Source: Strigamia acuminata (lineage: Eukaryota). From it: DNA of 64,000 nucleotides. The position numbers and the translations under genes were made by a program. Where the stretch lies: positions 1 through 64,000 of the forward strand of contig OX442314.1 of the NCBI GenBank assembly GCA_949358305.1, in the 5' to 3' direction. The notes under the pieces were generated by a model. It worked only from the letters and a program-made list of their open reading frames with translations, did not search any database and was not told where the DNA came from. Shown one piece after another: positions 1 through 64,000 of the stretch. How positions within the stretch are numbered: position 1 is the stretch's first letter; each line of letters starts with the position of its first letter.

Positions 1-3000
1 CCTAACCTAACCTAACCTAACCTAACCTAACCTAACCTAACCTAACCTAACCTAACCTAACCTAACCTAACCTAACCTAACCTAACCTAACCTAACCTAA
101 CCTAACCTAACCTAACCTAACCTAACCTAACCTAACCTAACCTAACCTAACCTAACCTAACCTAACCTAACCTAACCTAACCTAACCTAACCTAACCTAA
201 CCTAACCTAACCTAACCTAACCTAACCTAACCTAACCTAACCTAACCTAACCTAACCTAACCTAACCTAACCTAACCTAACCTAACCTAACCTAACCTAA
301 CCTAACCTAACCTAACCTAACCTAACCTAACCTAACCTAACCTAACCTAACCTAACCTAACCTAACCTAACCTAACCTAACCTAACCTAACCTAACCTAA
401 CCTAACCTAACCTAACCTAACCTAACCTAACCTAACCTAACCTAACCTAACCTAACCTAACCTAACCTAACCTAACCTAACCTAACCTAACCTAACCTAA
501 CCTAACCTAACCTAACCTAACCTAACCTAACCTAACCTAACCTAACCTAACCTAACCTAACCTAACCTAACCTAACCTAACCTAACCTAACCTAACCTAA
601 CCTAACCTAACCTAACCTAACCTAACCTAACCTAACCTAACCTAACCTAACCTAACCTAACCTAACCTAACCTAACCTAACCTAACCTAACCTAACCTAA
701 CCTAACCTAACCTAACCTAACCTAACCTAACCTAACCTAACCTAACCTAACCTAACCTAACCTAACCTAACCTAACCTAACCTAACCTAACCTAACCTAA
801 CCTAACCTAACCTAACCTAACCTAACCTAACCTAACCTAACCTAACCTAACCTAACCTAACCTAACCTAACCTAACCTAACCTAACCTAACCTAACCTAA
901 CCTAACCTAACCTAACCTAACCTAACCTAACCTAACCTAACCTAACCTAACCTAACCTAACCTAACCTAACCTAACCTAACCTAACCTAACCTAACCTAA
1001 CCTAACCTAACCTAACCTAACCTAACCTAACCTAACCTAACCTAACCTAACCTAACCTAACCTAACCTAACCTAACCTAACCTAACCTAACCTAACCTAA
1101 CCTAACCTAACCTAACCTAACCTAACCTAACCTAACCTAACCTAACCTAACCTAACCTAACCTAACCTAACCTAACCTAACCTAACCTAACCTAACCTAA
1201 CCTAACCTAACCTAACCTAACCTAACCTAACCTAACCTAACCTAACCTAACCTAACCTAACCTAACCTAACCTAACCTAACCTAACCTAACCTAACCTAA
1301 CCTAACCTAACCTAACCTAACCTAACCTAACCTAACCTAACCTAACCTAACCTAACCTAACCTAACCTAACCTAACCTAACCTAACCTAACCTAACCTAA
1401 CCTAACCTAACCTAACCTAACCTAACCTAACCTAACCTAACCTAACCTAACCTAACCTAACCTAACCTAACCTAACCTAACCTAACCTAACCTAACCTAA
1501 CCTAACCTAACCTAACCTAACCTAACCTAACCTAACCTAACCTAACCTAACCTAACCTAACCTAACCTAACCTAACCTAACCTAACCTAACCTAACCTAA
1601 CCTAACCTAACCTAACCTAACCTAACCTAACCTAACCTAACCTAACCTAACCTAACCTAACCTAACCTAACCTAACCTAACCTAACCTAACCTAACCTAA
1701 CCTAACCTAACCTAACCTAACCTAACCTAACCTAACCTAACCTAACCTAACCTAACCTAACCTAACCTAACCTAACCTAACCTAACCTAACCTAACCTAA
1801 CCTAACCTAACCTAACCTAACCTAACCTAACCTAACCTAACCTAACCTAACCTAACCTAACCTAACCTAACCTAACCTAACCTAACCTAACCTAACCTAA
1901 CCTAACCTAACCTAACCTAACCTAACCTAACCTAACCTAACCTAACCTAACCTAACCTAACCTAACCTAACCTAACCTAACCTAACCTAACCTAACCTAA
2001 CCTAACCTAACCTAACCTAACCTAACCTAACCTAACCTAACCTAACCTAACCTAACCTAACCTAACCTAACCTAACCTAACCTAACCTAACCTAACCTAA
2101 CCTAACCTAACCTAACCTAACCTAACCTAACCTAACCTAACCTAACCTAACCTAACCTAACCTAACCTAACCTAACCTAACCTAACCTAACCTAACCTAA
2201 CCTAACCTAACCTAACCTAACCTAACCTAACCTAACCTAACCTAACCTAACCTAACCTAACCTAACCTAACCTAACCTAACCTAACCTAACCTAACCTAA
2301 CCTAACCTAACCTAACCTAACCTAACCTAACCTAACCTAACCTAACCTAACCTAACCTAACCTAACCTAACCTAACCTAACCTAACCTAACCTAACCTAA
2401 CCTAACCTAACCTAACCTAACCTAACCTAACCTAACCTAACCTAACCTAACCTAACCTAACCTAACCTAACCTAACCTAACCTAACCTAACCTAACCTAA
2501 CCTAACCTAACCTAACCTAACCTAACCTAACCTAACCTAACCTAACCTAACCTAACCTAACCTAACCTAACCTAACCTAACCTAACCTAACCTAACCTAA
2601 CCTAACCTAACCTAACCTAACCTAACCTAACCTAACCTAACCTAACCTAACCTAACCTAACCTAACCTAACCTAACCTAACCTAACCTAACCTAACCTAA
2701 CCTAACCTAACCTAACCTAACCTAACCTAACCTAACCTAACCTAACCTAACCTAACCTAACCTAACCTAACCTAACCTAACCTAACCTAACCTAACCTAA
2801 CCTAACCTAACCTAACCTAACCTAACCTAACCTAACCTAACCTAACCTAACCTAACCTAACCTAACCTAACCTAACCTAACCTAACCTAACCTAACCTAA
2901 CCTAACCTAACCTAACCTAACCTAACCTAACCTAACCTAACCTAACCTAACCTAACCTAACCTAACCTAACCTAACCTAACCTAACCTAACCTAACCTAA

Positions 3001-6000
3001 CCTAACCTAACCTAACCTAACCTAACCTAACCTAACCTAACCTAACCTAACCTAACCTAACCTAACCTAACCTAACCTAACCTAACCTAACCTAACCTAA
3101 CCTAACCTAACCTAACCTAACCTAACCTAACCTAACCTAACCTAACCTAACCTAACCTAACCTAACCTAACCTAACCTAACCTAACCTAACCTAACCTAA
3201 CCTAACCTAACCTAACCTAACCTAACCTAACCTAACCTAACCTAACCTAACCTAACCTAACCTAACCTAACCTAACCTAACCTAACCTAACCTAACCTAA
3301 CCTAACCTAACCTAACCTAACCTAACCTAACCTAACCTAACCTAACCTAACCTAACCTAACCTAACCTAACCTAACCTAACCTAACCTAACCTAACCTAA
3401 CCTAACCTAACCTAACCTAACCTAACCTAACCTAACCTAACCTAACCTAACCTAACCTAACCTAACCTAACCTAACCTAACCTAACCTAACCTAACCTAA
3501 CCTAACCTAACCTAACCTAACCTAACCTAACCTAACCTAACCTAACCTAACCTAACCTAACCTAACCTAACCTAACCTAACCTAACCTAACCTAACCTAA
3601 CCTAACCTAACCTAACCTAACCTAACCTAACCTAACCTAACCTAACCTAACCTAACCTAACCTAACCTAACCTAACCTAACCTAACCTAACCTAACCTAA
3701 CCTAACCTAACCTAACCTAACCTAACCTAACCTAACCTAACCTAACCTAACCTAACCTAACCTAACCTAACCTAACCTAACCTAACCTAACCTAACCTAA
3801 CCTAACCTAACCTAACCTAACCTAACCTAACCTAACCTAACCTAACCTAACCTAACCTAACCTAACCTAACCTAACCTAACCTAACCTAACCTAACCTAA
3901 CCTAACCTAACCTAACCTAACCTAACCTAACCTAACCTAACCTAACCTAACCTAACCTAACCTAACCTAACCTAACCTAACCTAACCTAACCTAACCTAA
4001 CCTAACCTAACCTAACCTAACCTAACCTAACCTAACCTAACCTAACCTAACCTAACCTAACCTAACCTAACCTAACCTAACCTAACCTAACCTAACCTAA
4101 CCTAACCTAACCTAACCTAACCTAACCTAACCTAACCTAACCTAACCTAACCTAACCTAACCTAACCTAACCTAACCTAACCTAACCTAACCTAACCTAA
4201 CCTAACCTAACCTAACCTAACCTAACCTAACCTAACCTAACCTAACCTAACCTAACCTAACCTAACCTAACCTAACCTAACCTAACCTAACCTAACCTAA
4301 CCTAACCTAACCTAACCTAACCTAACCTAACCTAACCTAACCTAACCTAACCTAACCTAACCTAACCTAACCTAACCTAACCTAACCTAACCTAACCTAA
4401 CCTAACCTAACCTAACCTAACCTAACCTAACCTAACCTAACCTAACCTAACCTAACCTAACCTAACCTAACCTAACCTAACCTAACCTAACCTAACCTAA
4501 CCTAACCTAACCTAACCTAACCTAACCTAACCTAACCTAACCTAACCTAACCTAACCTAACCTAACCTAACCTAACCTAACCTAACCTAACCTAACCTAA
4601 CCTAACCTAACCTAACCTAACCTAACCTAACCTAACCTAACCTAACCTAACCTAACCTAACCTAACCTAACCTAACCTAACCTAACCTAACCTAACCTAA
4701 CCTAACCTAACCTAACCTAACCTAACCTAACCTAACCTAACCTAACCTAACCTAACCTAACCTAACCTAACCTAACCTAACCTAACCTAACCTAACCTAA
4801 CCTAACCTAACCTAACCTAACCTAACCTAACCTAACCTAACCTAACCTAACCTAACCTAACCTAACCTAACCTAACCTAACCTAACCTAACCTAACCTAA
4901 CCTAACCTAACCTAACCTAACCTAACCTAACCTAACCTAACCTAACCTAACCTAACCTAACCTAACCTAACCTAACCTAACCTAACCTAACCTAACCTAA
5001 CCTAACCTAACCTAACCTAACCTAACCTAACCTAACCTAACCTAACCTAACCTAACCTAACCTAACCTAACCTAACCTAACCTAACCTAACCTAACCTAA
5101 CCTAACCTAACCTAACCTAACCTAACCTAACCTAACCTAACCTAACCTAACCTAACCTAACCTAACCTAACCTAACCTAACCTAACCTAACCTAACCTAA
5201 CCTAACCTAACCTAACCTAACCTAACCTAACCTAACCTAACCTAACCTAACCTAACCTAACCTAACCTAACCTAACCTAACCTAACCTAACCTAACCTAA
5301 CCTAACCTAACCTAACCTAACCTAACCTAACCTAACCTAACCTAACCTAACCTAACCTAACCTAACCTAACCTAACCTAACCTAACCTAACCTAACCTAA
5401 CCTAACCTAACCTAACCTAACCTAACCTAACCTAACCTAACCTAACCTAACCTAACCTAACCTAACCTAACCTAACCTAACCTAACCTAACCTAACCTAA
5501 CCTAACCTAACCTAACCTAACCTAACCTAACCTAACCTAACCTAACCTAACCTAACCTAACCTAACCTAACCTAACCTAACCTAACCTAACCTAACCTAA
5601 CCTAACCTAACCTAACCTAACCTAACCTAACCTAACCTAACCTAACCTAACCTAACCTAACCTAACCTAACCTAACCTAACCTAACCTAACCTAACCTAA
5701 CCTAACCTAACCTAACCTAACCTAACCTAACCTAACCTAACCTAACCTAACCTAACCTAACCTAACCTAACCTAACCTAACCTAACCTAACCTAACCTAA
5801 CCTAACCTAACCTAACCTAACCTAACCTAACCTAACCTAACCTAACCTAACCTAACCTAACCTAACCTAACCTAACCTAACCTAACCTAACCTAACCTAA
5901 CCTAACCTAACCTAACCTAACCTAACCTAACCTAACCTAACCTAACCTAACCTAACCTAACCTAACCTAACCTAACCTAACCTAACCTAACCTAACCTAA

Positions 6001-7850
6001 CCTAACCTAACCTAACCTAACCTAACCTAACCTAACCTAACCTAACCTAACCTAACCTAACCTAACCTAACCTAACCTAACCTAACCTAACCTAACCTAA
6101 CCTAACCTAACCTAACCTAACCTAACCTAACCTAACCTAACCTAACCTAACCTAACCTAACCTAACCTAACCTAACCTAACCTAACCTAACCTAACCTAA
6201 CCTAACCTAACCTAACCTAACCTAACCTAACCTAACCTAACCTAACCTAACCTAACCTAACCTAACCTAACCTAACCTAACCTAACCTAACCTAACCTAA
6301 CCTAACCTAACCTAACCTAACCTAACCTAACCTAACCTAACCTAACCTAACCTAACCTAACCTAACCTAACCTAACCTAACCTAACCTAACCTAACCTAA
6401 CCTAACCTAACCTAACCTAACCTAACCTAACCTAACCTAACCTAACCTAACCTAACCTAACCTAACCTAACCTAACCTAACCTAACCTAACCTAACCTAA
6501 CCTAACCTAACCTAACCTAACCTAACCTAACCTAACCTAACCTAACCTAACCTAACCTAACCTAACCTAACCTAACCTAACCTAACCTAACCTAACCTAA
6601 CCTAACCTAACCTAACCTAACCTAACCTAACCTAACCTAACCTAACCTAACCTAACCTAACCTAACCTAACCTAACCTAACCTAACCTAACCTAACCTAA
6701 CCTAACCTAACCTAACCTAACCTAACCTAACCTAACCTAACCTAACCTAACCTAACCTAACCTAACCTAACCTAACCTAACCTAACCTAACCTAACCTAA
6801 CCTAACCTAACCTAACCTAACCTAACCTAACCTAACCTAACCTAACCTAACCTAACCTAACCTAACCTAACCTAACCTAACCTAACCTAACCTAACCTAA
6901 CCTAACCTAACCTAACCTAACCTAACCTAACCTAACCTAACCTAACCTAACCTAACCTAACCTAACCTAACCTAACCTAACCTAACCTAACCTAACCTAA
7001 CCTAACCTAACCTAACCTAACCTAACCTAACCTAACCTAACCTAACCTAACCTAACCTAACCTAACCTAACCTAACCTAACCTAACCTAACCTAACCTAA
7101 CCTAACCTAACCTAACCTAACCTAACCTAACCTAACCTAACCTAACCTAACCTAACCTAACCTAACCTAACCTAACCTAACCTAACCTAACCTAACCTAA
7201 CCTAACCTAACCTAACCTAACCTAACCTAACCTAACCTAACCTAACCTAACCTAACCTAACCTAACCTAACCTAACCTAACCTAACCTAACCTAACCTAA
7301 CCTAACCTAACCTAACCTAACCTAACCTAACCTAACCTAACCTAACCTAACCTAACCTAACCTAACCTAACCTAACCTAACCTAACCTAACCTAACCTAA
7401 CCTAACCTAACCTAACCTAACCTAACCTAACCTAACCTAACCTAACCTAACCTAACCTAACCTAACCTAACCTAACCTAACCTAACCTAACCTAACCTAA
7501 CCTAACCTAACCTAACCTAACCTAACCTAACCTAACCTAACCTAACCTAACCTAACCTAACCTAACCTAACCTAACCTAACCTAACCTAACCTAACCTAA
7601 CCTAACCTAACCTAACCTAACCTAACCTAACCTAACCTAACCTAACCTAACCTAACCTAACCTAACCTAACCTAACCTAACCTAACCTAACCTAACCTAA
7701 CCTAACCTAACCTAACCTAACCTAACCTAACCTAACCTAACCTAACCTAACCTAACCTAACCTAACCTAACCTAACCTAACCTAACCTAACCTAACCTAA
7801 CCTAACCTAACCTAACCTAACCTAACCTAACCTAACCTAACCTAACCTAA
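1..7850 (+). repeat. Telomeric array (CCTAA)n, i.e. TTAGG on the minus strand; left chromosome end
   Basis: CCTAA pentamers with no visible variant from base 1 to 7850 (1570 units), C-rich strand 5'. The array ends abruptly at ctaatgctaac. TTAGG is the ancestral arthropod telomere motif. Confidence 0.99.
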
Positions 7851-9097
7851 CTAATGCTAACTTTGGAGCTAACAAATAATTGGCCATTTTAGATCCGGTC
7901 CTAACAACAGATCCACAGTACTGTTCTTCTTTGCTAACATTTCTTTGGTGATCTAATGAATCACACCACCATTTGCTAACAGAACTAAAGGTTGCTGGCC
8001 ATCACCTGTGGAGAGAAACAGTTACAATGAACAGTCATTAGAACAGTTTCTTACGTGCAAGCCAAAATAGACACAGCAGACAGGCATTAGATCTGTTTGG
8101 CAAATTCCAAAAATGGGTGCTCTTCAGGGAAAGACACAAAGATAAGTTTAGTCCCGCCCCCCCCCCAAAAAAAATGCCCATAAAATGCAGCATTAGGTGC
8201 CATAAATATGTCTGTGGATATGGTATTGCAATTTGGAAAACAAACAAAACGATTTGGCCAACTATTATTCCCTCATGTAACAAACAAAAACACAGACAAT
8301 AAACACAACAACACTGTTTCAACTTTCCAAGAAGATGCCGCTCATGACATATTACAAAAATTTAAGAAAGCAACAGAAGGAGGAGAAGAAGAAGATGGAA
8401 GAGGAGGAAGTTGCCAAAAAGGTTGCTGTGCCAACATTACTAGCTGCATCCAAAAATTAAAATATTTGTGTTTTTACAATTTTAGTTTAAGTGTGTTTTA
8501 AGTTTAAATTTTGAGTGTGAGAATTTTAACTCTATTTTACATCATTGATCACCTGATATGTAATCAATTCCAAAATGTAGCATATAATACTCTCCAAGTG
8601 ATAGAAAGAAGTACGCATTGTTGGGATGTTATTATTTGCAGTTGGATTTAAAATTTCTATGCCTTGCTGGCAGAAGTGAGGTAGAAAATTTAAAAAAGTA
8701 TGACCAACTGGCACCAGAGGTCATTTCCAGCATCAATTCCAAGATGAAGTGATTGGACAAGAAAGAAGAAATTAATTAATAAAGCATCTAAATAATATTT
8801 GTTATCAATCTTAGTTAGGAAAACACCAAATTTTATGGTTTGAATAAGAATTGTGTAACTACTTAAAAACATGGACACAGGTGAGCTACCTGTTTTCATG
8901 AAAGGTCTTCAGAAATTGAAATTCAAAATTTTTGTATTTATGTTTTATGAGTGTGTAGTACAAAAATTAAAAATATAACAGGAAGTGATGTGATAGGTTG
9001 TGAAGTGATGTCATGTAACTACAGATAAAATTTAAATTTGTGAGTGCTGGAATTTTCATAAAACTTTGTTTGAAATAAAATGTGAATATAATTACAG

Positions 9098-9787
9098 AAA
9101 CCAAAATACACTGTTGAGTTCAGTACAGTGCAGCTGAACAGTAACATAAAGGGACGCCAGAGATTGCACCAAACCTTACAGGAATTCGCCTTCATTCTGC
9201 TGAAACCAGAGAAAAGACATTACAGGGAAGAGGTAGCTGAATTGGACCAAGAGGAAGAACAAGAAAAGGCAGAAGAATTTGTCCAAAAGGAGGAGCAAGA
9301 AAGACAAAAGGACAAACCAGTGGTACTAATTTTCCACAAGTTCTCCACAACTTCTCTACAAGAACATGCATTTCTTTTTTCAAAAACAGAAAGAATTATA
9401 CTTCAAACTTCGGAAGAAGGACGAAGAAGATGAGGAAGAGGTGGGTGGAAAAGTGTGTTTGGATTAAACACAGGCATTCCTATTCAATATCTGTAAACGA
9501 AATTTCAGGATGATATGTACCACGAGGAGGAAATCCTCCACATCCTGGAGGGGGATAAGGAAGGCTTGTCGCCGTCGTCCCTTGGCTCGTCGCCGTCGCC
9601 CCTTGGCTCGTCGCCTCTTTTATCTCCTGATCTGGAAGCGCTGGTTTTTCAGCCACCATTTTCATCTCCATCCATTCCGCTGGTGGAGTGGTGGGATGCC
9701 CGGCTCGCTGAGCTGGACGAGCAATTCCCGTTGGCATCATCTCCACCACCGGCCTCACCGACATCCAGCTCAGAGGGCGTATTTTGA
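9098..9787 (+). CDS. 3' exons of a spliced orphan gene (acidic, then Ser/Pro-rich protein): join(9098..9322, 9390..9440, 9509..9787); 5' end unresolved
   Basis: Two phase-0 GT-AG introns of 67 nt (9323-9389) and 68 nt (9441-9508) join KPKYTVEF...KDKPV | KELYFKLRKKDEEDEEE | DDMYHEEEILHILEG...SSEGVF* in one frame. Acceptors are aattacag, aaaacag and tttcag. No family recognised. Confidence 0.55.
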
Positions 9788-10637
9788 TAAGACGGAGGAT
9801 TACCGACAGCCGAACGTGCCATATCACCTTTTGGGTTTGAGTCAAGTTTGAAGTGTTTGATTGTTTGTCGTCATATCGTTCGCGTGATTTATTTATTGCA
9901 CACTTCAGGATATGTGCGAAAAGCGTGCTAATGTTTAATAGACCGATATTGTGATCAACTGATTGTGAATGTTATCCACTTGCTTGTATCGTTTATTCAT
10001 ATTAGCACGTGTCGTCTGCTCGAAAGAGCTTGTGTTGTTTTACATTTTCCATTATGCTATCAATTATATTTGCCGGTGCTTTTTTCTTTTGTAAAGGATA
10101 AATTAAGGTAATAAACCATTGATTTATCCTATGGTTATATTCGAGTGCAATTCAGCCTCGAAACATGTTTCATTTCGCTTATGTTCAGTTATTAAAACAT
10201 GGCAGGCGCATGTCGGTATCCCGCACCAGTTTAATTGCCTTATTAACTTTATTTCGGGTCATGAGAAGCCGGGATAAACTCTTTTTTACCTCCTCCCACA
10301 CCACCAAACTGAGAAGAAAAGAAGAAATATTTGAAATGTAAAAAAAGTATTTTATCTTGAGTGTACATTTAACAGTCAGATGGCTCTGTTACAGGTTGGA
10401 TGTATTTTTGTTACTAGATGGCACTTCTCTCTGTAATGCAAAAAGAAAAGAAAATATCTGAACCCCCAAACATAACGTAGAGGTTTAAAAACACCTGAAC
10501 TTTAATTAGAAGAAAAGACAGAAAATATAAAAAAATAAAAAAAAAACCCTCCAATATTTCACATTCCCAAAATAGCCTTTCCTACCAAACAATCATATGT
10601 CAAAACAACACTCCTAAGCAAGAAAAGAGGGAGAAGA

Positions 10638-10661
10638 GCAATAAATCCTAGCTGCCAATGA
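10638..10661 (+). promoter_or_regulatory. Repeated promoter-like motif GCAATAAA-N8-GCCAATGA (CCAAT box), copy 1
   Basis: Same motif and spacing at 17412-17435 and 18231-18254. Followed by a short candidate exon ending AAAG|GTAAGA (donor at 10773). Confidence 0.5.
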
Positions 10662-10741
10662 GCTGCTAGCACTAGTCACTAGAGCTAATAAACCCTCAGA
10701 TGAACACCAAACACCAACTACCCAACACCATAGACCTTCTC

Positions 10742-13700
10742 ATGGCTGCTTATGTGGAAACACACCTAAAAGGTAAGACAAGCTGTGTAGGAACAGATAA
10801 ATGAGTGAAATCAGTGTCAATAATTAGTAGCAAGCTGCGGTGTGAACCAGCACGACCAGGGTCCTTTAAATGTTTTTCAAATCTGTTGGTGCAATTTTTG
10901 TGTCCAAAAAAAAAAAAAAAAATGGATCAGCATTAAGTGGTTAAACAGCACCTGTTTTCACTCGTAAATGTATTTTCCTTTCACATATTTCATACCAACA
11001 AACAGGGTAAAAAATTAGTACATTTCACAGCCATTTTAAAAGTGGAAACGGAAAGGATAAATTTGATATTAAAAAAAAGTGACCAAGTACAAGAAAAAAT
11101 TTAAATGGAAGTATTAATTAATTATTCCCCCACCAAATAGTAAAAGGCATGGTTGGTTGTATGTGTTTCCCACCAAACCTAACAAATATGTGTTCACACC
11201 TAAGCCTGCAGCAATACCCAAACAGCTGCCTATCTGTCAGAACAAAATTAGTGTTTTCTTTCTCTCTGGTGTCAACTACATGGAAGAATGACACCACGAC
11301 TAGGATCTTTTAAATGTTTTGCAAATAAGTAAACATTAAATCTGTTGGTTTAATTTTTGTGTGGACAAAAAAGAAAAAGAAAGTGCTATCTGTCTGTCTG
11401 CTTCGGCGGTTCTCTGTGTGGAGAGTGTTTTGGGTGTGTTTCTTCTTGGAAAATGAATATTTTTTTTTCTTCCCTTTATTATGTATTCAGCCGAATAACC
11501 TCACCACAGGGGCCCAAAAAAATTGTTTTGTTTACCCAGCAGGAAACGAAAATCTGTCCGACGCCACATCAAATGAAAACACTGTGACAAAACAAACAGA
11601 CAAAGACAAAAACAGCAGCAAAAAGCTACCAGGTCGAAAAAAAAGAAATGGGAGTATTAATTAATTAAGAAAAGGGCTGAAATGTGTATTAGCCGCCAAC
11701 AATAGACAAGGGAGTTTGGAACCAAACAAACATGTGTCCATATCACAATACCCTGCTTATGTGTCAGGACAGAATTAGTGTTTTCTTTCTCCAACCTGGT
11801 GTCAACTACATGAAAGAATGAATAAATGTTTTTCAAATAAGTAAGGTGCACGCAGAAGTATAGAATAATTAGTTTTGGGGAATTATTTCTTTTGGCGTTT
11901 CTTCTGGAATCCAACCATTTTTTAAATAAATGTATTTTGACATTAGAATTCATTTTCAATAAATGGGATTAGAAGTTTTGGAGAAAAAAAAATTTGGTAC
12001 TTATTTAACATAAAAATGGGGGTGACTTAAGCATAGAATATTTTAGGTTTGATGCAAAAAAAGGATAAAATTAATATCACACAACATGCCTTTGTTTGAT
12101 TATGCCATCAATTTTCGGCCATTTTGTTTTGAAGCAATCCCTTGTGCAAAACTTGTAACCATTGTAGAAATCGCTGAAATATGGCAATTGAAGACACTAA
12201 TCAGACAAAGGCATGTTATGTGATATTAATTTCATTCATTTTTCATTTTTCACCTAACCTAAAATATTCTATACTTATGTAAAAACACTGCTAATTTTAT
12301 AGTCTGTCTTGACTAAATATTAAAACTGTAATGGAGCATGCAAAATAACGTGACCGTTGGTGCTGCTGAGATTTACATAACTGACTAGTTTATTCAAAGA
12401 TAGGTGGCGCTGTAGTAGCAGCGTCACAATATATAACAATGGTCAAGACTGACCAATGGAGTGCGAGACACTCCAGTATCCCCTCAATTGTGGAATGGGG
12501 GAAGGAACAATTTAGAACAGTGAAATCAATTGATCTACAAGGATGCAATGTAATTAAAGTTGGTTTAAAAACAATCAATTGAACAATGAATTAAAAGGTA
12601 ACATGCATTGGAGTGAAGACACTCCATCATCCCCTCAATTGTGAACCAACTAGGGGAGCAATTAGTAAATTCAAAGTAACAGTTTGACATGAAATGCAAA
12701 TTTAAATTGAACAATAAAATACTTGGATTTTAAAACTACTGAATTATGCACGAAATGAAACTTGTAAAATTGAACATAACATGAATTTTGATTCCAACAA
12801 TGAATGAAATTAAACAGTGAAATGCTAACATGATAAATGAACAATAGTTGAGTGAACTAGCTTGATGAATTAGCAGCTAGACGGGAGACGGAAAGGAAGT
12901 CGGAATGACTCTCTCCTCCCCTCACAAGAAGCCAACAGAGAGCTAATTGTGACCCGTGCCCAACGCATGCGGTAGCGTTTTGATGGGCGAAAAGTGCGGC
13001 TAGACCAACGATGGTCCGTGACATCACCTGCGATGCACACGCCGGCACAATGGTTTGACGACTGCGGCTGGTCCCGAAACAAACACTGGGAGTTGTAGAA
13101 GCTACCCAAATGGCGTCTGCGGTTGTGACCAGTGATTTTCTGCGCTGGGGCAACCGTGGTCGAACGTGCATAGATGTCGGAGACTGCACATGTGGCGAGC
13201 TTCATCCGAATGGCTGACTGGTGAGCCTGAGCAAACTTCATTTCATACTGACTGATGATGGTTTGCTGAATGGCTGACTGGTGAGCCTGAGCGAACTTCA
13301 TTTCAGACTGACTGATGATGGTTTGCTGAATGTAGACACAACTCAACCCGTGGAGTTGATCAGAATAGTTGCAGTGCTCCGAACGCAGCTGCAACGAAAT
13401 GGCGAAATTTGCAACGGATTCCACCTGTCCCTGCACTCGGGTGTTGAAATTTCGACCGCGAGGAGGGGTTTTGAGTGCTGTTAATTGGCCTTCAACGCGG
13501 CGAGGGCAGCGAACGTCATCTGCACAAGCTTCATTGGAAAACAGGACAGCCAGACGTGTGTACGGCAGCCCGCCGACGAGGCACAGCAAAACAACCACTT
13601 TCTTCGTGTCATAGGTGATGTCACTGCACACGAAAAAGCAGTCCAACTGGTCAATGTAGTGGGTCCAGTTATTCTTGATGCAATATGGTTGCAGTGAACC

Positions 13701-16700
13701 GATACTTGAAGCGATCACAGAAGTTTTGCATGGAAAAAGCTTACATGAAAGTAGGCCTAACGGCATGGTCACGGCGTGGTCAAGGCGTGGTCACGGCATG
13801 GTCAAAGGTCCGAAACAGCACTTTACACTAATTTTAAGCGATTTTGTACATTACAGTTTGTGAGGTATTAATTGTTGATCCGTTTTGCATGATGATTTTC
13901 TTGAGAACACCGGAACAATTTGAAACAGGGTTAAACCTAACGTGTGGTCCGCGTGGTCAGCGTGGTCAGCAAAAGTTCGAAAAAGTCGCTATTTTTGCAC
14001 GAAAAAGTTCACAATAAAGAATGTGGATTCTTGTATTACCATCTCGTCGCCAATTAGTCTGTCTTGACTAAATATTAAAACTGTAATGGAGCATGCAAAA
14101 TAACGTGACCGTTGGTGCTGCTGAGATTTACATAACTGACTAGTTTATTCAAACACAGGTGGCGCTGCGCAAAGGTAGCGTCACAAATCAACAGGAAATG
14201 ACAATTACAGAATGGAGTACAGACACTCCATTTTATTTTCTTACAAACCTTACATTTCTGAGCGTAAAAAACCATGTTTTAAAGTGCAAACGGTCAAAAA
14301 TGAATTTTTAAGGCCCAACTAAACCATTTCTTAACATAAACAAACAGTCCGAAATGCAAATATTCATTATTTTAAGTCACTAATCAGACAAAGGCATGTT
14401 TTGTGATATTAATTTTATCCATCTTTTTTGCATCAAACCTAAAATATTCTATATTTATGTCAGCCCCATTTTTGTGTAAAATCACTGTCAAATTTATTTC
14501 CCCACAAAACTGTTAATTTGAAATGAATACTAAAGCCTAAATACATATATTAAAAAATTGGTTTCATTCCAGATGAAGCGCAAAAAGAAATATTTTTAAA
14601 AAACTGATTATTCTATACTTATGGCGCGCCTACAAAAAAAAAAAAAAAAAAGTGCTATTTTTTGGTCTGTCTGTCTGTGAGGAGTGTCTAAAGTTTGTTT
14701 TTTCCTGGAAAATAAATATTTGTTTTTTTTTCCGGGCAGAATACGCTTCTCATTCCTCACCGTCAAGACCTTCACCCAGTGGAGAAGAAGGAGACACAAC
14801 AAACGAACAACTGATTGGCCAGCTGCAGGGTAAAACAAGTTACTAACCTATACTAATACTAACCTCACCATGGGGCCCCAAAAAAAATTGTTTTGCACAC
14901 CCAGCAGGAAATTTGTCCCATGCCACATCAAACGAAGACAACGCGCCGAAACAAACAGACAAAGACAAAAACCCGAGCAGAAAACAGGATCAAAGCGACT
15001 GCAACGACACTGACGACAGCATGAGTGAAAGCGGCAGTCAGTATGAAGCGCCAGACTTGCCAACGGAAATGATTAAGTTCCTGGACCACAGGCAAAATCG
15101 CACGGCCATTGAAAATTTTCAAAAGTGGCTGAGCAATCCGGCCGGACATAACAAGGGTGCCCGGACAACTCGTCAACACGTCCAGCAGACGCAGCGTTTC
15201 ATCGGATCCCTGTGCGGCAAAAAATCAATGCTTCAAGGGGCCGAGGCCTGGTTCGTACGCTCACGCAAAAAGTATGCGCCAGGGACCGTGCTGAGCCAAG
15301 TCTCGTCGATACGCCTTTATTTTAATTTTATGAAGTTTGCCCAAGTGTCGGGCTGGGAAGAAAACCAGGCCTGGGATTTGGCTTTGTCTCTCGACTACAT
15401 GGTCTCCGTGTGGTTGAGAAACATCAAAAAAGACACCAATCGGCGCATAAAAGAGGTGGCGCAACGGGACTCGCTCCGCGCCCCCACACCCGACACAATG
15501 AGGCAGTTTTTTGCTTCGGAGCACGTCAAGGGAATCCACAGATCGCTCGACGGCCCACGAATGCGAAAGGATGAGTGGGACGGCAAAATGGCCACGCACG
15601 TCAGAGACGTCCTGGTGTCCGAGCTGTTGATGTTAAATGGCGCGCGGCAAGGTAACGCCACACAGATGACTCTGGGCGAGTGGAATCGCCGCCAAAAGGT
15701 AGACGGACAGGCTGTAATTACAGTCCATGAGGTGAAAAACATTGCCATCATAGGTGGCGCTGAAGTTGTGGCGGCTGATCGACTCGAAAAGCGGATTTCC
15801 GCATACGTCACCAACTTTCGCCGTCCCTGTTTCACCTCACGGTCCCTGGCTCGAGACGAAACAATGCCGCTGTTTGTTTCAGCACAGGGCAAGAAGATGT
15901 CGCGCACGACCGCGGCCAGCTGCGTGGGCAACGCATGGCAACGCGCCGGCCTTAGGCGCGTGACGGCCACAATTGTGCGCAAGGGAATCGTCTCCGAGGT
16001 GCACTCGGGCCACCACGACCTAGCGCCGGACCTAGCCCAATTAATGGGCCACACTTTGGCCACGGCGGAACGACACTATCGTGTGGCCGGGTCCGCAAAG
16101 AAGGCCGTGAGGACTGTCACGAGGATCGCTGACATAATGGGGACGGAGGGTGCAGTGGACGACAACGACTCAGGTAGCAGACATTACATCCAACAAACAC
16201 AAACAAACATTAACACTTCAACCTTTTTTCCAGATACAAGCGACAGCCAATTGGAAGAGAGGGGAGAAAGCGACGTGCCGTTGCAGCCTTCCGTGCAGAA
16301 TGCCACAGAAGTTCTCACCACCAGTCCCATGCCAACTGCAGCAAACAATCAGATGCCTCATGTGCCAACAGTGAATCCAGCATCCACAACAGGCCAACTG
16401 CAGTGCATCCCCCAGGAAACAGACCAACTGCAGTGCATCTCTCAGGAAACAGGTCAGGCTGGTATGTGTCTGATTACAACGCCTTGATGCTACCTTCACT
16501 CATTTGCTTGTTTGTGTCAGGTCCCTCAACTGTGCAAACAGCCACCATCCCAGGCTTTCCCGAAGGGATGGACTGGACCAGCGTGTTGGCGGCATCACTC
16601 CATGATCCCCGTCCACCGTTGCCAGCGGTTCAAAGGAGACAACGAAGAGTACCGGACACACCTTCAGATCCGCAGCCAAAGATTGGTCCACGCGAATCAT

Positions 16701-16882
16701 TCACACCTCCTCATCGAAAAATCATTCAAAAACACCTACACCGTTTTAGAGGCCGTGATGGGAATGTGGCCACAGACTTACTACGAGAAGCACTAAACAC
16801 AATTCCCGAGTTAGCAGAAATAAAGAGGCGTTACACACTCCAGCAGATTCGGGACAAGGCCAGAAGTTTCATCCGAGTGTAA
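10742..16882 (+). CDS. Full spliced model of the YR gene: join(10742..10772, [11543..11632], 14740..14829, 14908..16173, 16234..16461, 16521..16882)
   Basis: All predicted introns are GT-AG and phase 1 and keep the frame: MAAYVETHLK-G|gtaaga; two symmetric 90-nt exons; intron 14830-14907 with TACTAAC branch-like motifs and a NAGNAG acceptor; a 60-nt in-frame intron 16174-16233; a 59-nt intron 16462-16520. The 5' exons are the least certain (weak gtcgaa donor at 11633). Confidence 0.5.
12300..14230 (-). mobile_element. Gag-only, pol-less Ty3/Gypsy (Mag-like) LTR retrotransposon
   Basis: Two 176-bp LTRs (12300-12475, 14055-14230) start TGGAGTGTCT on the minus strand. 5-bp TSD TTTTA at 12295-12299 and 14231-14235. 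PBS TGGCGACGAG lies just inside the 5' LTR (14043-14052, minus). PPT-like GAGGGGA next to the 3' LTR. AATAAA within the LTR. Internal gag remnant. Confidence 0.85.
13030..13720 (-). pseudogene. gag: Degenerate Gypsy/Mag-type gag
   Basis: IGSLQPY..NNWTHYIDQLDCFF..SDI...KKVVVLLCLVGG, FNTRVQGQVESVANFAISLQLRSEHCNY and IQQTIISQSEMKFAQA resemble Mag gag motifs. Between them the gag-like segment (PMKLVQMTFAAL..LK..*..KPLLAVE) is in another frame with a stop. There is a 60-bp internal tandem duplication (~13208-13332) and a decayed Cys-knuckle region. Confidence 0.8.
14913..16487 (+). CDS. Tyrosine recombinase / integrase (Crypton-like or viral-integrase-like YR), main coding exon(s)
   Basis: Open 524-codon GC-rich frame. 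Candidate catalytic residues in canonical order: NGA-R245 (15645), K275 (HEVKN), TIV-R356-K (HxxR position), LMG-H380 and H-Y389 (LAQLMGHTLATAERHY). An upstream helical core-binding-like region (YAPGTVLSQVSSIRLYFNF) is present. Confidence 0.9.
   Translation: MSHATSNEDNAPKQTDKDKNPSRKQDQSDCNDTDDSMSESGSQYEAPDLPTEMIKFLDHRQNRTAIENFQKWLSNPAGHNKGARTTRQHVQQTQRFIGSLCGKKSMLQGAEAWFVRSRKKYAPGTVLSQVSSIRLYFNFMKFAQVSGWEENQAWDLALSLDYMVSVWLRNIKKDTNRRIKEVAQRDSLRAPTPDTMRQFFASEHVKGIHRSLDGPRMRKDEWDGKMATHVRDVLVSELLMLNGARQGNATQMTLGEWNRRQKVDGQAVITVHEVKNIAIIGGAEVVAADRLEKRISAYVTNFRRPCFTSRSLARDETMPLFVSAQGKKMSRTTAASCVGNAWQRAGLRRVTATIVRKGIVSEVHSGHHDLAPDLAQLMGHTLATAERHYRVAGSAKKAVRTVTRIADIMGTEGAVDDNDSGSRHYIQQTQTNINTSTFFPDTSDSQLEERGESDVPLQPSVQNATEVLTTSPMPTAANNQMPHVPTVNPASTTGQLQCIPQETDQLQCISQETGQAGMCLITTP
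16521..16882 (+). CDS. Terminal YR exon encoding a Pro-rich linker and a ~65-aa Myb/SANT-like helical domain
   Basis: Donor G|gtatgt (16462) and acceptor ttgtttgtgtcag (16520) splice in frame to GPSTVQ...RESFTPPHRKIIQKHL...YTLQQIRDKARSFIRV*. The domain has a paralog at ~19160-19368. Confidence 0.75.
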
Positions 16883-17059
16883 ATGTGTTTCCACTCGTTT
16901 TCACACAACATTCACACGAATTAATTCGTGTAAACGTCGTGTGAACTGGTAAAACGTTAAATTGGTTAAATGACCGTTCAACAAGTTTTCTCGTTAAAAA
17001 TCGGGTCTTGCTAGCAGCCATCTTGGATATTAATAATAAAAATAACTTAAATGAATTTT

Positions 17060-18060
17060 CTCTTTTAATCATATTTTTGTAATCTCCTGTTTCTTTTTCC
17101 CGAGTAAACAACAGGAATATTGACTGTGGTTATTGTTTGGATTAATTTATTTAAACTGGAATTTACACTGAAATTTACCCAGGCCTTACGAATTAACAAA
17201 AACCACACTTATATTTTCACCAACACTTATAAAAAAAAGGCCAAAATTGATACGTGCATGCAACATTTATATAAACACATACATGTAACGTTTATATAAA
17301 CACATAAACCGCCATTTTTCAAATACTACAAAAATCAGTAGTCAAACTCCCAGTTTACTTTGAAAAAAGAAAAAGCAGAAAATATTGATAAAATTTCTCC
17401 CTCCAATAACAGCAATAAACCCTAAAAGCCAATGACAACTAGGTGCACACGAAAAGTCATTTCCACTAAATGACCAGTGCGAATGGTAGTGTAAATATCC
17501 AACTTACGAGTTAAAAAAAAAATTCCAGTGTAATTTTCAGTGTAAATCCAAGTAATGGTTATTATTGGGACCAATTAATTTTGCCATTTAATCACATTTT
17601 TTCTAATCGTACGAGTAACGTTTATATAAAAACATAAACCGCCAAACAAATTTACATTTTATAATTATGTTTTTGTAATCTCCTGTTTTTTTTTTAGTGA
17701 ACAACAGCAATAATGACTATGGTTATTATTTGGACTTTTCCCGCTTGAATTCACACTTTTTTTTCAACTCGAAAGTTGGGTCATTTAACTTGTCATTTAC
17801 AACTAGGTGCACACGAAAAGTCATATGCACTAAATGACCAGTGCAACTGGTAGTGTAAACATTCAATTTACAAGTTTTTTAAAAAAAGAAACAGTGTAAA
17901 TTGCAGTGTTAATCCAAGTGTAAATTAATTGGTGCCAATAATAACCATTCGATCGCACAAATACGGTTAATAACTGACTGTTGTTACGATCGAAATCGCA
18001 ACGTTTATATAAATACGTACATGTAATCTTTATGTAAAAACATAAACCGCCATTAACCCC
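17060..18060. repeat. Patchwork of diverged direct and inverted repeats (MITE-like remnants)
   Basis: aactaggtgcacacgaaaagtcat at ~17437 and ~17801; ~17071-17140 resembles ~17665-17735; tttacactgaaatt is inverted relative to cagtgtaaa motifs; acgtttatataaa...cataaaccgcca recurs three times. Confidence 0.55.
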
Positions 18061-18230
18061 CCCTCAAAAAAAGGCGATTTATGTTTTTTTTTCTGTTATA
18101 CGGAAAATATGCATTTATATTCAATTTCGGCTTTTTACGAAAGAATAATATCCCAGCCAAAAATATTGATTGATAAATTACAGAAACCCCCCTTTAACCC
18201 AGACCAATAAGATTTGCAAGAGGGGACACA

Positions 18231-18254
18231 GCAATAAAACCAAAAAGCCAATGA
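18231..18254 (+). promoter_or_regulatory. GCAATAAA-N8-GCCAATGA motif, copy upstream of the stand-alone Myb-like gene
   Basis: Spacing identical to the copies at 10638 and 17412. Followed by CCAAAG|GTAAGA donor at 18334. Confidence 0.5.
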
Positions 18255-18900
18255 GACAGCTGGTCAAGATAACCAAATCTTCATAGCTCCACAGAAGTCT
18301 ACCTTGAACCCACCTCAGCTAGCTGTCCCAAAGGTAAGAATCAGAAACAAACCTATTAATATGTTGCAAGAGGCCTTTTTATCAATTAATAGAATGAAAT
18401 AATTAATAGAATGAAAAAATTAATAGAATGAAAAAATTAATCATTATTATTAATAATAATTAATAATAATAAAAATTAATAAAATTAATAATAATTACTA
18501 TTAAAATAATTAATAGAAAGAAATAATAACATAAAAGGATAATTGTATAATTATAATTATTTCTGCTGAATTCCAAATAAATAAACTCAAAAACCCAGGT
18601 CCAGTGTTTAAAAGGTCAAACATGGGTTTTCTTCAAATCTAACCAATATGTGTCAAAATTCAACCCCTCCAGCACTTTGGAAGAAACTACAACTTACGTG
18701 TCTAACCTACCAGTCATTAGTCAAATTAGTTGTGAATGACACAAAAGATGCCTTTATGCACACAACATTAGCCTTTGAGATGAAAACACACAGCAATGGC
18801 TAATAACTAGAAGGATCAGTCATTTCCTTTTCTCTCCTTAATTCCTTGTTTAATTGATTAACTAACAGAAGAGATTAAACTAAACAAATTGTTATTTCAG

Positions 18901-19368
18901 GAAGACATTATGGAACAAATGAGTTCCACCTGCACCGTACCAGCAAAACTTATCGACCTGACTGATGAACTGATTGAACTGATGTTCCTAACCAACATGG
19001 ACGAAACCCCGCATTCACCAACCCCGCCTCCACCATTCCCATGGCCCATGTCACCAACACCATCTCCTCCGTCCACACCCACGCCACCGACAGCACCATC
19101 CCCACCGCCCACGCCACCGACACCACCATCACCGCCAACGTGTCCGTCCTGGCAGAAAAAGCGACGAAGGGGATCATTCACCCCTGAGGATCGAGCCGTC
19201 ATTGCGCGCCACCTCAAGTTGTTAACCGACAGACGAGGACGGCCCCGTTCGGCTCGATTGCGTTGGGCTCTTGAAAATTGCGTGGGCCTCAAACATCTAC
19301 CATCTGTGTACACCTTTGGGCAGATACGTGATCGTGTTGCTGCATTCACGAGAAAACCGAACGTGTGA
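18901..19368 (+). CDS. Pro-rich protein ending in the same Myb/SANT-like domain as the YR C-terminus (terminal exon; ATG at 18910)
   Basis: Acceptor ttgttatttcag at 18900. PxxP-rich linker, basic KKRRR, then SFTPEDRAVIARHL...LRWALE...YTFGQIRDRVAAF, colinear with YR SFTPPHRKIIQKHL...LREALN...YTLQQIRDKARSF. Confidence 0.8.
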   Translation, partial: EDIMEQMSSTCTVPAKLIDLTDELIELMFLTNMDETPHSPTPPPPFPWPMSPTPSPPSTPTPPTAPSPPPTPPTPPSPPTCPSWQKKRRRGSFTPEDRAVIARHLKLLTDRRGRPRSARLRWALENCVGLKHLPSVYTFGQIRDRVAAFTRKPNV

Positions 19369-20077
19369 CCTGTGCGAGAGAAAAAAGAAAAAGAAATAAG
19401 AAAAAGAAATTTAAAGAAAGAAATAGAAAAATGAAATAAAATTGTAAACAGAATAAAAAAAAAAATCAAACAAAATAAAATAAAAAAGCCAACATCAATT
19501 ATCATTATTATTATTATCAAAAACACATAAAAAAATGACCAAAACACATTAAAAAACAACAAAAATCATCTAATTAGATTCCAATATAAAGCGCATGAAG
19601 CAGGAAGCAGCCTCTAAAACAATCTCTTAGCAACAGGTACTTTGGATTCTATAGTAAACAACCCAAATACTGAAAGGAAAAGTAAATGAGTTAAGTGTGT
19701 TTTACATTTAAAGATACAGAAAAATATATTATATATAGTATATTAGAAGCATGAAAGAAAATTTAACAATCTAAATATAAAAATATGAAAATAATGAAAA
19801 TTATTTAAAAAAGGCTTCATGATCTAATGATCGAAGGGATTGACCATTTCGGCGTGCATATAAACTAATGGAGAAAAAAGGTCTAATGTCCGCAGCAGGC
19901 AGCTGTTTTTGTCGCCAACACACCTTTCATTGGATGGCGTGATCCATTAGCTCTCGTCATTCATTAGCTTAGTGGACTAATGGTCGTATTTAATCGCTAT
20001 TTCGGCGTGCGAATGAGCTCGGTGAATTGCTATTCCGGCGTGCAAACGAGCCTGGTTTGCCATTACTTCACCATCGT

Positions 20078-21130
20078 TAATCGATCCACCGAGCTCATTC
20101 GCACGCCGAAATAGCAACCCAAAACGATTATTAGTTCTGCAGGCACTTTTCATTGGTTTTGCGGTATACTGTTGGTGTGATTCATTAAGTTGGTGGTCTA
20201 ATCGATCCACCGAGCACATTCGCACGCCGAAAAAGCAACCCAAAACGATTATTAGTTCTGCAGGCACTTTTCATTGGTTTTGCGGTATACTGTTGGTGTG
20301 ATTCATTAAGTTGGTGGTCTAATCGATCCACCGAGCTCATTCGCACGCCGAAATAGCAACCCAAAACGATTATTAGTTCTGCAGGCACTTTTCATTGGTT
20401 TTGCGGTATACTGTTGGTGTGATTCATTAAGTTGGTGGTCTAATCGATCCACCGAGCTCATTCGCACGCCGAAATAGCAACCCAAAACGATTATTAGTTC
20501 TGCAGGCACTTTTCATTGGTTTTGCGGTATACTGTTGGTGTGATTCATTAAGTTGGTGGTCTAATCGATCCACCGAGCTCATTCGCACGCCGAAATAGCA
20601 ACCCAAAACGATTATTAGTTCTGCAGGCACTTTTCATTGGTTTTGCGGTATACTGTTGGTGTGATTCATTAAGTTGGTGGTCTAATCGATCCACCGAGCT
20701 CATTCGCACGCCGAAATAGCAACCCAAAACGATTATTAGTTCTGCAGGCACTTTTCATTGGTTTTGCGGTATACTGTTGGTGTGATTCATTAAGTTGGTG
20801 GTCTAATCGATCCACCGAGCTCATTCGCACGCCGAAATAGCAACCCAAAACGATTATTAGTTCTGCAGGCACTTTTCATTGGTTTTGCGGTATACTGTTG
20901 GTGTGATTCATTAAGTTGGTGGTCTAATCGATCCACCGAGCTCATTCGCACGCCGAAATAGCAACCCAAAACGATTATTAGTTCTGCAGGCACTTTTCAT
21001 TGGTTTTGCGGTATACTGTTGGTGCGATTCATTAAGTTGGTGGTCTAATCGATCCACCGAGCTCATTCGCACGCCGAAATAGCAACCCAAAACGATTATT
21101 AGTTCTGCAGGCACTTTTCATTGGTTTTGC
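20078..21130. repeat. 121-bp tandem array, about 8.7 near-identical copies
   Basis: Units start TAATCGATCCACCGAG at 20078, 20199, 20320, 20441, 20562, 20683, 20804, 20925 and 21046. Only a few substitutions seen. An inverted copy of the core lies at 19996-20024. Confidence 0.97.
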
Positions 21131-22273
21131 TGTATAATGGGAATTATTCCCAAAGAAATTTCCTACAAATCTCTGTCTGACAGTTTCATTAGAAGCAAAA
21201 CTAGTGTGTTTTGAAATGCTTTTTTCATTTGATTTTGTGCCAATTTCATAATAATAATAATAAAATGTCATTTTAAAACACATTTCTTCCTTAAATTCCC
21301 ACAAAAACAAACGAAAATTGCATTTTTAATCACAATTTGCCGATAAATTGTGTTAAAATCAATATTTTAACACAATTTTTGCACTAAATCGCATCTACAA
21401 TTGACACAAACACATCCAAAATTGACAAAATTGACAAAAAGAATAAAAGAAAAACGGGTGACTGCACCAAACATCATCCAAAATAAATCACCCAAAAAAA
21501 CCTGCTTACCTTGATGTCCTGCATGGCCTTAGTGCAGACCACGACTGTCCGCAGCCAAAAACACCTAGAAAAACAAAAGAAAAATAAGAAAATTGCCGAA
21601 ATACACGCAATTTCCCAACGTTCATAAAATAATTAATTTAAAAACCTTTCTGTACCCACTCCAGCCCTGGCAAAAATTCTTACATATTAATCTATCACTC
21701 CTCAGAACCATATGGAACCAAGAGCGAGGTCTGAGGGCCGCTTAAGACGAAAAACACCTGAAAAACAGAGAAAGGAAATTAAAAATGGTGCAAAAATCGT
21801 GCAAAAATCATACAAAAAAGCATTAATGCAAAATGCAAATAAAATTCGAATTATTAAACAAACCTACCTTGCCTGAATAAAAAAAAACAAAAAAAAAAAA
21901 AAACAACCACTGGCTACTGATTTCGCGGCGATAGCCGCGATATCGATAAAACAAAAGAAAAACAAAAACAAAAGAAATGCATTAAACAAACTTTAAACCA
22001 AACCAACCTTCCTTAATTCACACTCACCTTACTGTAAATATGGGGCACTCACAGGCCTAGGAGGACAAGAACCTAGAATGATAAGAAAAAAACACAAAGA
22101 ACCGATTCCTTGTCAAAAAAATAAAGAAAAAGAAAAAGAAATACTTATCGTTCACTAGAGCCTTCAACTCTGAAGACGTATCCACCCGCCATTCCTACCT
22201 ATAAAAACAACAAAAAAATAAGCCACTATCATTAAAAATTAAACAAAAAAGCCACTTCAAACATGAAATGCCA

Positions 22274-22333
<60 letters not shown>

Positions 22334-22334
22334 C
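22274..22334. repeat. (CCTG)n microsatellite
   Basis: About 15 perfect CCTG units. Confidence 0.95.
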
Positions 22335-23124
22335 TGAAAAAGAATTAGTAACTTAAAAATTATTATAAAAATTGTTTTATTTTAAAACAAATTAGGTTAA
22401 ACACATTAAGCTTTGCCTGTGGTTCCGTTGACGAGCCGGGAAATCCTTAAGAAACCCGAAAGACCGAATCGTTTAATTCGTTTACTCGCCACTAGATGTC
22501 AGACAAATAAGAATCCAAACATAATTTCCGAAACACACTGTTGAAAATTGGCAACAATTTCAATCATGTTGTGAATTGATTTTGTGAAAAGAAATATATT
22601 AATAAAATATTAACATCCTTGAATGTTGATTAGTAACTGTGTCTGCTTGCAGTAGAAATGTCATGGTCACTTTATCACGAATATCAATATTTACTCCACA
22701 TTTTCAAAAGCACTGTCAACACTCGGTGGCATGCAGCAAAAAAACACAAAGTTTATTGATTGTACATTGTCAAAAGCACTGCCTCCACTCGGTTGGTGGA
22801 TCTATAGTGAAATACAATTCAGACTTGATCATTAGTTCGTGCAGTGTGCTAGATATAGGTGAATCTGAAAGCTAAATACATGACTGAGTCTGACATCTGA
22901 CCTCAGATAAAAGTTCCCAGATAACTCACAATGTCACAATTGTCAACAACGTGTATCTGCAATGCTTCTGAAATTGCTGTACAGTACAGCCGCCAGAAAA
23001 AGGTCATGCATGCACCCGGAAAACGTGATTATTTGGCGAGATCATTTAAATCCCAAGTTGTCACATAAAAACAAATAAAAACTGCAACGATATATCACCG
23101 TGCGAATTAGTCAACAATAAATTG

Positions 23125-23276
23125 TCAATAACTGCTCCATCCAGGGGATGCATACATGTGTTCTTGGGGACAGACGTGACATCCAAATTGATTTGATGAA
23201 TCTTAATAAGTCCCTGATGGGCACTGACTGCACTGGTTTTTATCCAAATCAAAAAACTTTCCTGCAGAACAAGACA
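23125..23276 (-). pseudogene. Pseudo-exon encoding an Ephrin_rec_like (GCC2/GCC3) Cys-rich repeat of SVEP1/SCUBE/uninflatable type
   Basis: After acceptor ttttggcag the frame reads VSCSAGKFFDLDKNQCSQCPSGTY*DSSNQFGCHVCPQEHMYASPGWSSY*, matching C.xG.(F/Y)...C..CP.GTYQD...Q..C..CP. The usual Q position is TAA (23203-23205). Confidence 0.75.
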
Positions 23277-23913
23277 CTGCCAAAACAATTTTAATTGATA
23301 AAATTAATAAAAAAAATAAATAATCAATTAATTCAAAGGTACAGTTTTATGAAATTTCAATTGGGAAAGTGTATTCACTATTCAGCGCAACAAAATCAGA
23401 GGTGACTGTTGACTGCAATTAGCGCACCAACTTGTTGAATAATAATATTTGTCCAGTTGCACGATTCAAGGCACGATTCTGAGAAGAACGCAACCACAAA
23501 CGTGATTTGCACCTTAATTGAATTGCGTCAGATTTTGCCACGCTTTCTATAGTTTCCAGATAGAGAAAAAAATTACCTACCGCATTTTCCATGCAAATAT
23601 ATCTGTCCATCAGGGCATACTGTATCATTAGATGATGGAAAATGAAACGAAAATGAATAAAAACTGAAAAAAATAGATGAAAAATGAAAAAAAACGTCAA
23701 AAACAAATTTTAAAAAAAAGCAATTTACCTTCTACAATGTCCTGTGTGGCTATACCGCAGTCGGGGGTCGTCCACGGGCCTTTGGTCGGTCAAAGATGCC
23801 TGGAAAATAAAAGAAAAATGAATAAAGACATCAAAAATTAAAAGAAAAAAAAAAACCGAAAACAAAAACGTCCAAATCAAATTTCAAAATATTCCGTTCA
23901 TCATCTACGATGT

Positions 23914-24130
23914 CCCGCCCCCTCTCCCTCCCCCTCCCCGCCCCGCCCCCTCGCCCCCTCTCTCCCCTCCCCGCCCCCCCTCTCCCCCCTCCCCTCTCCC
24001 CGCCCCCCCTCTCCCCCCTCCCCGCCCCCCCTCTCCCCCCTCCCCTCCCCGCCCCCTCTCCCCCCCTCCCCTCCCCGCCCCCTCTCCCCCCCCTCCCCTC
24101 CCCGCCCCCTCTCCCCCCTCCCCCTCCCCG
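23914..24130 (-). repeat. C-rich low-complexity tract (G-rich on the minus strand, G-quadruplex-prone)
   Basis: About 215 bp of CCCCTCTCCCC / CCCCGCCCC runs. Confidence 0.9.
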
Positions 24131-24212
24131 CCAATGGCGGTGGCAATGTTGGGGCCCGTCTTGGTTGTTCTGGCCCATGTTGAACCAGCAAAAAAAAGCT
24201 GTCTTGGAAACA

Positions 24213-24340
24213 GAAATAATGAGGAAATAATGAGGAAATAATGAGGAAATAATGAGGAAATAATGAGAAAATGCCTACCCAAAGCCAAGAAATACCGTCT
24301 TGGAAACAGAAATGAGGAAATAATGAGGAAATAATAAGGG
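24213..24340. repeat. 11-bp minisatellite (AATAATGAGGA)n in two clusters, each preceded by gtcttggaaacaga
   Basis: About 5 copies at 24213-24270 and about 2-3 at 24310-24340. Confidence 0.85.
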
Positions 24341-24629
24341 AAGGCTTTCCAAAATTGCCGTCCTGAAAACAGAAATAAATGCCTTTCCAAAGGAAATGCC
24401 TTCTTGTCCAGTTGGGCGGAATCCAGAAACAACCAAAAAGCTGTGCTTTGCCTGCAAAAATGTTAACCCTACTAAAAAAACAAATCCAGTTGGCCCGGAA
24501 ACGCTCTTCCGCAACCAACCAGCAGCGAGCAGCGGATTTGCCGCCTGTCATTTGCCCATCTCTCACCCCCAAATCCGCCGACTATATTATAAATATTAAA
24601 TGCATCCTCGGATTTGGGGACGCGCCTGG

Positions 24630-24920
24630 GTTGGCTGTGGAGCGGTTGAGTCCGGTCTAAATCTGTTCTCCATGCACGCCATTGGCTGAAAAACAGATCT
24701 AGACCGGACTTAACCGCTCCATAGCCAATGGCGTGCATGGAGAACAGATTTAGACCGGACTCAACCGCTCTATAGCCAATCCGGGCCCAGGAACCGGATT
24801 TGCATGGATCGGTCGTGTTCGGTCTGGATTTGCTCTTCAGCCAACGACGTGCATGGAGGGCAGATCCAGAGCGAACACGACCGCTCCATAGCCAATCCGG
24901 GCCCAGAAACCGGATTTTCG
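24630..24920. promoter_or_regulatory. CpG-rich palindromic region with multiple CCAAT boxes
   Basis: Perfect 48-bp inverted repeat 24640-24687 / 24723-24770. A second imperfect IR at ~24806-24839 / ~24854-24888. ATAGCCAAT at ~24721, ~24772 and ~24888, plus ATTGGCT at ~24681. Confidence 0.55.
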
Positions 24921-25404
24921 CGTGCAATTTTGGTCTGGGATAAACGGCATCAGGGGGCGTGCGTGTTGCTTGTAATTTTCCCAAAGAGGGCGCCACTTAC
25001 GATGGTAATGGCGCCCATGTGTTGGGGAAAATTTATTACCGTTGTTTGCACCTGGCCCAGAACACATGCATGGACAGGAGTGAATAAATGAAAAAGCATC
25101 CAAGGTTTTTGATTCTCCCCCAGAAATTGTAATAATTTGGGTCCGCCCAATGTTTGGATGCACCCAGGCGTGTATGTGTACGTGGACACAGTGTAATAAA
25201 TATGCATTTGCTTTTTGAATATTTCATATTTTTTAAATTTTATTTCCACCAAATTAAATGGCGCTTAAAAACAATTAATGGATAATGTAACAATTTTTTT
25301 TATTCATCATGTTTTAAATTTTGACGTTACAAATGACATCCTGTAAAGTCTGTTCTGGCTATTACATAATGCTTGATGTCCCAAACCATAAATTTCTCTT
25401 TTTC

Positions 25405-28400
25405 TCTGCTGTTTTTGCACATAAAAAGACTTTGTTTTTTGAAGAAATGTATTTTATACCAAAAAATGCTGTTTCGGTGCATTAAAAGCGTTTGTTTTTA
25501 TGAGAAAAAATATTTTAAGCTCTCAGTGCCCTCAGAGCCCTCAGAGCCCTCAGAGCCCTCAGAGCCCTCAGAGCCCTCAGAGCCCTCAGAGCCCTCAGAG
25601 CCCTCAGAGCCCTCAGAGCCCTCAGAGCCCTCAGAACCCTCAGAGCCCTCAGAGCCCTCAGAGCCCTCAGAGCCGTCAGAGCCCTCAGAGCCCTCAGAGC
25701 CCTCAGAGCTCTCAGAGCCCTCACACCTCTCAGAGCTTTCAGAGCCCTCAGAGCCCTCAGAGCCCTCAGAGCCCTCAGAGCCCTCAGACTCAGAGCCCTC
25801 AGAGCCCTCAGAGCCCTCAGAGCCCTCAGAGCCCTCAGACTCAGAGTCCTCAGAGCCCTCAGTCCGCTCAGAGCTTTCAGAGCCCTCAAAGCCCTCAGAG
25901 CCCTCAGACTCAGAGCCCTCAGAGCCCTCAGAGCTTTCAGACTCAGAGCCCTCAGACTCAGAGCCCTCAGACTCAGAGCCCTCAGAAGTCTCAGAGCCCT
26001 CAGAAGTCTCAGAGCCCTCAGAAGTCTCAGAGCCCTCAGAGCCCTCAGAGCCCTCAGAGCCTCAAAAAACGCTGTATTTTATGCCAAAAAATGCTGTATT
26101 TTATGCCAAAAAATGCTGTATTTTATGGAAAAAAATGCTGTATTTTATGCCAAAAAATGCTGTATTTTATGCCAAAAAATGCTGTATTTTATGCCAAAAA
26201 ATGCTGTATTTTATGCCAAAAAATGCTGTATTTTATGCCAAAAAATGCTGTATTTTATGCCAAAAAATGCTGTATTTTATGCCAAAAAATGCTGTATTTT
26301 ATGCAAAAAAATGCTGTATTTTATGCCAAAAAATACTGTTTTTGTGCATAATAAGACTGTTTTTTAAAGAAATGTATTTTATACCAAAAAATGCTGTTTC
26401 GGTGCATTAAAAGCGTTTGTTTTTATGAGAAAAAATATTTTCTGCTTTCAAAATGCTGTTTTGGCGGATAAAAAGCGTTTGTTTTAATGAGAGAAAATAT
26501 TTTATGCCTCCAGAATGCTATTTTGATGAATAAAAAGAGTTTGTTTTTGCGAATAAATGTATTTTATGTCAAAAAATGCTGTTTTTGCACATAAAAAGAC
26601 TTTGTTTTATGAAGAAATGTATTTTATACCAAAAAATGCTGTTTCGGTGCATTAAAAACGTTTGTTTTTATGAGAAAAAATATTTTCTGCCTTCAAAATG
26701 CTGTTTTGGCGGATAAAAAGCGTTTGTTTTATGAGAAAAAATATTTTAAGCTCTCAGTGCCCTCAGAGCCCTCAGAGCCCTCAGAGCCCTCAGAGCCCTC
26801 AGAGCTCTCAGAGCCCTCAGAGCCCTCAGAGCCCTCAGAGCCCTCAGAGCCCTCAGAGCCCTCAGAGCCCTCAGAGCCCTCAGAGCCCTCAGAGCTTTCA
26901 GAGCCCTCAGAGCCCTCAGAGCTCTCAGAGCCCTCACACCTCTCAGAGCCTTCAGAGCCCTCAGAGCCTTCAGAGCTCTCAGTGCCCTCAGAGCCCTCAG
27001 AGCCCTCAGAGCCCTCAGAGCCCTCAGAGCCCTCAGAGTCCTCAGAGCCCTCAGAGCCCTCAGACTCAGAGCCCTCAGAGCCCTCAGAGCCCTCAGAGCC
27101 CTCAGAGCCCTCAGAGCCCTCAGAGCCCTCAGAGCCCTCAGAGCCCTCAGAGCCCTCAGACTCAGAGTCCTCAGAGCCCTCAGTCCGCTCAGAGCTTTCA
27201 GAGCCCTCAAAGCCCTCAGAGCCCTCAGACTCAGAGCCCTCAGAGCCCTCAGAGCTTTCAGACTCAGAGCCCTCAGACTCAGAGCCCTCAGACTCAGAGC
27301 CCTCAGACTCAGAGCCCTCAGACTCAGAGCCCTCAGACTCATAGCCCTCAGACTCAGAGCCCTCAGAAGTCTCAGAGCCCTCAGAAGTCTCAGAGCCCTC
27401 AGAGCCCTCAGAGCCCTCAGAGCCTCAAAAAACGCTGTATTTTATGCCAAAAAATGCTGTATTTTATGCCAAAAAATGCTGTATTTTATGGAAAAAAATG
27501 CTGTATTTTATGCAAAAAAATGCTGTATTTTATGCAAAAAAATGCTGTATTTTATGCCAAAAAAATACTGTTTTTGTGCATAATAAGACTTTGTTTTTTG
27601 AAGAAATGTATTTTATATCAAAAAATGCTGTTTCGGTGCATTAAAAGCGTTTGTTTTTATGAGAAAAAATATTTTCTGCCTTCAAAATGCTGTTTTGGCG
27701 GATAAAAAGCGTTTGTTTTAATGAGAGAAAATATTTTATGCCTCCAGAATGCTATTTTGATGAATAAAAAGAGTTTGTTTTTGCGAATAAATGTATTTTA
27801 TGTCAAAAAATGCTGTTTTTGCACATAAAAAGACTTTGTTTTTTGAAGAAATGTATTTTATACCAAAAAATGCTGTTTCGGTGCATTAAAAGCGTTTGTT
27901 TTTATGAGAAAAAATATTTTCTGCCTTCAAAATGCTGTTTTGGCGGATAAAAAGCGTTTGTTTTATGAGAAAAAATATTTTAAGCTCTCAGTGCCCTCAG
28001 AGCCCTCAGAGCCCTCAGAGCCCTTAGAGCTCTCAGAGCCCTCAGAGCCCTCAGAACCCTCAGAGCCCTCAGAGCCCTCAGAGCCCTCAGACTCAGAGCC
28101 CTCAGACTCAGAGCCCTCAGACTCAGAGCCCTCAGACTCAGAGCCCTCAGACTCAGAGCCCTCAGAAGTCTCAGAGCCCTCAGAGCCCTCAGACTCAGAG
28201 CCCTCAGAGCCCTCAGAGCCCTCAGAGCCCTCAGAGCCCTCAGAGCCCTCAGAGCCCTCAGACTCAGAGTCCTCAGAGCCCTCAGTCCGCTCAGAGCTTT
28301 CAGAGCCCTCAAAGCCCTCAGAGCCCTCAGACTCAGAGCCCTCAGAGCCCTCAGAGCTTTCAGACTCAGAGTCCTCAGACTCAGAGCCCTCAGACTCAGA

Positions 28401-31400
28401 GCCCTCAGAAGTCTCAGAGCCCTCAGAAGTCTCAGAGCCCTCAGAAGTCTCAGAGCCCTCAGAGCCCTCAGAGCCCTCAGAGCCTCAAAAAAAGCTGTAT
28501 TTTATGCCAAAAAATGCTGTATTTTATGCCAAAAAATGCTGTATTTTATGCCAAAAAATGCTGTATTTTATGCCAAAAAATGCTGTATTTTATGCCAAAA
28601 AATGCTGTATTTTATGCCAAAAAATGCTGTATTTTATGCCAAAAAATGCTGTATTTTATGCCAAAAAATGCTGTATTTTATGCCAAAAAATGCTGTATTT
28701 TATGCAAAAAAATGCTGTATTTTATGCCAAAAAATGCTGTATTTTATGCAAAAAAATGCTGTATTTTATGCAAAAAAATGCTGTATTTTATGCAAAAAAA
28801 TGCTGTATTTTATGCCAAAAAATACTGTTTTTGTGCATAATAAGACTTTGTTTTTTGAAGAAATGTATTTTATACCAAAAAATGCTGTTTCGGTGCATTA
28901 AAAGCGTTTGTTTTTATAAGAAAAAATATTTTCTGCCTTCAAAATGCTGTTTTGGCGGATAAAAAGCGTTTGTTTTAATGAGAGAAAATATTTTATGCCT
29001 CCAGAATGCTATTTTGATGAATAAAAAGAGTTTGTTTTTGCGAATAAATGTATTTTATGTCAAAAAATGCTGTTTTTGCGCATAAAAAGACTTTGTTTTT
29101 TGAAGAAATGTATTTTATACCAAAAAATGCTGTTTCGGTGCATTAAAAGCGTTTGTTTTTATGAGAAAAAATATTTTCTGCCTTCAAAATGCTGTTTTGG
29201 CGGATAAAAAGCGGATAAAAAGTCCTCAGAGCCCTCAGAGCCCTCAGACTCAGAGCCCTCAGAGCCCTCAGAGCCCTCAGAGCCCTCAGAGCCCTCAGAG
29301 CCCTCAGAGCCCTCAGACTCAGAGTCCTCAGAGCCCTCAGTCCGCTCAGAGCTTTCAGAGCCCTCAAAGCCCTCAGAGCCCTCAGACTCAGAGCTCTCAG
29401 ACTCAGAGCCCTCAGAGCTCTCAGAGCCCTCAGACTCAGAGCCCTCAGACTCAGAGCCCTCAGACTCAGAGCCCTCAGACTCAGAGCCCTCAGACTCATA
29501 GCCCTCAGACTCAGAGCCCTCAGAAGTCTCAGAGCCCTCAGAAGTCTCAGAGCCCTCAGAAGTCTCAGAGCCCTCAGAGCCCTCAGAGCCCTCAGAGCCT
29601 CAAAAAACGCTGTATTTTATGCCAAAAAATGCTGTATTTTATGCCAAAAAATGCTGTATTTTATGCCAAAAAATGCTGTATTTTATGCCAAAAAATGCTG
29701 TATTTTATGCCAAAAAATGCTGTATTTTATGCCAAAAAATGCTGTATTTTATGCCAAAAAATGCTGTATTTTATGCCAAAAAATGCTGTATTTTATGCCA
29801 AAAAATGCTGTATTTTATGCCAAAAAATGCTGTATTTTATGCCAAAAAATGCTGTATTTTATGCAAAAAAATGCTGTATTTTATGCAAAAAAATGCTGTA
29901 TTTTATGCCAAAAAATACTGTTTTTGTGCATAATAAGACTTTGTTTTTTGAAGAAATGTATTTTATACCAAAAAATGCTGTTTCGGTGCATTAAAAGCGT
30001 TTGTTTTTATGAGAAAAAATATTTTCTGCCTTCAAAATGCTGTTTTGGCGGATAAAAAGCGTTTGTTTTAATGAGAGAAAATATTTTATGCCTCCAGAAT
30101 GCTATTTTGATAAATAAAAAGAGTTTGTTTTTGCGAATAAATGTATTTTATGTCAAAAAATGCTGTTTTTGCACATAAAAAGACTTTGTTTTTTGAAGAA
30201 ATGTATTTTATACCAAAAAATGCTGTTTCGGTGCATTAAAAGCGTTTGTTTTTATGAGAAAAAATATTTTCTGCCTTCAAAATGCTGTTTTGGCGGATAA
30301 AAAGCGGATAAAAAGTCCTCAGAGCCCTCAGAGCCCTCAGACTCAGAGCCCTCAGAGCCCTCAGAGCCCTCAGAGCCCTCAGAGCCCTCAGAGCCCTCAG
30401 AGCCCTCAGACTCAGAGTCCTCAGAGCCCTCAGTCCGCTCAGAGCTTTCAGAGCCCTTAAAGCCCTCAGAGCCCTCAGACTCAGAGCCCTCAGACTCAGA
30501 GCCCTCAGAGCCCTCAGAGCTTTCAGACTCAGAGCCCTCAGACTCAGAGCCCTCAGACTCAGAGCCCTCAGACTCAGAGCCCTCAGACTCAGAGCCCTCA
30601 GACTCAGAGCCCTCAGACTCAGAGCCCTCAGAAGTCTCAGAGCCCTCAGAAGTCTCAGAGCCCTCAGAGCCCTCAGAGCCCTCGGAGCCTCAAAAAACGC
30701 TGTATTTTATGCCAAAAAATGCTGTATTTTATGCCAAAAAATGCTGTATTTTATGCCAAAAAATGCTGTATTTTATGCCAAAAAATGCTGTATTTTATGC
30801 CAAAAAATGCTGTATTTTATGCCAAAAAATGCTGTATTTTATGCCAAAAAATGCTGTATTTTATGCCAAAAAATGCTGTATTTTATGCCAAAAAATGCTG
30901 TATTTTATGCCAAAAAACGCTGTATTTTATGCCAAAAAATGCTGTATTTTATGCCAAAAAATGCTGTATTTTATGCCAAAAAATGCTGTATTTTATGCAA
31001 AAAAATGCTGTATTTTATGCAAAAAAATGCTGTATTTTATGCAAAAAAATGCTGTATTTTATGCCAAAAAATACTGTTTTTGTGCATAATAAGACTTTGT
31101 TTTTTGAAGAAATGTATTTTATACCAAAAAATGCTGTTTCGGTGCATTAAAAGCGTTTGTTTTTATGAGAAAAAATATTTTCTGCCTTCAAAATGCTGTT
31201 TTGGCGGATAAAAAGCGTTTGTTTTAATGAGAGAAAATATTTTATGCCTCCAGAATGCTATTTTGATGAATAAAAAGAGTTTGTTTTTGCGAATAAATGT
31301 ATTTTATGTCAAAAAATGCTGTTTTTGCGCATAAAAAGACTTTGTTTTTTGAAGAAATGTATTTTATACCAAAAAATGCTGTTTCGGTGCATTAAAAGCG

Positions 31401-34400
31401 TTTGTTTTTATGAGAAAAAATATTTTCTGCCTTCAAAATGCTGTTTTGGCGGATAAAAAGCGGATAAAAAGTCCTCAGAGCCCTCAGAGCCCTCAGACTC
31501 AGAGCCCTCAGAGCCCTCAGAGCCCTCAGAGCCCTCAGAGCCCTCAGAGCCCTCAGAGCCCTCAGACTCAGAGTCCTCAGAGCCCTCAGTCCGCTCAGAG
31601 CTTTCAGAGCCCTCAAAGCCCTCAGAGCCCTCAGACTCAGAGCTCTCAGACTCAGAGCCCTCAGAGCCCTCAGAGCTTTCAGACTCAGAGCCCTCAGACT
31701 CAGAGCCCTCAGACTCAGAGCCCTCAGACTCAGAGCCCTCAGACTCAGAGCCCTCAGACTCAGAGCCCTCAGACTCAGAGCCCTCAGAAGTCTCAGAGCT
31801 CTCAGAAGTCTCAGAGCCCTCAGAGCCCTCAGAGCCCTCAGAGCCTCAAAAAACGCTGTATTTTATGCCAAAAAATGCTGTATTTTATGCCAAAAAATGC
31901 TGTATTTTATGCCAAAAAATGCTGTATTTTATGCCAAAAAATGCTGTATTTTATGCCAAAAAATGCTGTATTTTATGCCAAAAAATGCTGTATTTTATGC
32001 CAAAAAATGCTGTATTTTATGCCAAAAAATGCTGTATTTTATGCCAAAAAATGCTGTATTTTATGCCAAAAAATGCTGTATTTTATGCCAAAAAATGCTG
32101 TATTTTATGCCAAAAATGCTGTATTTTATGCAAAAAAATGCTGTATTTTATGCAAAAAAATGCTGTATTTTATGCCAAAAAATACTGTTTTTGTGCATAA
32201 TAAGACTGTTTTTTGAAGAAATGTATTTTATACCAAAAAATGCTGTTTCGGTGCATTAAAAGCGTTTGTTTTTATGAGAAAAAATATTTTCTGCCTTCAA
32301 AATGCTGTTTTGGCGGATAAAAAGCGTTTGTTTTATGAGAAAAAATATTTTAAGCTCTCAGTGCCCTCAGAGCCCTCAGAGCCCTCAGAGCCCTCAGAGC
32401 CCTCAGAGCCCTCAGAGCTCTCAGAGCCCTCAGAGCCCTCAGAGCCCTCAGAGCCCTCAGAGCCCTCAGAGCCCTCAGAGCCCTCAGAGCCCTCAGACTC
32501 AGAGCCCTCAGACTCAGAGCCCTCAGACTCATAGCCCTCAGACTCAGAGCCCTCAGAAGTCTCAGAGCCCTCAGAAGTCTCAGAGCCCTCAGAGCCCTCA
32601 GAGCCCTCAGAGCCTCAAAAAACGCTGTATTTTATGCCAAAAAATGCTGTATTTTATGCCAAAAAATGCTGTATTTTATGGAAAAAAATGCTGTATTTTA
32701 TGCCAAAAAATGCTGTATTTTATGGAAAAAAATGCTGTATTTTATGCAAAAAAATGCTGTATTTTATGCAAAAAAATGCTGTATTTTATGCCAAAAAAAT
32801 ACTGTTTTTGTGCATAATAAGACTTTGTTTTTTGAAGAAATGTATTTTATATCAAAAAATGCTGTTTCGGTGCATTAAAAGCGTTTGTTTTTATGAGAAA
32901 AAATATTTTCTGCCTTCAAAATGCTGTTTTGGCGGATAAAAAGCGTTTGTTTTAATGAGAGAAAATATTTTATGCCTCCAGAATGCTATTTTGATGAATA
33001 AAAAGAGTTTGTTTTTGCGAATAAATGTATTTTATGTCAAAAAATGCTGTTTTTGCACATAAAAAGACTTTGTTTTTTGAAGAAATGTATTTTATACCAA
33101 AAAATGCTGTTTCGGTGCATTAAAAGCGTTTGTTTTTATGAGAAAAAATATTTTCTGCCTTCAAAATGCTGTTTTGGCGGATAAAAAGCGTTTGTTTTAT
33201 GAGAAAAAATATTTTAAGCTCTCAGTGCCCTCAGAGCCCTCAGAGCCCTCAGAGCCCTTAGAGCTCTCAGAGCCCTCAGAGCCCTCAGAACCCTCAGAGC
33301 CCTCAGAGCCCTCAGAGCCCTCAGACTCAGAGCCCTCAGACTCAGAGCCCTCAGACTCAGAGCCCTCAGACTCAGAGCCCTCAGACTCAGAGCCCTCAGA
33401 AGTCTCAGAGCCCTCAGAGCCCTCAGACTCAGAGCCCTCAGAGCCCTCAGAGCCCTCAGAGCCCTCAGAGCCCTCAGAGCCCTCAGAGCCCTCAGACTCA
33501 GAGTCCTCAGAGCCCTCAGTCCGCTCAGAGCTTTCAGAGCCCTCAAAGCCCTCAGAGCCCTCAGACTCAGAGCCCTCAGAGCCCTCAGAGCTTTCAGACT
33601 CAGAGTCCTCAGACTCAGAGCCCTCAGACTCAGAGCCCTCAGAAGTCTCAGAGCCCTCAGAAGTCTCAGAGCCCTCAGAGCCCTCAGAGCCCTCAGAGCC
33701 TCAAAAAAAGCTGTATTTTATGCCAAAAAATGCTGTATTTTATGCCAAAAAATGCTGTATTTTATGCCAAAAAATGCTGTATTTTATGCCAAAAAATGCT
33801 GTATTTTATGCCAAAAAATGCTGTATTTTATGCCAAAAAATGCTGTATTTTATGCCAAAAAATGCTGTATTTTATGCCAAAAAATGCTGTATTTTATGCC
33901 AAAAAATGCTGTATTTTATGCAAAAAAATGCTGTATTTTATGCCAAAAAATGCTGTATTTTATGCAAAAAAATGCTGTATTTTATGCAAAAAAATGCTGT
34001 ATTTTATGCAAAAAAATGCTGTATTTTATGCCAAAAAATACTGTTTTTGTGCATAATAAGACTTTGTTTTTTGAAGAAATGTATTTTATACCAAAAAATG
34101 CTGTTTCGGTGCATTAAAAGCGTTTGTTTTTATAAGAAAAAATATTTTCTGCCTTCAAAATGCTGTTTTGGCGGATAAAAAGCGTTTGTTTTAATGAGAG
34201 AAAATATTTTATGCCTCCAGAATGCTATTTTGATGAATAAAAAGAGTTTGTTTTTGCGAATAAATGTATTTTATGTCAAAAAATGCTGTTTTTGCGCATA
34301 AAAAGACTTTGTTTTTTGAAGAAATGTATTTTATACCAAAAAATGCTGTTTCGGTGCATTAAAAGCGTTTGTTTTTATGAGAAAAAATATTTTCTGCCTT

Positions 34401-37400
34401 CAAAATGCTGTTTTGGCGGATAAAAAGCGGATAAAAAGTCCTCAGAGCCCTCAGAGCCCTCAGACTCAGAGCCCTCAGAGCCCTCAGAGCCCTCAGAGCC
34501 CTCAGAGCCCTCAGAGCCCTCAGAGCCCTCAGACTCAGAGTCCTCAGAGCCCTCAGTCCGCTCAGAGCTTTCAGAGCCCTCAAAGCCCTCAGAGCCCTCA
34601 GACTCAGAGCTCTCAGACTCAGAGCCCTCAGAGCTCTCAGAGCCCTCAGACTCAGAGCCCTCAGACTCAGAGCCCTCAGACTCAGAGCCCTCAGACTCAG
34701 AGCCCTCAGACTCATAGCCCTCAGACTCAGAGCCCTCAGAAGTCTCAGAGCCCTCAGAAGTCTCAGAGCCCTCAGAAGTCTCAGAGCCCTCAGAGCCCTC
34801 AGAGCCCTCAGAGCCTCAAAAAACGCTGTATTTTATGCCAAAAAATGCTGTATTTTATGCCAAAAAATGCTGTATTTTATGCCAAAAAATGCTGTATTTT
34901 ATGCCAAAAAATGCTGTATTTTATGCCAAAAAATGCTGTATTTTATGCCAAAAAATGCTGTATTTTATGCCAAAAAATGCTGTATTTTATGCCAAAAAAT
35001 GCTGTATTTTATGCCAAAAAATGCTGTATTTTATGCCAAAAAATGCTGTATTTTATGCAAAAAAATGCTGTATTTTATGCAAAAAAATGCTGTATTTTAT
35101 GCCAAAAAATACTGTTTTTGTGCATAATAAGACTTTGTTTTTTGAAGAAATGTATTTTATACCAAAAAATGCTGTTTCGGTGCATTAAAAGCGTTTGTTT
35201 TTATGAGAAAAAATATTTTCTGCCTTCAAAATGCTGTTTTGGCGGATAAAAAGCGTTTGTTTTAATGAGAGAAAATATTTTATGCCTCCAGAATGCTATT
35301 TTGATAAATAAAAAGAGTTTGTTTTTGCGAATAAATGTATTTTATGTCAAAAAATGCTGTTTTTGCACATAAAAAGACTTTGTTTTTTGAAGAAATGTAT
35401 TTTATACCAAAAAATGCTGTTTCGGTGCATTAAAAGCGTTTGTTTTTATGAGAAAAAATATTTTCTGCCTTCAAAATGCTGTTTTGGCGGATAAAAAGCG
35501 GATAAAAAGTCCTCAGAGCCCTCAGAGCCCTCAGACTCAGAGCCCTCAGAGCCCTCAGAGCCCTCAGAGCCCTCAGAGCCCTCAGAGCCCTCAGAGCCCT
35601 CAGACTCAGAGTCCTCAGAGCCCTCAGTCCGCTCAGAGCTTTCAGAGCCCTTAAAGCCCTCAGAGCCCTCAGACTCAGAGCCCTCAGACTCAGAGCCCTC
35701 AGAGCCCTCAGAGCTTTCAGACTCAGAGCCCTCAGACTCAGAGCCCTCAGACTCAGAGCCCTCAGACTCAGAGCCCTCAGACTCAGAGCCCTCAGACTCA
35801 GAGCCCTCAGACTCAGAGCCCTCAGAAGTCTCAGAGCCCTCAGAAGTCTCAGAGCCCTCAGAGCCCTCAGAGCCCTCGGAGCCTCAAAAAACGCTGTATT
35901 TTATGCCAAAAAATGCTGTATTTTATGCCAAAAAATGCTGTATTTTATGCCAAAAAATGCTGTATTTTATGCCAAAAAATGCTGTATTTTATGCCAAAAA
36001 ATGCTGTATTTTATGCCAAAAAATGCTGTATTTTATGCCAAAAAATGCTGTATTTTATGCCAAAAAATGCTGTATTTTATGCCAAAAAATGCTGTATTTT
36101 ATGCCAAAAAACGCTGTATTTTATGCCAAAAAATGCTGTATTTTATGCCAAAAAATGCTGTATTTTATGCCAAAAAATGCTGTATTTTATGCAAAAAAAT
36201 GCTGTATTTTATGCAAAAAAATGCTGTATTTTATGCAAAAAAATGCTGTATTTTATGCCAAAAAATACTGTTTTTGTGCATAATAAGACTTTGTTTTTTG
36301 AAGAAATGTATTTTATACCAAAAAATGCTGTTTCGGTGCATTAAAAGCGTTTGTTTTTATGAGAAAAAATATTTTCTGCCTTCAAAATGCTGTTTTGGCG
36401 GATAAAAAGCGTTTGTTTTAATGAGAGAAAATATTTTATGCCTCCAGAATGCTATTTTGATGAATAAAAAGAGTTTGTTTTTGCGAATAAATGTATTTTA
36501 TGTCAAAAAATGCTGTTTTTGCGCATAAAAAGACTTTGTTTTTTGAAGAAATGTATTTTATACCAAAAAATGCTGTTTCGGTGCATTAAAAGCGTTTGTT
36601 TTTATGAGAAAAAATATTTTCTGCCTTCAAAATGCTGTTTTGGCGGATAAAAAGCGGATAAAAAGTCCTCAGAGCCCTCAGAGCCCTCAGACTCAGAGCC
36701 CTCAGAGCCCTCAGAGCCCTCAGAGCCCTCAGAGCCCTCAGAGCCCTCAGAGCCCTCAGACTCAGAGTCCTCAGAGCCCTCAGTCCGCTCAGAGCTTTCA
36801 GAGCCCTCAAAGCCCTCAGAGCCCTCAGACTCAGAGCTCTCAGACTCAGAGCCCTCAGAGCCCTCAGAGCTTTCAGACTCAGAGCCCTCAGACTCAGAGC
36901 CCTCAGACTCAGAGCCCTCAGACTCAGAGCCCTCAGACTCAGAGCCCTCAGACTCAGAGCCCTCAGACTCAGAGCCCTCAGAAGTCTCAGAGCTCTCAGA
37001 AGTCTCAGAGCCCTCAGAGCCCTCAGAGCCCTCAGAGCCTCAAAAAACGCTGTATTTTATGCCAAAAAATGCTGTATTTTATGCCAAAAAATGCTGTATT
37101 TTATGCCAAAAAATGCTGTATTTTATGCCAAAAAATGCTGTATTTTATGCCAAAAAATGCTGTATTTTATGCCAAAAAATGCTGTATTTTATGCCAAAAA
37201 ATGCTGTATTTTATGCCAAAAAATGCTGTATTTTATGCCAAAAAATGCTGTATTTTATGCCAAAAAATGCTGTATTTTATGCCAAAAAATGCTGTATTTT
37301 ATGCCAAAAATGCTGTATTTTATGCAAAAAAATGCTGTATTTTATGCAAAAAAATGCTGTATTTTATGCCAAAAAATACTGTTTTTGTGCATAATAAGAC

Positions 37401-40400
37401 TGTTTTTTGAAGAAATGTATTTTATACCAAAAAATGCTGTTTCGGTGCATTAAAAGCGTTTGTTTTTATGAGAAAAAATATTTTCTGCCTTCAAAATGCT
37501 GTTTTGGCGGATAAAAAGCGTTTGTTTTATGAGAAAAAATATTTTAAGCTCTCAGTGCCCTCAGAGCCCTCAGAGCCCTCAGAGCCCTCAGAGCCCTCAG
37601 AGCCCTCAGAGCTCTCAGAGCCCTCAGAGCCCTCAGAGCCCTCAGAGCCCTCAGAGCCCTCAGAGCCCTCAGAGCCCTCAGAGCCCTCAGAGCCCTCAGA
37701 GCTTTCAGAGCCCTCAGAGCCCTCAGAGCTCTCAGAGCCCTCACACCTCTCAGAGCCTTCAGAGCCCTCAGAGCCTTCAGAGCTCTCAGTGCCCTCAAAG
37801 CCCTCAGAGCCCTCAGAGCCCTCAGAGCCCTCAGAGCCCTCAGAGTCCTCAGAGCCCTCAGAGCCCTCAGACTCAGAGCCCTCAGAGCCCTCAGAGCCCT
37901 CAGAGCCCTCAGAGCCCTCAGAGCCCTCAGAGCCCTCAGAGCCCTCAGAGCCCTCAGAGCCCTCAGACTCAGAGTCCTCAGAGCCCTCAGTCCGCTCAGA
38001 GCTTTCAGAGCCCTCAAAGCCCTCAGAGCCCTCAGACTCAGAGCCCTCAGAGCCCTCAGAGCTTTCAGACTCAGAGCCCTCAGACTCAGAGCCCTCAGAC
38101 TCAGAGCCCTCAGACTCAGAGCCCTCAGACTCAGAGCCCTCAGACTCATAGCCCTCAGACTCAGAGCCCTCAGAAGTCTCAGAGCCCTCAGAAGTCTCAG
38201 AGCCCTCAGAGCCCTCAGAGCCCTCAGAGCCTCAAAAAACGCTGTATTTTATGCCAAAAAATGCTGTATTTTATGCCAAAAAATGCTGTATTTTATGCCA
38301 AAAAATGCTGTATTTTATGCCAAAAAATGCTGTATTTTATGCCAAAAAATGCTGTATTTTATGCCAAAAAATGCTGTATTTTATGCCAAAAAATGCTGTA
38401 TTTTATGCCAAAAAATGCTGTATTTTATGCCAAAAAATGCTGTATTTTATGCCAAAAAATGCTGTATTTTATGCCAAAAAATGCTGTATTTTATGCAAAA
38501 AAATGCTGTATTTTATGCAAAAAAATGCTGTATTTTATGCCAAAAAAATACTGTTTTTGTGCATAATAAGACTTTGTTTTTTGAAGAAATGTATTTTATA
38601 TCAAAAAATGCTGTTTCGGTGCATTAAAAGCGTTTGTTTTTATGAGAAAAAATATTTTATGCCTCCAGAATGCTATTTTGATGAATAAAAAGAGTTTGTT
38701 TTTGCGAATAAATGTATTTTATGTCAAAAAATGCTGTTTTTGCACATAAAAAGACTTTGTTTTTTGAAGAAATGTATTTTATACCAAAAAATGCTGTTTC
38801 GGTGCATTAAAAGCGTTTGTTTTTATGAGAAAAAATATTTTCTGCCTTCAAAATGCTGTTTTGGCGGATAAAAAGCGTTTGTTTTATGAGAAAAAATATT
38901 TTAAGCTCTCAGTGCCCTCAGAGCCCTCAGAGCCCTCAGAGCCCTTAGAGCTCTCAGAGCCCTCAGAGCCCTCAGAACCCTCAGAGCCCTCAGAGCCCTC
39001 AGAGCCCTCAGACTCAGAGCCCTCAGACTCAGAGCCCTCAGACTCAGAGCCCTCAGACTCAGAGCCCTCAGACTCAGAGCCCTCAGACTCAGAGCCCTCA
39101 GAAGTCTCAGAGCCCTCAGAGCCCTCAGACTCAGAGCCCTCAGAGCCCTCAGAGCCCTCAGAGCCCTCAGAGCCCTCAGAGCCCTCAGAGCCCTCAGAGC
39201 CCTCAGTCCGCTCAGAGCTTTCAGAGCCCTCAAAGCCCTCAGAGCCCTCAGACTCAGAGCCCTCAGAGCCCTCAGAGCTTTCAGACTCAGAGCCCTCAGA
39301 CTCAGAGCCCTCAGACTCAGAGCCCTCAGAAGTCTCAGAGCCCTCAGAAGTCTCAGAGCCCTCAGAAGTCTCAGAGCCCTCAGAGCCCTCAGAGCCCTCA
39401 GAGCCTCAAAAAAAGCTGTATTTTATGCCAAAAAATGCTGTATTTTATGCCAAAAAATGCTGTATTTTATGCCAAAAAATGCTGTATTTTATGCCAAAAA
39501 ATGCTGTATTTTATGCCAAGAAATGCTGTATTTTATGCCAAAAAATGCTGTATTTTATGCCAAAAAATGCTGTATTTTATGCCAAAAAATGCTGTAATTT
39601 ATGCCAAAAAATGCTGTATTTTATGCAAAAAAATGCTGTATTTTATGCAAAAAAATGCTGTATTTTATGCCAAAAAATACTGTTTTTGTGCATAAAAAGA
39701 CTTTGTTTTTTGAAGAAATGTATTTTATACCAAAAAATGCTGTTTCGGTGCATTAAAAGCGTTTGTTTTTATGAGAAAAAATATTTTCTGCCTTCAAAAT
39801 GCTGTTTTGGCGGATAAAAAGCGTTTGTTTTAATGAGAGAAAATATTTTATGCCTCCAGAATGCTATTTTGATGAATAAAAAGAGTTTGTTTTTGCGAAT
39901 AAATGTATTTTATGTCAAAAAATGCTGTTTTTGCACATAAAAAGACTTTGTTTTTTGAAGAAATGTATTTTATACCAAAAAATGCTGTTTCGGTGCATTA
40001 AAAGCGTTTGTTTTTATGAGAAAAAATATTTTCTGCCTTCAAAATGCTGTTTTGGCGGATAAAAAGCGGATAAAAAGTCCTCAGAGCCCTCAGAGCCCTC
40101 AGACTCAGAGCCCTCAGAGCCCTCAGAGCCCTCAGAGCCCTCAGAGCCCTCAGAGCCCTCAGAGCCCTCAGACTCAGAGTCCTCAGAGCCCTCAGTCCGC
40201 TCAGAGCTTTCAGAGCCCTTAAAGCCCTCAGAGCCCTCAGACTCAGAGCCCTCAGACTCAGAGCCCTCAGAGCCCTCAGAGCTTTCAGACTCAGAGCCCT
40301 CAGACTCAGAGCCCTCAGACTCAGAGCCCTCAGACTCAGAGCCCTCAGACTCAGAGCCCTCAGACTCAGAGCCCTCAGACTCAGAGCCCTCAGAAGTCTC

Positions 40401-43400
40401 AGAGCCCTCAGAAGTCTCAGAGCCCTCAGAGCCCTCAGAGCCCTCGGAGCCTCAAAAAACGCTGTATTTTATGCCAAAAAATGCTGTATTTTATGCCAAA
40501 AAATGCTGTATTTTATGCCAAAAAATGCTGTATTTTATGCCAAAAAATGCTGTATTTTATGCCAAAAAATGCTGTTTTTTATGCCAAAAAATGCTGTATT
40601 TTATGCCAAAAAATGCTGTATTTTATGCCAAAAAATGCTGTATTTTATGCCAAAAAATGCTGTATTTTATGCCAAAAAATGCTGTATTTTATGCCAAAAA
40701 ACGCTGTATTTTATGCCAAAAAATGCTGTATTTTATGCCAAAAAATGCTGTATTTTATGCAAAAAAATGCTGTATTTTATGCAAAAAAATGCTGTATTTT
40801 ATGCAAAAAAATGCTGTATTTTATGCAAAAAAATGCTGTATTTTATGCCAAAAAATACTGTTTTTGTGCATAATAAGACTTTGTTTTTTGAAGAAATGTA
40901 TTTTATACCAAAAAATGCTGTTTCGGTGCATTAAAAGCGTTTGTTTTTATGAGAAAAAATATTTTCTGCCTTCAAAATGCTGTTTTGGCGGATAAAAAGC
41001 GTTTGTTTTAATGAGAGAAAATATTTTATACCTCCAGAATGCTATTTTGATGAATAAAAAGAGTTTGTTTTTGCGAATGAATGTATTTTATGTCAAAAAA
41101 TGCTGTTTTTGCGCATAAAAAGACTTTGTTTTTTGAAGAAATGTATTTTATACCAAAAAATGCTGTTTCGGTGCATTAAAAGCGTTTGTTTTTATGAGAA
41201 AAAATATTTTCTGCCTTCAAAATGCTGTTTTGGCGGATAAAAAGCGGATAAAAAGTCCTCAGAGCCCTCAGAGCCCTCAGACTCAGAGCCCTCAGAGCCC
41301 TCAGAGCCCTCAGAGCCCTCAGAGCCCTCAGAGCCCTCAGAGCCCTCAGACTCAGAGTCCTCAGAGCCCTCAGTCCGCTCAGAGCTTTCCTCAGAGCCCT
41401 CAGACTCAGAGCTCTCAGACTCAGAGCCCTCAGAGCCCTCAGAGCTTTCAGACTCAGAGCCCTCAGACTCAGAGCCCTCAGACTCAGAGCCCTCAGACTC
41501 AGAGCCCTCAGACTCAGAGCCCTCAGACTCAGAGCCCTCAGAAGTCTCAGAGCTCTCAGAAGTCTCAGAGCCCTCAGAGCCCTCAGAGCCCTCAGAGCCT
41601 CAAAAAACGCTGTATTTTATGCCAAAAAATGCTGTATTTTATGCCAAAAAATGCTGTATTTTATGCCAAAAAATGCTGTATTTTATGCCAAAAAATGCTG
41701 TATTTTATGCCAAAAAATGCTGTATTTTATGCCAAAAAATGCTGTATTTTATGCCAAAAAATGCTGTATTTTATGCCAAAAAATGCTGTATTTTATGCCA
41801 AAAAATGCTGTATTTTATGCCAAAAAATGCTGTATTTTATGCCAAAAAATGCTGTATTTTATGCCAAAAATGCTGTATTTTATGCAAAAAAATGCTGTAT
41901 TTTATGCAAAAAAATGCTGTATTTTATGCCAAAAAATACTGTTTTTGTGCATAATAAGACTGTTTTTTGAAGAAATGTATTTTATACCAAAAAATGCTGT
42001 TTCGGTGCATTAAAAGCGTTTGTTTTTATGAGAAAAAATATTTTCTGCCTTCAAAATGCTGTTTTGGCGGATAAAAAGCGTTTGTTTTATGAGAAAAAAT
42101 ATTTTAAGCTCTCAGTGCCCTCAGAGCCCTCAGAGCCCTCAGAGCCCTCAGAGCCCTCAGAGCCCTCAGAGCCCTCAGAGCCCTCAGAGCCCTCAGAGCC
42201 CTCAGAGCCCTCAGAGCTTTCAGAGCCCTCAAAGCCCTCAGAGCCCTCAGACTCAGAGCCCTCAGAGCCCTCAGAGCCCTCAGAGCCCTCAGTCCGCTCA
42301 GAGCTTTCAGAGCCCTCAAAGCCCTCAGAGCCCTCAGACTCAGAGCCCTCAGAGCCCTCAGAGCTTTCAGACTCAGAGCCCTCAGACTCAGAGCCCTCAG
42401 ACTCAGAGCCCTCAGACTCAGAGCCCTCAGACTCAGAGCCCTCAGACTCATAGCCCTCAGACTCAGAGCCCTCAGAAGTCTCAGAGCCCTCAGAAGTCTC
42501 AGAGCCCTCAGAGCCCTCAGAGCCCTCAGAGCCTCAAAAAACGCTGTATTTTATGCCAAAAAATGCTGTATTTTATGCCAAAAAATGCTGTATTTTATGC
42601 CAAAAAATGCTGTATTTTATGCCAAAAAATGCTGTATTTTATGCCAAAAAATGCTGTATTTTATGCCAAAAAATGCTGTATTTTATGCCAAAAAATGCTG
42701 TATTTTATGCCAAAAAATGCTGTATTTTATGCCAAAAAATGCTGTATTTTATGCAAAAAAATGCTGTATTTTATGCAAAAAAATGCTGTATTTTATGCCA
42801 AAAAATACTGTTTTTGTGCATAATAAGACTTTGTTTTTTGAAGAAATGTATTTTATACCAAAAAATGCTGTTTCGGTGCATTAAAAGCGTTTGTTTTTAT
42901 GAGAAAAAATATTTTCTGCCTTCAAAATGCTGTTTTGGCGGATAAAAAGCGTTTGTTTTAATGAGAGAAAATATTTTATGCCTCCAGAATGCTATTTTGA
43001 TGAATAAAAAGAGTTTGTTTTTGCGAATAAATGTATTTTATGTCAAAAAATGCTGTTTTTGCACATAAAAAGACTTTGTTTTTTGAAGAAATGTATTTTA
43101 TACCAAAAAATGCTGTTTCGGTGCATTAAAAGCGTTTGTTTTTATGAGAAAAAATATTTTCTGCCTTCAAAATGCTGTTTTGGCGGATAAAAAGCGGATA
43201 AAAAGTCCTCAGAGCCCTCAGAGCCCTCAGACTCAGAGCCCTCAGAGCCCTCAGAGCCCTCAGAGCCCTCAGAGCCCTCAGACTCAGAGTCCTCAGAGCC
43301 CTCAGTCCGCTCAGAGCTTTCAGAGCCCTTAAAGCCCTCAGAGCCCTCAGACTCAGAGCCCTCAGACTCAGAGCCCTCAGAGCCCTCAGACTCAGAGCCC

Positions 43401-46400
43401 TCAGACTCAGAGCCCTCAGACTCAGAGCCCTCAGACTCAGAGCCCTCAGACTCAGAGCCCTCAGACTCAGAGCCCTCAGAAGTCTCAGAGCCCTCAGAAG
43501 TCTCAGAGCCCTCAGAGCCCTCAGAGCCCTCGGAGCCTCAAAAAACGCTGTATTTTATGCCAAAAAATGCTGTATTTTATGCCAAAAAATGCTGTATTTT
43601 ATGCCAAAAAATGCTGTATTTTATGCCAAAAAATGCTGTATTTTATGCCAAAAAATGCTGTATTTTATGCCAAAAAATGCTGTATTTTATGCCAAAAAAT
43701 GCTGTATTTTATGCCAAAAAATGCTGTATTTTATGCCAAAAAATGCTGTATTTTATGCCAAAAAACGCTGTATTTTATGCCAAAAAACGCTGTATTTTAT
43801 GCCAAAAAACGCTGTATTTTATGCCAAAAAATGCTGTATTTTATGCCAAAAAATGCTGTATTTTATGCCAAAAAATGCTGTATTTTATGCCAAAAAATGC
43901 TGTATTTTATGCCAAAAAATGCTGTATTTTATGCCAAAAAATGCTGTATTTTATGCCAAAAAATGCTGTATTTTATGCCAAAAATGCTGTATTTTATGCA
44001 AAAAAATGCTGTATTTTATGCCAAAAAATGCTGTATTTTATGCCAAAAAATGCTGTATTTTATGCCAAAAAATGCTGTATTTTATGCCAAAAAATGCTGT
44101 ATTTTGTGCCAAAAAATGCTGTATTTTATGCCAAAAAATGCTGTATTTTATGCCAAAAAATGCTGTATTTTATGCCAAAAAATGCTGTATTTTATGCCAA
44201 AAAATGCTGTATTTTATGCCAAAAAACGCTGTATTTTATGCCAAAAAATGCTGTATTTTATGCCAAAAAATGCTGTATTTTATGCCAAAAAATGCTGTAT
44301 TTTATGCAAAAAAATGCTGTATTTTATGCAAAAAAATGCTGTATTTTATGCAAAAAAATGCTGTATTTTATGCCAAAAAATACTGTTTTTGTGCATAATA
44401 AGACTTTGTTTTTTGAAGAAATGTATTTTATACCAAAAAATGCTGTTTCGGTGCATTAAAAGCGTTTGTTTTTATGAGAAAAAATATTTTCTGCCTTCAA
44501 AATGCTGTTTTGGCGGATAAAAAGCGTTTGTTTTAATGAGAGAAAATATTTTATGCCTCCAGAATGCTATTTTGATGAATAAAAAGAGTTTGTTTTTGCG
44601 AATAAATGTATTTTATGTCAAAAAATGCTGTTTTTGCGCATAAAAGAACTTTGTTTTTTGAAGAAATGTATTTTATACCAAAAAATGCTGTTTCGGTGCA
44701 TTAAAAGCGTTTGTTTTTATGAGAAAAAATATTTTCTGCCTTCAAAATGCTGTTTTGGCGGATAAAAAGCGGATAAAAAGTCCTCAGAGCCCTCAGAGCC
44801 CTCAGACTCAGAGCCCTCAGAGCCCTCAGAGCCCTCAGAACCCTCAGAGCCCTCAGAGCCCTCAGAGCCCTCAGACTCAGAGTCCTCAGAGCCCTCAGTC
44901 CGCTCAGAGCTTTCAGAGCCCTCAAAGCCCTCAGAGCCCTCAGACTCAGAGCTCTCAGACTCAGAGCCCTCAGAGCCCTCAGAGCTTTCAGACTCAGAGC
45001 CCTCAGACTCAGAGCCCTCAGACTCAGAGCCCTCAGACTCAGAGCCCTCAGACTCAGAGCCCTCAGACTCAGAGCCCTCAGAAGTCTCAGAGCTCTCAGA
45101 AGTCTCAGAGCCCTCAGAGCCCTCAGAGCCCTCAGAGCCTCAAAAAACGCTGTATTTTATGCCAAAAAATGCTGTATTTTATGCCAAAAAATGCTGTATT
45201 TTATGCCAAAAAATGCTGTATTTTATGCCAAAAAATGCTGTATTTTATGCCAAAAAATGCTGTATTTTATGCCAAAAAATGCTGTATTTTATGCCAAAAA
45301 ATGCTGTATTTTATGCCAAAAAATGCTGTATTTTATGCCAAAAAATGCTGTATTTTATGCCAAAAAATGCTGTATTTTATGCCAAAAATGCTGTATTTTA
45401 TGCAAAAAAATGCTGTATTTTATGCAAAAAAATGCTGTATTTTATGCCAAAAAATACTGTTTTTGTGCATAATAAGACTGTTTTTTGAAGAAATGTATTT
45501 TATACCAAAAAATGCTGTTTCGGTGCATTAAAAGCGTTTGTTTTTATGAGAAAAAATATTTTCTGCCTTCAAAATGCTGTTTTGGCGGATAAAAAGCGTT
45601 TGTTTTATGAGAAAAAATATTTTAAGCTCTCAGTGCCCTCAGAGCCCTCAGAGCCCTCAGAGCCCTCAGAGCCCTCAGAGCCCTCAGAGCCCTCAGAGCC
45701 CTCAGAGCCCTCAGAGCCCTCAGAGCCCTCAGAGCTTTCAGAGCCCTCAAAGCCCTCAGAGCCCTCAGACTCAGAGCCCTCAGAGCCCTCAGAGCCCTCA
45801 GAGCCCTCAGTCCGCTCAGAGCTTTCAGAGCCCTCAAAGCCCTCAGAGCCCTCAGACTCAGAGCCCTCAGAGCCCTCAGAGCTTTCAGACTCAGAGCCCT
45901 CAGACTCAGAGCCCTCAGACTCAGAGCCCTCAGACTCAGAGCCCTCAGACTCAGAGCCCTCAGACTCATAGCCCTCAGACTCAGAGCCCTCAGAAGTCTC
46001 AGAGCCCTCAGAAGTCTCAGAGCCCTCAGAGCCCTCAGAGCCCTCAGAGCCTCAAAAAACGCTGTATTTTATGCCAAAAAATGCTGTATTTTATGCCAAA
46101 AAATGCTGTATTTTATGCCAAAAAATGCTGTATTTTATGCCAAAAAATGCTGTATTTTATGCCAAAAAATGCTGTATTTTATGCCAAAAAATGCTGTATT
46201 TTATGCCAAAAAATGCTGTATTTTATGCCAAAAAATGCTGTATTTTATGCCAAAAAATGCTGTATTTTATGCCAAAAAATGCTGTATTTTATGCCAAAAA
46301 ATGCTGTATTTTATGCCAAAAAATGCTGTATTTTATGCCAAAAAATGCTGTATTTTATGCCAAAAAATGCTGTATTTTATGCCAAAAAATGCTGTATTTT

Positions 46401-49400
46401 ATGCCAAAAAATGCTGTATTTTATGCCAAAAAATGCTGTATTTTATGCCAAAAAATGCTGTATTTTATGCCAAAAATGCTGTATTTTATGCAAAAAAATG
46501 CTGTATTTTATGCAAAAAAATGCTGTATTTTATGCCAAAAAATACTGTTTTTGTGCATAATAAGACTTTGTTTTAATGAGAGAAAATATTTTATGCCTCC
46601 AGAATGCTATTTTGATGAATAAAAAGAGTTTGTTTTTGCGAATAAATGTATTTCATGTCAAAAAATGCTGTTTTTGCGCATAAAAAGACTTTGTTTTTTG
46701 AAGAAATGTATTTTATACCAAAATATGCTGTTTCGGTGCATTAAAAGCGTTTGTTTTTATGAGGGAAAGTATTTTATGCCTAAAAAATGCTTATTTTGTA
46801 CATAAAAAGCATTTGTTTTATGAGAAAAAATATTTTAAGCTCTCAGTGCCCTCAGAGCCCTCAGAGCCCTCAGAGCCCTCAGAGCCCTCAGAGCCCTCAG
46901 AGCCCTCAGAGCCCTCAGAGCCCTCAGAGCCCTCAGAGCCCTCAGAGCCGTCAGAGCCCTCAGAGCCCTCAGAGCTTTCAGAGCCCTCAGAGCCCTCAGA
47001 GCTCTCAGAGCCCTCACACCTCTCAGAGCTTTCAGAGCCCTCAGAGCCCTCAGAGCCCTCAGAGCCCTCAGAGCCCTCAGACTCAGAGCCCTCAGAGCCC
47101 TCAGAGCCCTCAGAGCCCTCAGAGCCCTCAGAGCCCTCAGAGCCCTCAGAGCCCTCAGAGCCCTCAGACTCAGAGTCCTCAGAGCCCTCAGTCCGCTCAG
47201 AGCTTTCAGAGCCCTCAAAGCCCTCAGAGCCCTCAGACTCAGAGCCCTCAGAGCCCTCAGAGCTTTCAGACTCAGAGCCCTCAGAAGTCTCAGAGCCCTC
47301 AGAAGTCTCAGAGCCCTCAGAAGTCTCAGAGCCCTCAGAGCCCTCAGAGCCCTCAGAGCCTCAAAAAACGCTGTATTTTATGCCAAAAAATGCTGTATTT
47401 TATGCCAAAAAATGCTGTATTTTATGCCAAAAAATGCTGTATTTTATGCCAAAAAATGCTGTATTTTATGCCAAAAAATGCTGTATTTTATGCCAAAAAA
47501 TGCTGTATTTTATGCCAAAAAATGCTGTATTTTATGCAAAAAAATGCTGTATTTTATGCAAAAAAATGCTGTATTTTATGCCAAAAAATACTGTTTTTGT
47601 GCATAATAAGACTTTGTTTTTTGAAGAAATGTATTTTATACCAAAAAATGCTGTTTCGGTGCATTAAAAGCGTTTGTTTTTATGAGAAAAAATATTTTCT
47701 GCCTTCAAAATGCTGTTTTGGCGGATAAAAAGCGGATAAAAAGTCCTCAGAGCCCTCAGAGCCCTCAGACTCAGAGCCCTCAGAGCCCTCAGAGCCCTCA
47801 GAGCCCTCAGAGCCCTCAGAGCCCTCAGAGCCCTCAGACTCAGAGTCCTCAGAGCCCTCAGTCCGCTCAGAGCTTTCAGAGCCCTCAAAGCCCTCAGAGC
47901 CCTCAGACTCAGAGCCCTCAGACTCAGAGCCCTCAGAGCCCTCAGAGCTTTCAGACTCAGAGCCCTCAGACTCAGAGCCCTCAGACTCAGAGCCCTCAGA
48001 CTCAGAGCCCTCAGACTCAGAGCCCTCAGACTCAGAGCCCTCAGACTCAGAGCCCTCAGACTCAGAGCCCTCAGAAGTCTCAGAGCCCTCAGAAGTCTCA
48101 GAGCCCTCAGAGCCCTCAGAGCCCTCAGAGCCTCAAAAAACGCTGTATTTTATGCCAAAAAATGCTGTATTTTATGCCAAAAAATGCTGTATTTTATGCC
48201 AAAAAATGCTGTATTTTATGCCAAAAAATGCTGTATTTTATGCCAAAAAATGCTGTATTTTATGCCAAAAAATGCTGTATTTTATGCCAAAAAATGCTGT
48301 ATTTTATGCCAAAAAATGCTGTATTTTATGCCAAAAAATGCTGTATTTTATGCCAAAAAATGCTGTATTTTATGCCAAAAATGCTGTATTTTATGCAAAA
48401 AAATGCTGTATTTTATGCAAAAAAATGCTGTATTTTATGCCAAAAAATGCTGTATTTTATGCCAAAAAATACTGTTTTTGTGCATAATAAGACTTTGTTT
48501 TTTGAAGAAATGTATTTTATACCAAAAAATGCTGTTTCGGTGCATTAAAAGCGTTTGTTTTTATGAGAAAAAATATTTTCTGCCTTCAAAATGCTGTTTT
48601 GGCGGATAAAAAGCGTTTGTTTTATGAGAAAAAATATTTTAAGCTCTCAGTGCCCTCAGAGCCCTCAGAGCCCTCAGAGCCCTCAGAGCTCTCAGAGCCC
48701 TCAGAGCCCTCAGAGCCTTCAGAGCCCTCAGAGCCCTCAGAGCCCTCAGAGCCCTCAGAGCCCTCAGAGCTTTCAGAGCCCTCAGAGCCCTCAGAGCTCT
48801 CAGAGCCCTCACACCTCTCAGAGCTTTCAGAGCCCTCAGAGCCCTCAGAGCCTTCAGAGCCCTCAGAGCCCTCAGAGCCCTCAGAGCCCTCAGAGCCCTC
48901 AGAGTCCTCAGAGCCCTCAGAGCCCTCAGAGCCCTCAGAGCCCTCAGAGCCCTCAGAGTCCTCAGAGCCCTCAGAGCCCTCAGACTCAGAGCCCTCAGAG
49001 TCCTCAGAGCCCTCAGAGCCCTCAGAGCCCTCAGACTCAGAGTCCTCAGAGCCCTCAGTCCGCTCAGAGCTTTCAGAGCCCTCAAAGCCCTCAGAGCCCT
49101 CAGACTCAGAGCCCTCAGAGCCCTCAGAGCTTTCAGACTCAGAGCCCTCAGACTCAGAGCCCTCAGACTCAGAGCCCTCAGACTCAGAGCCCTCAGACTC
49201 AGAGCCCTCAGACTCAGAGCCCTCAGACTCAGAGCCCTCAGACTCAGAGCCCTCAGACTCAGAGCCCTCAGACTCAGAGCCCTCAGAAGTCTCAGAGCCC
49301 TCAGAAGTCTCAGAGCCCTCAGAGCCCTCAGAGCCCTCAGAGCCTCAAAAAACGCTGTATTTTATGCCAAAAAATGCTGTATTTTATGTCAAAAAATGCT

Positions 49401-52400
49401 GTATTTTATGGAAAAAAATGCTGTATTTTATGCCAAAAAATGCTGTATTTTATGCCAAAAAATGCTGTATTTTATGCCAAAAAATGCTGTATTTTATGCC
49501 AAAAAATGCTGTATTTTATGCCAAAAAATGCTGTATTTTATGCCAAAAAATGCTGTATTTTATGCCAAAAAATGCTGTATTTTATGCCAAAAAATGCTGT
49601 ATTTTATGCCAAAAAATGCTGTATTTTATGCCAAAAAATGCTGTATTTTATGCCAAAAAATGCTGTATTTTATGCCAAAAAATGCTGTATTTTATGCCAA
49701 AAAATGCTGTATTTTATGCCAAAAATGCTGTATTTTATGCAAAAAAATGCTGTATTTTATGCAAAAAAATGCTGTATTTTATGCCAAAAAATACTGTTTT
49801 TGTGCATAATAAGACTTTGTTTTAATGAGAGAAAATATTTTATGCCTCCAGAATGCTATTTTGATGAATAAAAAGAGTTTGTTTTTGCGAATAAATGTAT
49901 TTCATGTCAAAAAATGCTGTTTTTGCGCATAAAAAGACTGTTTTTTGAAGAAATGTATTTTATACCAAAATATGCTGTTTCGGTGCATTAAAAGCGTTTG
50001 TTTTTATGAGGGAAAGTATTTTATGCCTAAAAAATGCTTATTTTGTACATAAAAAGCATTTGTTTTATGAGAAAAAATATTTTAAGCTCTCAGTGCCCTC
50101 AGAGCCCTCAGAGCCCTCAGAGCCCTCAGAGCCCTCAGAGCCCTCAGAGCCCTCAGAGCCCTCAGAGCCCTCAGAGCCCTCAGAGCCCTCAGAGCCGTCA
50201 GAGCCCTCAGAGCCCTCAGAGCTTTCAGAGCCCTCAGAGCCCTCAGAGCTCTCAGAGCCCTCACACCTCTCAGAGCTTTCAGAGCCCTCAGAGCCCTCAG
50301 AGCCCTCAGAGCCCTCAGACTCAGAGCCCTCAGAGCCCTCAGAGCCCTCAGAGCCCTCAGAGCCCTCAGAGCCCTCAGAGCCCTCAGAGCCCTCAGACTC
50401 AGAGTCCTCAGAGCCCTCAGTCCGCTCAGAGCTTTCAGAGCCCTCAAAGCCCTCAGAGTCCTCAGACTCAGAGCCCTCAGAGCCCTCAGAGCTTTCAGAC
50501 TCAGAGCCCTCAGAAGTCTCAGAGCCCTCAGAAGTCTCAGAGCCCTCAGAAGTCTCAGAGCCCTCAGAGCCCTCAGAGCCCTCAGAGCCTCAAAAAACGC
50601 TGTATTTTATGCCAAAAAATGCTGTATTTTATGCCAAAAAATGCTGTATTTTATGCCAAAAAATGCTGTATTTTATGCCAAAAAATGCTGTATTTTATGC
50701 CAAAAAATGCTGTATTTTATGCCAAAAAATGCTGTATTTTATGCAAAAAAATGCTGTATTTTATGCAAAAAAATGCTGTATTTTATGCCAAAAAATACTG
50801 TTTTTGTGCATAATAAGACTTTGTTTTTTGAAGAAATGTATTTTATACCAAAAAATGCTGTTTCGGTGCATTAAAAGCGTTTGTTTTTATGAGAAAAAAT
50901 ATTTTCTGCCTTCAAAATGCTGTTTTGGCGGATAAAAAGCGGATAAAAAGTCCTCAGAGAAAATGCTGTTTCGGTGCATTAAAAGCGTTTGTTTTTATGA
51001 GAAAAAATATTTTCTGCCTTCAAAATGCTGTTTTGGCGGATAAAAAGCGGATAAAAAGTCCTCAGAGCCCTCAGAGCCCTCAGACTCAGAGCCCTCAGAG
51101 CCCTCAGAGCCCTCAGAGCCCTCAGAGCCCTCAGAGCCCTCAGAGCCCTCAGACTCAGAGTCCTCAGAGCCCTCAGTCCGCTCAGAGCTTTCAGAGCCCT
51201 CAAAGCCCTCAGAGCCCTCAGACTCAGAGCCCTCAGACTCAGAGCCCTCAGAGCCCTCAGAGCTTTCAGACTCAGAGCCCTCAGACTCAGAGCCCTCAGA
51301 CTCAGAGCCCTCAGACTCAGAGCCCTCAGACTCAGAGCCCTCAGACTCAGAGCCCTCAGACTCAGAGCCCTCAGACTCAGAGCCCTCAGAAGTCTCAGAG
51401 CCCTCAGAAGTCTCAGAGCCCTCAGAGCCCTCAGAGCCCTCAGAGCCTCAAAAAACGCTGTATTTTATGCCAAAAAATGCTGTATTTTATGCCAAAAAAT
51501 GCTGTATTTTATGCCAAAAAATGCTGTATTTTATGCCAAAAAATGCTGTATTTTATGCCAAAAAATGCTGTATTTTATGCCAAAAAATGCTGTATTTTAT
51601 GCCAAAAAATGCTGTATTTTATGCCAAAAAATGCTGTATTTTATGCCAAAAAATGCTGTATTTTATGCCAAAAAATGCTGTATTTTATGCCAAAAATGCT
51701 GTATTTTATGCAAAAAAATGCTGTATTTTATGCAAAAAAATGCTGTATTTTATGCCAAAAAATGCTGTATTTTATGCCAAAAAATACTGTTTTTGTGCAT
51801 AATAAGACTTTGTTTTTTGAAGAAATGTATTTTATACCAAAAAATGCTGTTTCGGTGCATTAAAAGCGTTTGTTTTTATGAGAAAAAATATTTTCTGCCT
51901 TCAAAATGCTGTTTTGGCGGATAAAAAGCGTTTGTTTTATGAGAAAAAATATTTTAAGCTCTCAGTGCCCTCAGAGCCCTCAGAGCCCTCAGAGCCCTCA
52001 GAGCTCTCAGAGCCCTCAGAGCCCTCAGAGCCTTCAGAGCCCTCAGAGCCCTCAGAGCCCTCAGAGCCCTCAGAGCCCTCAGAGCTTTCAGAGCCCTCAG
52101 AGCCCTCAGAGCTCTCAGAGCCCTCACACCTCTCAGAGCTTTCAGAGCCCTCAGAGCCCTCAGAGCCTTCAGAGCCCTCAGAGCCCTCAGAGCCCTCAGA
52201 GCCCTCAGAGCCCTCAGAGTCCTCAGAGCCCTCAGAGCCCTCAGAGCCCTCAGAGCCCTCAGAGCCCTCAGAGTCCTCAGAGCCCTCAGAGCCCTCAGAC
52301 TCAGAGCCCTCAGAGTCCTCAGAGCCCTCAGAGCCCTCAGAGCCCTCAGACTCAGAGTCCTCAGAGCCCTCAGTCCGCTCAGAGCTTTCAGAGCCCTCAA

Positions 52401-55400
52401 AGCCCTCAGAGCCCTCAGACTCAGAGCCCTCAGAGCCCTCAGAGCTTTCAGACTCAGAGCCCTCAGACTCAGAGCCCTCAGACTCAGAGCCCTCAGACTC
52501 AGAGCCCTCAGACTCAGAGCCCTCAGACTCAGAGCCCTCAGACTCAGAGCCCTCAGACTCAGAGCCCTCAGACTCAGAGCCCTCAGACTCAGAGCCCTCA
52601 GAAGTCTCAGAGCCCTCAGAAGTCTCAGAGCCCTCAGAGCCCTCAGAGCCCTCAGAGCCTCAAAAAACGCTGTATTTTATGCCAAAAAATGCTGTATTTT
52701 ATGTCAAAAAATGCTGTATTTTATGGAAAAAAATGCTGTATTTTATGCCAAAAAATGCTGTATTTTATGCCAAAAAATGCTGTATTTTATGCCAAAAAAT
52801 GCTGTATTTTATGCCAAAAAATGCTGTATTTTATGCCAAAAAATGCTGTATTTTATGCCAAAAAATGCTGTATTTTATGCCAAAAAATGCTGTATTTTAT
52901 GCCAAAAAATGCTGTATTTTATGCCAAAAAATGCTGTATTTTATGCCAAAAAATGCTGTATTTTATGCCAAAAAATGCTGTATTTTATGCCAAAAAATGC
53001 TGTATTTTATGCCAAAAAATGCTGTATTTTATGCCAAAAATGCTGTATTTTATGCAAAAAAATGCTGTATTTTATGCAAAAAAATGCTGTATTTTATGCC
53101 AAAAAATACTGTTTTTGTGCATAATAAGACTTTGTTTTAATGAGAGAAAATATTTTATGCCTCCAGAATGCTATTTTGATGAATAAAAAGAGTTTGTTTT
53201 TGCGAATAAATGTATTTCATGTCAAAAAATGCTGTTTTTGCGCATAAAAAGACTGTTTTTTGAAGAAATGTATTTTATACCAAAATATGCTGTTTCGGTG
53301 CATTAAAAGCGTTTGTTTTTATGAGGGAAAGTATTTTATGCCTAAAAAATGCTTATTTTGTACATAAAAAGCATTTGTTTTATGAGAAAAAATATTTTAA
53401 GCTCTCAGTGCCCTCAGAGCCCTCAGAGCCCTCAGAGCCCTCAGAGCCCTCAGAGCCCTCAGAGCCCTCAGAGCCCTCAGAGCCCTCAGAGCCCTCAGAG
53501 CCCTCAGAGCCGTCAGAGCCCTCAGAGCCCTCAGAGCTTTCAGAGCCCTCAGAGCCCTCAGAGCTCTCAGAGCCCTCACACCTCTCAGAGCTTTCAGAGC
53601 CCTCAGAGCCCTCAGAGCCCTCAGAGCCCTCAGACTCAGAGCCCTCAGAGCCCTCAGAGCCCTCAGAGCCCTCAGAGCCCTCAGAGCCCTCAGAGCCCTC
53701 AGAGCCCTCAGACTCAGAGTCCTCAGAGCCCTCAGTCCGCTCAGAGCTTTCAGAGCCCTCAAAGCCCTCAGAGTCCTCAGACTCAGAGCCCTCAGAGCCC
53801 TCAGAGCTTTCAGACTCAGAGCCCTCAGAAGTCTCAGAGCCCTCAGAAGTCTCAGAGCCCTCAGAAGTCTCAGAGCCCTCAGAGCCCTCAGAGCCCTCAG
53901 AGCCTCAAAAAACGCTGTATTTTATGCCAAAAAATGCTGTATTTTATGCCAAAAAATGCTGTATTTTATGCCAAAAAATGCTGTATTTTATGCCAAAAAA
54001 TGCTGTATTTTATGCCAAAAAATGCTGTATTTTATGCCAAAAAATGCTGTATTTTATGCAAAAAAATGCTGTATTTTATGCAAAAAAATGCTGTATTTTA
54101 TGCCAAAAAATACTGTTTTTGTGCATAATAAGACTTTGTTTTTTGAAGAAATGTATTTTATACCAAAAAATGCTGTTTCGGTGCATTAAAAGCGTTTGTT
54201 TTTATGAGAAAAAATATTTTCTGCCTTCAAAATGCTGTTTTGGCGGATAAAAAGCGGATAAAAAGTCCTCAGAGCCCTCAGAGCCTTCAGACTCAGAGCC
54301 CTCAGAGCCCTCAGAGCCCTCAGAGCCCTCAGAGCCCTCAGAGCCCTCAGAGCCCTCAGACTCAGAGTCCTCAGAGCCCTCAGTCCGCTCAGAGCTTTCA
54401 GAGCCCTCAAAGCCCTCAGAGCCCTCAGACTCAGAGCCCTCAGACTCAGAGCCAAAAATGCTGTATTTTATGCAAAAAAATGCTGTATTTTATGCAAAAA
54501 AAATGCTGTATTTTATGCCAAAAAATACTGTTTTTGTGCATAATAAGACTTTGTTTTTTGAAGAAATGTATTTTATACCAAAAAATGCTGTTTCGGTGCA
54601 TTAAAAGCGTTTGTTTTTATGAGAAAAAATATTTTCTGCCTTCAAAATGCTGTTTTGGCGGATAAAAAGCGTTTGTTTTATGAGAAAAAATATTTTAAGC
54701 TCTCAGTGCCCTCAGAGCCCTCAGAGCCCTCAGAGCTCTCAGAGCCCTCAGAGCCCTCAGAGCCTTCAGAGCCCTCAGAGCCCTCAGAGCCCTCAGAGCC
54801 CTCAGAGCCCTCAGAGCTTTCAGAGCCCTCAGAGCCCTCAGAGCTCTCAGAGCCCTCACACCTCTCAGAGCTTTCAGAGCCCTCAGAGCCCTCAGAGCCT
54901 TCAGAGCCCTCAGAGCCCTCAGAGCCCTCAGAGCCCTCAGAGCCCTCAGAGTCCTCAGAGCCCTCAGAGCCCTCAGAGCCCTCAGAGCCCTCAGAGCCCT
55001 CAGAGTCCTCAGAGCCCTCAGAGCCCTCAGACTCAGAGCCCTCAGAGTCCTCAGAGCCCTCAGAGCCCTCAGAGCCCTCAGACTCAGAGTCCTCAGAGCC
55101 CTCAGTCCGCTCAGAGCTTTCAGAGCCCTCAAAGCCCTCAGAGCCCTCAGACTCAGAGCCCTCAGAGCCCTCAGAGCTTTCAGACTCAGAGCCCTCAGAC
55201 TCAGAGCCCTCAGACTCAGAGCCCTCAGACTCAGAGCCCTCAGACTCAGAGCCCTCAGACTCAGAGCCCTCAGACTCAGAGCCCTCAGACTCAGAGCCCT
55301 CAGACTCAGAGCCCTCAGAAGTCTCAGAGCCCTCAGAAGTCTCAGAGCCCTCAGAGCCCTCAGAGCCCTCAGAGCCTCAAAAAACGCTGTATTTTATGCC

Positions 55401-58400
55401 AAAAAATGCTGTATTTTATGTCAAAAAATGCTGTATTTTATGGAAAAAAATGCTGTATTTTATGCCAAAAAATGCTGTATTTTATGCCAACAAATGCTGT
55501 ATTTTATGCCAAAAAATGCTGTATTTTATGCCAAAAAATGCTGTATTTTATGCCAAAAAATGCTGTATTTTATGCCAAAAAATGCTGTATTTTATGCCAA
55601 AAAATGCTGTATTTTATGCCAAAAAATGCTGTATTTTATGCCAAAAAATGCTGTATTTTATGCCAAAAAATGCTGTATTTTATGCCAAAAAATGCTGTAT
55701 TTTATGCCAAAAAATGCTGTATTTTATGCCAAAAAATGCTGTATTTTATGCCAAAAAATGCTGTATTTTATGCCAAAAAATGCTGTATTTTATGCCAAAA
55801 AATGCTGTATTTTATGCCAAAAATGCTGTATTTTATGCAAAAAAATGCTGTATTTTATGCAAAAAAATGCTGTATTTTATGCCAAAAAATACTGTTTTTG
55901 TGCATAATAAGACTTTGTTTTTTGAAGAAATGTATTTTATACCAAAAAATGCTGTTTCGGTGCATTAAAAGCGTTTGTTTTTATGAGAAAAAATATTTTC
56001 TGCCTTCAAAATGCTGTTTTGGCGGATAAAAAGCGTTTGTTTTATGAGAAAAAATATTTTAAGCTCTCAGTGCCCTCAGAGCCCTCAGAGCCCTCAGAGC
56101 CCTCAGAGCTCTCAGAGCCCTCAGAGCCCTCAGAGCCTTCAGAGCCCTCAGAGCCCTCAGAGCCCTCAGAGCCCTTAGAGCCCTCAGAGCTTTCAGAGCC
56201 CTCAGAGCCCTCAGAGCTCTCAGAGCCCTCACACCTCTCAGAGCTTTCAGAGCCCTCAGAGCCCTCAGAGCCTTCAGAGCCCTCAGAGCCCTCAGAGCCC
56301 TCAGAGCCCTCAGAGCCCTCAGAGTCCTCAGAGCCCTCAGAGCCCTCAGACTCAGAGCCCTCAGAGTCCTCAGAGCCCTCAGAGCCCTCAGAGCCCTCAG
56401 AGTCCTCAGAGCCCTCAGAGCCCTCAGACTCAGAGCCCTCAGAGTCCTCAGAGCCCTCAGAGCCCTCAGAGCCCTCAGACTCAGAGTCCTCAGAGCCCTC
56501 AGTCCGCTCAGAGCTTTCAGAGCCCTCAAAGCCCTCAGAGCCCTCAGACTCAGAGCCCTCAGAGCCCTCAGAGCTTTCAGACTCAGAGCCCTCAGACTCA
56601 GAGCCCTCAGACTCAGAGCCCTCAGACTCAGAGCCCTCAGACTCAGAGCCCTCAGACTCAGAGCCCTCAGACTCAGAGCCCTCAGACTCAGAGCCCTCAG
56701 ACTCAGAGCCCTCAGACTCAGAGCCCTCAGACTCAGAGCCCTCAGACTCAGAGCCCTCAGACTCAGAGCCCTCAGAAGTCTCAGAGCCCTCAGAAGTCTC
56801 AGAGCCCTCAGAGCCCTCAGAGCCCTCAGAGCCTCAAAAAACGCTGTATTTTATGCCAAAAAATGCTGTATTTTATGTCAAAAAATGCTGTATTTTATGG
56901 AAAAAAATGCTGTATTTTATGCCAAAAAATGCTGTATTTTATGCCAAAAAATGCTGTATTTTATGCCAAAAAATGCTGTATTTTATGCCAAAAAATGCTG
57001 TATTTTATGCCAAAAATGCTGTATTTTATGCAAAAAAATGCTGTATTTTATGCAAAAAAATGCTGTATTTTATGCAAAAAAATGCTGTATTTTATGCAAA
57101 AAAATGCTGTATTTTATGCCAAAAAATACTGTTTTTGTGCATAATAAGACTTTGTTTTTTGAAGAAATGTATTTTATACCAAAAAATGCTGTTTCGGTGC
57201 ATTAAAAGTGTTTGTTTTTATGAGAAAAAATATTTTCTGCCTTCAAAATGCTGTTTTGGCGGATAAAAAGCGTTTGTTTTATGAGAAAAAATATTTTAAG
57301 CTCTCAGTGCCCTCAGAGCCCTCAGAGCCCTCAGAGCCCTCAGAGCTCTCAGAGCCCTCAGAGCCCTCAGAGCCCTCAGAGCCCTCAGAGCCCTCAGAGC
57401 CCTCAGAGCCCTCAGAGCTTTCAGAGCCCTCAGAGCCCTCAGAGCTCTCAGAGCCCTCACACCTCTCAGAGCTTTCAGAGCCCTCAGAGCCCTCAGAGCC
57501 TTCAGAGCTCTCAGTGCCCTCAGAGCCCTCAGAGCCCTCAGAGCCCTCAGAGCCCTCAGAGCCCTCAGAGCCCTCAGAGCCCTCAGAGCCCTCAGAGTCC
57601 TCAGAGCCCTCAGACTCAGAGTTCTCAGAGCCCTCAGTCTGCTCAGAGCTTTCAGAGCCCTCAAAGCCTTCAGAGCCCTCAGACTCAGAGCCCTCAGAGC
57701 CCTCAGAGCTTTCAGACTCAGAGCCCTCAGACTCAGAGCCCTCAGACTCAGAGCCCTCAGACTCAGAGCCCTCAGACTCAGAGCCCTCAGACTCAGAGCC
57801 CTCAGACTCAGAGCCCTCAGACTCAGAGCCCTCAGACTCAGAGCCCTCAGACTCAGAGCCCTCAGAAGTCTCAGAGCCCTCAGAAGTCTCAGAGCCCTCA
57901 GAGCCCTCAGAGCCCTCATAGCCTCAAAAAACGCTGTATTTTATGCCAAAAAATGCTGTATTTTATGCCAAAAAATGCTGTATTTTATGCCAAAAAATGC
58001 TGTATTTTATGCCAAAAAATGCTGTATTTTATGCCAAAAAATGCTGTATTTTATGCCAAAAAATGCTGTATTTTATGCCAAAAAATGCTGTATTTTATGC
58101 CAAAAAATGCTGTATTTTATGCCAAAAAATGCTGTATTTTATGCTAAAAAATGCTGTATTTTATGCCAAAAAATGCTGTATTTTATGCCAAAAAATGCTG
58201 TATTTTATGCCAAAAAATGCTGTATTTTATGCAAAAAAATGCTGTATTTTATGCCAAAAAATACTGTTTTTGTGCATAATAAGACTGTTTTTTGAAGAAA
58301 TGTATTTTATACCAAAAAATGCTGTTTCGGTGCATTAAAAGCGTTTGTTTTTATGAGAAAAAATATTTTCTGCCTTCAAAATGCTGTTTTGGCGGATAAA

Positions 58401-61400
58401 AAGCGTTTGTTTTAATGAGAGAAAATATTTTATGCCTCCAGAATGCTATTTTGATGAATAAAAAGAGTTTGTTTTTGCGAATAAATGTATTTTATGTCAA
58501 AAAATGCTGTTTTTGCACATAAAAAGACTTTGTTTTTTGAAGAAATGTATTTTATACCAAAAAATGCTGTTTCGGTGCATTAAAAGCGTTTGTTTTTATG
58601 AGAAAAAATATTTTCTGCCTTCAAAATGCTGTTTTGGCGGATAAAAAGCGTTTGTTTTATGAGAAAAAATATTTTAAGCTCTCAGTGCCCTCAGAGCCCT
58701 CAGAGCCCTCAGAGCCCTCAAAGCCCTCAGACTCAGAGCCCTCAGAGCCCTCAGAGCTTTCAGACTCAGAGCCCTCAGACTCAGAGCCCTCAGACTCAGA
58801 GCCCTCAGACTCAGAGCCCTCAGACTCAGAGCCCTCAGACTCATAGCCCTCAGACTCAGAGCCCTCAGAAGTCTCAGAGCCCTCAGAAGTCTCAGAGCCC
58901 TCAGAGCCCTCAGAGCCCTCAGAGCCTCAAAAAACGCTGTATTTTATGCCAAAAAATGCTGTATTTTATGCCAAAAAATGCTGTATTTTAAGGAAAAAAA
59001 TGCTGTATTTTATGCCAAAAAATGCTGTATTTTATGCCAAAAAATGCTGTATTTTATGCCAAAAAATGCTGTATTTTATGCCAAAAAATGCTGTATTTTA
59101 TGCCAAAAATTGCTGTATTTTATGCCAAAAAATGCTGTATTTTATGCCAAAAAATGCTGTATTTTATGCAAAAAAATGCTGTATTTTATGCAAAAAAATG
59201 CTGTATTTTATGCCAAAAAATACTGTTTTTGTGCATAATAAGACTTTGTTTTTTGAAGAAATGTATTTTATATCAAAAAATGCTGTTTCGGTGCATTAAA
59301 AGCATTTGTTTTTATGAGAAAAAATATTTTCTGCCTTCAAAATGCTGTTTTGGCGGATAAAAAGCGTTTGTTTTAATGAGAGAAAATATTTTATGCCTCC
59401 AGAATGCTATTTTGATGAATAAAAAGAGTTTGTTTTTGCGAATAAATGTATTTTATGTCAAAAAATGCTGTTTTTGCACATAAAAAGACTTTGTTTTTTG
59501 AAGAAATGTATTTTATACCAAAAAATGCTGTTTCGGTGCATTAAAAGCGTTTGTTTTTATGAGAAAAATTATTTTCTGCCTTCAAAATGCTGTTTTGGCG
59601 GATAAAAAGCGTTTGTTTTATGAGAAAAAATATTTTAAGCTCTCAGTGCCCTCAGAGCCCTCAGAGCCCTCAGAGCCCTTAGAGCTCTCAGAGCCCTCAG
59701 AGCCCTCAGAACCCTCAGAGCCCTCAGAGCCCTCAGAGCCCTTAGAGCCCTCAGAGCCCTCAGAGCCCTCAGAGCCCTCAGAGCTTTCAGAGCCCTCAGA
59801 GCCCTCAGAGCTCTCAGAGCCCTCAGACTCAGAGTCCTCAGAGCCCTCAGTCCGCTCAGAGCTTTCAGAGCCCTCAAAGCCCTCAGAGCCCTCAGACTCA
59901 GAGCCCTCAGAGCCCTCAGAGCTTTCAGACTCAGAGCCCTCAGACTCAGAGCCCTCAGACTCAGAGCCCTCAGACTCAGAGCCCTCAGACTCAGAGCCCT
60001 CAGACTCAGAGCCCTCAGACTCAGAGCCCTCAGAAGTCTCAGAGCCCTCAGAAGTCTCACAGAGCCCTCAGAGCCCTCAGAGCCCTCAGAGTCTCAAAAA
60101 CGCTGTATTTTATGCCAAAAAATGCTGTATTTTATGCCAAAAAATGCTGTATTTTATGCCAAAAAATGCTGTATTTTATGCCAAAAAATGCTGTATTTTA
60201 TGCCAAAAAATGCTGTATTTTATGCCAAAAATGCTGTATTTTATGCAAAAAAATGCTGTATTTTATGCAAAAAAATGCTGTATTTTATGCCAAAAAATAC
60301 TGTTTTTGTGCATAATAAGACTTTGTTTTTTGAAGAAATGTATTTTATACCAAAAAATGCTGTTTCGGTGCATTAAAAGCGTTTGTTTTTATGAGAAAAA
60401 ATATTTTCTGCCTTCAAAATGCTGTTTTGGCGGATAAAAAGCGTTTGTTTTATGAGAAAAAATATTTTAAGCTCTCAGTGCCCTCAGAGCCCTCAGAGCC
60501 CTCAGAGCCCTCAGAGCTCTCAGAGCCCTCAGAGCCCTCAGAGCCTTCAGAGCCCTCAGAGCCCTCAGAGCCCTCAGAGCCCTCAGAGCCCTCAGAGCTT
60601 TCAGAGCCCTCAGAGCCCTCAGAGCTCTCAGAGCCCTCACACCTCTCAGAGCTTTCAGAGCCCTCAGAGCCCTCAGAGCCTTCAGAGCCCTCAGAGCCCT
60701 CAGAGCCCTCAGAGCCCTCAGAGCCCTCAGAGTCCTCAGAGCCCTCAGAGCCCTCAGACTCAGAGCCCTCAGAGTCCTCAGAGCCCTCAGAGCCCTCAGA
60801 GCCCTCAGAGTCCTCAGAGCCCTCAGAGCCCTCAGACTCAGAGCCCTCAGAGTCCTCAGAGCCCTCAGAGCCCTCAGAGCCCTCAGACTCAGAGTCCTCA
60901 GAGCCCTCAGTCCGCTCAGAGCTTTCAGAGCCCTCAAAGCCCTCAGAGCCCTCAGACTCAGAGCCCTCAGAGCCCTCAGAGCTTTCAGACTCAGAGCCCT
61001 CAGACTCAGAGCCCTCAGACTCAGAGCCCTCAGACTCAGAGCCCTCAGACTCAGAGCCCTCAGACTCAGAGCCCTCAGACTCAGAGCCCTCAGACTCAGA
61101 GCCCTCAGACTCAGAGCCCTCAGACTCAGAGCCCTCAGACTCAGAGCCCTCAGAAGTCTCAGAGCCCTCAGAAGTCTCAGAGCCCTCAGAGCCCTCAGAG
61201 CCCTCAGAGCCTCAAAAAACGCTGTATTTTATGCCAAAAAATGCTGTATTTTATGTCAAAAAATGCTGTATTTTATGGAAAAAAATGCTGTATTTTATGC
61301 CAAAAAATGCTGTATTTTATGCCAAAAAATGCTGTATTTTATGCCAAAAAATGCTGTATTTTATGCCAAAAAATGCTGTATTTTATGCCAAAAATGCTGT

Positions 61401-64000
61401 ATTTTATGCAAAAAAATGCTGTATTTTATGCAAAAAAATGCTGTATTTTATGCAAAAAAATGCTGTATTTTATGCCAAAAAATACTGTTTTTGTGCATAA
61501 TAAGACTTTGTTTTTTGAAGAAATGTATTTTATACCAAAAAATGCTGTTTCGGTGCATTAAAAGTGTTTGTTTTTATGAGAAAAAATATTTTCTGACTTC
61601 AAAATGCTGTTTTGGCGGATAAAAAGCGTTTGTTTTATGAGAAAAAATATTTTAAGCTCTCAGTGCCCTCAGAGCCCTCAGAGCCCTCAGAGCCCTCAGA
61701 GCTCTCAGAGCCCTCAGAGCCCTCAGAGCCCTCAGAGCCCTCAGAGCCCTCAGAGCCCTCAGAGCCCTCAGAGCTTTCAGAGCCCTCAGAGCCCTCAGAG
61801 CTCTCAGAGCCCTCACACCTCTCAGAGCTTTCAGAGCCCTCAGAGCCCTCAGAGCCTTCAGAGCTCTCAGTGCCCTCAGAGCCCTCAGAGCCCTCAGAGC
61901 CCTCAGAGCCCTCAGAGCCCTCAGAGTCCTCAGAGCCCTCAGAGTCCTCAGACTCAGAGCCCTCAGAGCCCTCAGAGCCCTCAGAGCCCTCAGAGCCCTC
62001 AGAGCCCTCAGAGCCCTCAGAGCCCTCAGAGCCCTCAGAGTCCTCAGAGCCCTCAGACTCAGAGTTCTCAGAGCCCTCAGTCTGCTCAGAGCTTTCAGAG
62101 CCCTCAAAGCCTTCAGAGCCCTCAGACTCAGAGCCCTCAGAGCCCTCAGAGCTTTCAGACTCAGAGCCCTCAGACTCAGAGCCCTCAGACTCAGAGCCCT
62201 CAGACTCAGAGCCCTCAGACTCAGAGCCCTCAGACTCAGAGCCCTCAGACTCAGAGCCCTCAGACTCAGAGCCCTCAGACTCAGAGCCCTCAGACTCAGA
62301 GCCCTCAGACTCAGAGCCCTCAGACTCAGAGCCCTCAGAAGTCTCAGAGCCCTCAGAAGTCTCAGAGCCCTCAGAGCCCTCAGAGCCCTCATAGCCTCAA
62401 AAAACGCTGTATTTTATGCCAAAAAATGCTGTATTTTATGCCAAAAAATGCTGTATTTTATGCCAAAAAATGCTGTATTTTATGCCAAAAAATGCTGTAT
62501 TTTATGCCAAAAAATGCTGTATTTTATGCCAAAAAATGCTGTATTTTATGCCAAAAAATGCTGTATTTTATGCCAAAAAATGCTGTATTTTATGCTAAAA
62601 AATGCTGTATTTTATGCCAAAAAATGCTGTATTTTATGCCAAAAAATGCTGTATTTTATGCCAAAAAATGCTGTATTTTATGCAAAAAAATGCTGTATTT
62701 TATGCCAAAAAATACTGTTTTTGTGCATAATAAGACTTTGTTTTTTGAAGAAATGTATTTTATACCAAAAAATGCTGTTTCGGTGCATTAAAAGCGTTTG
62801 TTTTTATGAGAAAAAATATTTTATGCCAAAAAATACTGTTTTTGTGCATAATAAGACTTTGTTTTTTGAAGAAATGTATTTTATACCAAAAAATGCTGTT
62901 TTGGCGGATAAAAAGCGTTTGTTTTAATGAGAGAAAATATTTTATGCCTCCAGAATGCTATTTTGATGAATAAAAAAAGTTTGTTTTTGCGAATAAATGT
63001 ATTTTATGTCAAAAAATGCTGTTTTTGCACATAAAAAGACTTTGTTTTTTGAAGAAATGTATTTTATACCAAAAAATGCTGTTTCGGTGCATTAAAAGCG
63101 TTTGTTTTTATGAGAAAAATTATTTTCTGCCTTCAAAATGCTGTTTTGGCGGATAAAAAGCGTTTGTTTTATGAGAAAAAATATTTTAAGCTCTCAGTGC
63201 CCTTAGAGCCCTCAGAGCCCTCAGAGCCCTTAGAGCTCTCAGAGCCCTCAGAGCCCTCAGAACCCTCAGAGCCCTCAGAGCCCTCAGAGCCCTTAGAGCC
63301 CTCAGAGCCCTCAGAGCCCTCAGAGCCCTCAGAGCTTTCAGAGCCCTCAGAGCCCTCAGAGCTCTCAGAGCCCTCAGACTCAGAGTCCTCAGAGCCCTCA
63401 GTCCGCTCAGAGCTTTCAGAGCCCTCAAAGCCCTCAGAGCCCTCAGACTCAGAGCCCTCAGAGCCCTCAGAGCTTTCAGACTCAGAGCCCTCAGACTCAG
63501 AGCCCTCAGACTCAGAGCCCTCAGACTCAGAGCCCTCAGACTCAGAGCCCTCAGACTCAGAGCCCTCAGACTCAGAGCCCTCAGAAGTCTCAGAGCCCTC
63601 AGAAGTCTCACAGAGCCCTCAGAGCCCTCAGAGCCCTCAGAGTCTCAAAAAACGCTGTATTTTATGCCAAAAAATGCTGTATTTTATGCCAAAAAATGCT
63701 GTATTTTATGCCAAAAAATGCTGTATTTTATGCCAAAAAATGCTGTATTTTATGCCAAAAAATGCTGTATTTTATGCCAAAAAATGCTGTATTTTATGTC
63801 AAAAAATACTGTTTTTGTGCATAATAAGACTTGTTTTTTGAAGAAATGTATTTTATACAAAAAAATGCTGTTTCGGTGCATTAAAAGCGTTTGTTTTTAT
63901 GAGAAAAAATATTTTCTGCCTTCAAAATGCTGTTTTGGCGGACAAAAAGCGTTTGTTTTAATGAGAGAAAATATTTTATGCCTCCAGAATGCTATTTTGA
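25405..64000. repeat. Composite subtelomeric satellite of about 35 modules, mostly ~0.8-1.6 kb: [(TCAGAGCCC)n with 15- and 18-bp variants] + [(AAAAAATGCTGTATTTTATGCC)n] + [diverged ~61-bp units]
   Basis: Periodicities of 9, 15, 18, 22, ~61 and 245 bp are directly visible. Identical ORF translations recur at offsets of ~5194-5234 and 3315 bp. The array runs to the window edge. Confidence 0.98.

Follow-up and report, generated by a model that had tools for sequence, protein, structure and literature searches.

An intact tyrosine recombinase in a near-identical multi-copy unit at a telomere border of Strigamia acuminata: a candidate Crypton-type DNA transposon

The first 64,000 nucleotides of contig OX442314.1 of Strigamia acuminata (the window) open with telomeric repeats and continue into DNA encoding a tyrosine recombinase (YR), which raises the question of whether a chromosome end can be the target of a recombinase-borne DNA element. 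Among the elements specialised for telomeres in TTAGG animals, most are retrotransposons or belong to giant viruses. Few DNA transposons of eukaryotes are target-specific, and one account names Pokey, Dada, and CryptonV (PMC8869645). Literature searches listed no paper on a YR DNA transposon of animals that is non-viral and targets telomeres, in sources that left Repbase Reports and most subscription journals beyond reach. The features of the locus are collected in Table 1.

Table 1. Features of the locus, in window positions.
Feature	Position	Strand	Remarks
Telomeric array (CCTAA)n	1..7851	no strand	orientation of a left chromosome end
Left terminus CTAATG	7851..7856	+	TAATG at 7852-7856, candidate left terminal direct repeat
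15-bp subterminal motif	7954..7968	+	recurs inverted in the 121-bp units towards the right; predicted binding site of recombinase or tail domain
Orphan gene, predicted	8871..9787	+	small-intron acidic protein, 177-209 aa
Orphan gene exons, three best models	9129-9322, 9390-9440, 9509-9787	+	splice scoring
YR gene, predicted	10700..16882	+	six-exon GT-AG model; ATG 10700, stop 16882, open for 704 aa
YR exons, predicted	10700-10772, 11540-11632, 14740-14829, 14905-16173, 16234-16461, 16521-16882	+	
Inverted-repeat (MITE-like) element in YR intron	11853..14623	no strand	arms of ~250 bp at 80%
Nested 1,936-bp insert in YR intron	12294..14229	-	~180-bp direct repeats at ends
YR core-binding and catalytic domains	15060..16160	+	profile, model, residue conservation
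C-terminal ~62-aa tail domain of YR	16682..16879	+	common to whole YR family
Partner gene, last exon	18901..19368	+	Pro-rich linker and a single YR-type tail domain; lacks a catalytic domain
Right subterminal region	19820..20135	no strand	four CTAATG in 160 bp; 52-bp inverted repeat 19976-20027 / 20084-20135
121-bp tandem array	20078..21139	no strand	8.8 copies, 99% identical; inverted left-end motif in each unit
TAATG at exact array end	21135..21139	+	candidate right terminal direct repeat

The telomeric array comprises 1570.2 copies at 100% identity in a repeat analysis of the window and passes directly into unique DNA, with no variant-repeat zone between the two, so the sharp junction of the original prediction stands. 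The junction has one C fewer than a clean in-register cut would leave, five CTAAC seeds lie within 7851-8100, and the left 250 bases fold no better than shuffles (z -0.8). The proposed insertion into the telomeric array itself fares worse: no run of at least three CCTAA units (up to two mismatches, either strand) occurs right of 7851 in the 56 kb of window scanned, which leaves the right side without a telomeric tract.

That the YR is intact, as had been claimed, is borne out by several arguments. First, the open reading frame at 14847-16487 is intact, and joining the core to the tail requires just one intron of 59 nt (16462-16520). Second, the XerD profile matches the protein at E 8.7e-7. Third, the predicted structure of the core reaches a pLDDT of 92 (a single-sequence model only 38) and resembles XerH over 300 aligned residues (Z 17.7, rmsd 3.7). 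Fourth, the catalytic codons R 15645, K 15735, R 15978, H 16050, and Y 16077 are in place, and each residue is kept in 129-136 of 138 alignment rows; the His of HxxR is replaced by Thr, a substitution shared by 110 of the 138 rows, which makes five of six catalytic residues. A PDB sequence search with the YR returned nothing meaningful, and one with the profile returned XerA at E 0.007. The window YR is thus an intact member of the tyrosine recombinase superfamily, modelled with a Cre/Xer fold. Its introns are a more qualified matter: the frame across the six exons is open, but the exon model is predicted, the 5' exons following from splice consensus and frame only, and one 60-nt "intron" (16174-16233) is itself in open frame and may be coding. 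We scanned 32 of the 91 listed ORFs, chosen as longer or more coding-like, and the YR is the sole mobility enzyme among them, as in Cryptons. RT, DDE, and capsid families matched none of 25 further ORFs (Pfam, E 0.01) and none of 7 others, as had been anticipated for this cluster, and no RNase H linked to the YR was found among the ORFs scanned.

The tail of the YR had been called Myb-like. Profile searches with the window protein and its homologues gave no match to a Myb family, and we describe it only as a family-wide domain, whose best match in an Atlas search (0.87) was to a mollusc-rich cluster. The C-terminus of the partner gene is akin to this tail (39% over 62 aa, E 6e-10), in agreement with the proposed paralogy; as fixed cargo the gene does not hold up, since its copy level is high in two read samples (X1 and X2) and low in a third (X3). 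The orphan gene has no homologue and no convincing Pfam match, and its region is high-copy in all three samples; the small-intron gene that had been proposed is retained, as a spliced model only.

The YR belongs to a family of 447 representatives (E up to 0.001) that is widespread in animals. Organism names came with 7 of 30 looked-up clusters, all 7 cnidarian. Eight members with at least 90% identity lie on chromosome-scale contigs of four different sizes in Hydractinia, where the family is dispersed and multicopy. In a FastTree tree of 132 of the 138 rows (6 dropped for coverage below 60%), built from search hits only, with no outgroup and no CryptonV, the window YR groups with two others in a separate clade that carries VKN at a motif whose first residue is H in 128 of 138 rows. 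SAM-like and C2H2 domains were found in many homologues, a loose C2H2 pattern occurring in 68 of 163 family proteins. Word-index protein searches are nearly blind to this family (no match with the single YR query, none among proteins of 1956-5000 aa, and two with the alignment), and no loci of relatives were found in the metagenome contigs or viral contigs searched.

Copies of the unit were sought in public read contigs from two studies (X1, X2, and X3, the last from another study than X1); a third study under the same species label (X6, 19 Mb of contigs) covered only fragments. Depth, which is an uncalibrated copy number (and one run may be the window's own sample), is flat in X1 at ~3,900-4,500 per contig between 7989 and 17495, where contigs of 400-1,270 bp show 0-2 differences each; it is ~1,040-1,130 per contig in X3, and 99 for a diverged YR copy in X1. 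High-depth contigs extend to ~7859, ~8 bases from the junction, in a comparison that leaves out 7801-7859, i.e. the left flanks of other copies. The block at ~7860-17200 is therefore near-identical and multi-copy, roughly in the tens, which supports the original prediction of an element with one end at the junction. We take the block at 7852-21139 to be one copy of such a unit, with an intact YR of Cre/Xer fold. A single-copy domesticated host gene is rejected, since the read depth and the multicopy relatives speak against it; a single-copy host YR had been among the outcomes named as refuting the prediction.

In X3, most copies depart from the window sequence after ~17.2 kb, with joints from 17320 to 18068 and from 18130 back to 16909 (depth 912), and for this reason a right end common to the copies is not established. 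Copies that hardly differ next to the telomere but vary further in also suit a passive spread, in which one old YR insertion came to lie at a telomere and ordinary subtelomeric recombination carried the whole terminal segment to many ends, with the YR as a passenger. Yeast Y' and fungal TLH blocks are thought to have spread in this way, the missing proximal telomere tract agrees with such a history, and a 38-kb satellite at 25.4-64 kb could offer homology for exchange. Yet the YR keeps its catalytic R, K, R, H, and Y, the end motifs match at both boundaries, and the indels listed in the YR coding part of X3 leave the reading frame intact (+48 nt at 16353-16381; a compensated +1/-1 pair at 16629/16632), which, with the diverged YR subfamily at low depth, points to selection and an older lineage. 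We regard passive spread as the main rival, a serious but lesser possibility.

The reads bear on a second alternative as well, namely that the element is a dispersed Crypton-like transposon without telomere preference. The chromosome would have broken at the left end of this copy, where the YR may have made a nick, and telomerase would have healed the break on telomere-like CTAA/CTAAC. This would account for a junction that is sharp, free of variant repeats, and off register by one base, as well as for the CTAAC seeds, the non-telomeric right flank, and the dispersal over Hydractinia chromosomes. It would also require a special cause for the exact landing at the terminus, and among the contigs that continue into unlike sequence (~3% of placed contigs in X1 and ~6% in X3) none of those listed, repeat rows having been dropped, is a loose junction end. 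Healing of this kind seems to us distinctly unlikely.

The extent of the unit is suggested by end-associated motifs, identified post hoc, which link 7851 to 19.8-21.1 kb, near the right end originally proposed. First, CTAATG occurs four times within 160 bp (19824-19982), a density reached in 0 of 500 shuffles and by 2 of 1332 four-letter hexamers; these copies are alternative ends. Second, the 15-bp motif lies inverted ~100 bp inside each end, and a match of 15 bp to 8200-25500 was reached in 44 of 2000 shuffles. Third, TAATG at both 7852 and 21135 has a post hoc chance of ~0.01 for a 7-base window, with 27 TAATG in 17.6 kb. Judged from sequence, this pair may represent a terminal repeat of Crypton type; in the right copy, TG could belong to an adjoining palindrome. 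We give about an even chance to the reading that the block at 7852-21139 (13 kb) is a Crypton-type DNA transposon targeting the TTAGG telomere border. It is supported by the intact YR, the multi-copy homogeneity, the common left region, the end-associated motifs, and the dispersed multicopy family in Hydractinia, and YRs targeting telomeric repeats have precedents in nimaviruses and TATE.

How does such an element compare with known systems? The original prediction called it undescribed, which is too strong, since CryptonV, a cnidarian group of YR transposons with some microsatellite-specific families, is already recorded (Kapitonov and Jurka 2012, cited in PMC8869645; named in PMC5753468). 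Both are YR-only DNA elements, CryptonV is described from cnidarians, to which all named homologues of the window YR belong, and some CryptonV families target microsatellites, but in the window 1) the neighbouring repeat is the telomere itself, on one side only; 2) the unit spans ~11-13 kb and includes two further small genes as well as a terminal array of 121-bp repeats; and 3) the YR stands in its own clade. The element is probably in or sister to the CryptonV lineage of Repbase. Cryptons more generally are described as having 4-6-bp terminal direct repeats and a proposed circular intermediate, CryptonS sharing TATGG termini (Kojima and Jurka 2011, PMC3212892). The window element resembles Cryptons F, S, A, and I in its intron-bearing YR gene and its candidate short terminal direct repeat, TAATG. 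It differs from Cryptons F, A, and I in that DUF3504, NDC10_II, and GCR1_C matched neither the window YR (E up to 1) nor any of 32 homologues (E 0.01). The captain of Starships is a DUF3435 protein, and neither the window YR nor the homologues searched matched DUF3435. Cre, XerH, and Tn1549 Int share the fold of both domains (Z 14-18 over ~280-300 residues), but at 10-15% identity, and the window YR comes from a spliced gene of a eukaryote and adds a tail domain to them. The TATE element of Leishmania, a DIRS-type YR retrotransposon at a fixed position in telomeric repeats (PMC6681497), is like DIRS, Ngaro, and VIPER in linking RT and RNase H to the YR; neither was found among the window ORFs scanned.

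Endogenous nimaviruses also insert at telomeres. Two accounts describe a YR tied to (TAACC/GGTTA)n, telomeric repeats on both flanks, lengths of 280-580 kb, and core genes, and mention, from decapods, related YR-like proteins that are non-viral (PMC10871703, PMC7016691). The telomere YRs described there have C2H2 and SAM-like domains, as have many homologues of the window YR, and can be multi-exon, which would suit a remnant of an endogenous nimavirus, or of another large DNA virus, integrated into TAACC repeats via its YR. Such a remnant is very improbable: no viral gene family appeared among the ORFs scanned, core viral genes included; the unit measures 13 kb, far from at least 280 kb; and the homologues with a named organism are genes of cnidarian genomes. 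Among the 50 BFVD fold matches listed for the YR, identity is at most 16% and none of the named rows is nimaviral, a result compatible with kinship. Since no run of three CCTAA units lies right of 7851, the window copy is also unlike the nimaviruses of those accounts in lacking telomere on both sides.

Were the block the telomere-border transposon that we favour, its cycle could be sketched from the biology of Cryptons and phage integrases. At each end, the repeated CTAATG and the 15-bp motif would serve the YR as binding sites, a circle would be excised by crossover within the short TAATG/TAA overlap, and reintegration would take place in the innermost telomere repeats or in a TAATG beside them. 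Exchange between chromosome ends would further homogenise and rearrange the copies. For the partner gene we predict an optional role in DNA binding, either helping the YR or repressing it. An element of this kind at a telomere border, small, intact, and multi-copy, would make both substrate and enzyme experimentally accessible for a family of animal recombinases that is widespread but little studied. It would allow direct tests of how such YRs recognise simple repeats, of whether nimaviruses drew their telomere integrase from the animal YR pool, and of whether site-specific recombination helps to shape subtelomeres. A bolder version, which we think unlikely, makes the block a self-propagating chromosome-end cassette whose YR joins its left end to telomeric DNA, so that it is now what normally comes first inside most telomeres of the species. 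If true, it would be the DNA-only equivalent of the retrotransposons found at telomeres, and the tail-domain gene, devoid of catalytic function, would act in targeting or as a repressor.

No tRNA was found in the window, Rfam matches were limited to hairpins below threshold at 24631-24753, and a minus-strand exon chain at 21510-23800, for which the joins attempted yielded no long reading frame, was kept outside the element. The nested insert has a 306-codon minus-strand frame (12870-13790) that matches no Pfam or NCBIfam family and that we take to resemble a Gypsy gag. In X1, the joint from 12293 to 14230 has a depth of 4463 versus 790 inside the insert, which is missing from most copies.

The original prediction placed an intact, intron-containing tyrosine recombinase (YR) gene about 7 kb from the telomere junction, and this is borne out by a fold match, five catalytic residues and a predicted spliced model that stays open. 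Although the Pfam Phage_integrase match of the YR frame is weak (E 0.11), NCBIfam XerD matches it at E 8.7e-7, and the structure model (pLDDT 92, built from a 138-row alignment) matches XerH (Z 17.7, rmsd 3.7, 300 residues) as well as Cre and Tn1549 Int. Catalytic residues R, K, R, H and Y are all in place, each kept in 129-136 of the 138 rows, and the His of the HxxR motif is replaced by Thr, as in 110 of them. The predicted GT-AG model, for which we chose the splice sites, runs open for 704 aa, and its 59-nt intron is required because the C-terminal tail, a domain of about 62 aa, is reached only by splicing across it. Many homologues carry N-terminal C2H2-like fingers, a loose pattern picking them out in 68 of 163 stored proteins; none were seen in the window gene model.

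A HMMER search of 1.84 billion representatives returned 447 proteins with E up to 0.001, and family look-ups drew on 150 listed matches. Among these 150, two are 37-40% identical to the YR and nearly all others 23-36%, and 7 of 30 clusters looked up carried an organism name, all seven cnidarian (Actinostola, Dendronephthya, Hydractinia (two), Clytia (two) and Paramuricea). The best Atlas clusters (0.96-0.98) are eukaryotic, mainly molluscs and chordates. The eight members of one Hydractinia cluster lie on contigs with four distinct lengths, all of chromosome scale, which is the pattern of a mobile family. Integrase catalytic or SAM family matches were found in 15 of 32 homologues scanned, and DUF3504, DUF3435, NDC10_II and GCR1_C in none of the 32. 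The tree made with FastTree covers 132 of the 138 rows and contains search matches only, no reference elements; in it the window YR clusters with two metagenome proteins (support 99, shared VKN motif). The tail domain has 192 occurrences, spread over 135 stored proteins with isoforms counted. The claimed paralogy between the YR and the partner gene, which has the tail without a catalytic domain, holds: the two tails are 39% identical over 62 aa, and a profile made without window sequences detects both (1.8e-7 and 1.1e-4, respectively). The description of the tail as Myb-like came from likeness by eye only, and family searches give it no support.

Features of the window and read-contig depths in public samples X1 and X3.
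Feature	Position	Strand	Observation
CCTAA array	1-7851		1570.2 perfect copies; opens the window
Proposed element	7852-21139		Telomere border to end of 121-bp array
Short frame	8305-8460	+	Near junction; Glu/Lys-rich, coding-like; no convincing spliced model found
Orphan gene	8871-9787	+	Predicted
CCAAT-box-like sites	10654; 17427; 18246		Upstream of predicted first exons of YR and partner genes; similar context
YR gene	10700-16882	+	Predicted; six exons, ATG at 10700
YR 5' internal duplication	11340-11630; 14630-14990		79% over 134 bp (11496-11625 / 14860-14987); two paralogous phase-1 exons
Insert	12294-14229		Bypassed in each of the three runs, at full depth
YR ORF	14847-16487	+
YR intron	16462-16520	+	59 nt
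Second YR subfamily	15019-15839		About 88% identical; 97 differences in about 820 bases
Degenerate repeats	16900-18200		About 365 bp, after YR stop; elevated depth; rearranged version in X3
X3 low-depth region	17188-19254		Includes partner gene; depth 56-75
X3 joints	17320 to 18068; 18130 back to 16909		Depth 912
Partner gene, last exon	18901-19368	+
X1 contigs	7989; 8874; 9973-10893		Depth 3,912; 4,249; 4,419
X1 contigs	14664-15096; 15384-15873		Depth 4,378; 4,443
X1 contigs	16224-17495; 18511-19371		Depth 4,220; 3,745
CTAATG, four further copies	19824-19982
121-bp tandem array	20078-21139		Ends in TAATG (21135-21139)
Palindrome	21138-21152		Perfect, 7-bp arms; abuts right side of proposed element end; may be target site or another element's start
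Spliced chain	21510-23800	-	At least six short segments, strong GT-AG signals; e.g. 23800-23730, 22073-22033, 5-nt micro-exon near 21870, 21565-21510
Nested inverted repeats	24624-24917		GC-rich, 99-bp arms, long hairpins
Satellite	25400-64000		Complex; units 9-bp (AGCCCTCAG), 22-bp, 60-62-bp; higher-order periods near 1.1-1.2, 3.3 and 5.2 kb

The YR is present in three read runs from two studies (one possibly the window's own sample), whose contigs were compared over 7801-20070. The long contig pieces of X1 differ from the window at 0-2 positions each, and X3 has a depth of 1,040-1,130 across the same core. The diverged YR subfamily reaches depths of 99 in X1 and 360 in X2, roughly one fortieth of the main depth. 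Contig depth does not equal copy number, and the ratios of about 44 and 36 roughly suggest tens of block copies, provided that the diverged contig is one locus. The contig at 7989 is single and in both X1 and X3 ends 130 bases off, at the edge of the skipped repeats (7859); given this coincidence, nearly all copies are read as reaching the junction. Since the insert and the partner-gene region are optional, the fixed core consists of the junction, the orphan gene and the YR. The intact, multi-copy YR element at the telomere border is real.

How it came to lie there is a matter of graded likelihood. Telomere targeting by a YR element is plausible, and we give roughly even chances to its having excised and integrated at the telomere border, with later homogenisation between ends. 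The element would leave as a circle, by crossover within a short overlap, and would integrate either in the innermost repeats (with a TAA overlap, the proximal repeats having been lost since) or at an adjoining TAATG, after which exchange between chromosome ends would homogenise the copies. The intact YR, the homogeneous multi-copy core and the end motifs in common are observed, and the mechanism is inferred; a eukaryotic-virus YR that integrates with minimal homology offers a precedent (bioRxiv 10.1101/2025.09.15.676377). What speaks most against simple insertion into the array is the absent right-hand telomere tract: to the right of 7851 the window has no CCTAA/TTAGG triple, even with up to 2 mismatches allowed. 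Passive copying of one insertion among subtelomeres, a possible if rather doubtful history, accounts equally well for this absence and for the inward variability of the copies.

The array has the orientation of a left chromosome end and is perfect up to its last repeat, with no variant-repeat zone before the unique DNA. The junction is as sharp as predicted, and the TTAGG repeat points to an arthropod. A broken end of a dispersed Crypton-like element, healed by telomere addition, would also lie at such a border, and we consider it unlikely. The first six bases past the last perfect repeat, CTAATG, recur in a cluster inside the right end, which 0 of 500 shuffles reproduced and 2 of 1332 four-letter hexamers equalled. 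A 15-mer at 7954 lies 102 bases in from the left end, and the 121-bp units carry it in inverted orientation, 102-105 bases inside the array's end (length reached by 44 of 2000 shuffles, against 8200-25500). The array ends in the same TAATG that directly adjoins the telomere at 7852, internal units having TACTG at this place; over 17.6 kb there are 27 TAATG copies in all. By these motifs the two ends look related, the matches being post hoc and the candidate right end known from the window sequence alone. Cryptons are described as carrying 4-6-bp direct repeats at both ends, the presumed substrates of recombination (PMC3212892).

The element would work much as a Crypton does and is a candidate member of that group. 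Nimaviruses (PMC10871703, PMC7016691) and TATE (PMC6681497) are likewise YR elements at telomeric repeats, but the former are giant viruses and the latter a retrotransposon, unlike the window element; descent from a nimavirus or other large virus is very improbable. In the literature searched, with Repbase Reports outside its coverage, we found no account of an animal YR DNA transposon that is non-viral and targets telomeres.

Unique DNA extends from the array to about 25.4 kb, and the remaining 38 kb of the window consists of satellite in which 2% of the 25-mers are unique and no unique run occurs. Rfam gave only sub-threshold, miRNA-like matches to the hairpins at 24624-24917. The joins tried in the minus-strand chain give no long open frame; the chain may represent a spliced non-coding RNA transcribed in the direction of the telomere.

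Follow-up and report, generated by a model that had tools for sequence, protein, structure and literature searches.

A duplicated, predicted helical domain and a tyrosine recombinase in a telomere-capped subtelomeric block of Strigamia acuminata

Results

Genes and repeats at the left end of contig OX442314.1

We analysed the first 64,000 nucleotides of contig OX442314.1 (assembly GCA_949358305.1), hereafter called the window. It starts with a telomeric array, followed by a subtelomeric block carrying a tyrosine recombinase frame and two copies of a small domain, and by a compound satellite (Table 1). Copy 1 of the domain forms the C-terminal end of frame 16214-16882 and copy 2 that of frame 18862-19368, and both domain genes lie 7-11.5 kb from the telomere. 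TAACC/GGTTA is the arthropod telomere motif (PMC10871703), and the telomeric setting suspected in a preliminary description of this DNA was borne out by the (CCTAA)n array at the start of the window and by a sequencing contig which enters these repeats.

Table 1. Positions of genes, candidate introns and repeats in the window.
Feature	Position	Strand	Details
Telomere array (CCTAA)n	1..7851	.	1570 perfect copies, 7.85 kb; C-strand on +; left chromosome end
Subtelomeric block carrying both genes, likely multi-copy and near-identical	7852..25400	.	Based on contig depth
Telomere junction of the deep block	7852..8000	+	Five CTAAC words, at 7857, 7869, 7901, 7934 and 7976
Tyrosine recombinase frame	14847..16487	+	546 aa stop to stop; core approximately 15081-16142; true 5' exons undefined
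Candidate in-frame 60-nt intron of the recombinase gene	16174..16233	+	Acceptor rank 2/249, donor rank 11/230; GC 0.35 vs 0.54-0.56 in the flanks
Candidate 59-nt intron	16462..16520	+	CTG/GTATGT ... TGTCAG/G; both sites phase 1
Last exon, Pro-rich linker and domain copy 1	16521..16882	+	Copy 1 at 16691-16879; AATAAA at 17035
Perfect 18-bp palindrome	16914..16931	.	Just past the stop codon, within an imperfect 46-bp palindrome (16900-16945)
Candidate upstream exon of the second gene	18203..18333	+	Best donor of the region at 18334; 131-nt form without open frame
Second gene, 152 aa	18901..19368	+	Acceptor 18900, ATG 18910; copy 2 at 19168-19365; AATAAA at 19435-19474
121-bp unit, 8.8 tandem copies	20078..21136	.	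Decayed inverted arm at 19976-20027
34-bp inverted repeat	21345..21378	.	Perfect 15-bp arms, 4-nt centre; readable as 13-8-13
Compound satellite	25400..64000	.	9-, 22- and ~62-bp units; runs to the window end; without telomere repeats

The two domains are an old duplication conserved as protein

BLASTP aligned copies 1 and 2 with 24/62 identities and no gaps (E 1e-8), and a tblastn search of the whole 64-kb window returned the same pairing (E 2e-8) with the next-best match at E 1.7 or worse, so there is no third domain copy in the window. The alignment score of 96 was not equalled by any of 5000 shuffles (mean 22.6, maximum 46), which confirms the ungapped colinearity described previously; the duplication is genuine. 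DNA identity per codon position was 28, 33 and 18, each out of 63, different codons lie behind 15 of the 24 identical residues, and synonymous sites are saturated (pS 0.78 vs pN 0.50), backing the earlier view that the protein pattern is under selection despite DNA divergence. The 300 nt on each side of the copies aligned at the level of shuffled sequences, and these unrelated flanks, together with the synonymous saturation, indicate that the duplication is old and has been kept as protein. A Pro-rich linker was indeed found ahead of each domain (12/56 and 26/54 residues are Pro), with different linker sequences.

A single-sequence structure model of low confidence (pLDDT 60.7, pTM 0.36) predicted three helices (residues 12-25, 35-44 and 56-67), in line with the three-helix domain proposed before, and the domain is net basic, with 15 K/R versus 7 and 5 D/E. 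A Myb-like DNA-binding role is plausible for both domains, an assignment based on the Myb sequence pattern and on this low-confidence model, and a Phe stands at the first position of the Myb Trp triad. The telobox-like reading failed on sequence: against the telobox in helix 3 (VDLKDKWRT, consensus VxxKDxxR; PMC6175992), copy 1 (QQIRDKARS) matches at 3/9 positions and copy 2 (GQIRDRVAA) at 1/9, the consensus is found in neither copy, and the evenly spaced Trp triad is absent, with no Trp in copy 1 and one unshared Trp in copy 2, so we rejected a telobox (TRF-type) Myb label. The telobox Myb domains of TRF1/TRF2 and the plant TRFL/SMH proteins are small C-terminal three-helix domains with a basic last helix, a layout also predicted here, and copy 1 shares D-K-x-R with them, but VxxKDxxR and the three Trp are not kept here, the final Arg is lost in copy 2, and there is no TRFH domain (PMC6175992, PMC4924339).

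Searches of Pfam, NCBIfam, PHROGs and PDB sequences did not match the domains to Myb, SANT or MADF. Foldseek with the weak domain model returned nothing at E<=0.001 and placed the TRF2 Myb domain and RTBP1 at ranks 37-38 (both E 6.4, TM 0.24 and 0.36) amid unrelated helical proteins; the best Z of a VIA fold search of the same weak model was 4.1, and 2.5 on second look. Both blanks are compatible with a Myb fold. The 16 candidates of the homologue search with copy 1 included none at E<=10, and phmmer with copy 2 over 1.84 billion representatives found two repeat proteins, one of them a Tetrahymena surface antigen, both dismissed as chance hits.

A tyrosine recombinase probably spliced to copy 1, and a probable small second gene

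The recombinase frame matched the XerD profile TIGR02225 at E 1.9e-6 (27.5 bits against a cut-off of 329.6) over residues 238-396. Another four profiles of the Xer type matched at E 0.002-0.03, and PF00589 at E 0.0064. This backs the tyrosine recombinase described upstream of copy 1; all profile scores are far below the family cut-offs, so the assignment is to the tyrosine recombinase superfamily only. Besides the profile match to the catalytic domain, the frame contains the R-K-HxxR-H/W-Y residues of the superfamily, with R267, K297, R378, H402 and Y411 as the candidates and Thr replacing the His of HxxR; their roles, including the K assignment and the motif order, are assigned by general tyrosine recombinase motifs. 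Homologue searches yielded 7992 candidates for the 538-aa recombinase frame, none at E<=0.001, and 2405 for the 200-aa core against longer proteins, none at E<=0.1, while the structure model of the recombinase was unusable (pLDDT 37). There was no match to viral contigs in three scans and none to phage records, and scans of metagenomes and of prokaryotes each turned up a single weak locus (25% over 102 aa and 18 aa, respectively), which we disregarded.

As the recombinase frame stops at 16487, fusion to copy 1 requires the intron 16462-16520. The frame-restoring intron suggested previously is plausible: in our own approximate scoring matrix its donor ranks 2/230 and its acceptor 4/249, and their phases match. 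It gains credibility from these top-ranked sites, from the matching phase and from the other candidate intron of the recombinase gene, which is also short and low in GC. An alternative donor at 16453 would likewise preserve the frame at the copy 1 junction. Copy 1 is therefore likely to be spliced onto the recombinase, judged from these sites. Copy 2 is likely to form a small separate protein, predicted to consist of an acidic N-terminal stretch, the Pro-rich linker, a basic KKRRR and the domain; calling it stand-alone presupposes that translation begins at ATG 18910 or within short exons further upstream, and a 39-nt form of the candidate upstream exon, from 18295, would be in frame with the second gene. 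Of the preliminary description of a fused and a stand-alone copy, the similarity of the two domains is an observation, whereas both adjectives are interpretations of gene structure. In the ESM Atlas the second gene gave two unnamed clusters of eukaryotic proteins, one at 0.81 with mostly Mollusca and one at 0.77 with mostly Chordata, which are below the 0.9 mark and a lead only. Modelling the recombinase core and the second protein as a complex gave no answer (score 0.00).

A telomere-capped block, probably in many near-identical copies

In sequencing run X1, a single contig (depth 3912) reaches 25 nt into the telomere repeats, fewer letters on the telomere side than the 31-letter bridging rule requires, and X1 contained no alternative left flank of the block. 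Long contigs over the block showed 0-2 differences at depths of 3745-4443 (junction 3912, recombinase 4443, copy 1 4220 and copy 2 3745, with 0-1 differences each), compared to a depth of 99 for a ~88%-identical recombinase paralog, and in run X2 the depths were 13132 for the block vs 360 for the recombinase paralog. From the telomere junction to ~25 kb the block thus has ~40x the depth of the diverged paralog. Both runs belong to one study, which may have used the source sample, and the contig depths are a hint rather than a copy number. Short contigs do not establish linkage between all parts of the block in each copy. There are likely tens of near-identical copies of the block, and a telomere-capped block with both genes in such numbers is probably a jumping-gene module on many chromosome ends.

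The block has several further features. The five CTAAC words at the junction compare with a mean of 0.28, none of 2000 shuffles having as many; they may represent telomere units in decay, or else candidate sites for binding. With regard to the 34-bp inverted repeat at 21345, arms of 15 bp were reached in only 1/4403 shuffles of the block; it is a candidate recombination site or hairpin relic, and we take its 13-8-13 layout to be lox/FRT-like geometry. On the inner side of the block there are no telomere repeats in the 56 kb of the window and no mirrored telomere junction within the window; beyond the left flank, the sole further CCTAACCTAA of the window is at 12253. A low-depth insert lies near 12.4-14.0 kb within the block, and at 11496-11625 the 5' end of the recombinase recurs as a decayed duplicate. 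The Rfam scan of 7852-26500 gave no match, and thus nothing that points to rDNA. We rejected a reading of 12870-13790 on the minus strand as gypsy gag, a resemblance without a Pfam match, and a 15-mer common to the junction and the 121-bp unit was dropped, though only 63/3000 shuffles were as good, because 16/57 real block pieces share a 15-mer elsewhere.

Discussion

On balance we favour the explanation that the old duplicated pair of predicted three-helix domains, which likely bind DNA in a Myb/SANT-like manner, one likely spliced to the recombinase and one likely accessory, belongs to a Crypton-like mobile module, located in a telomere-capped block which has probably been copied across many chromosome ends. 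Splicing of 16462-16520 would give a ~640-aa enzyme whose targeting domain is attached at the C-terminus by a flexible, Pro-rich tether, and the fused domain would bind the module's own subterminal sites and position the enzyme there. The free paralog, with its NLS-like KKRRR and diverged last helix, may bind related sites and help or dampen recombination, comparable to the Myb-like partner of Harbinger elements. The high copy number would result mainly from recombination between chromosome ends homogenising the whole cap, rather than from repeated insertion into telomere repeats; such passive spread is suggested by the equal depth over the block, the low-depth insert, the decayed 5' duplicate and the absence of inner telomere repeats. 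Yeast Y' repeats and the fungal telomere-linked helicase regions are likewise subtelomeric gene blocks next to the telomere that are common to many chromosome ends; the genes there encode helicases, whereas here a recombinase and twin helical domains are found in an animal. For the module we identified neither element ends nor a target duplication or an empty site.

As in Crypton and CryptonV elements, the recombinase is the sole recognisable enzyme of a eukaryotic element (PMC3212892, PMC8869645). CryptonF has a C-terminal DNA-binding domain, GCR1_C (PMC3212892), for which neither domain nor frame had a Pfam match here, and CryptonA and CryptonI are described as having no C-terminal domain after the recombinase (PMC3212892), whereas one is present here if the putative intron 16462-16520 is spliced. 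Some CryptonV families target microsatellites (PMC8869645), and here one side of the block abuts (CCTAA)n, with no other element end found. Fungal Starships are a precedent which supports a recombinase with both a fused and a free Myb-type gene, since they combine a tyrosine recombinase with a Myb-type domain that is fused in some elements (DUF3435/MYB hybrids) and a separate MYB/SANT gene in others (PMC12256816). The Starship MYB gene is described at the opposite edge and in opposite sense (PMC12256816), whereas the free gene here follows 2 kb further downstream in the same orientation and is clearly paralogous to the fused domain, and the DUF3435 captain had no Pfam match here. Similarly, PIF/Harbinger elements combine their enzyme with an accessory Myb-like protein that binds subterminal motifs, a functional model for the free copy, but the enzyme is a DDE transposase, the Myb/SANT/MADF partner has 300-400 aa, and as described there no second copy is fused to the enzyme (PMC9710019).

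The recombinase-Myb protein could instead be an active telomere specialist, which recognises either (TTAGG)n or the junction with its CTAAC words and is itself responsible for inserting or exchanging the block at chromosome ends, with the free paralog as tether or direction setter; variants are a DNA-only telomere transposon and a host-tamed recombinase that keeps subtelomeres alike. This would agree with the single deep contig with one telomere junction and no alternative left flank in X1, with the CTAAC words in the first 149 nt of the block, with the lox-like inverted repeat, and with intact catalytic-type residues in a gene over which deep contigs differ at single bases. Recombinase-driven insertion into (TAACC)n is described for nimaviruses (PMC10871703), as is microsatellite targeting for CryptonV (PMC8869645). 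However, nimavirus insertions are flanked by telomere repeats on both sides, whereas the window has none on the inner side and no mirrored junction, the telobox motif is not found, the CTAAC words may be decayed telomere units, and a shared junction is equally expected under passive homogenisation. We therefore consider active specialisation unlikely, and the same holds for its fullest form, in which one near-identical block caps most or all chromosome ends, spread by its own Myb-guided recombinase, with the fused domain reading TTAGG-type repeats, the free paralog tethering or switching, and the 34-bp repeat as the crossover site. An intact catalytic set in a homogenised block fits active spreading too.

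Two other explanations concern the genes themselves. The absence of a fusion, with the recombinase ending at 16487 and two small separate domain proteins (copy 1 starting from ATG 16489 or 16568), would account for the stop in the recombinase frame and the in-frame ATGs in the copy 1 frame, but is improbable given the highly ranked donor and acceptor 59 nt apart, with phases matching across that stop, and given that the AATAAA at 17035 is the sole one in the 420 nt past the copy 1 stop. Copy 2 could also be an alternative last exon, in which case a single recombinase gene would encode two enzymes that differ in their DNA-reading domain. Both tails are on the same strand with the same linker-plus-domain layout and an AATAAA behind each, and an AG at 18868 is in phase 1, as the recombinase donors require; this acceptor is weak (rank 41/249), though, while the good acceptor at 18900 is phase 0, the natural partner of the strongest regional donor at 18334, and is followed by ATG 18910, which makes such swappable tails quite improbable. 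Finally, it is very improbable that the block is the end of an endogenous nimavirus-type large DNA virus integrated in telomere repeats, as the telomere junction and a recombinase gene with candidate introns, both known from nimaviruses (PMC10871703), stand against 38 kb of satellite with no gene-dense virus-like region in the 56 kb beside the telomere, a recombinase that is the sole non-repeat frame >310 aa of the window, and no zinc finger visible in that frame.

The endogenous nimavirus recombinases do resemble the present one in being linked to (TAACC/GGTTA)n in arthropods, but majaniviruses have genomes of 278-401 kb with repeats at both ends and recombinases with a C2H2 finger and a SAM-like domain (PMC10871703), whereas the window has no viral genes, telomere repeats on one side only, and no gene-dense ~300-kb genome with viral core genes; a second flank may be situated past the window. 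The word Myb does not occur in the main text of that paper. Recombinase-Myb pairings in fungal Starships and telomere-targeting recombinases in crustacean viruses are thus already known; in the open-licence literature we found no non-viral animal element in which such a domain occurs both fused and as a free paralog, in many telomere-capped copies. Should the cap owe its spread to the enzyme, this would be a new route to subtelomere homogenisation and possibly provide a repeat-specific integrase, and if the module were an active telomere specialist it would represent either a telomere transposon that is non-viral and DNA-only or a tamed recombinase keeping subtelomeres uniform. Site choice by eukaryotic tyrosine recombinases could readily be studied with the two diverged domains as a pair.

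One domain in two copies

The domain behind the tyrosine recombinase (copy 1) and that in a second gene (copy 2) are identical at 24 of 62 residues in an ungapped alignment (E 1e-8, pairwise protein comparison), a score approached by none of 5000 shuffles, and a third copy was not found anywhere in the 64-kb window. This bears out the preliminary description, which had one domain present twice in ungapped colinearity, its protein pattern kept despite DNA divergence: DNA identities by codon position are 28/63, 33/63 and 18/63. Since synonymous sites are saturated (pS 0.78, against a pN of 0.50) and the 300 nt on each side of the copies score no better than shuffles, the duplication is, as judged from these alignments, old, confined to the domain and maintained as protein.

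AlphaFold2, run on single-sequence input, predicted helices at 12-25, 35-44 and 56-67 (pLDDT 60.7, pTM 0.36), and both copies are basic; the three predicted helices and the charge would fit a Myb/SANT-like reader. The telobox label proposed for the domain fails at the sequence level. An excerpt of PMC6175992 gives the telobox as VDLKDKWRT (consensus VxxKDxxR) within a domain bearing three tryptophans, whereas copy 1 (QQIRDKARS) matches at 3/9 positions with no tryptophan and copy 2 (GQIRDRVAA) at 1/9 with one, and neither fits the label; telomere binding by the domain is nevertheless compatible with the failure of this label alone.

A probably telomere-capped block

With CCTAA array, mixed stretch and satellite in that order (see table), the window has the layout of a left chromosome end; the arthropod telomere motif is TAACC/GGTTA (PMC10871703). 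The mixed stretch, or block, carries both genes and was compared with contigs of two sequencing runs of one study (X1 and X2; library type unrecorded), which may include the source sample. In X1, long contigs reach a depth of 3912 at the telomere junction, 4443 at the recombinase, 4220 at copy 1 and 3745 at copy 2, each with 0-1 differences from the window, against 99 for a contig of an ~88%-identical recombinase paralog (15019-15839, 97 differences, 3 gaps). Four contigs per run, taken among those listed, are 38-45 times as deep as the paralog in X1 and 27-46 times in X2, from which we infer tens of block copies, contig depth being a hint and not a copy number. For single-copy animal DNA to reach depths of thousands, the runs would have to be implausibly large. 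The block thus probably exists in many copies, and these are probably capped by telomere repeats.

Features of the window
Feature	Position	Strand	Remark
Telomere array	1-7851		1570 perfect CCTAA units; window start
Mixed sequence	between telomere array and satellite		about 17.5 kb
Several small frames, acidic or Pro/Ser-rich	8270-9790 (e.g. 9098-9430, 9497-9784)	+	telomere-to-recombinase interval; no Pfam match above cut-off
Decayed duplicate (79%) of 5' part of recombinase gene (14860-14987)	11496-11625		
Long imperfect inverted repeat (80%)	11853-12102 and 14381-14623		
Direct repeat, ~113-180 bp	12300-12475 and 14055-14230		bounds 12293-14230
306-codon frame	12870-13790	-	no Pfam match
Recombinase frame	14847-16487	+	
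Candidate intron	16174-16233		in frame, GC low
Candidate intron	16462-16520		phase 1 at both ends
Domain copy 1	16691-16879		closes its frame
Domain copy 2	19168-19365		closes its frame
Inverted repeat, 34 bp	21345-21378		
Exon-like segments	23729-23799, 23577-23663, 22028-22072, 21510-21564	-	strong splice sites
C-rich tract and CCAAT-rich inverted repeats	23914-24916		
Compound satellite	about 25,400 to window end		higher-order (25400-64000): 9-bp (AGCCCTCAG), 22-bp and ~62-bp arrays; blocks about 1.2-1.5 kb; larger duplications

Over 7832-8330, the 18 X1 records include a 329-nt contig of depth 3912 that spans the junction, its 25 nt within the CCTAA array being fewer than our bridging rule of 31 letters, and none of the 18 continues from the junction into unlike sequence; the deep copies thus appear to have one telomere junction in common. 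X2 has 241 records there with 11 loose ends, two of the six listed being left-pointing single contigs (7889, 7909). The first 149 nt past the junction hold five CTAAC words (0/2000 shuffles), and the window contains neither an inner-side telomere array nor a mirrored junction. The stretch at 12.5-14.3 kb seems to be an insert absent from most copies, since depth falls to 1155-3192 in its X1 bins and 12293 is linked to 14230 by a deep contig.

With a little better than even confidence, we read the locus as a Crypton-like recombinase with a tethered Myb-like domain and a free paralog, in a cap homogenised by ordinary end-to-end recombination. The tethered domain would place the enzyme on the module's own sites, the diverged free paralog may occupy related sites and aid or damp the reaction, and recombination between ends would keep the subtelomeric cap that carries the module uniform. 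Such passive spread is favoured because depth is even across genes, spacers and repeats, the insert is polymorphic, the 5' end of the gene has a decayed duplicate and the telomere flank is one-sided. Active telomere targeting by the recombinase is unlikely on balance, although its catalytic residues are intact, only one junction is seen and a viral precedent exists.

The recombinase and the second gene

The recombinase frame matches the XerD profile (E 1.9e-6), four further Xer-type profiles more weakly and PF00589 at E 0.0064, all far below family cut-offs. R267, K297, R378, H402 and Y411 stand in what we take to be the catalytic order, Thr replacing the His of HxxR. The frame stops at 16487, and fusion to copy 1 therefore requires an intron. 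Splice sites were scored with our own approximate matrix over 14600-19400 (230 GT and 249 AG sites): donor 16462 ranks second and acceptor 16520 fourth, and excision of both candidate introns leaves a single open frame from 14847 of 638 codons plus stop. The recombinase of the preliminary description is borne out by the profile matches, and its fusion is likely, as predicted from splice sites; an enzyme ending at its own stop, separate from copy 1, is improbable.

For the stand-alone protein also proposed there, the simplest model has a gene of its own encoding 152 aa or a few more, with an acceptor at 18900 (rank 7) ahead of an ATG at 18910 and the region's top donor at 18334; the predicted product begins with an acidic stretch, continues with a linker in which 26 of 54 residues are Pro, and then has KKRRR and copy 2. 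Given a weak phase-1 acceptor at 18868 (rank 41), it is conceivable, though improbable, that copy 2 instead serves the recombinase gene as an alternative last exon.

Known systems offer partial parallels: Starships have DUF3435/MYB hybrids as well as separate MYB/SANT genes, the latter located at the opposite edge (PMC12256816), the Myb-like partner of Harbinger binds the transposase as well as subterminal motifs (PMC9710019), nimavirus recombinases are associated with insertion into (TAACC)n (PMC10871703), some CryptonV families target microsatellites (PMC8869645), and CryptonA and CryptonI are without a C-terminal domain (PMC3212892). The locus probably functions like these yet is assignable to none, and an endogenous virus, for all the nimavirus likeness, is very improbable. 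Listings of the open-access literature gave no description of a non-viral animal recombinase module that combines a fused domain with a free paralog of it and lies in a telomere cap present in many copies. Overall, the preliminary observation stands and its interpretation does in part, the telobox label apart.

Other elements of the block

At 15778 and 16728 the window departs from the deep contigs by single bases; the first changes Asp to Gly within the recombinase, the second Gln to Arg within copy 1. The low-depth paralog shows a net 3-nt length difference over 15019-15839 in both X1 and X2, and may represent another intact member of the family at a different genomic site. The minus-strand frame within the insert is reminiscent of gypsy gag but has no Pfam match, and the long inverted repeat would, in insert-free copies, form a MITE-like element immediately 5' of the recombinase gene. 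The 34-bp inverted repeat, equalled in 1/4403 shuffles, has a geometry that we take to be lox-like, and a third similar half-site directly to its left makes a three-element arrangement (21326-21378). Downstream of the C-rich tract and CCAAT-rich inverted repeats, the chain of small exon-like segments at 21510-23799 may be a spliced gene or lncRNA directed toward the telomere.
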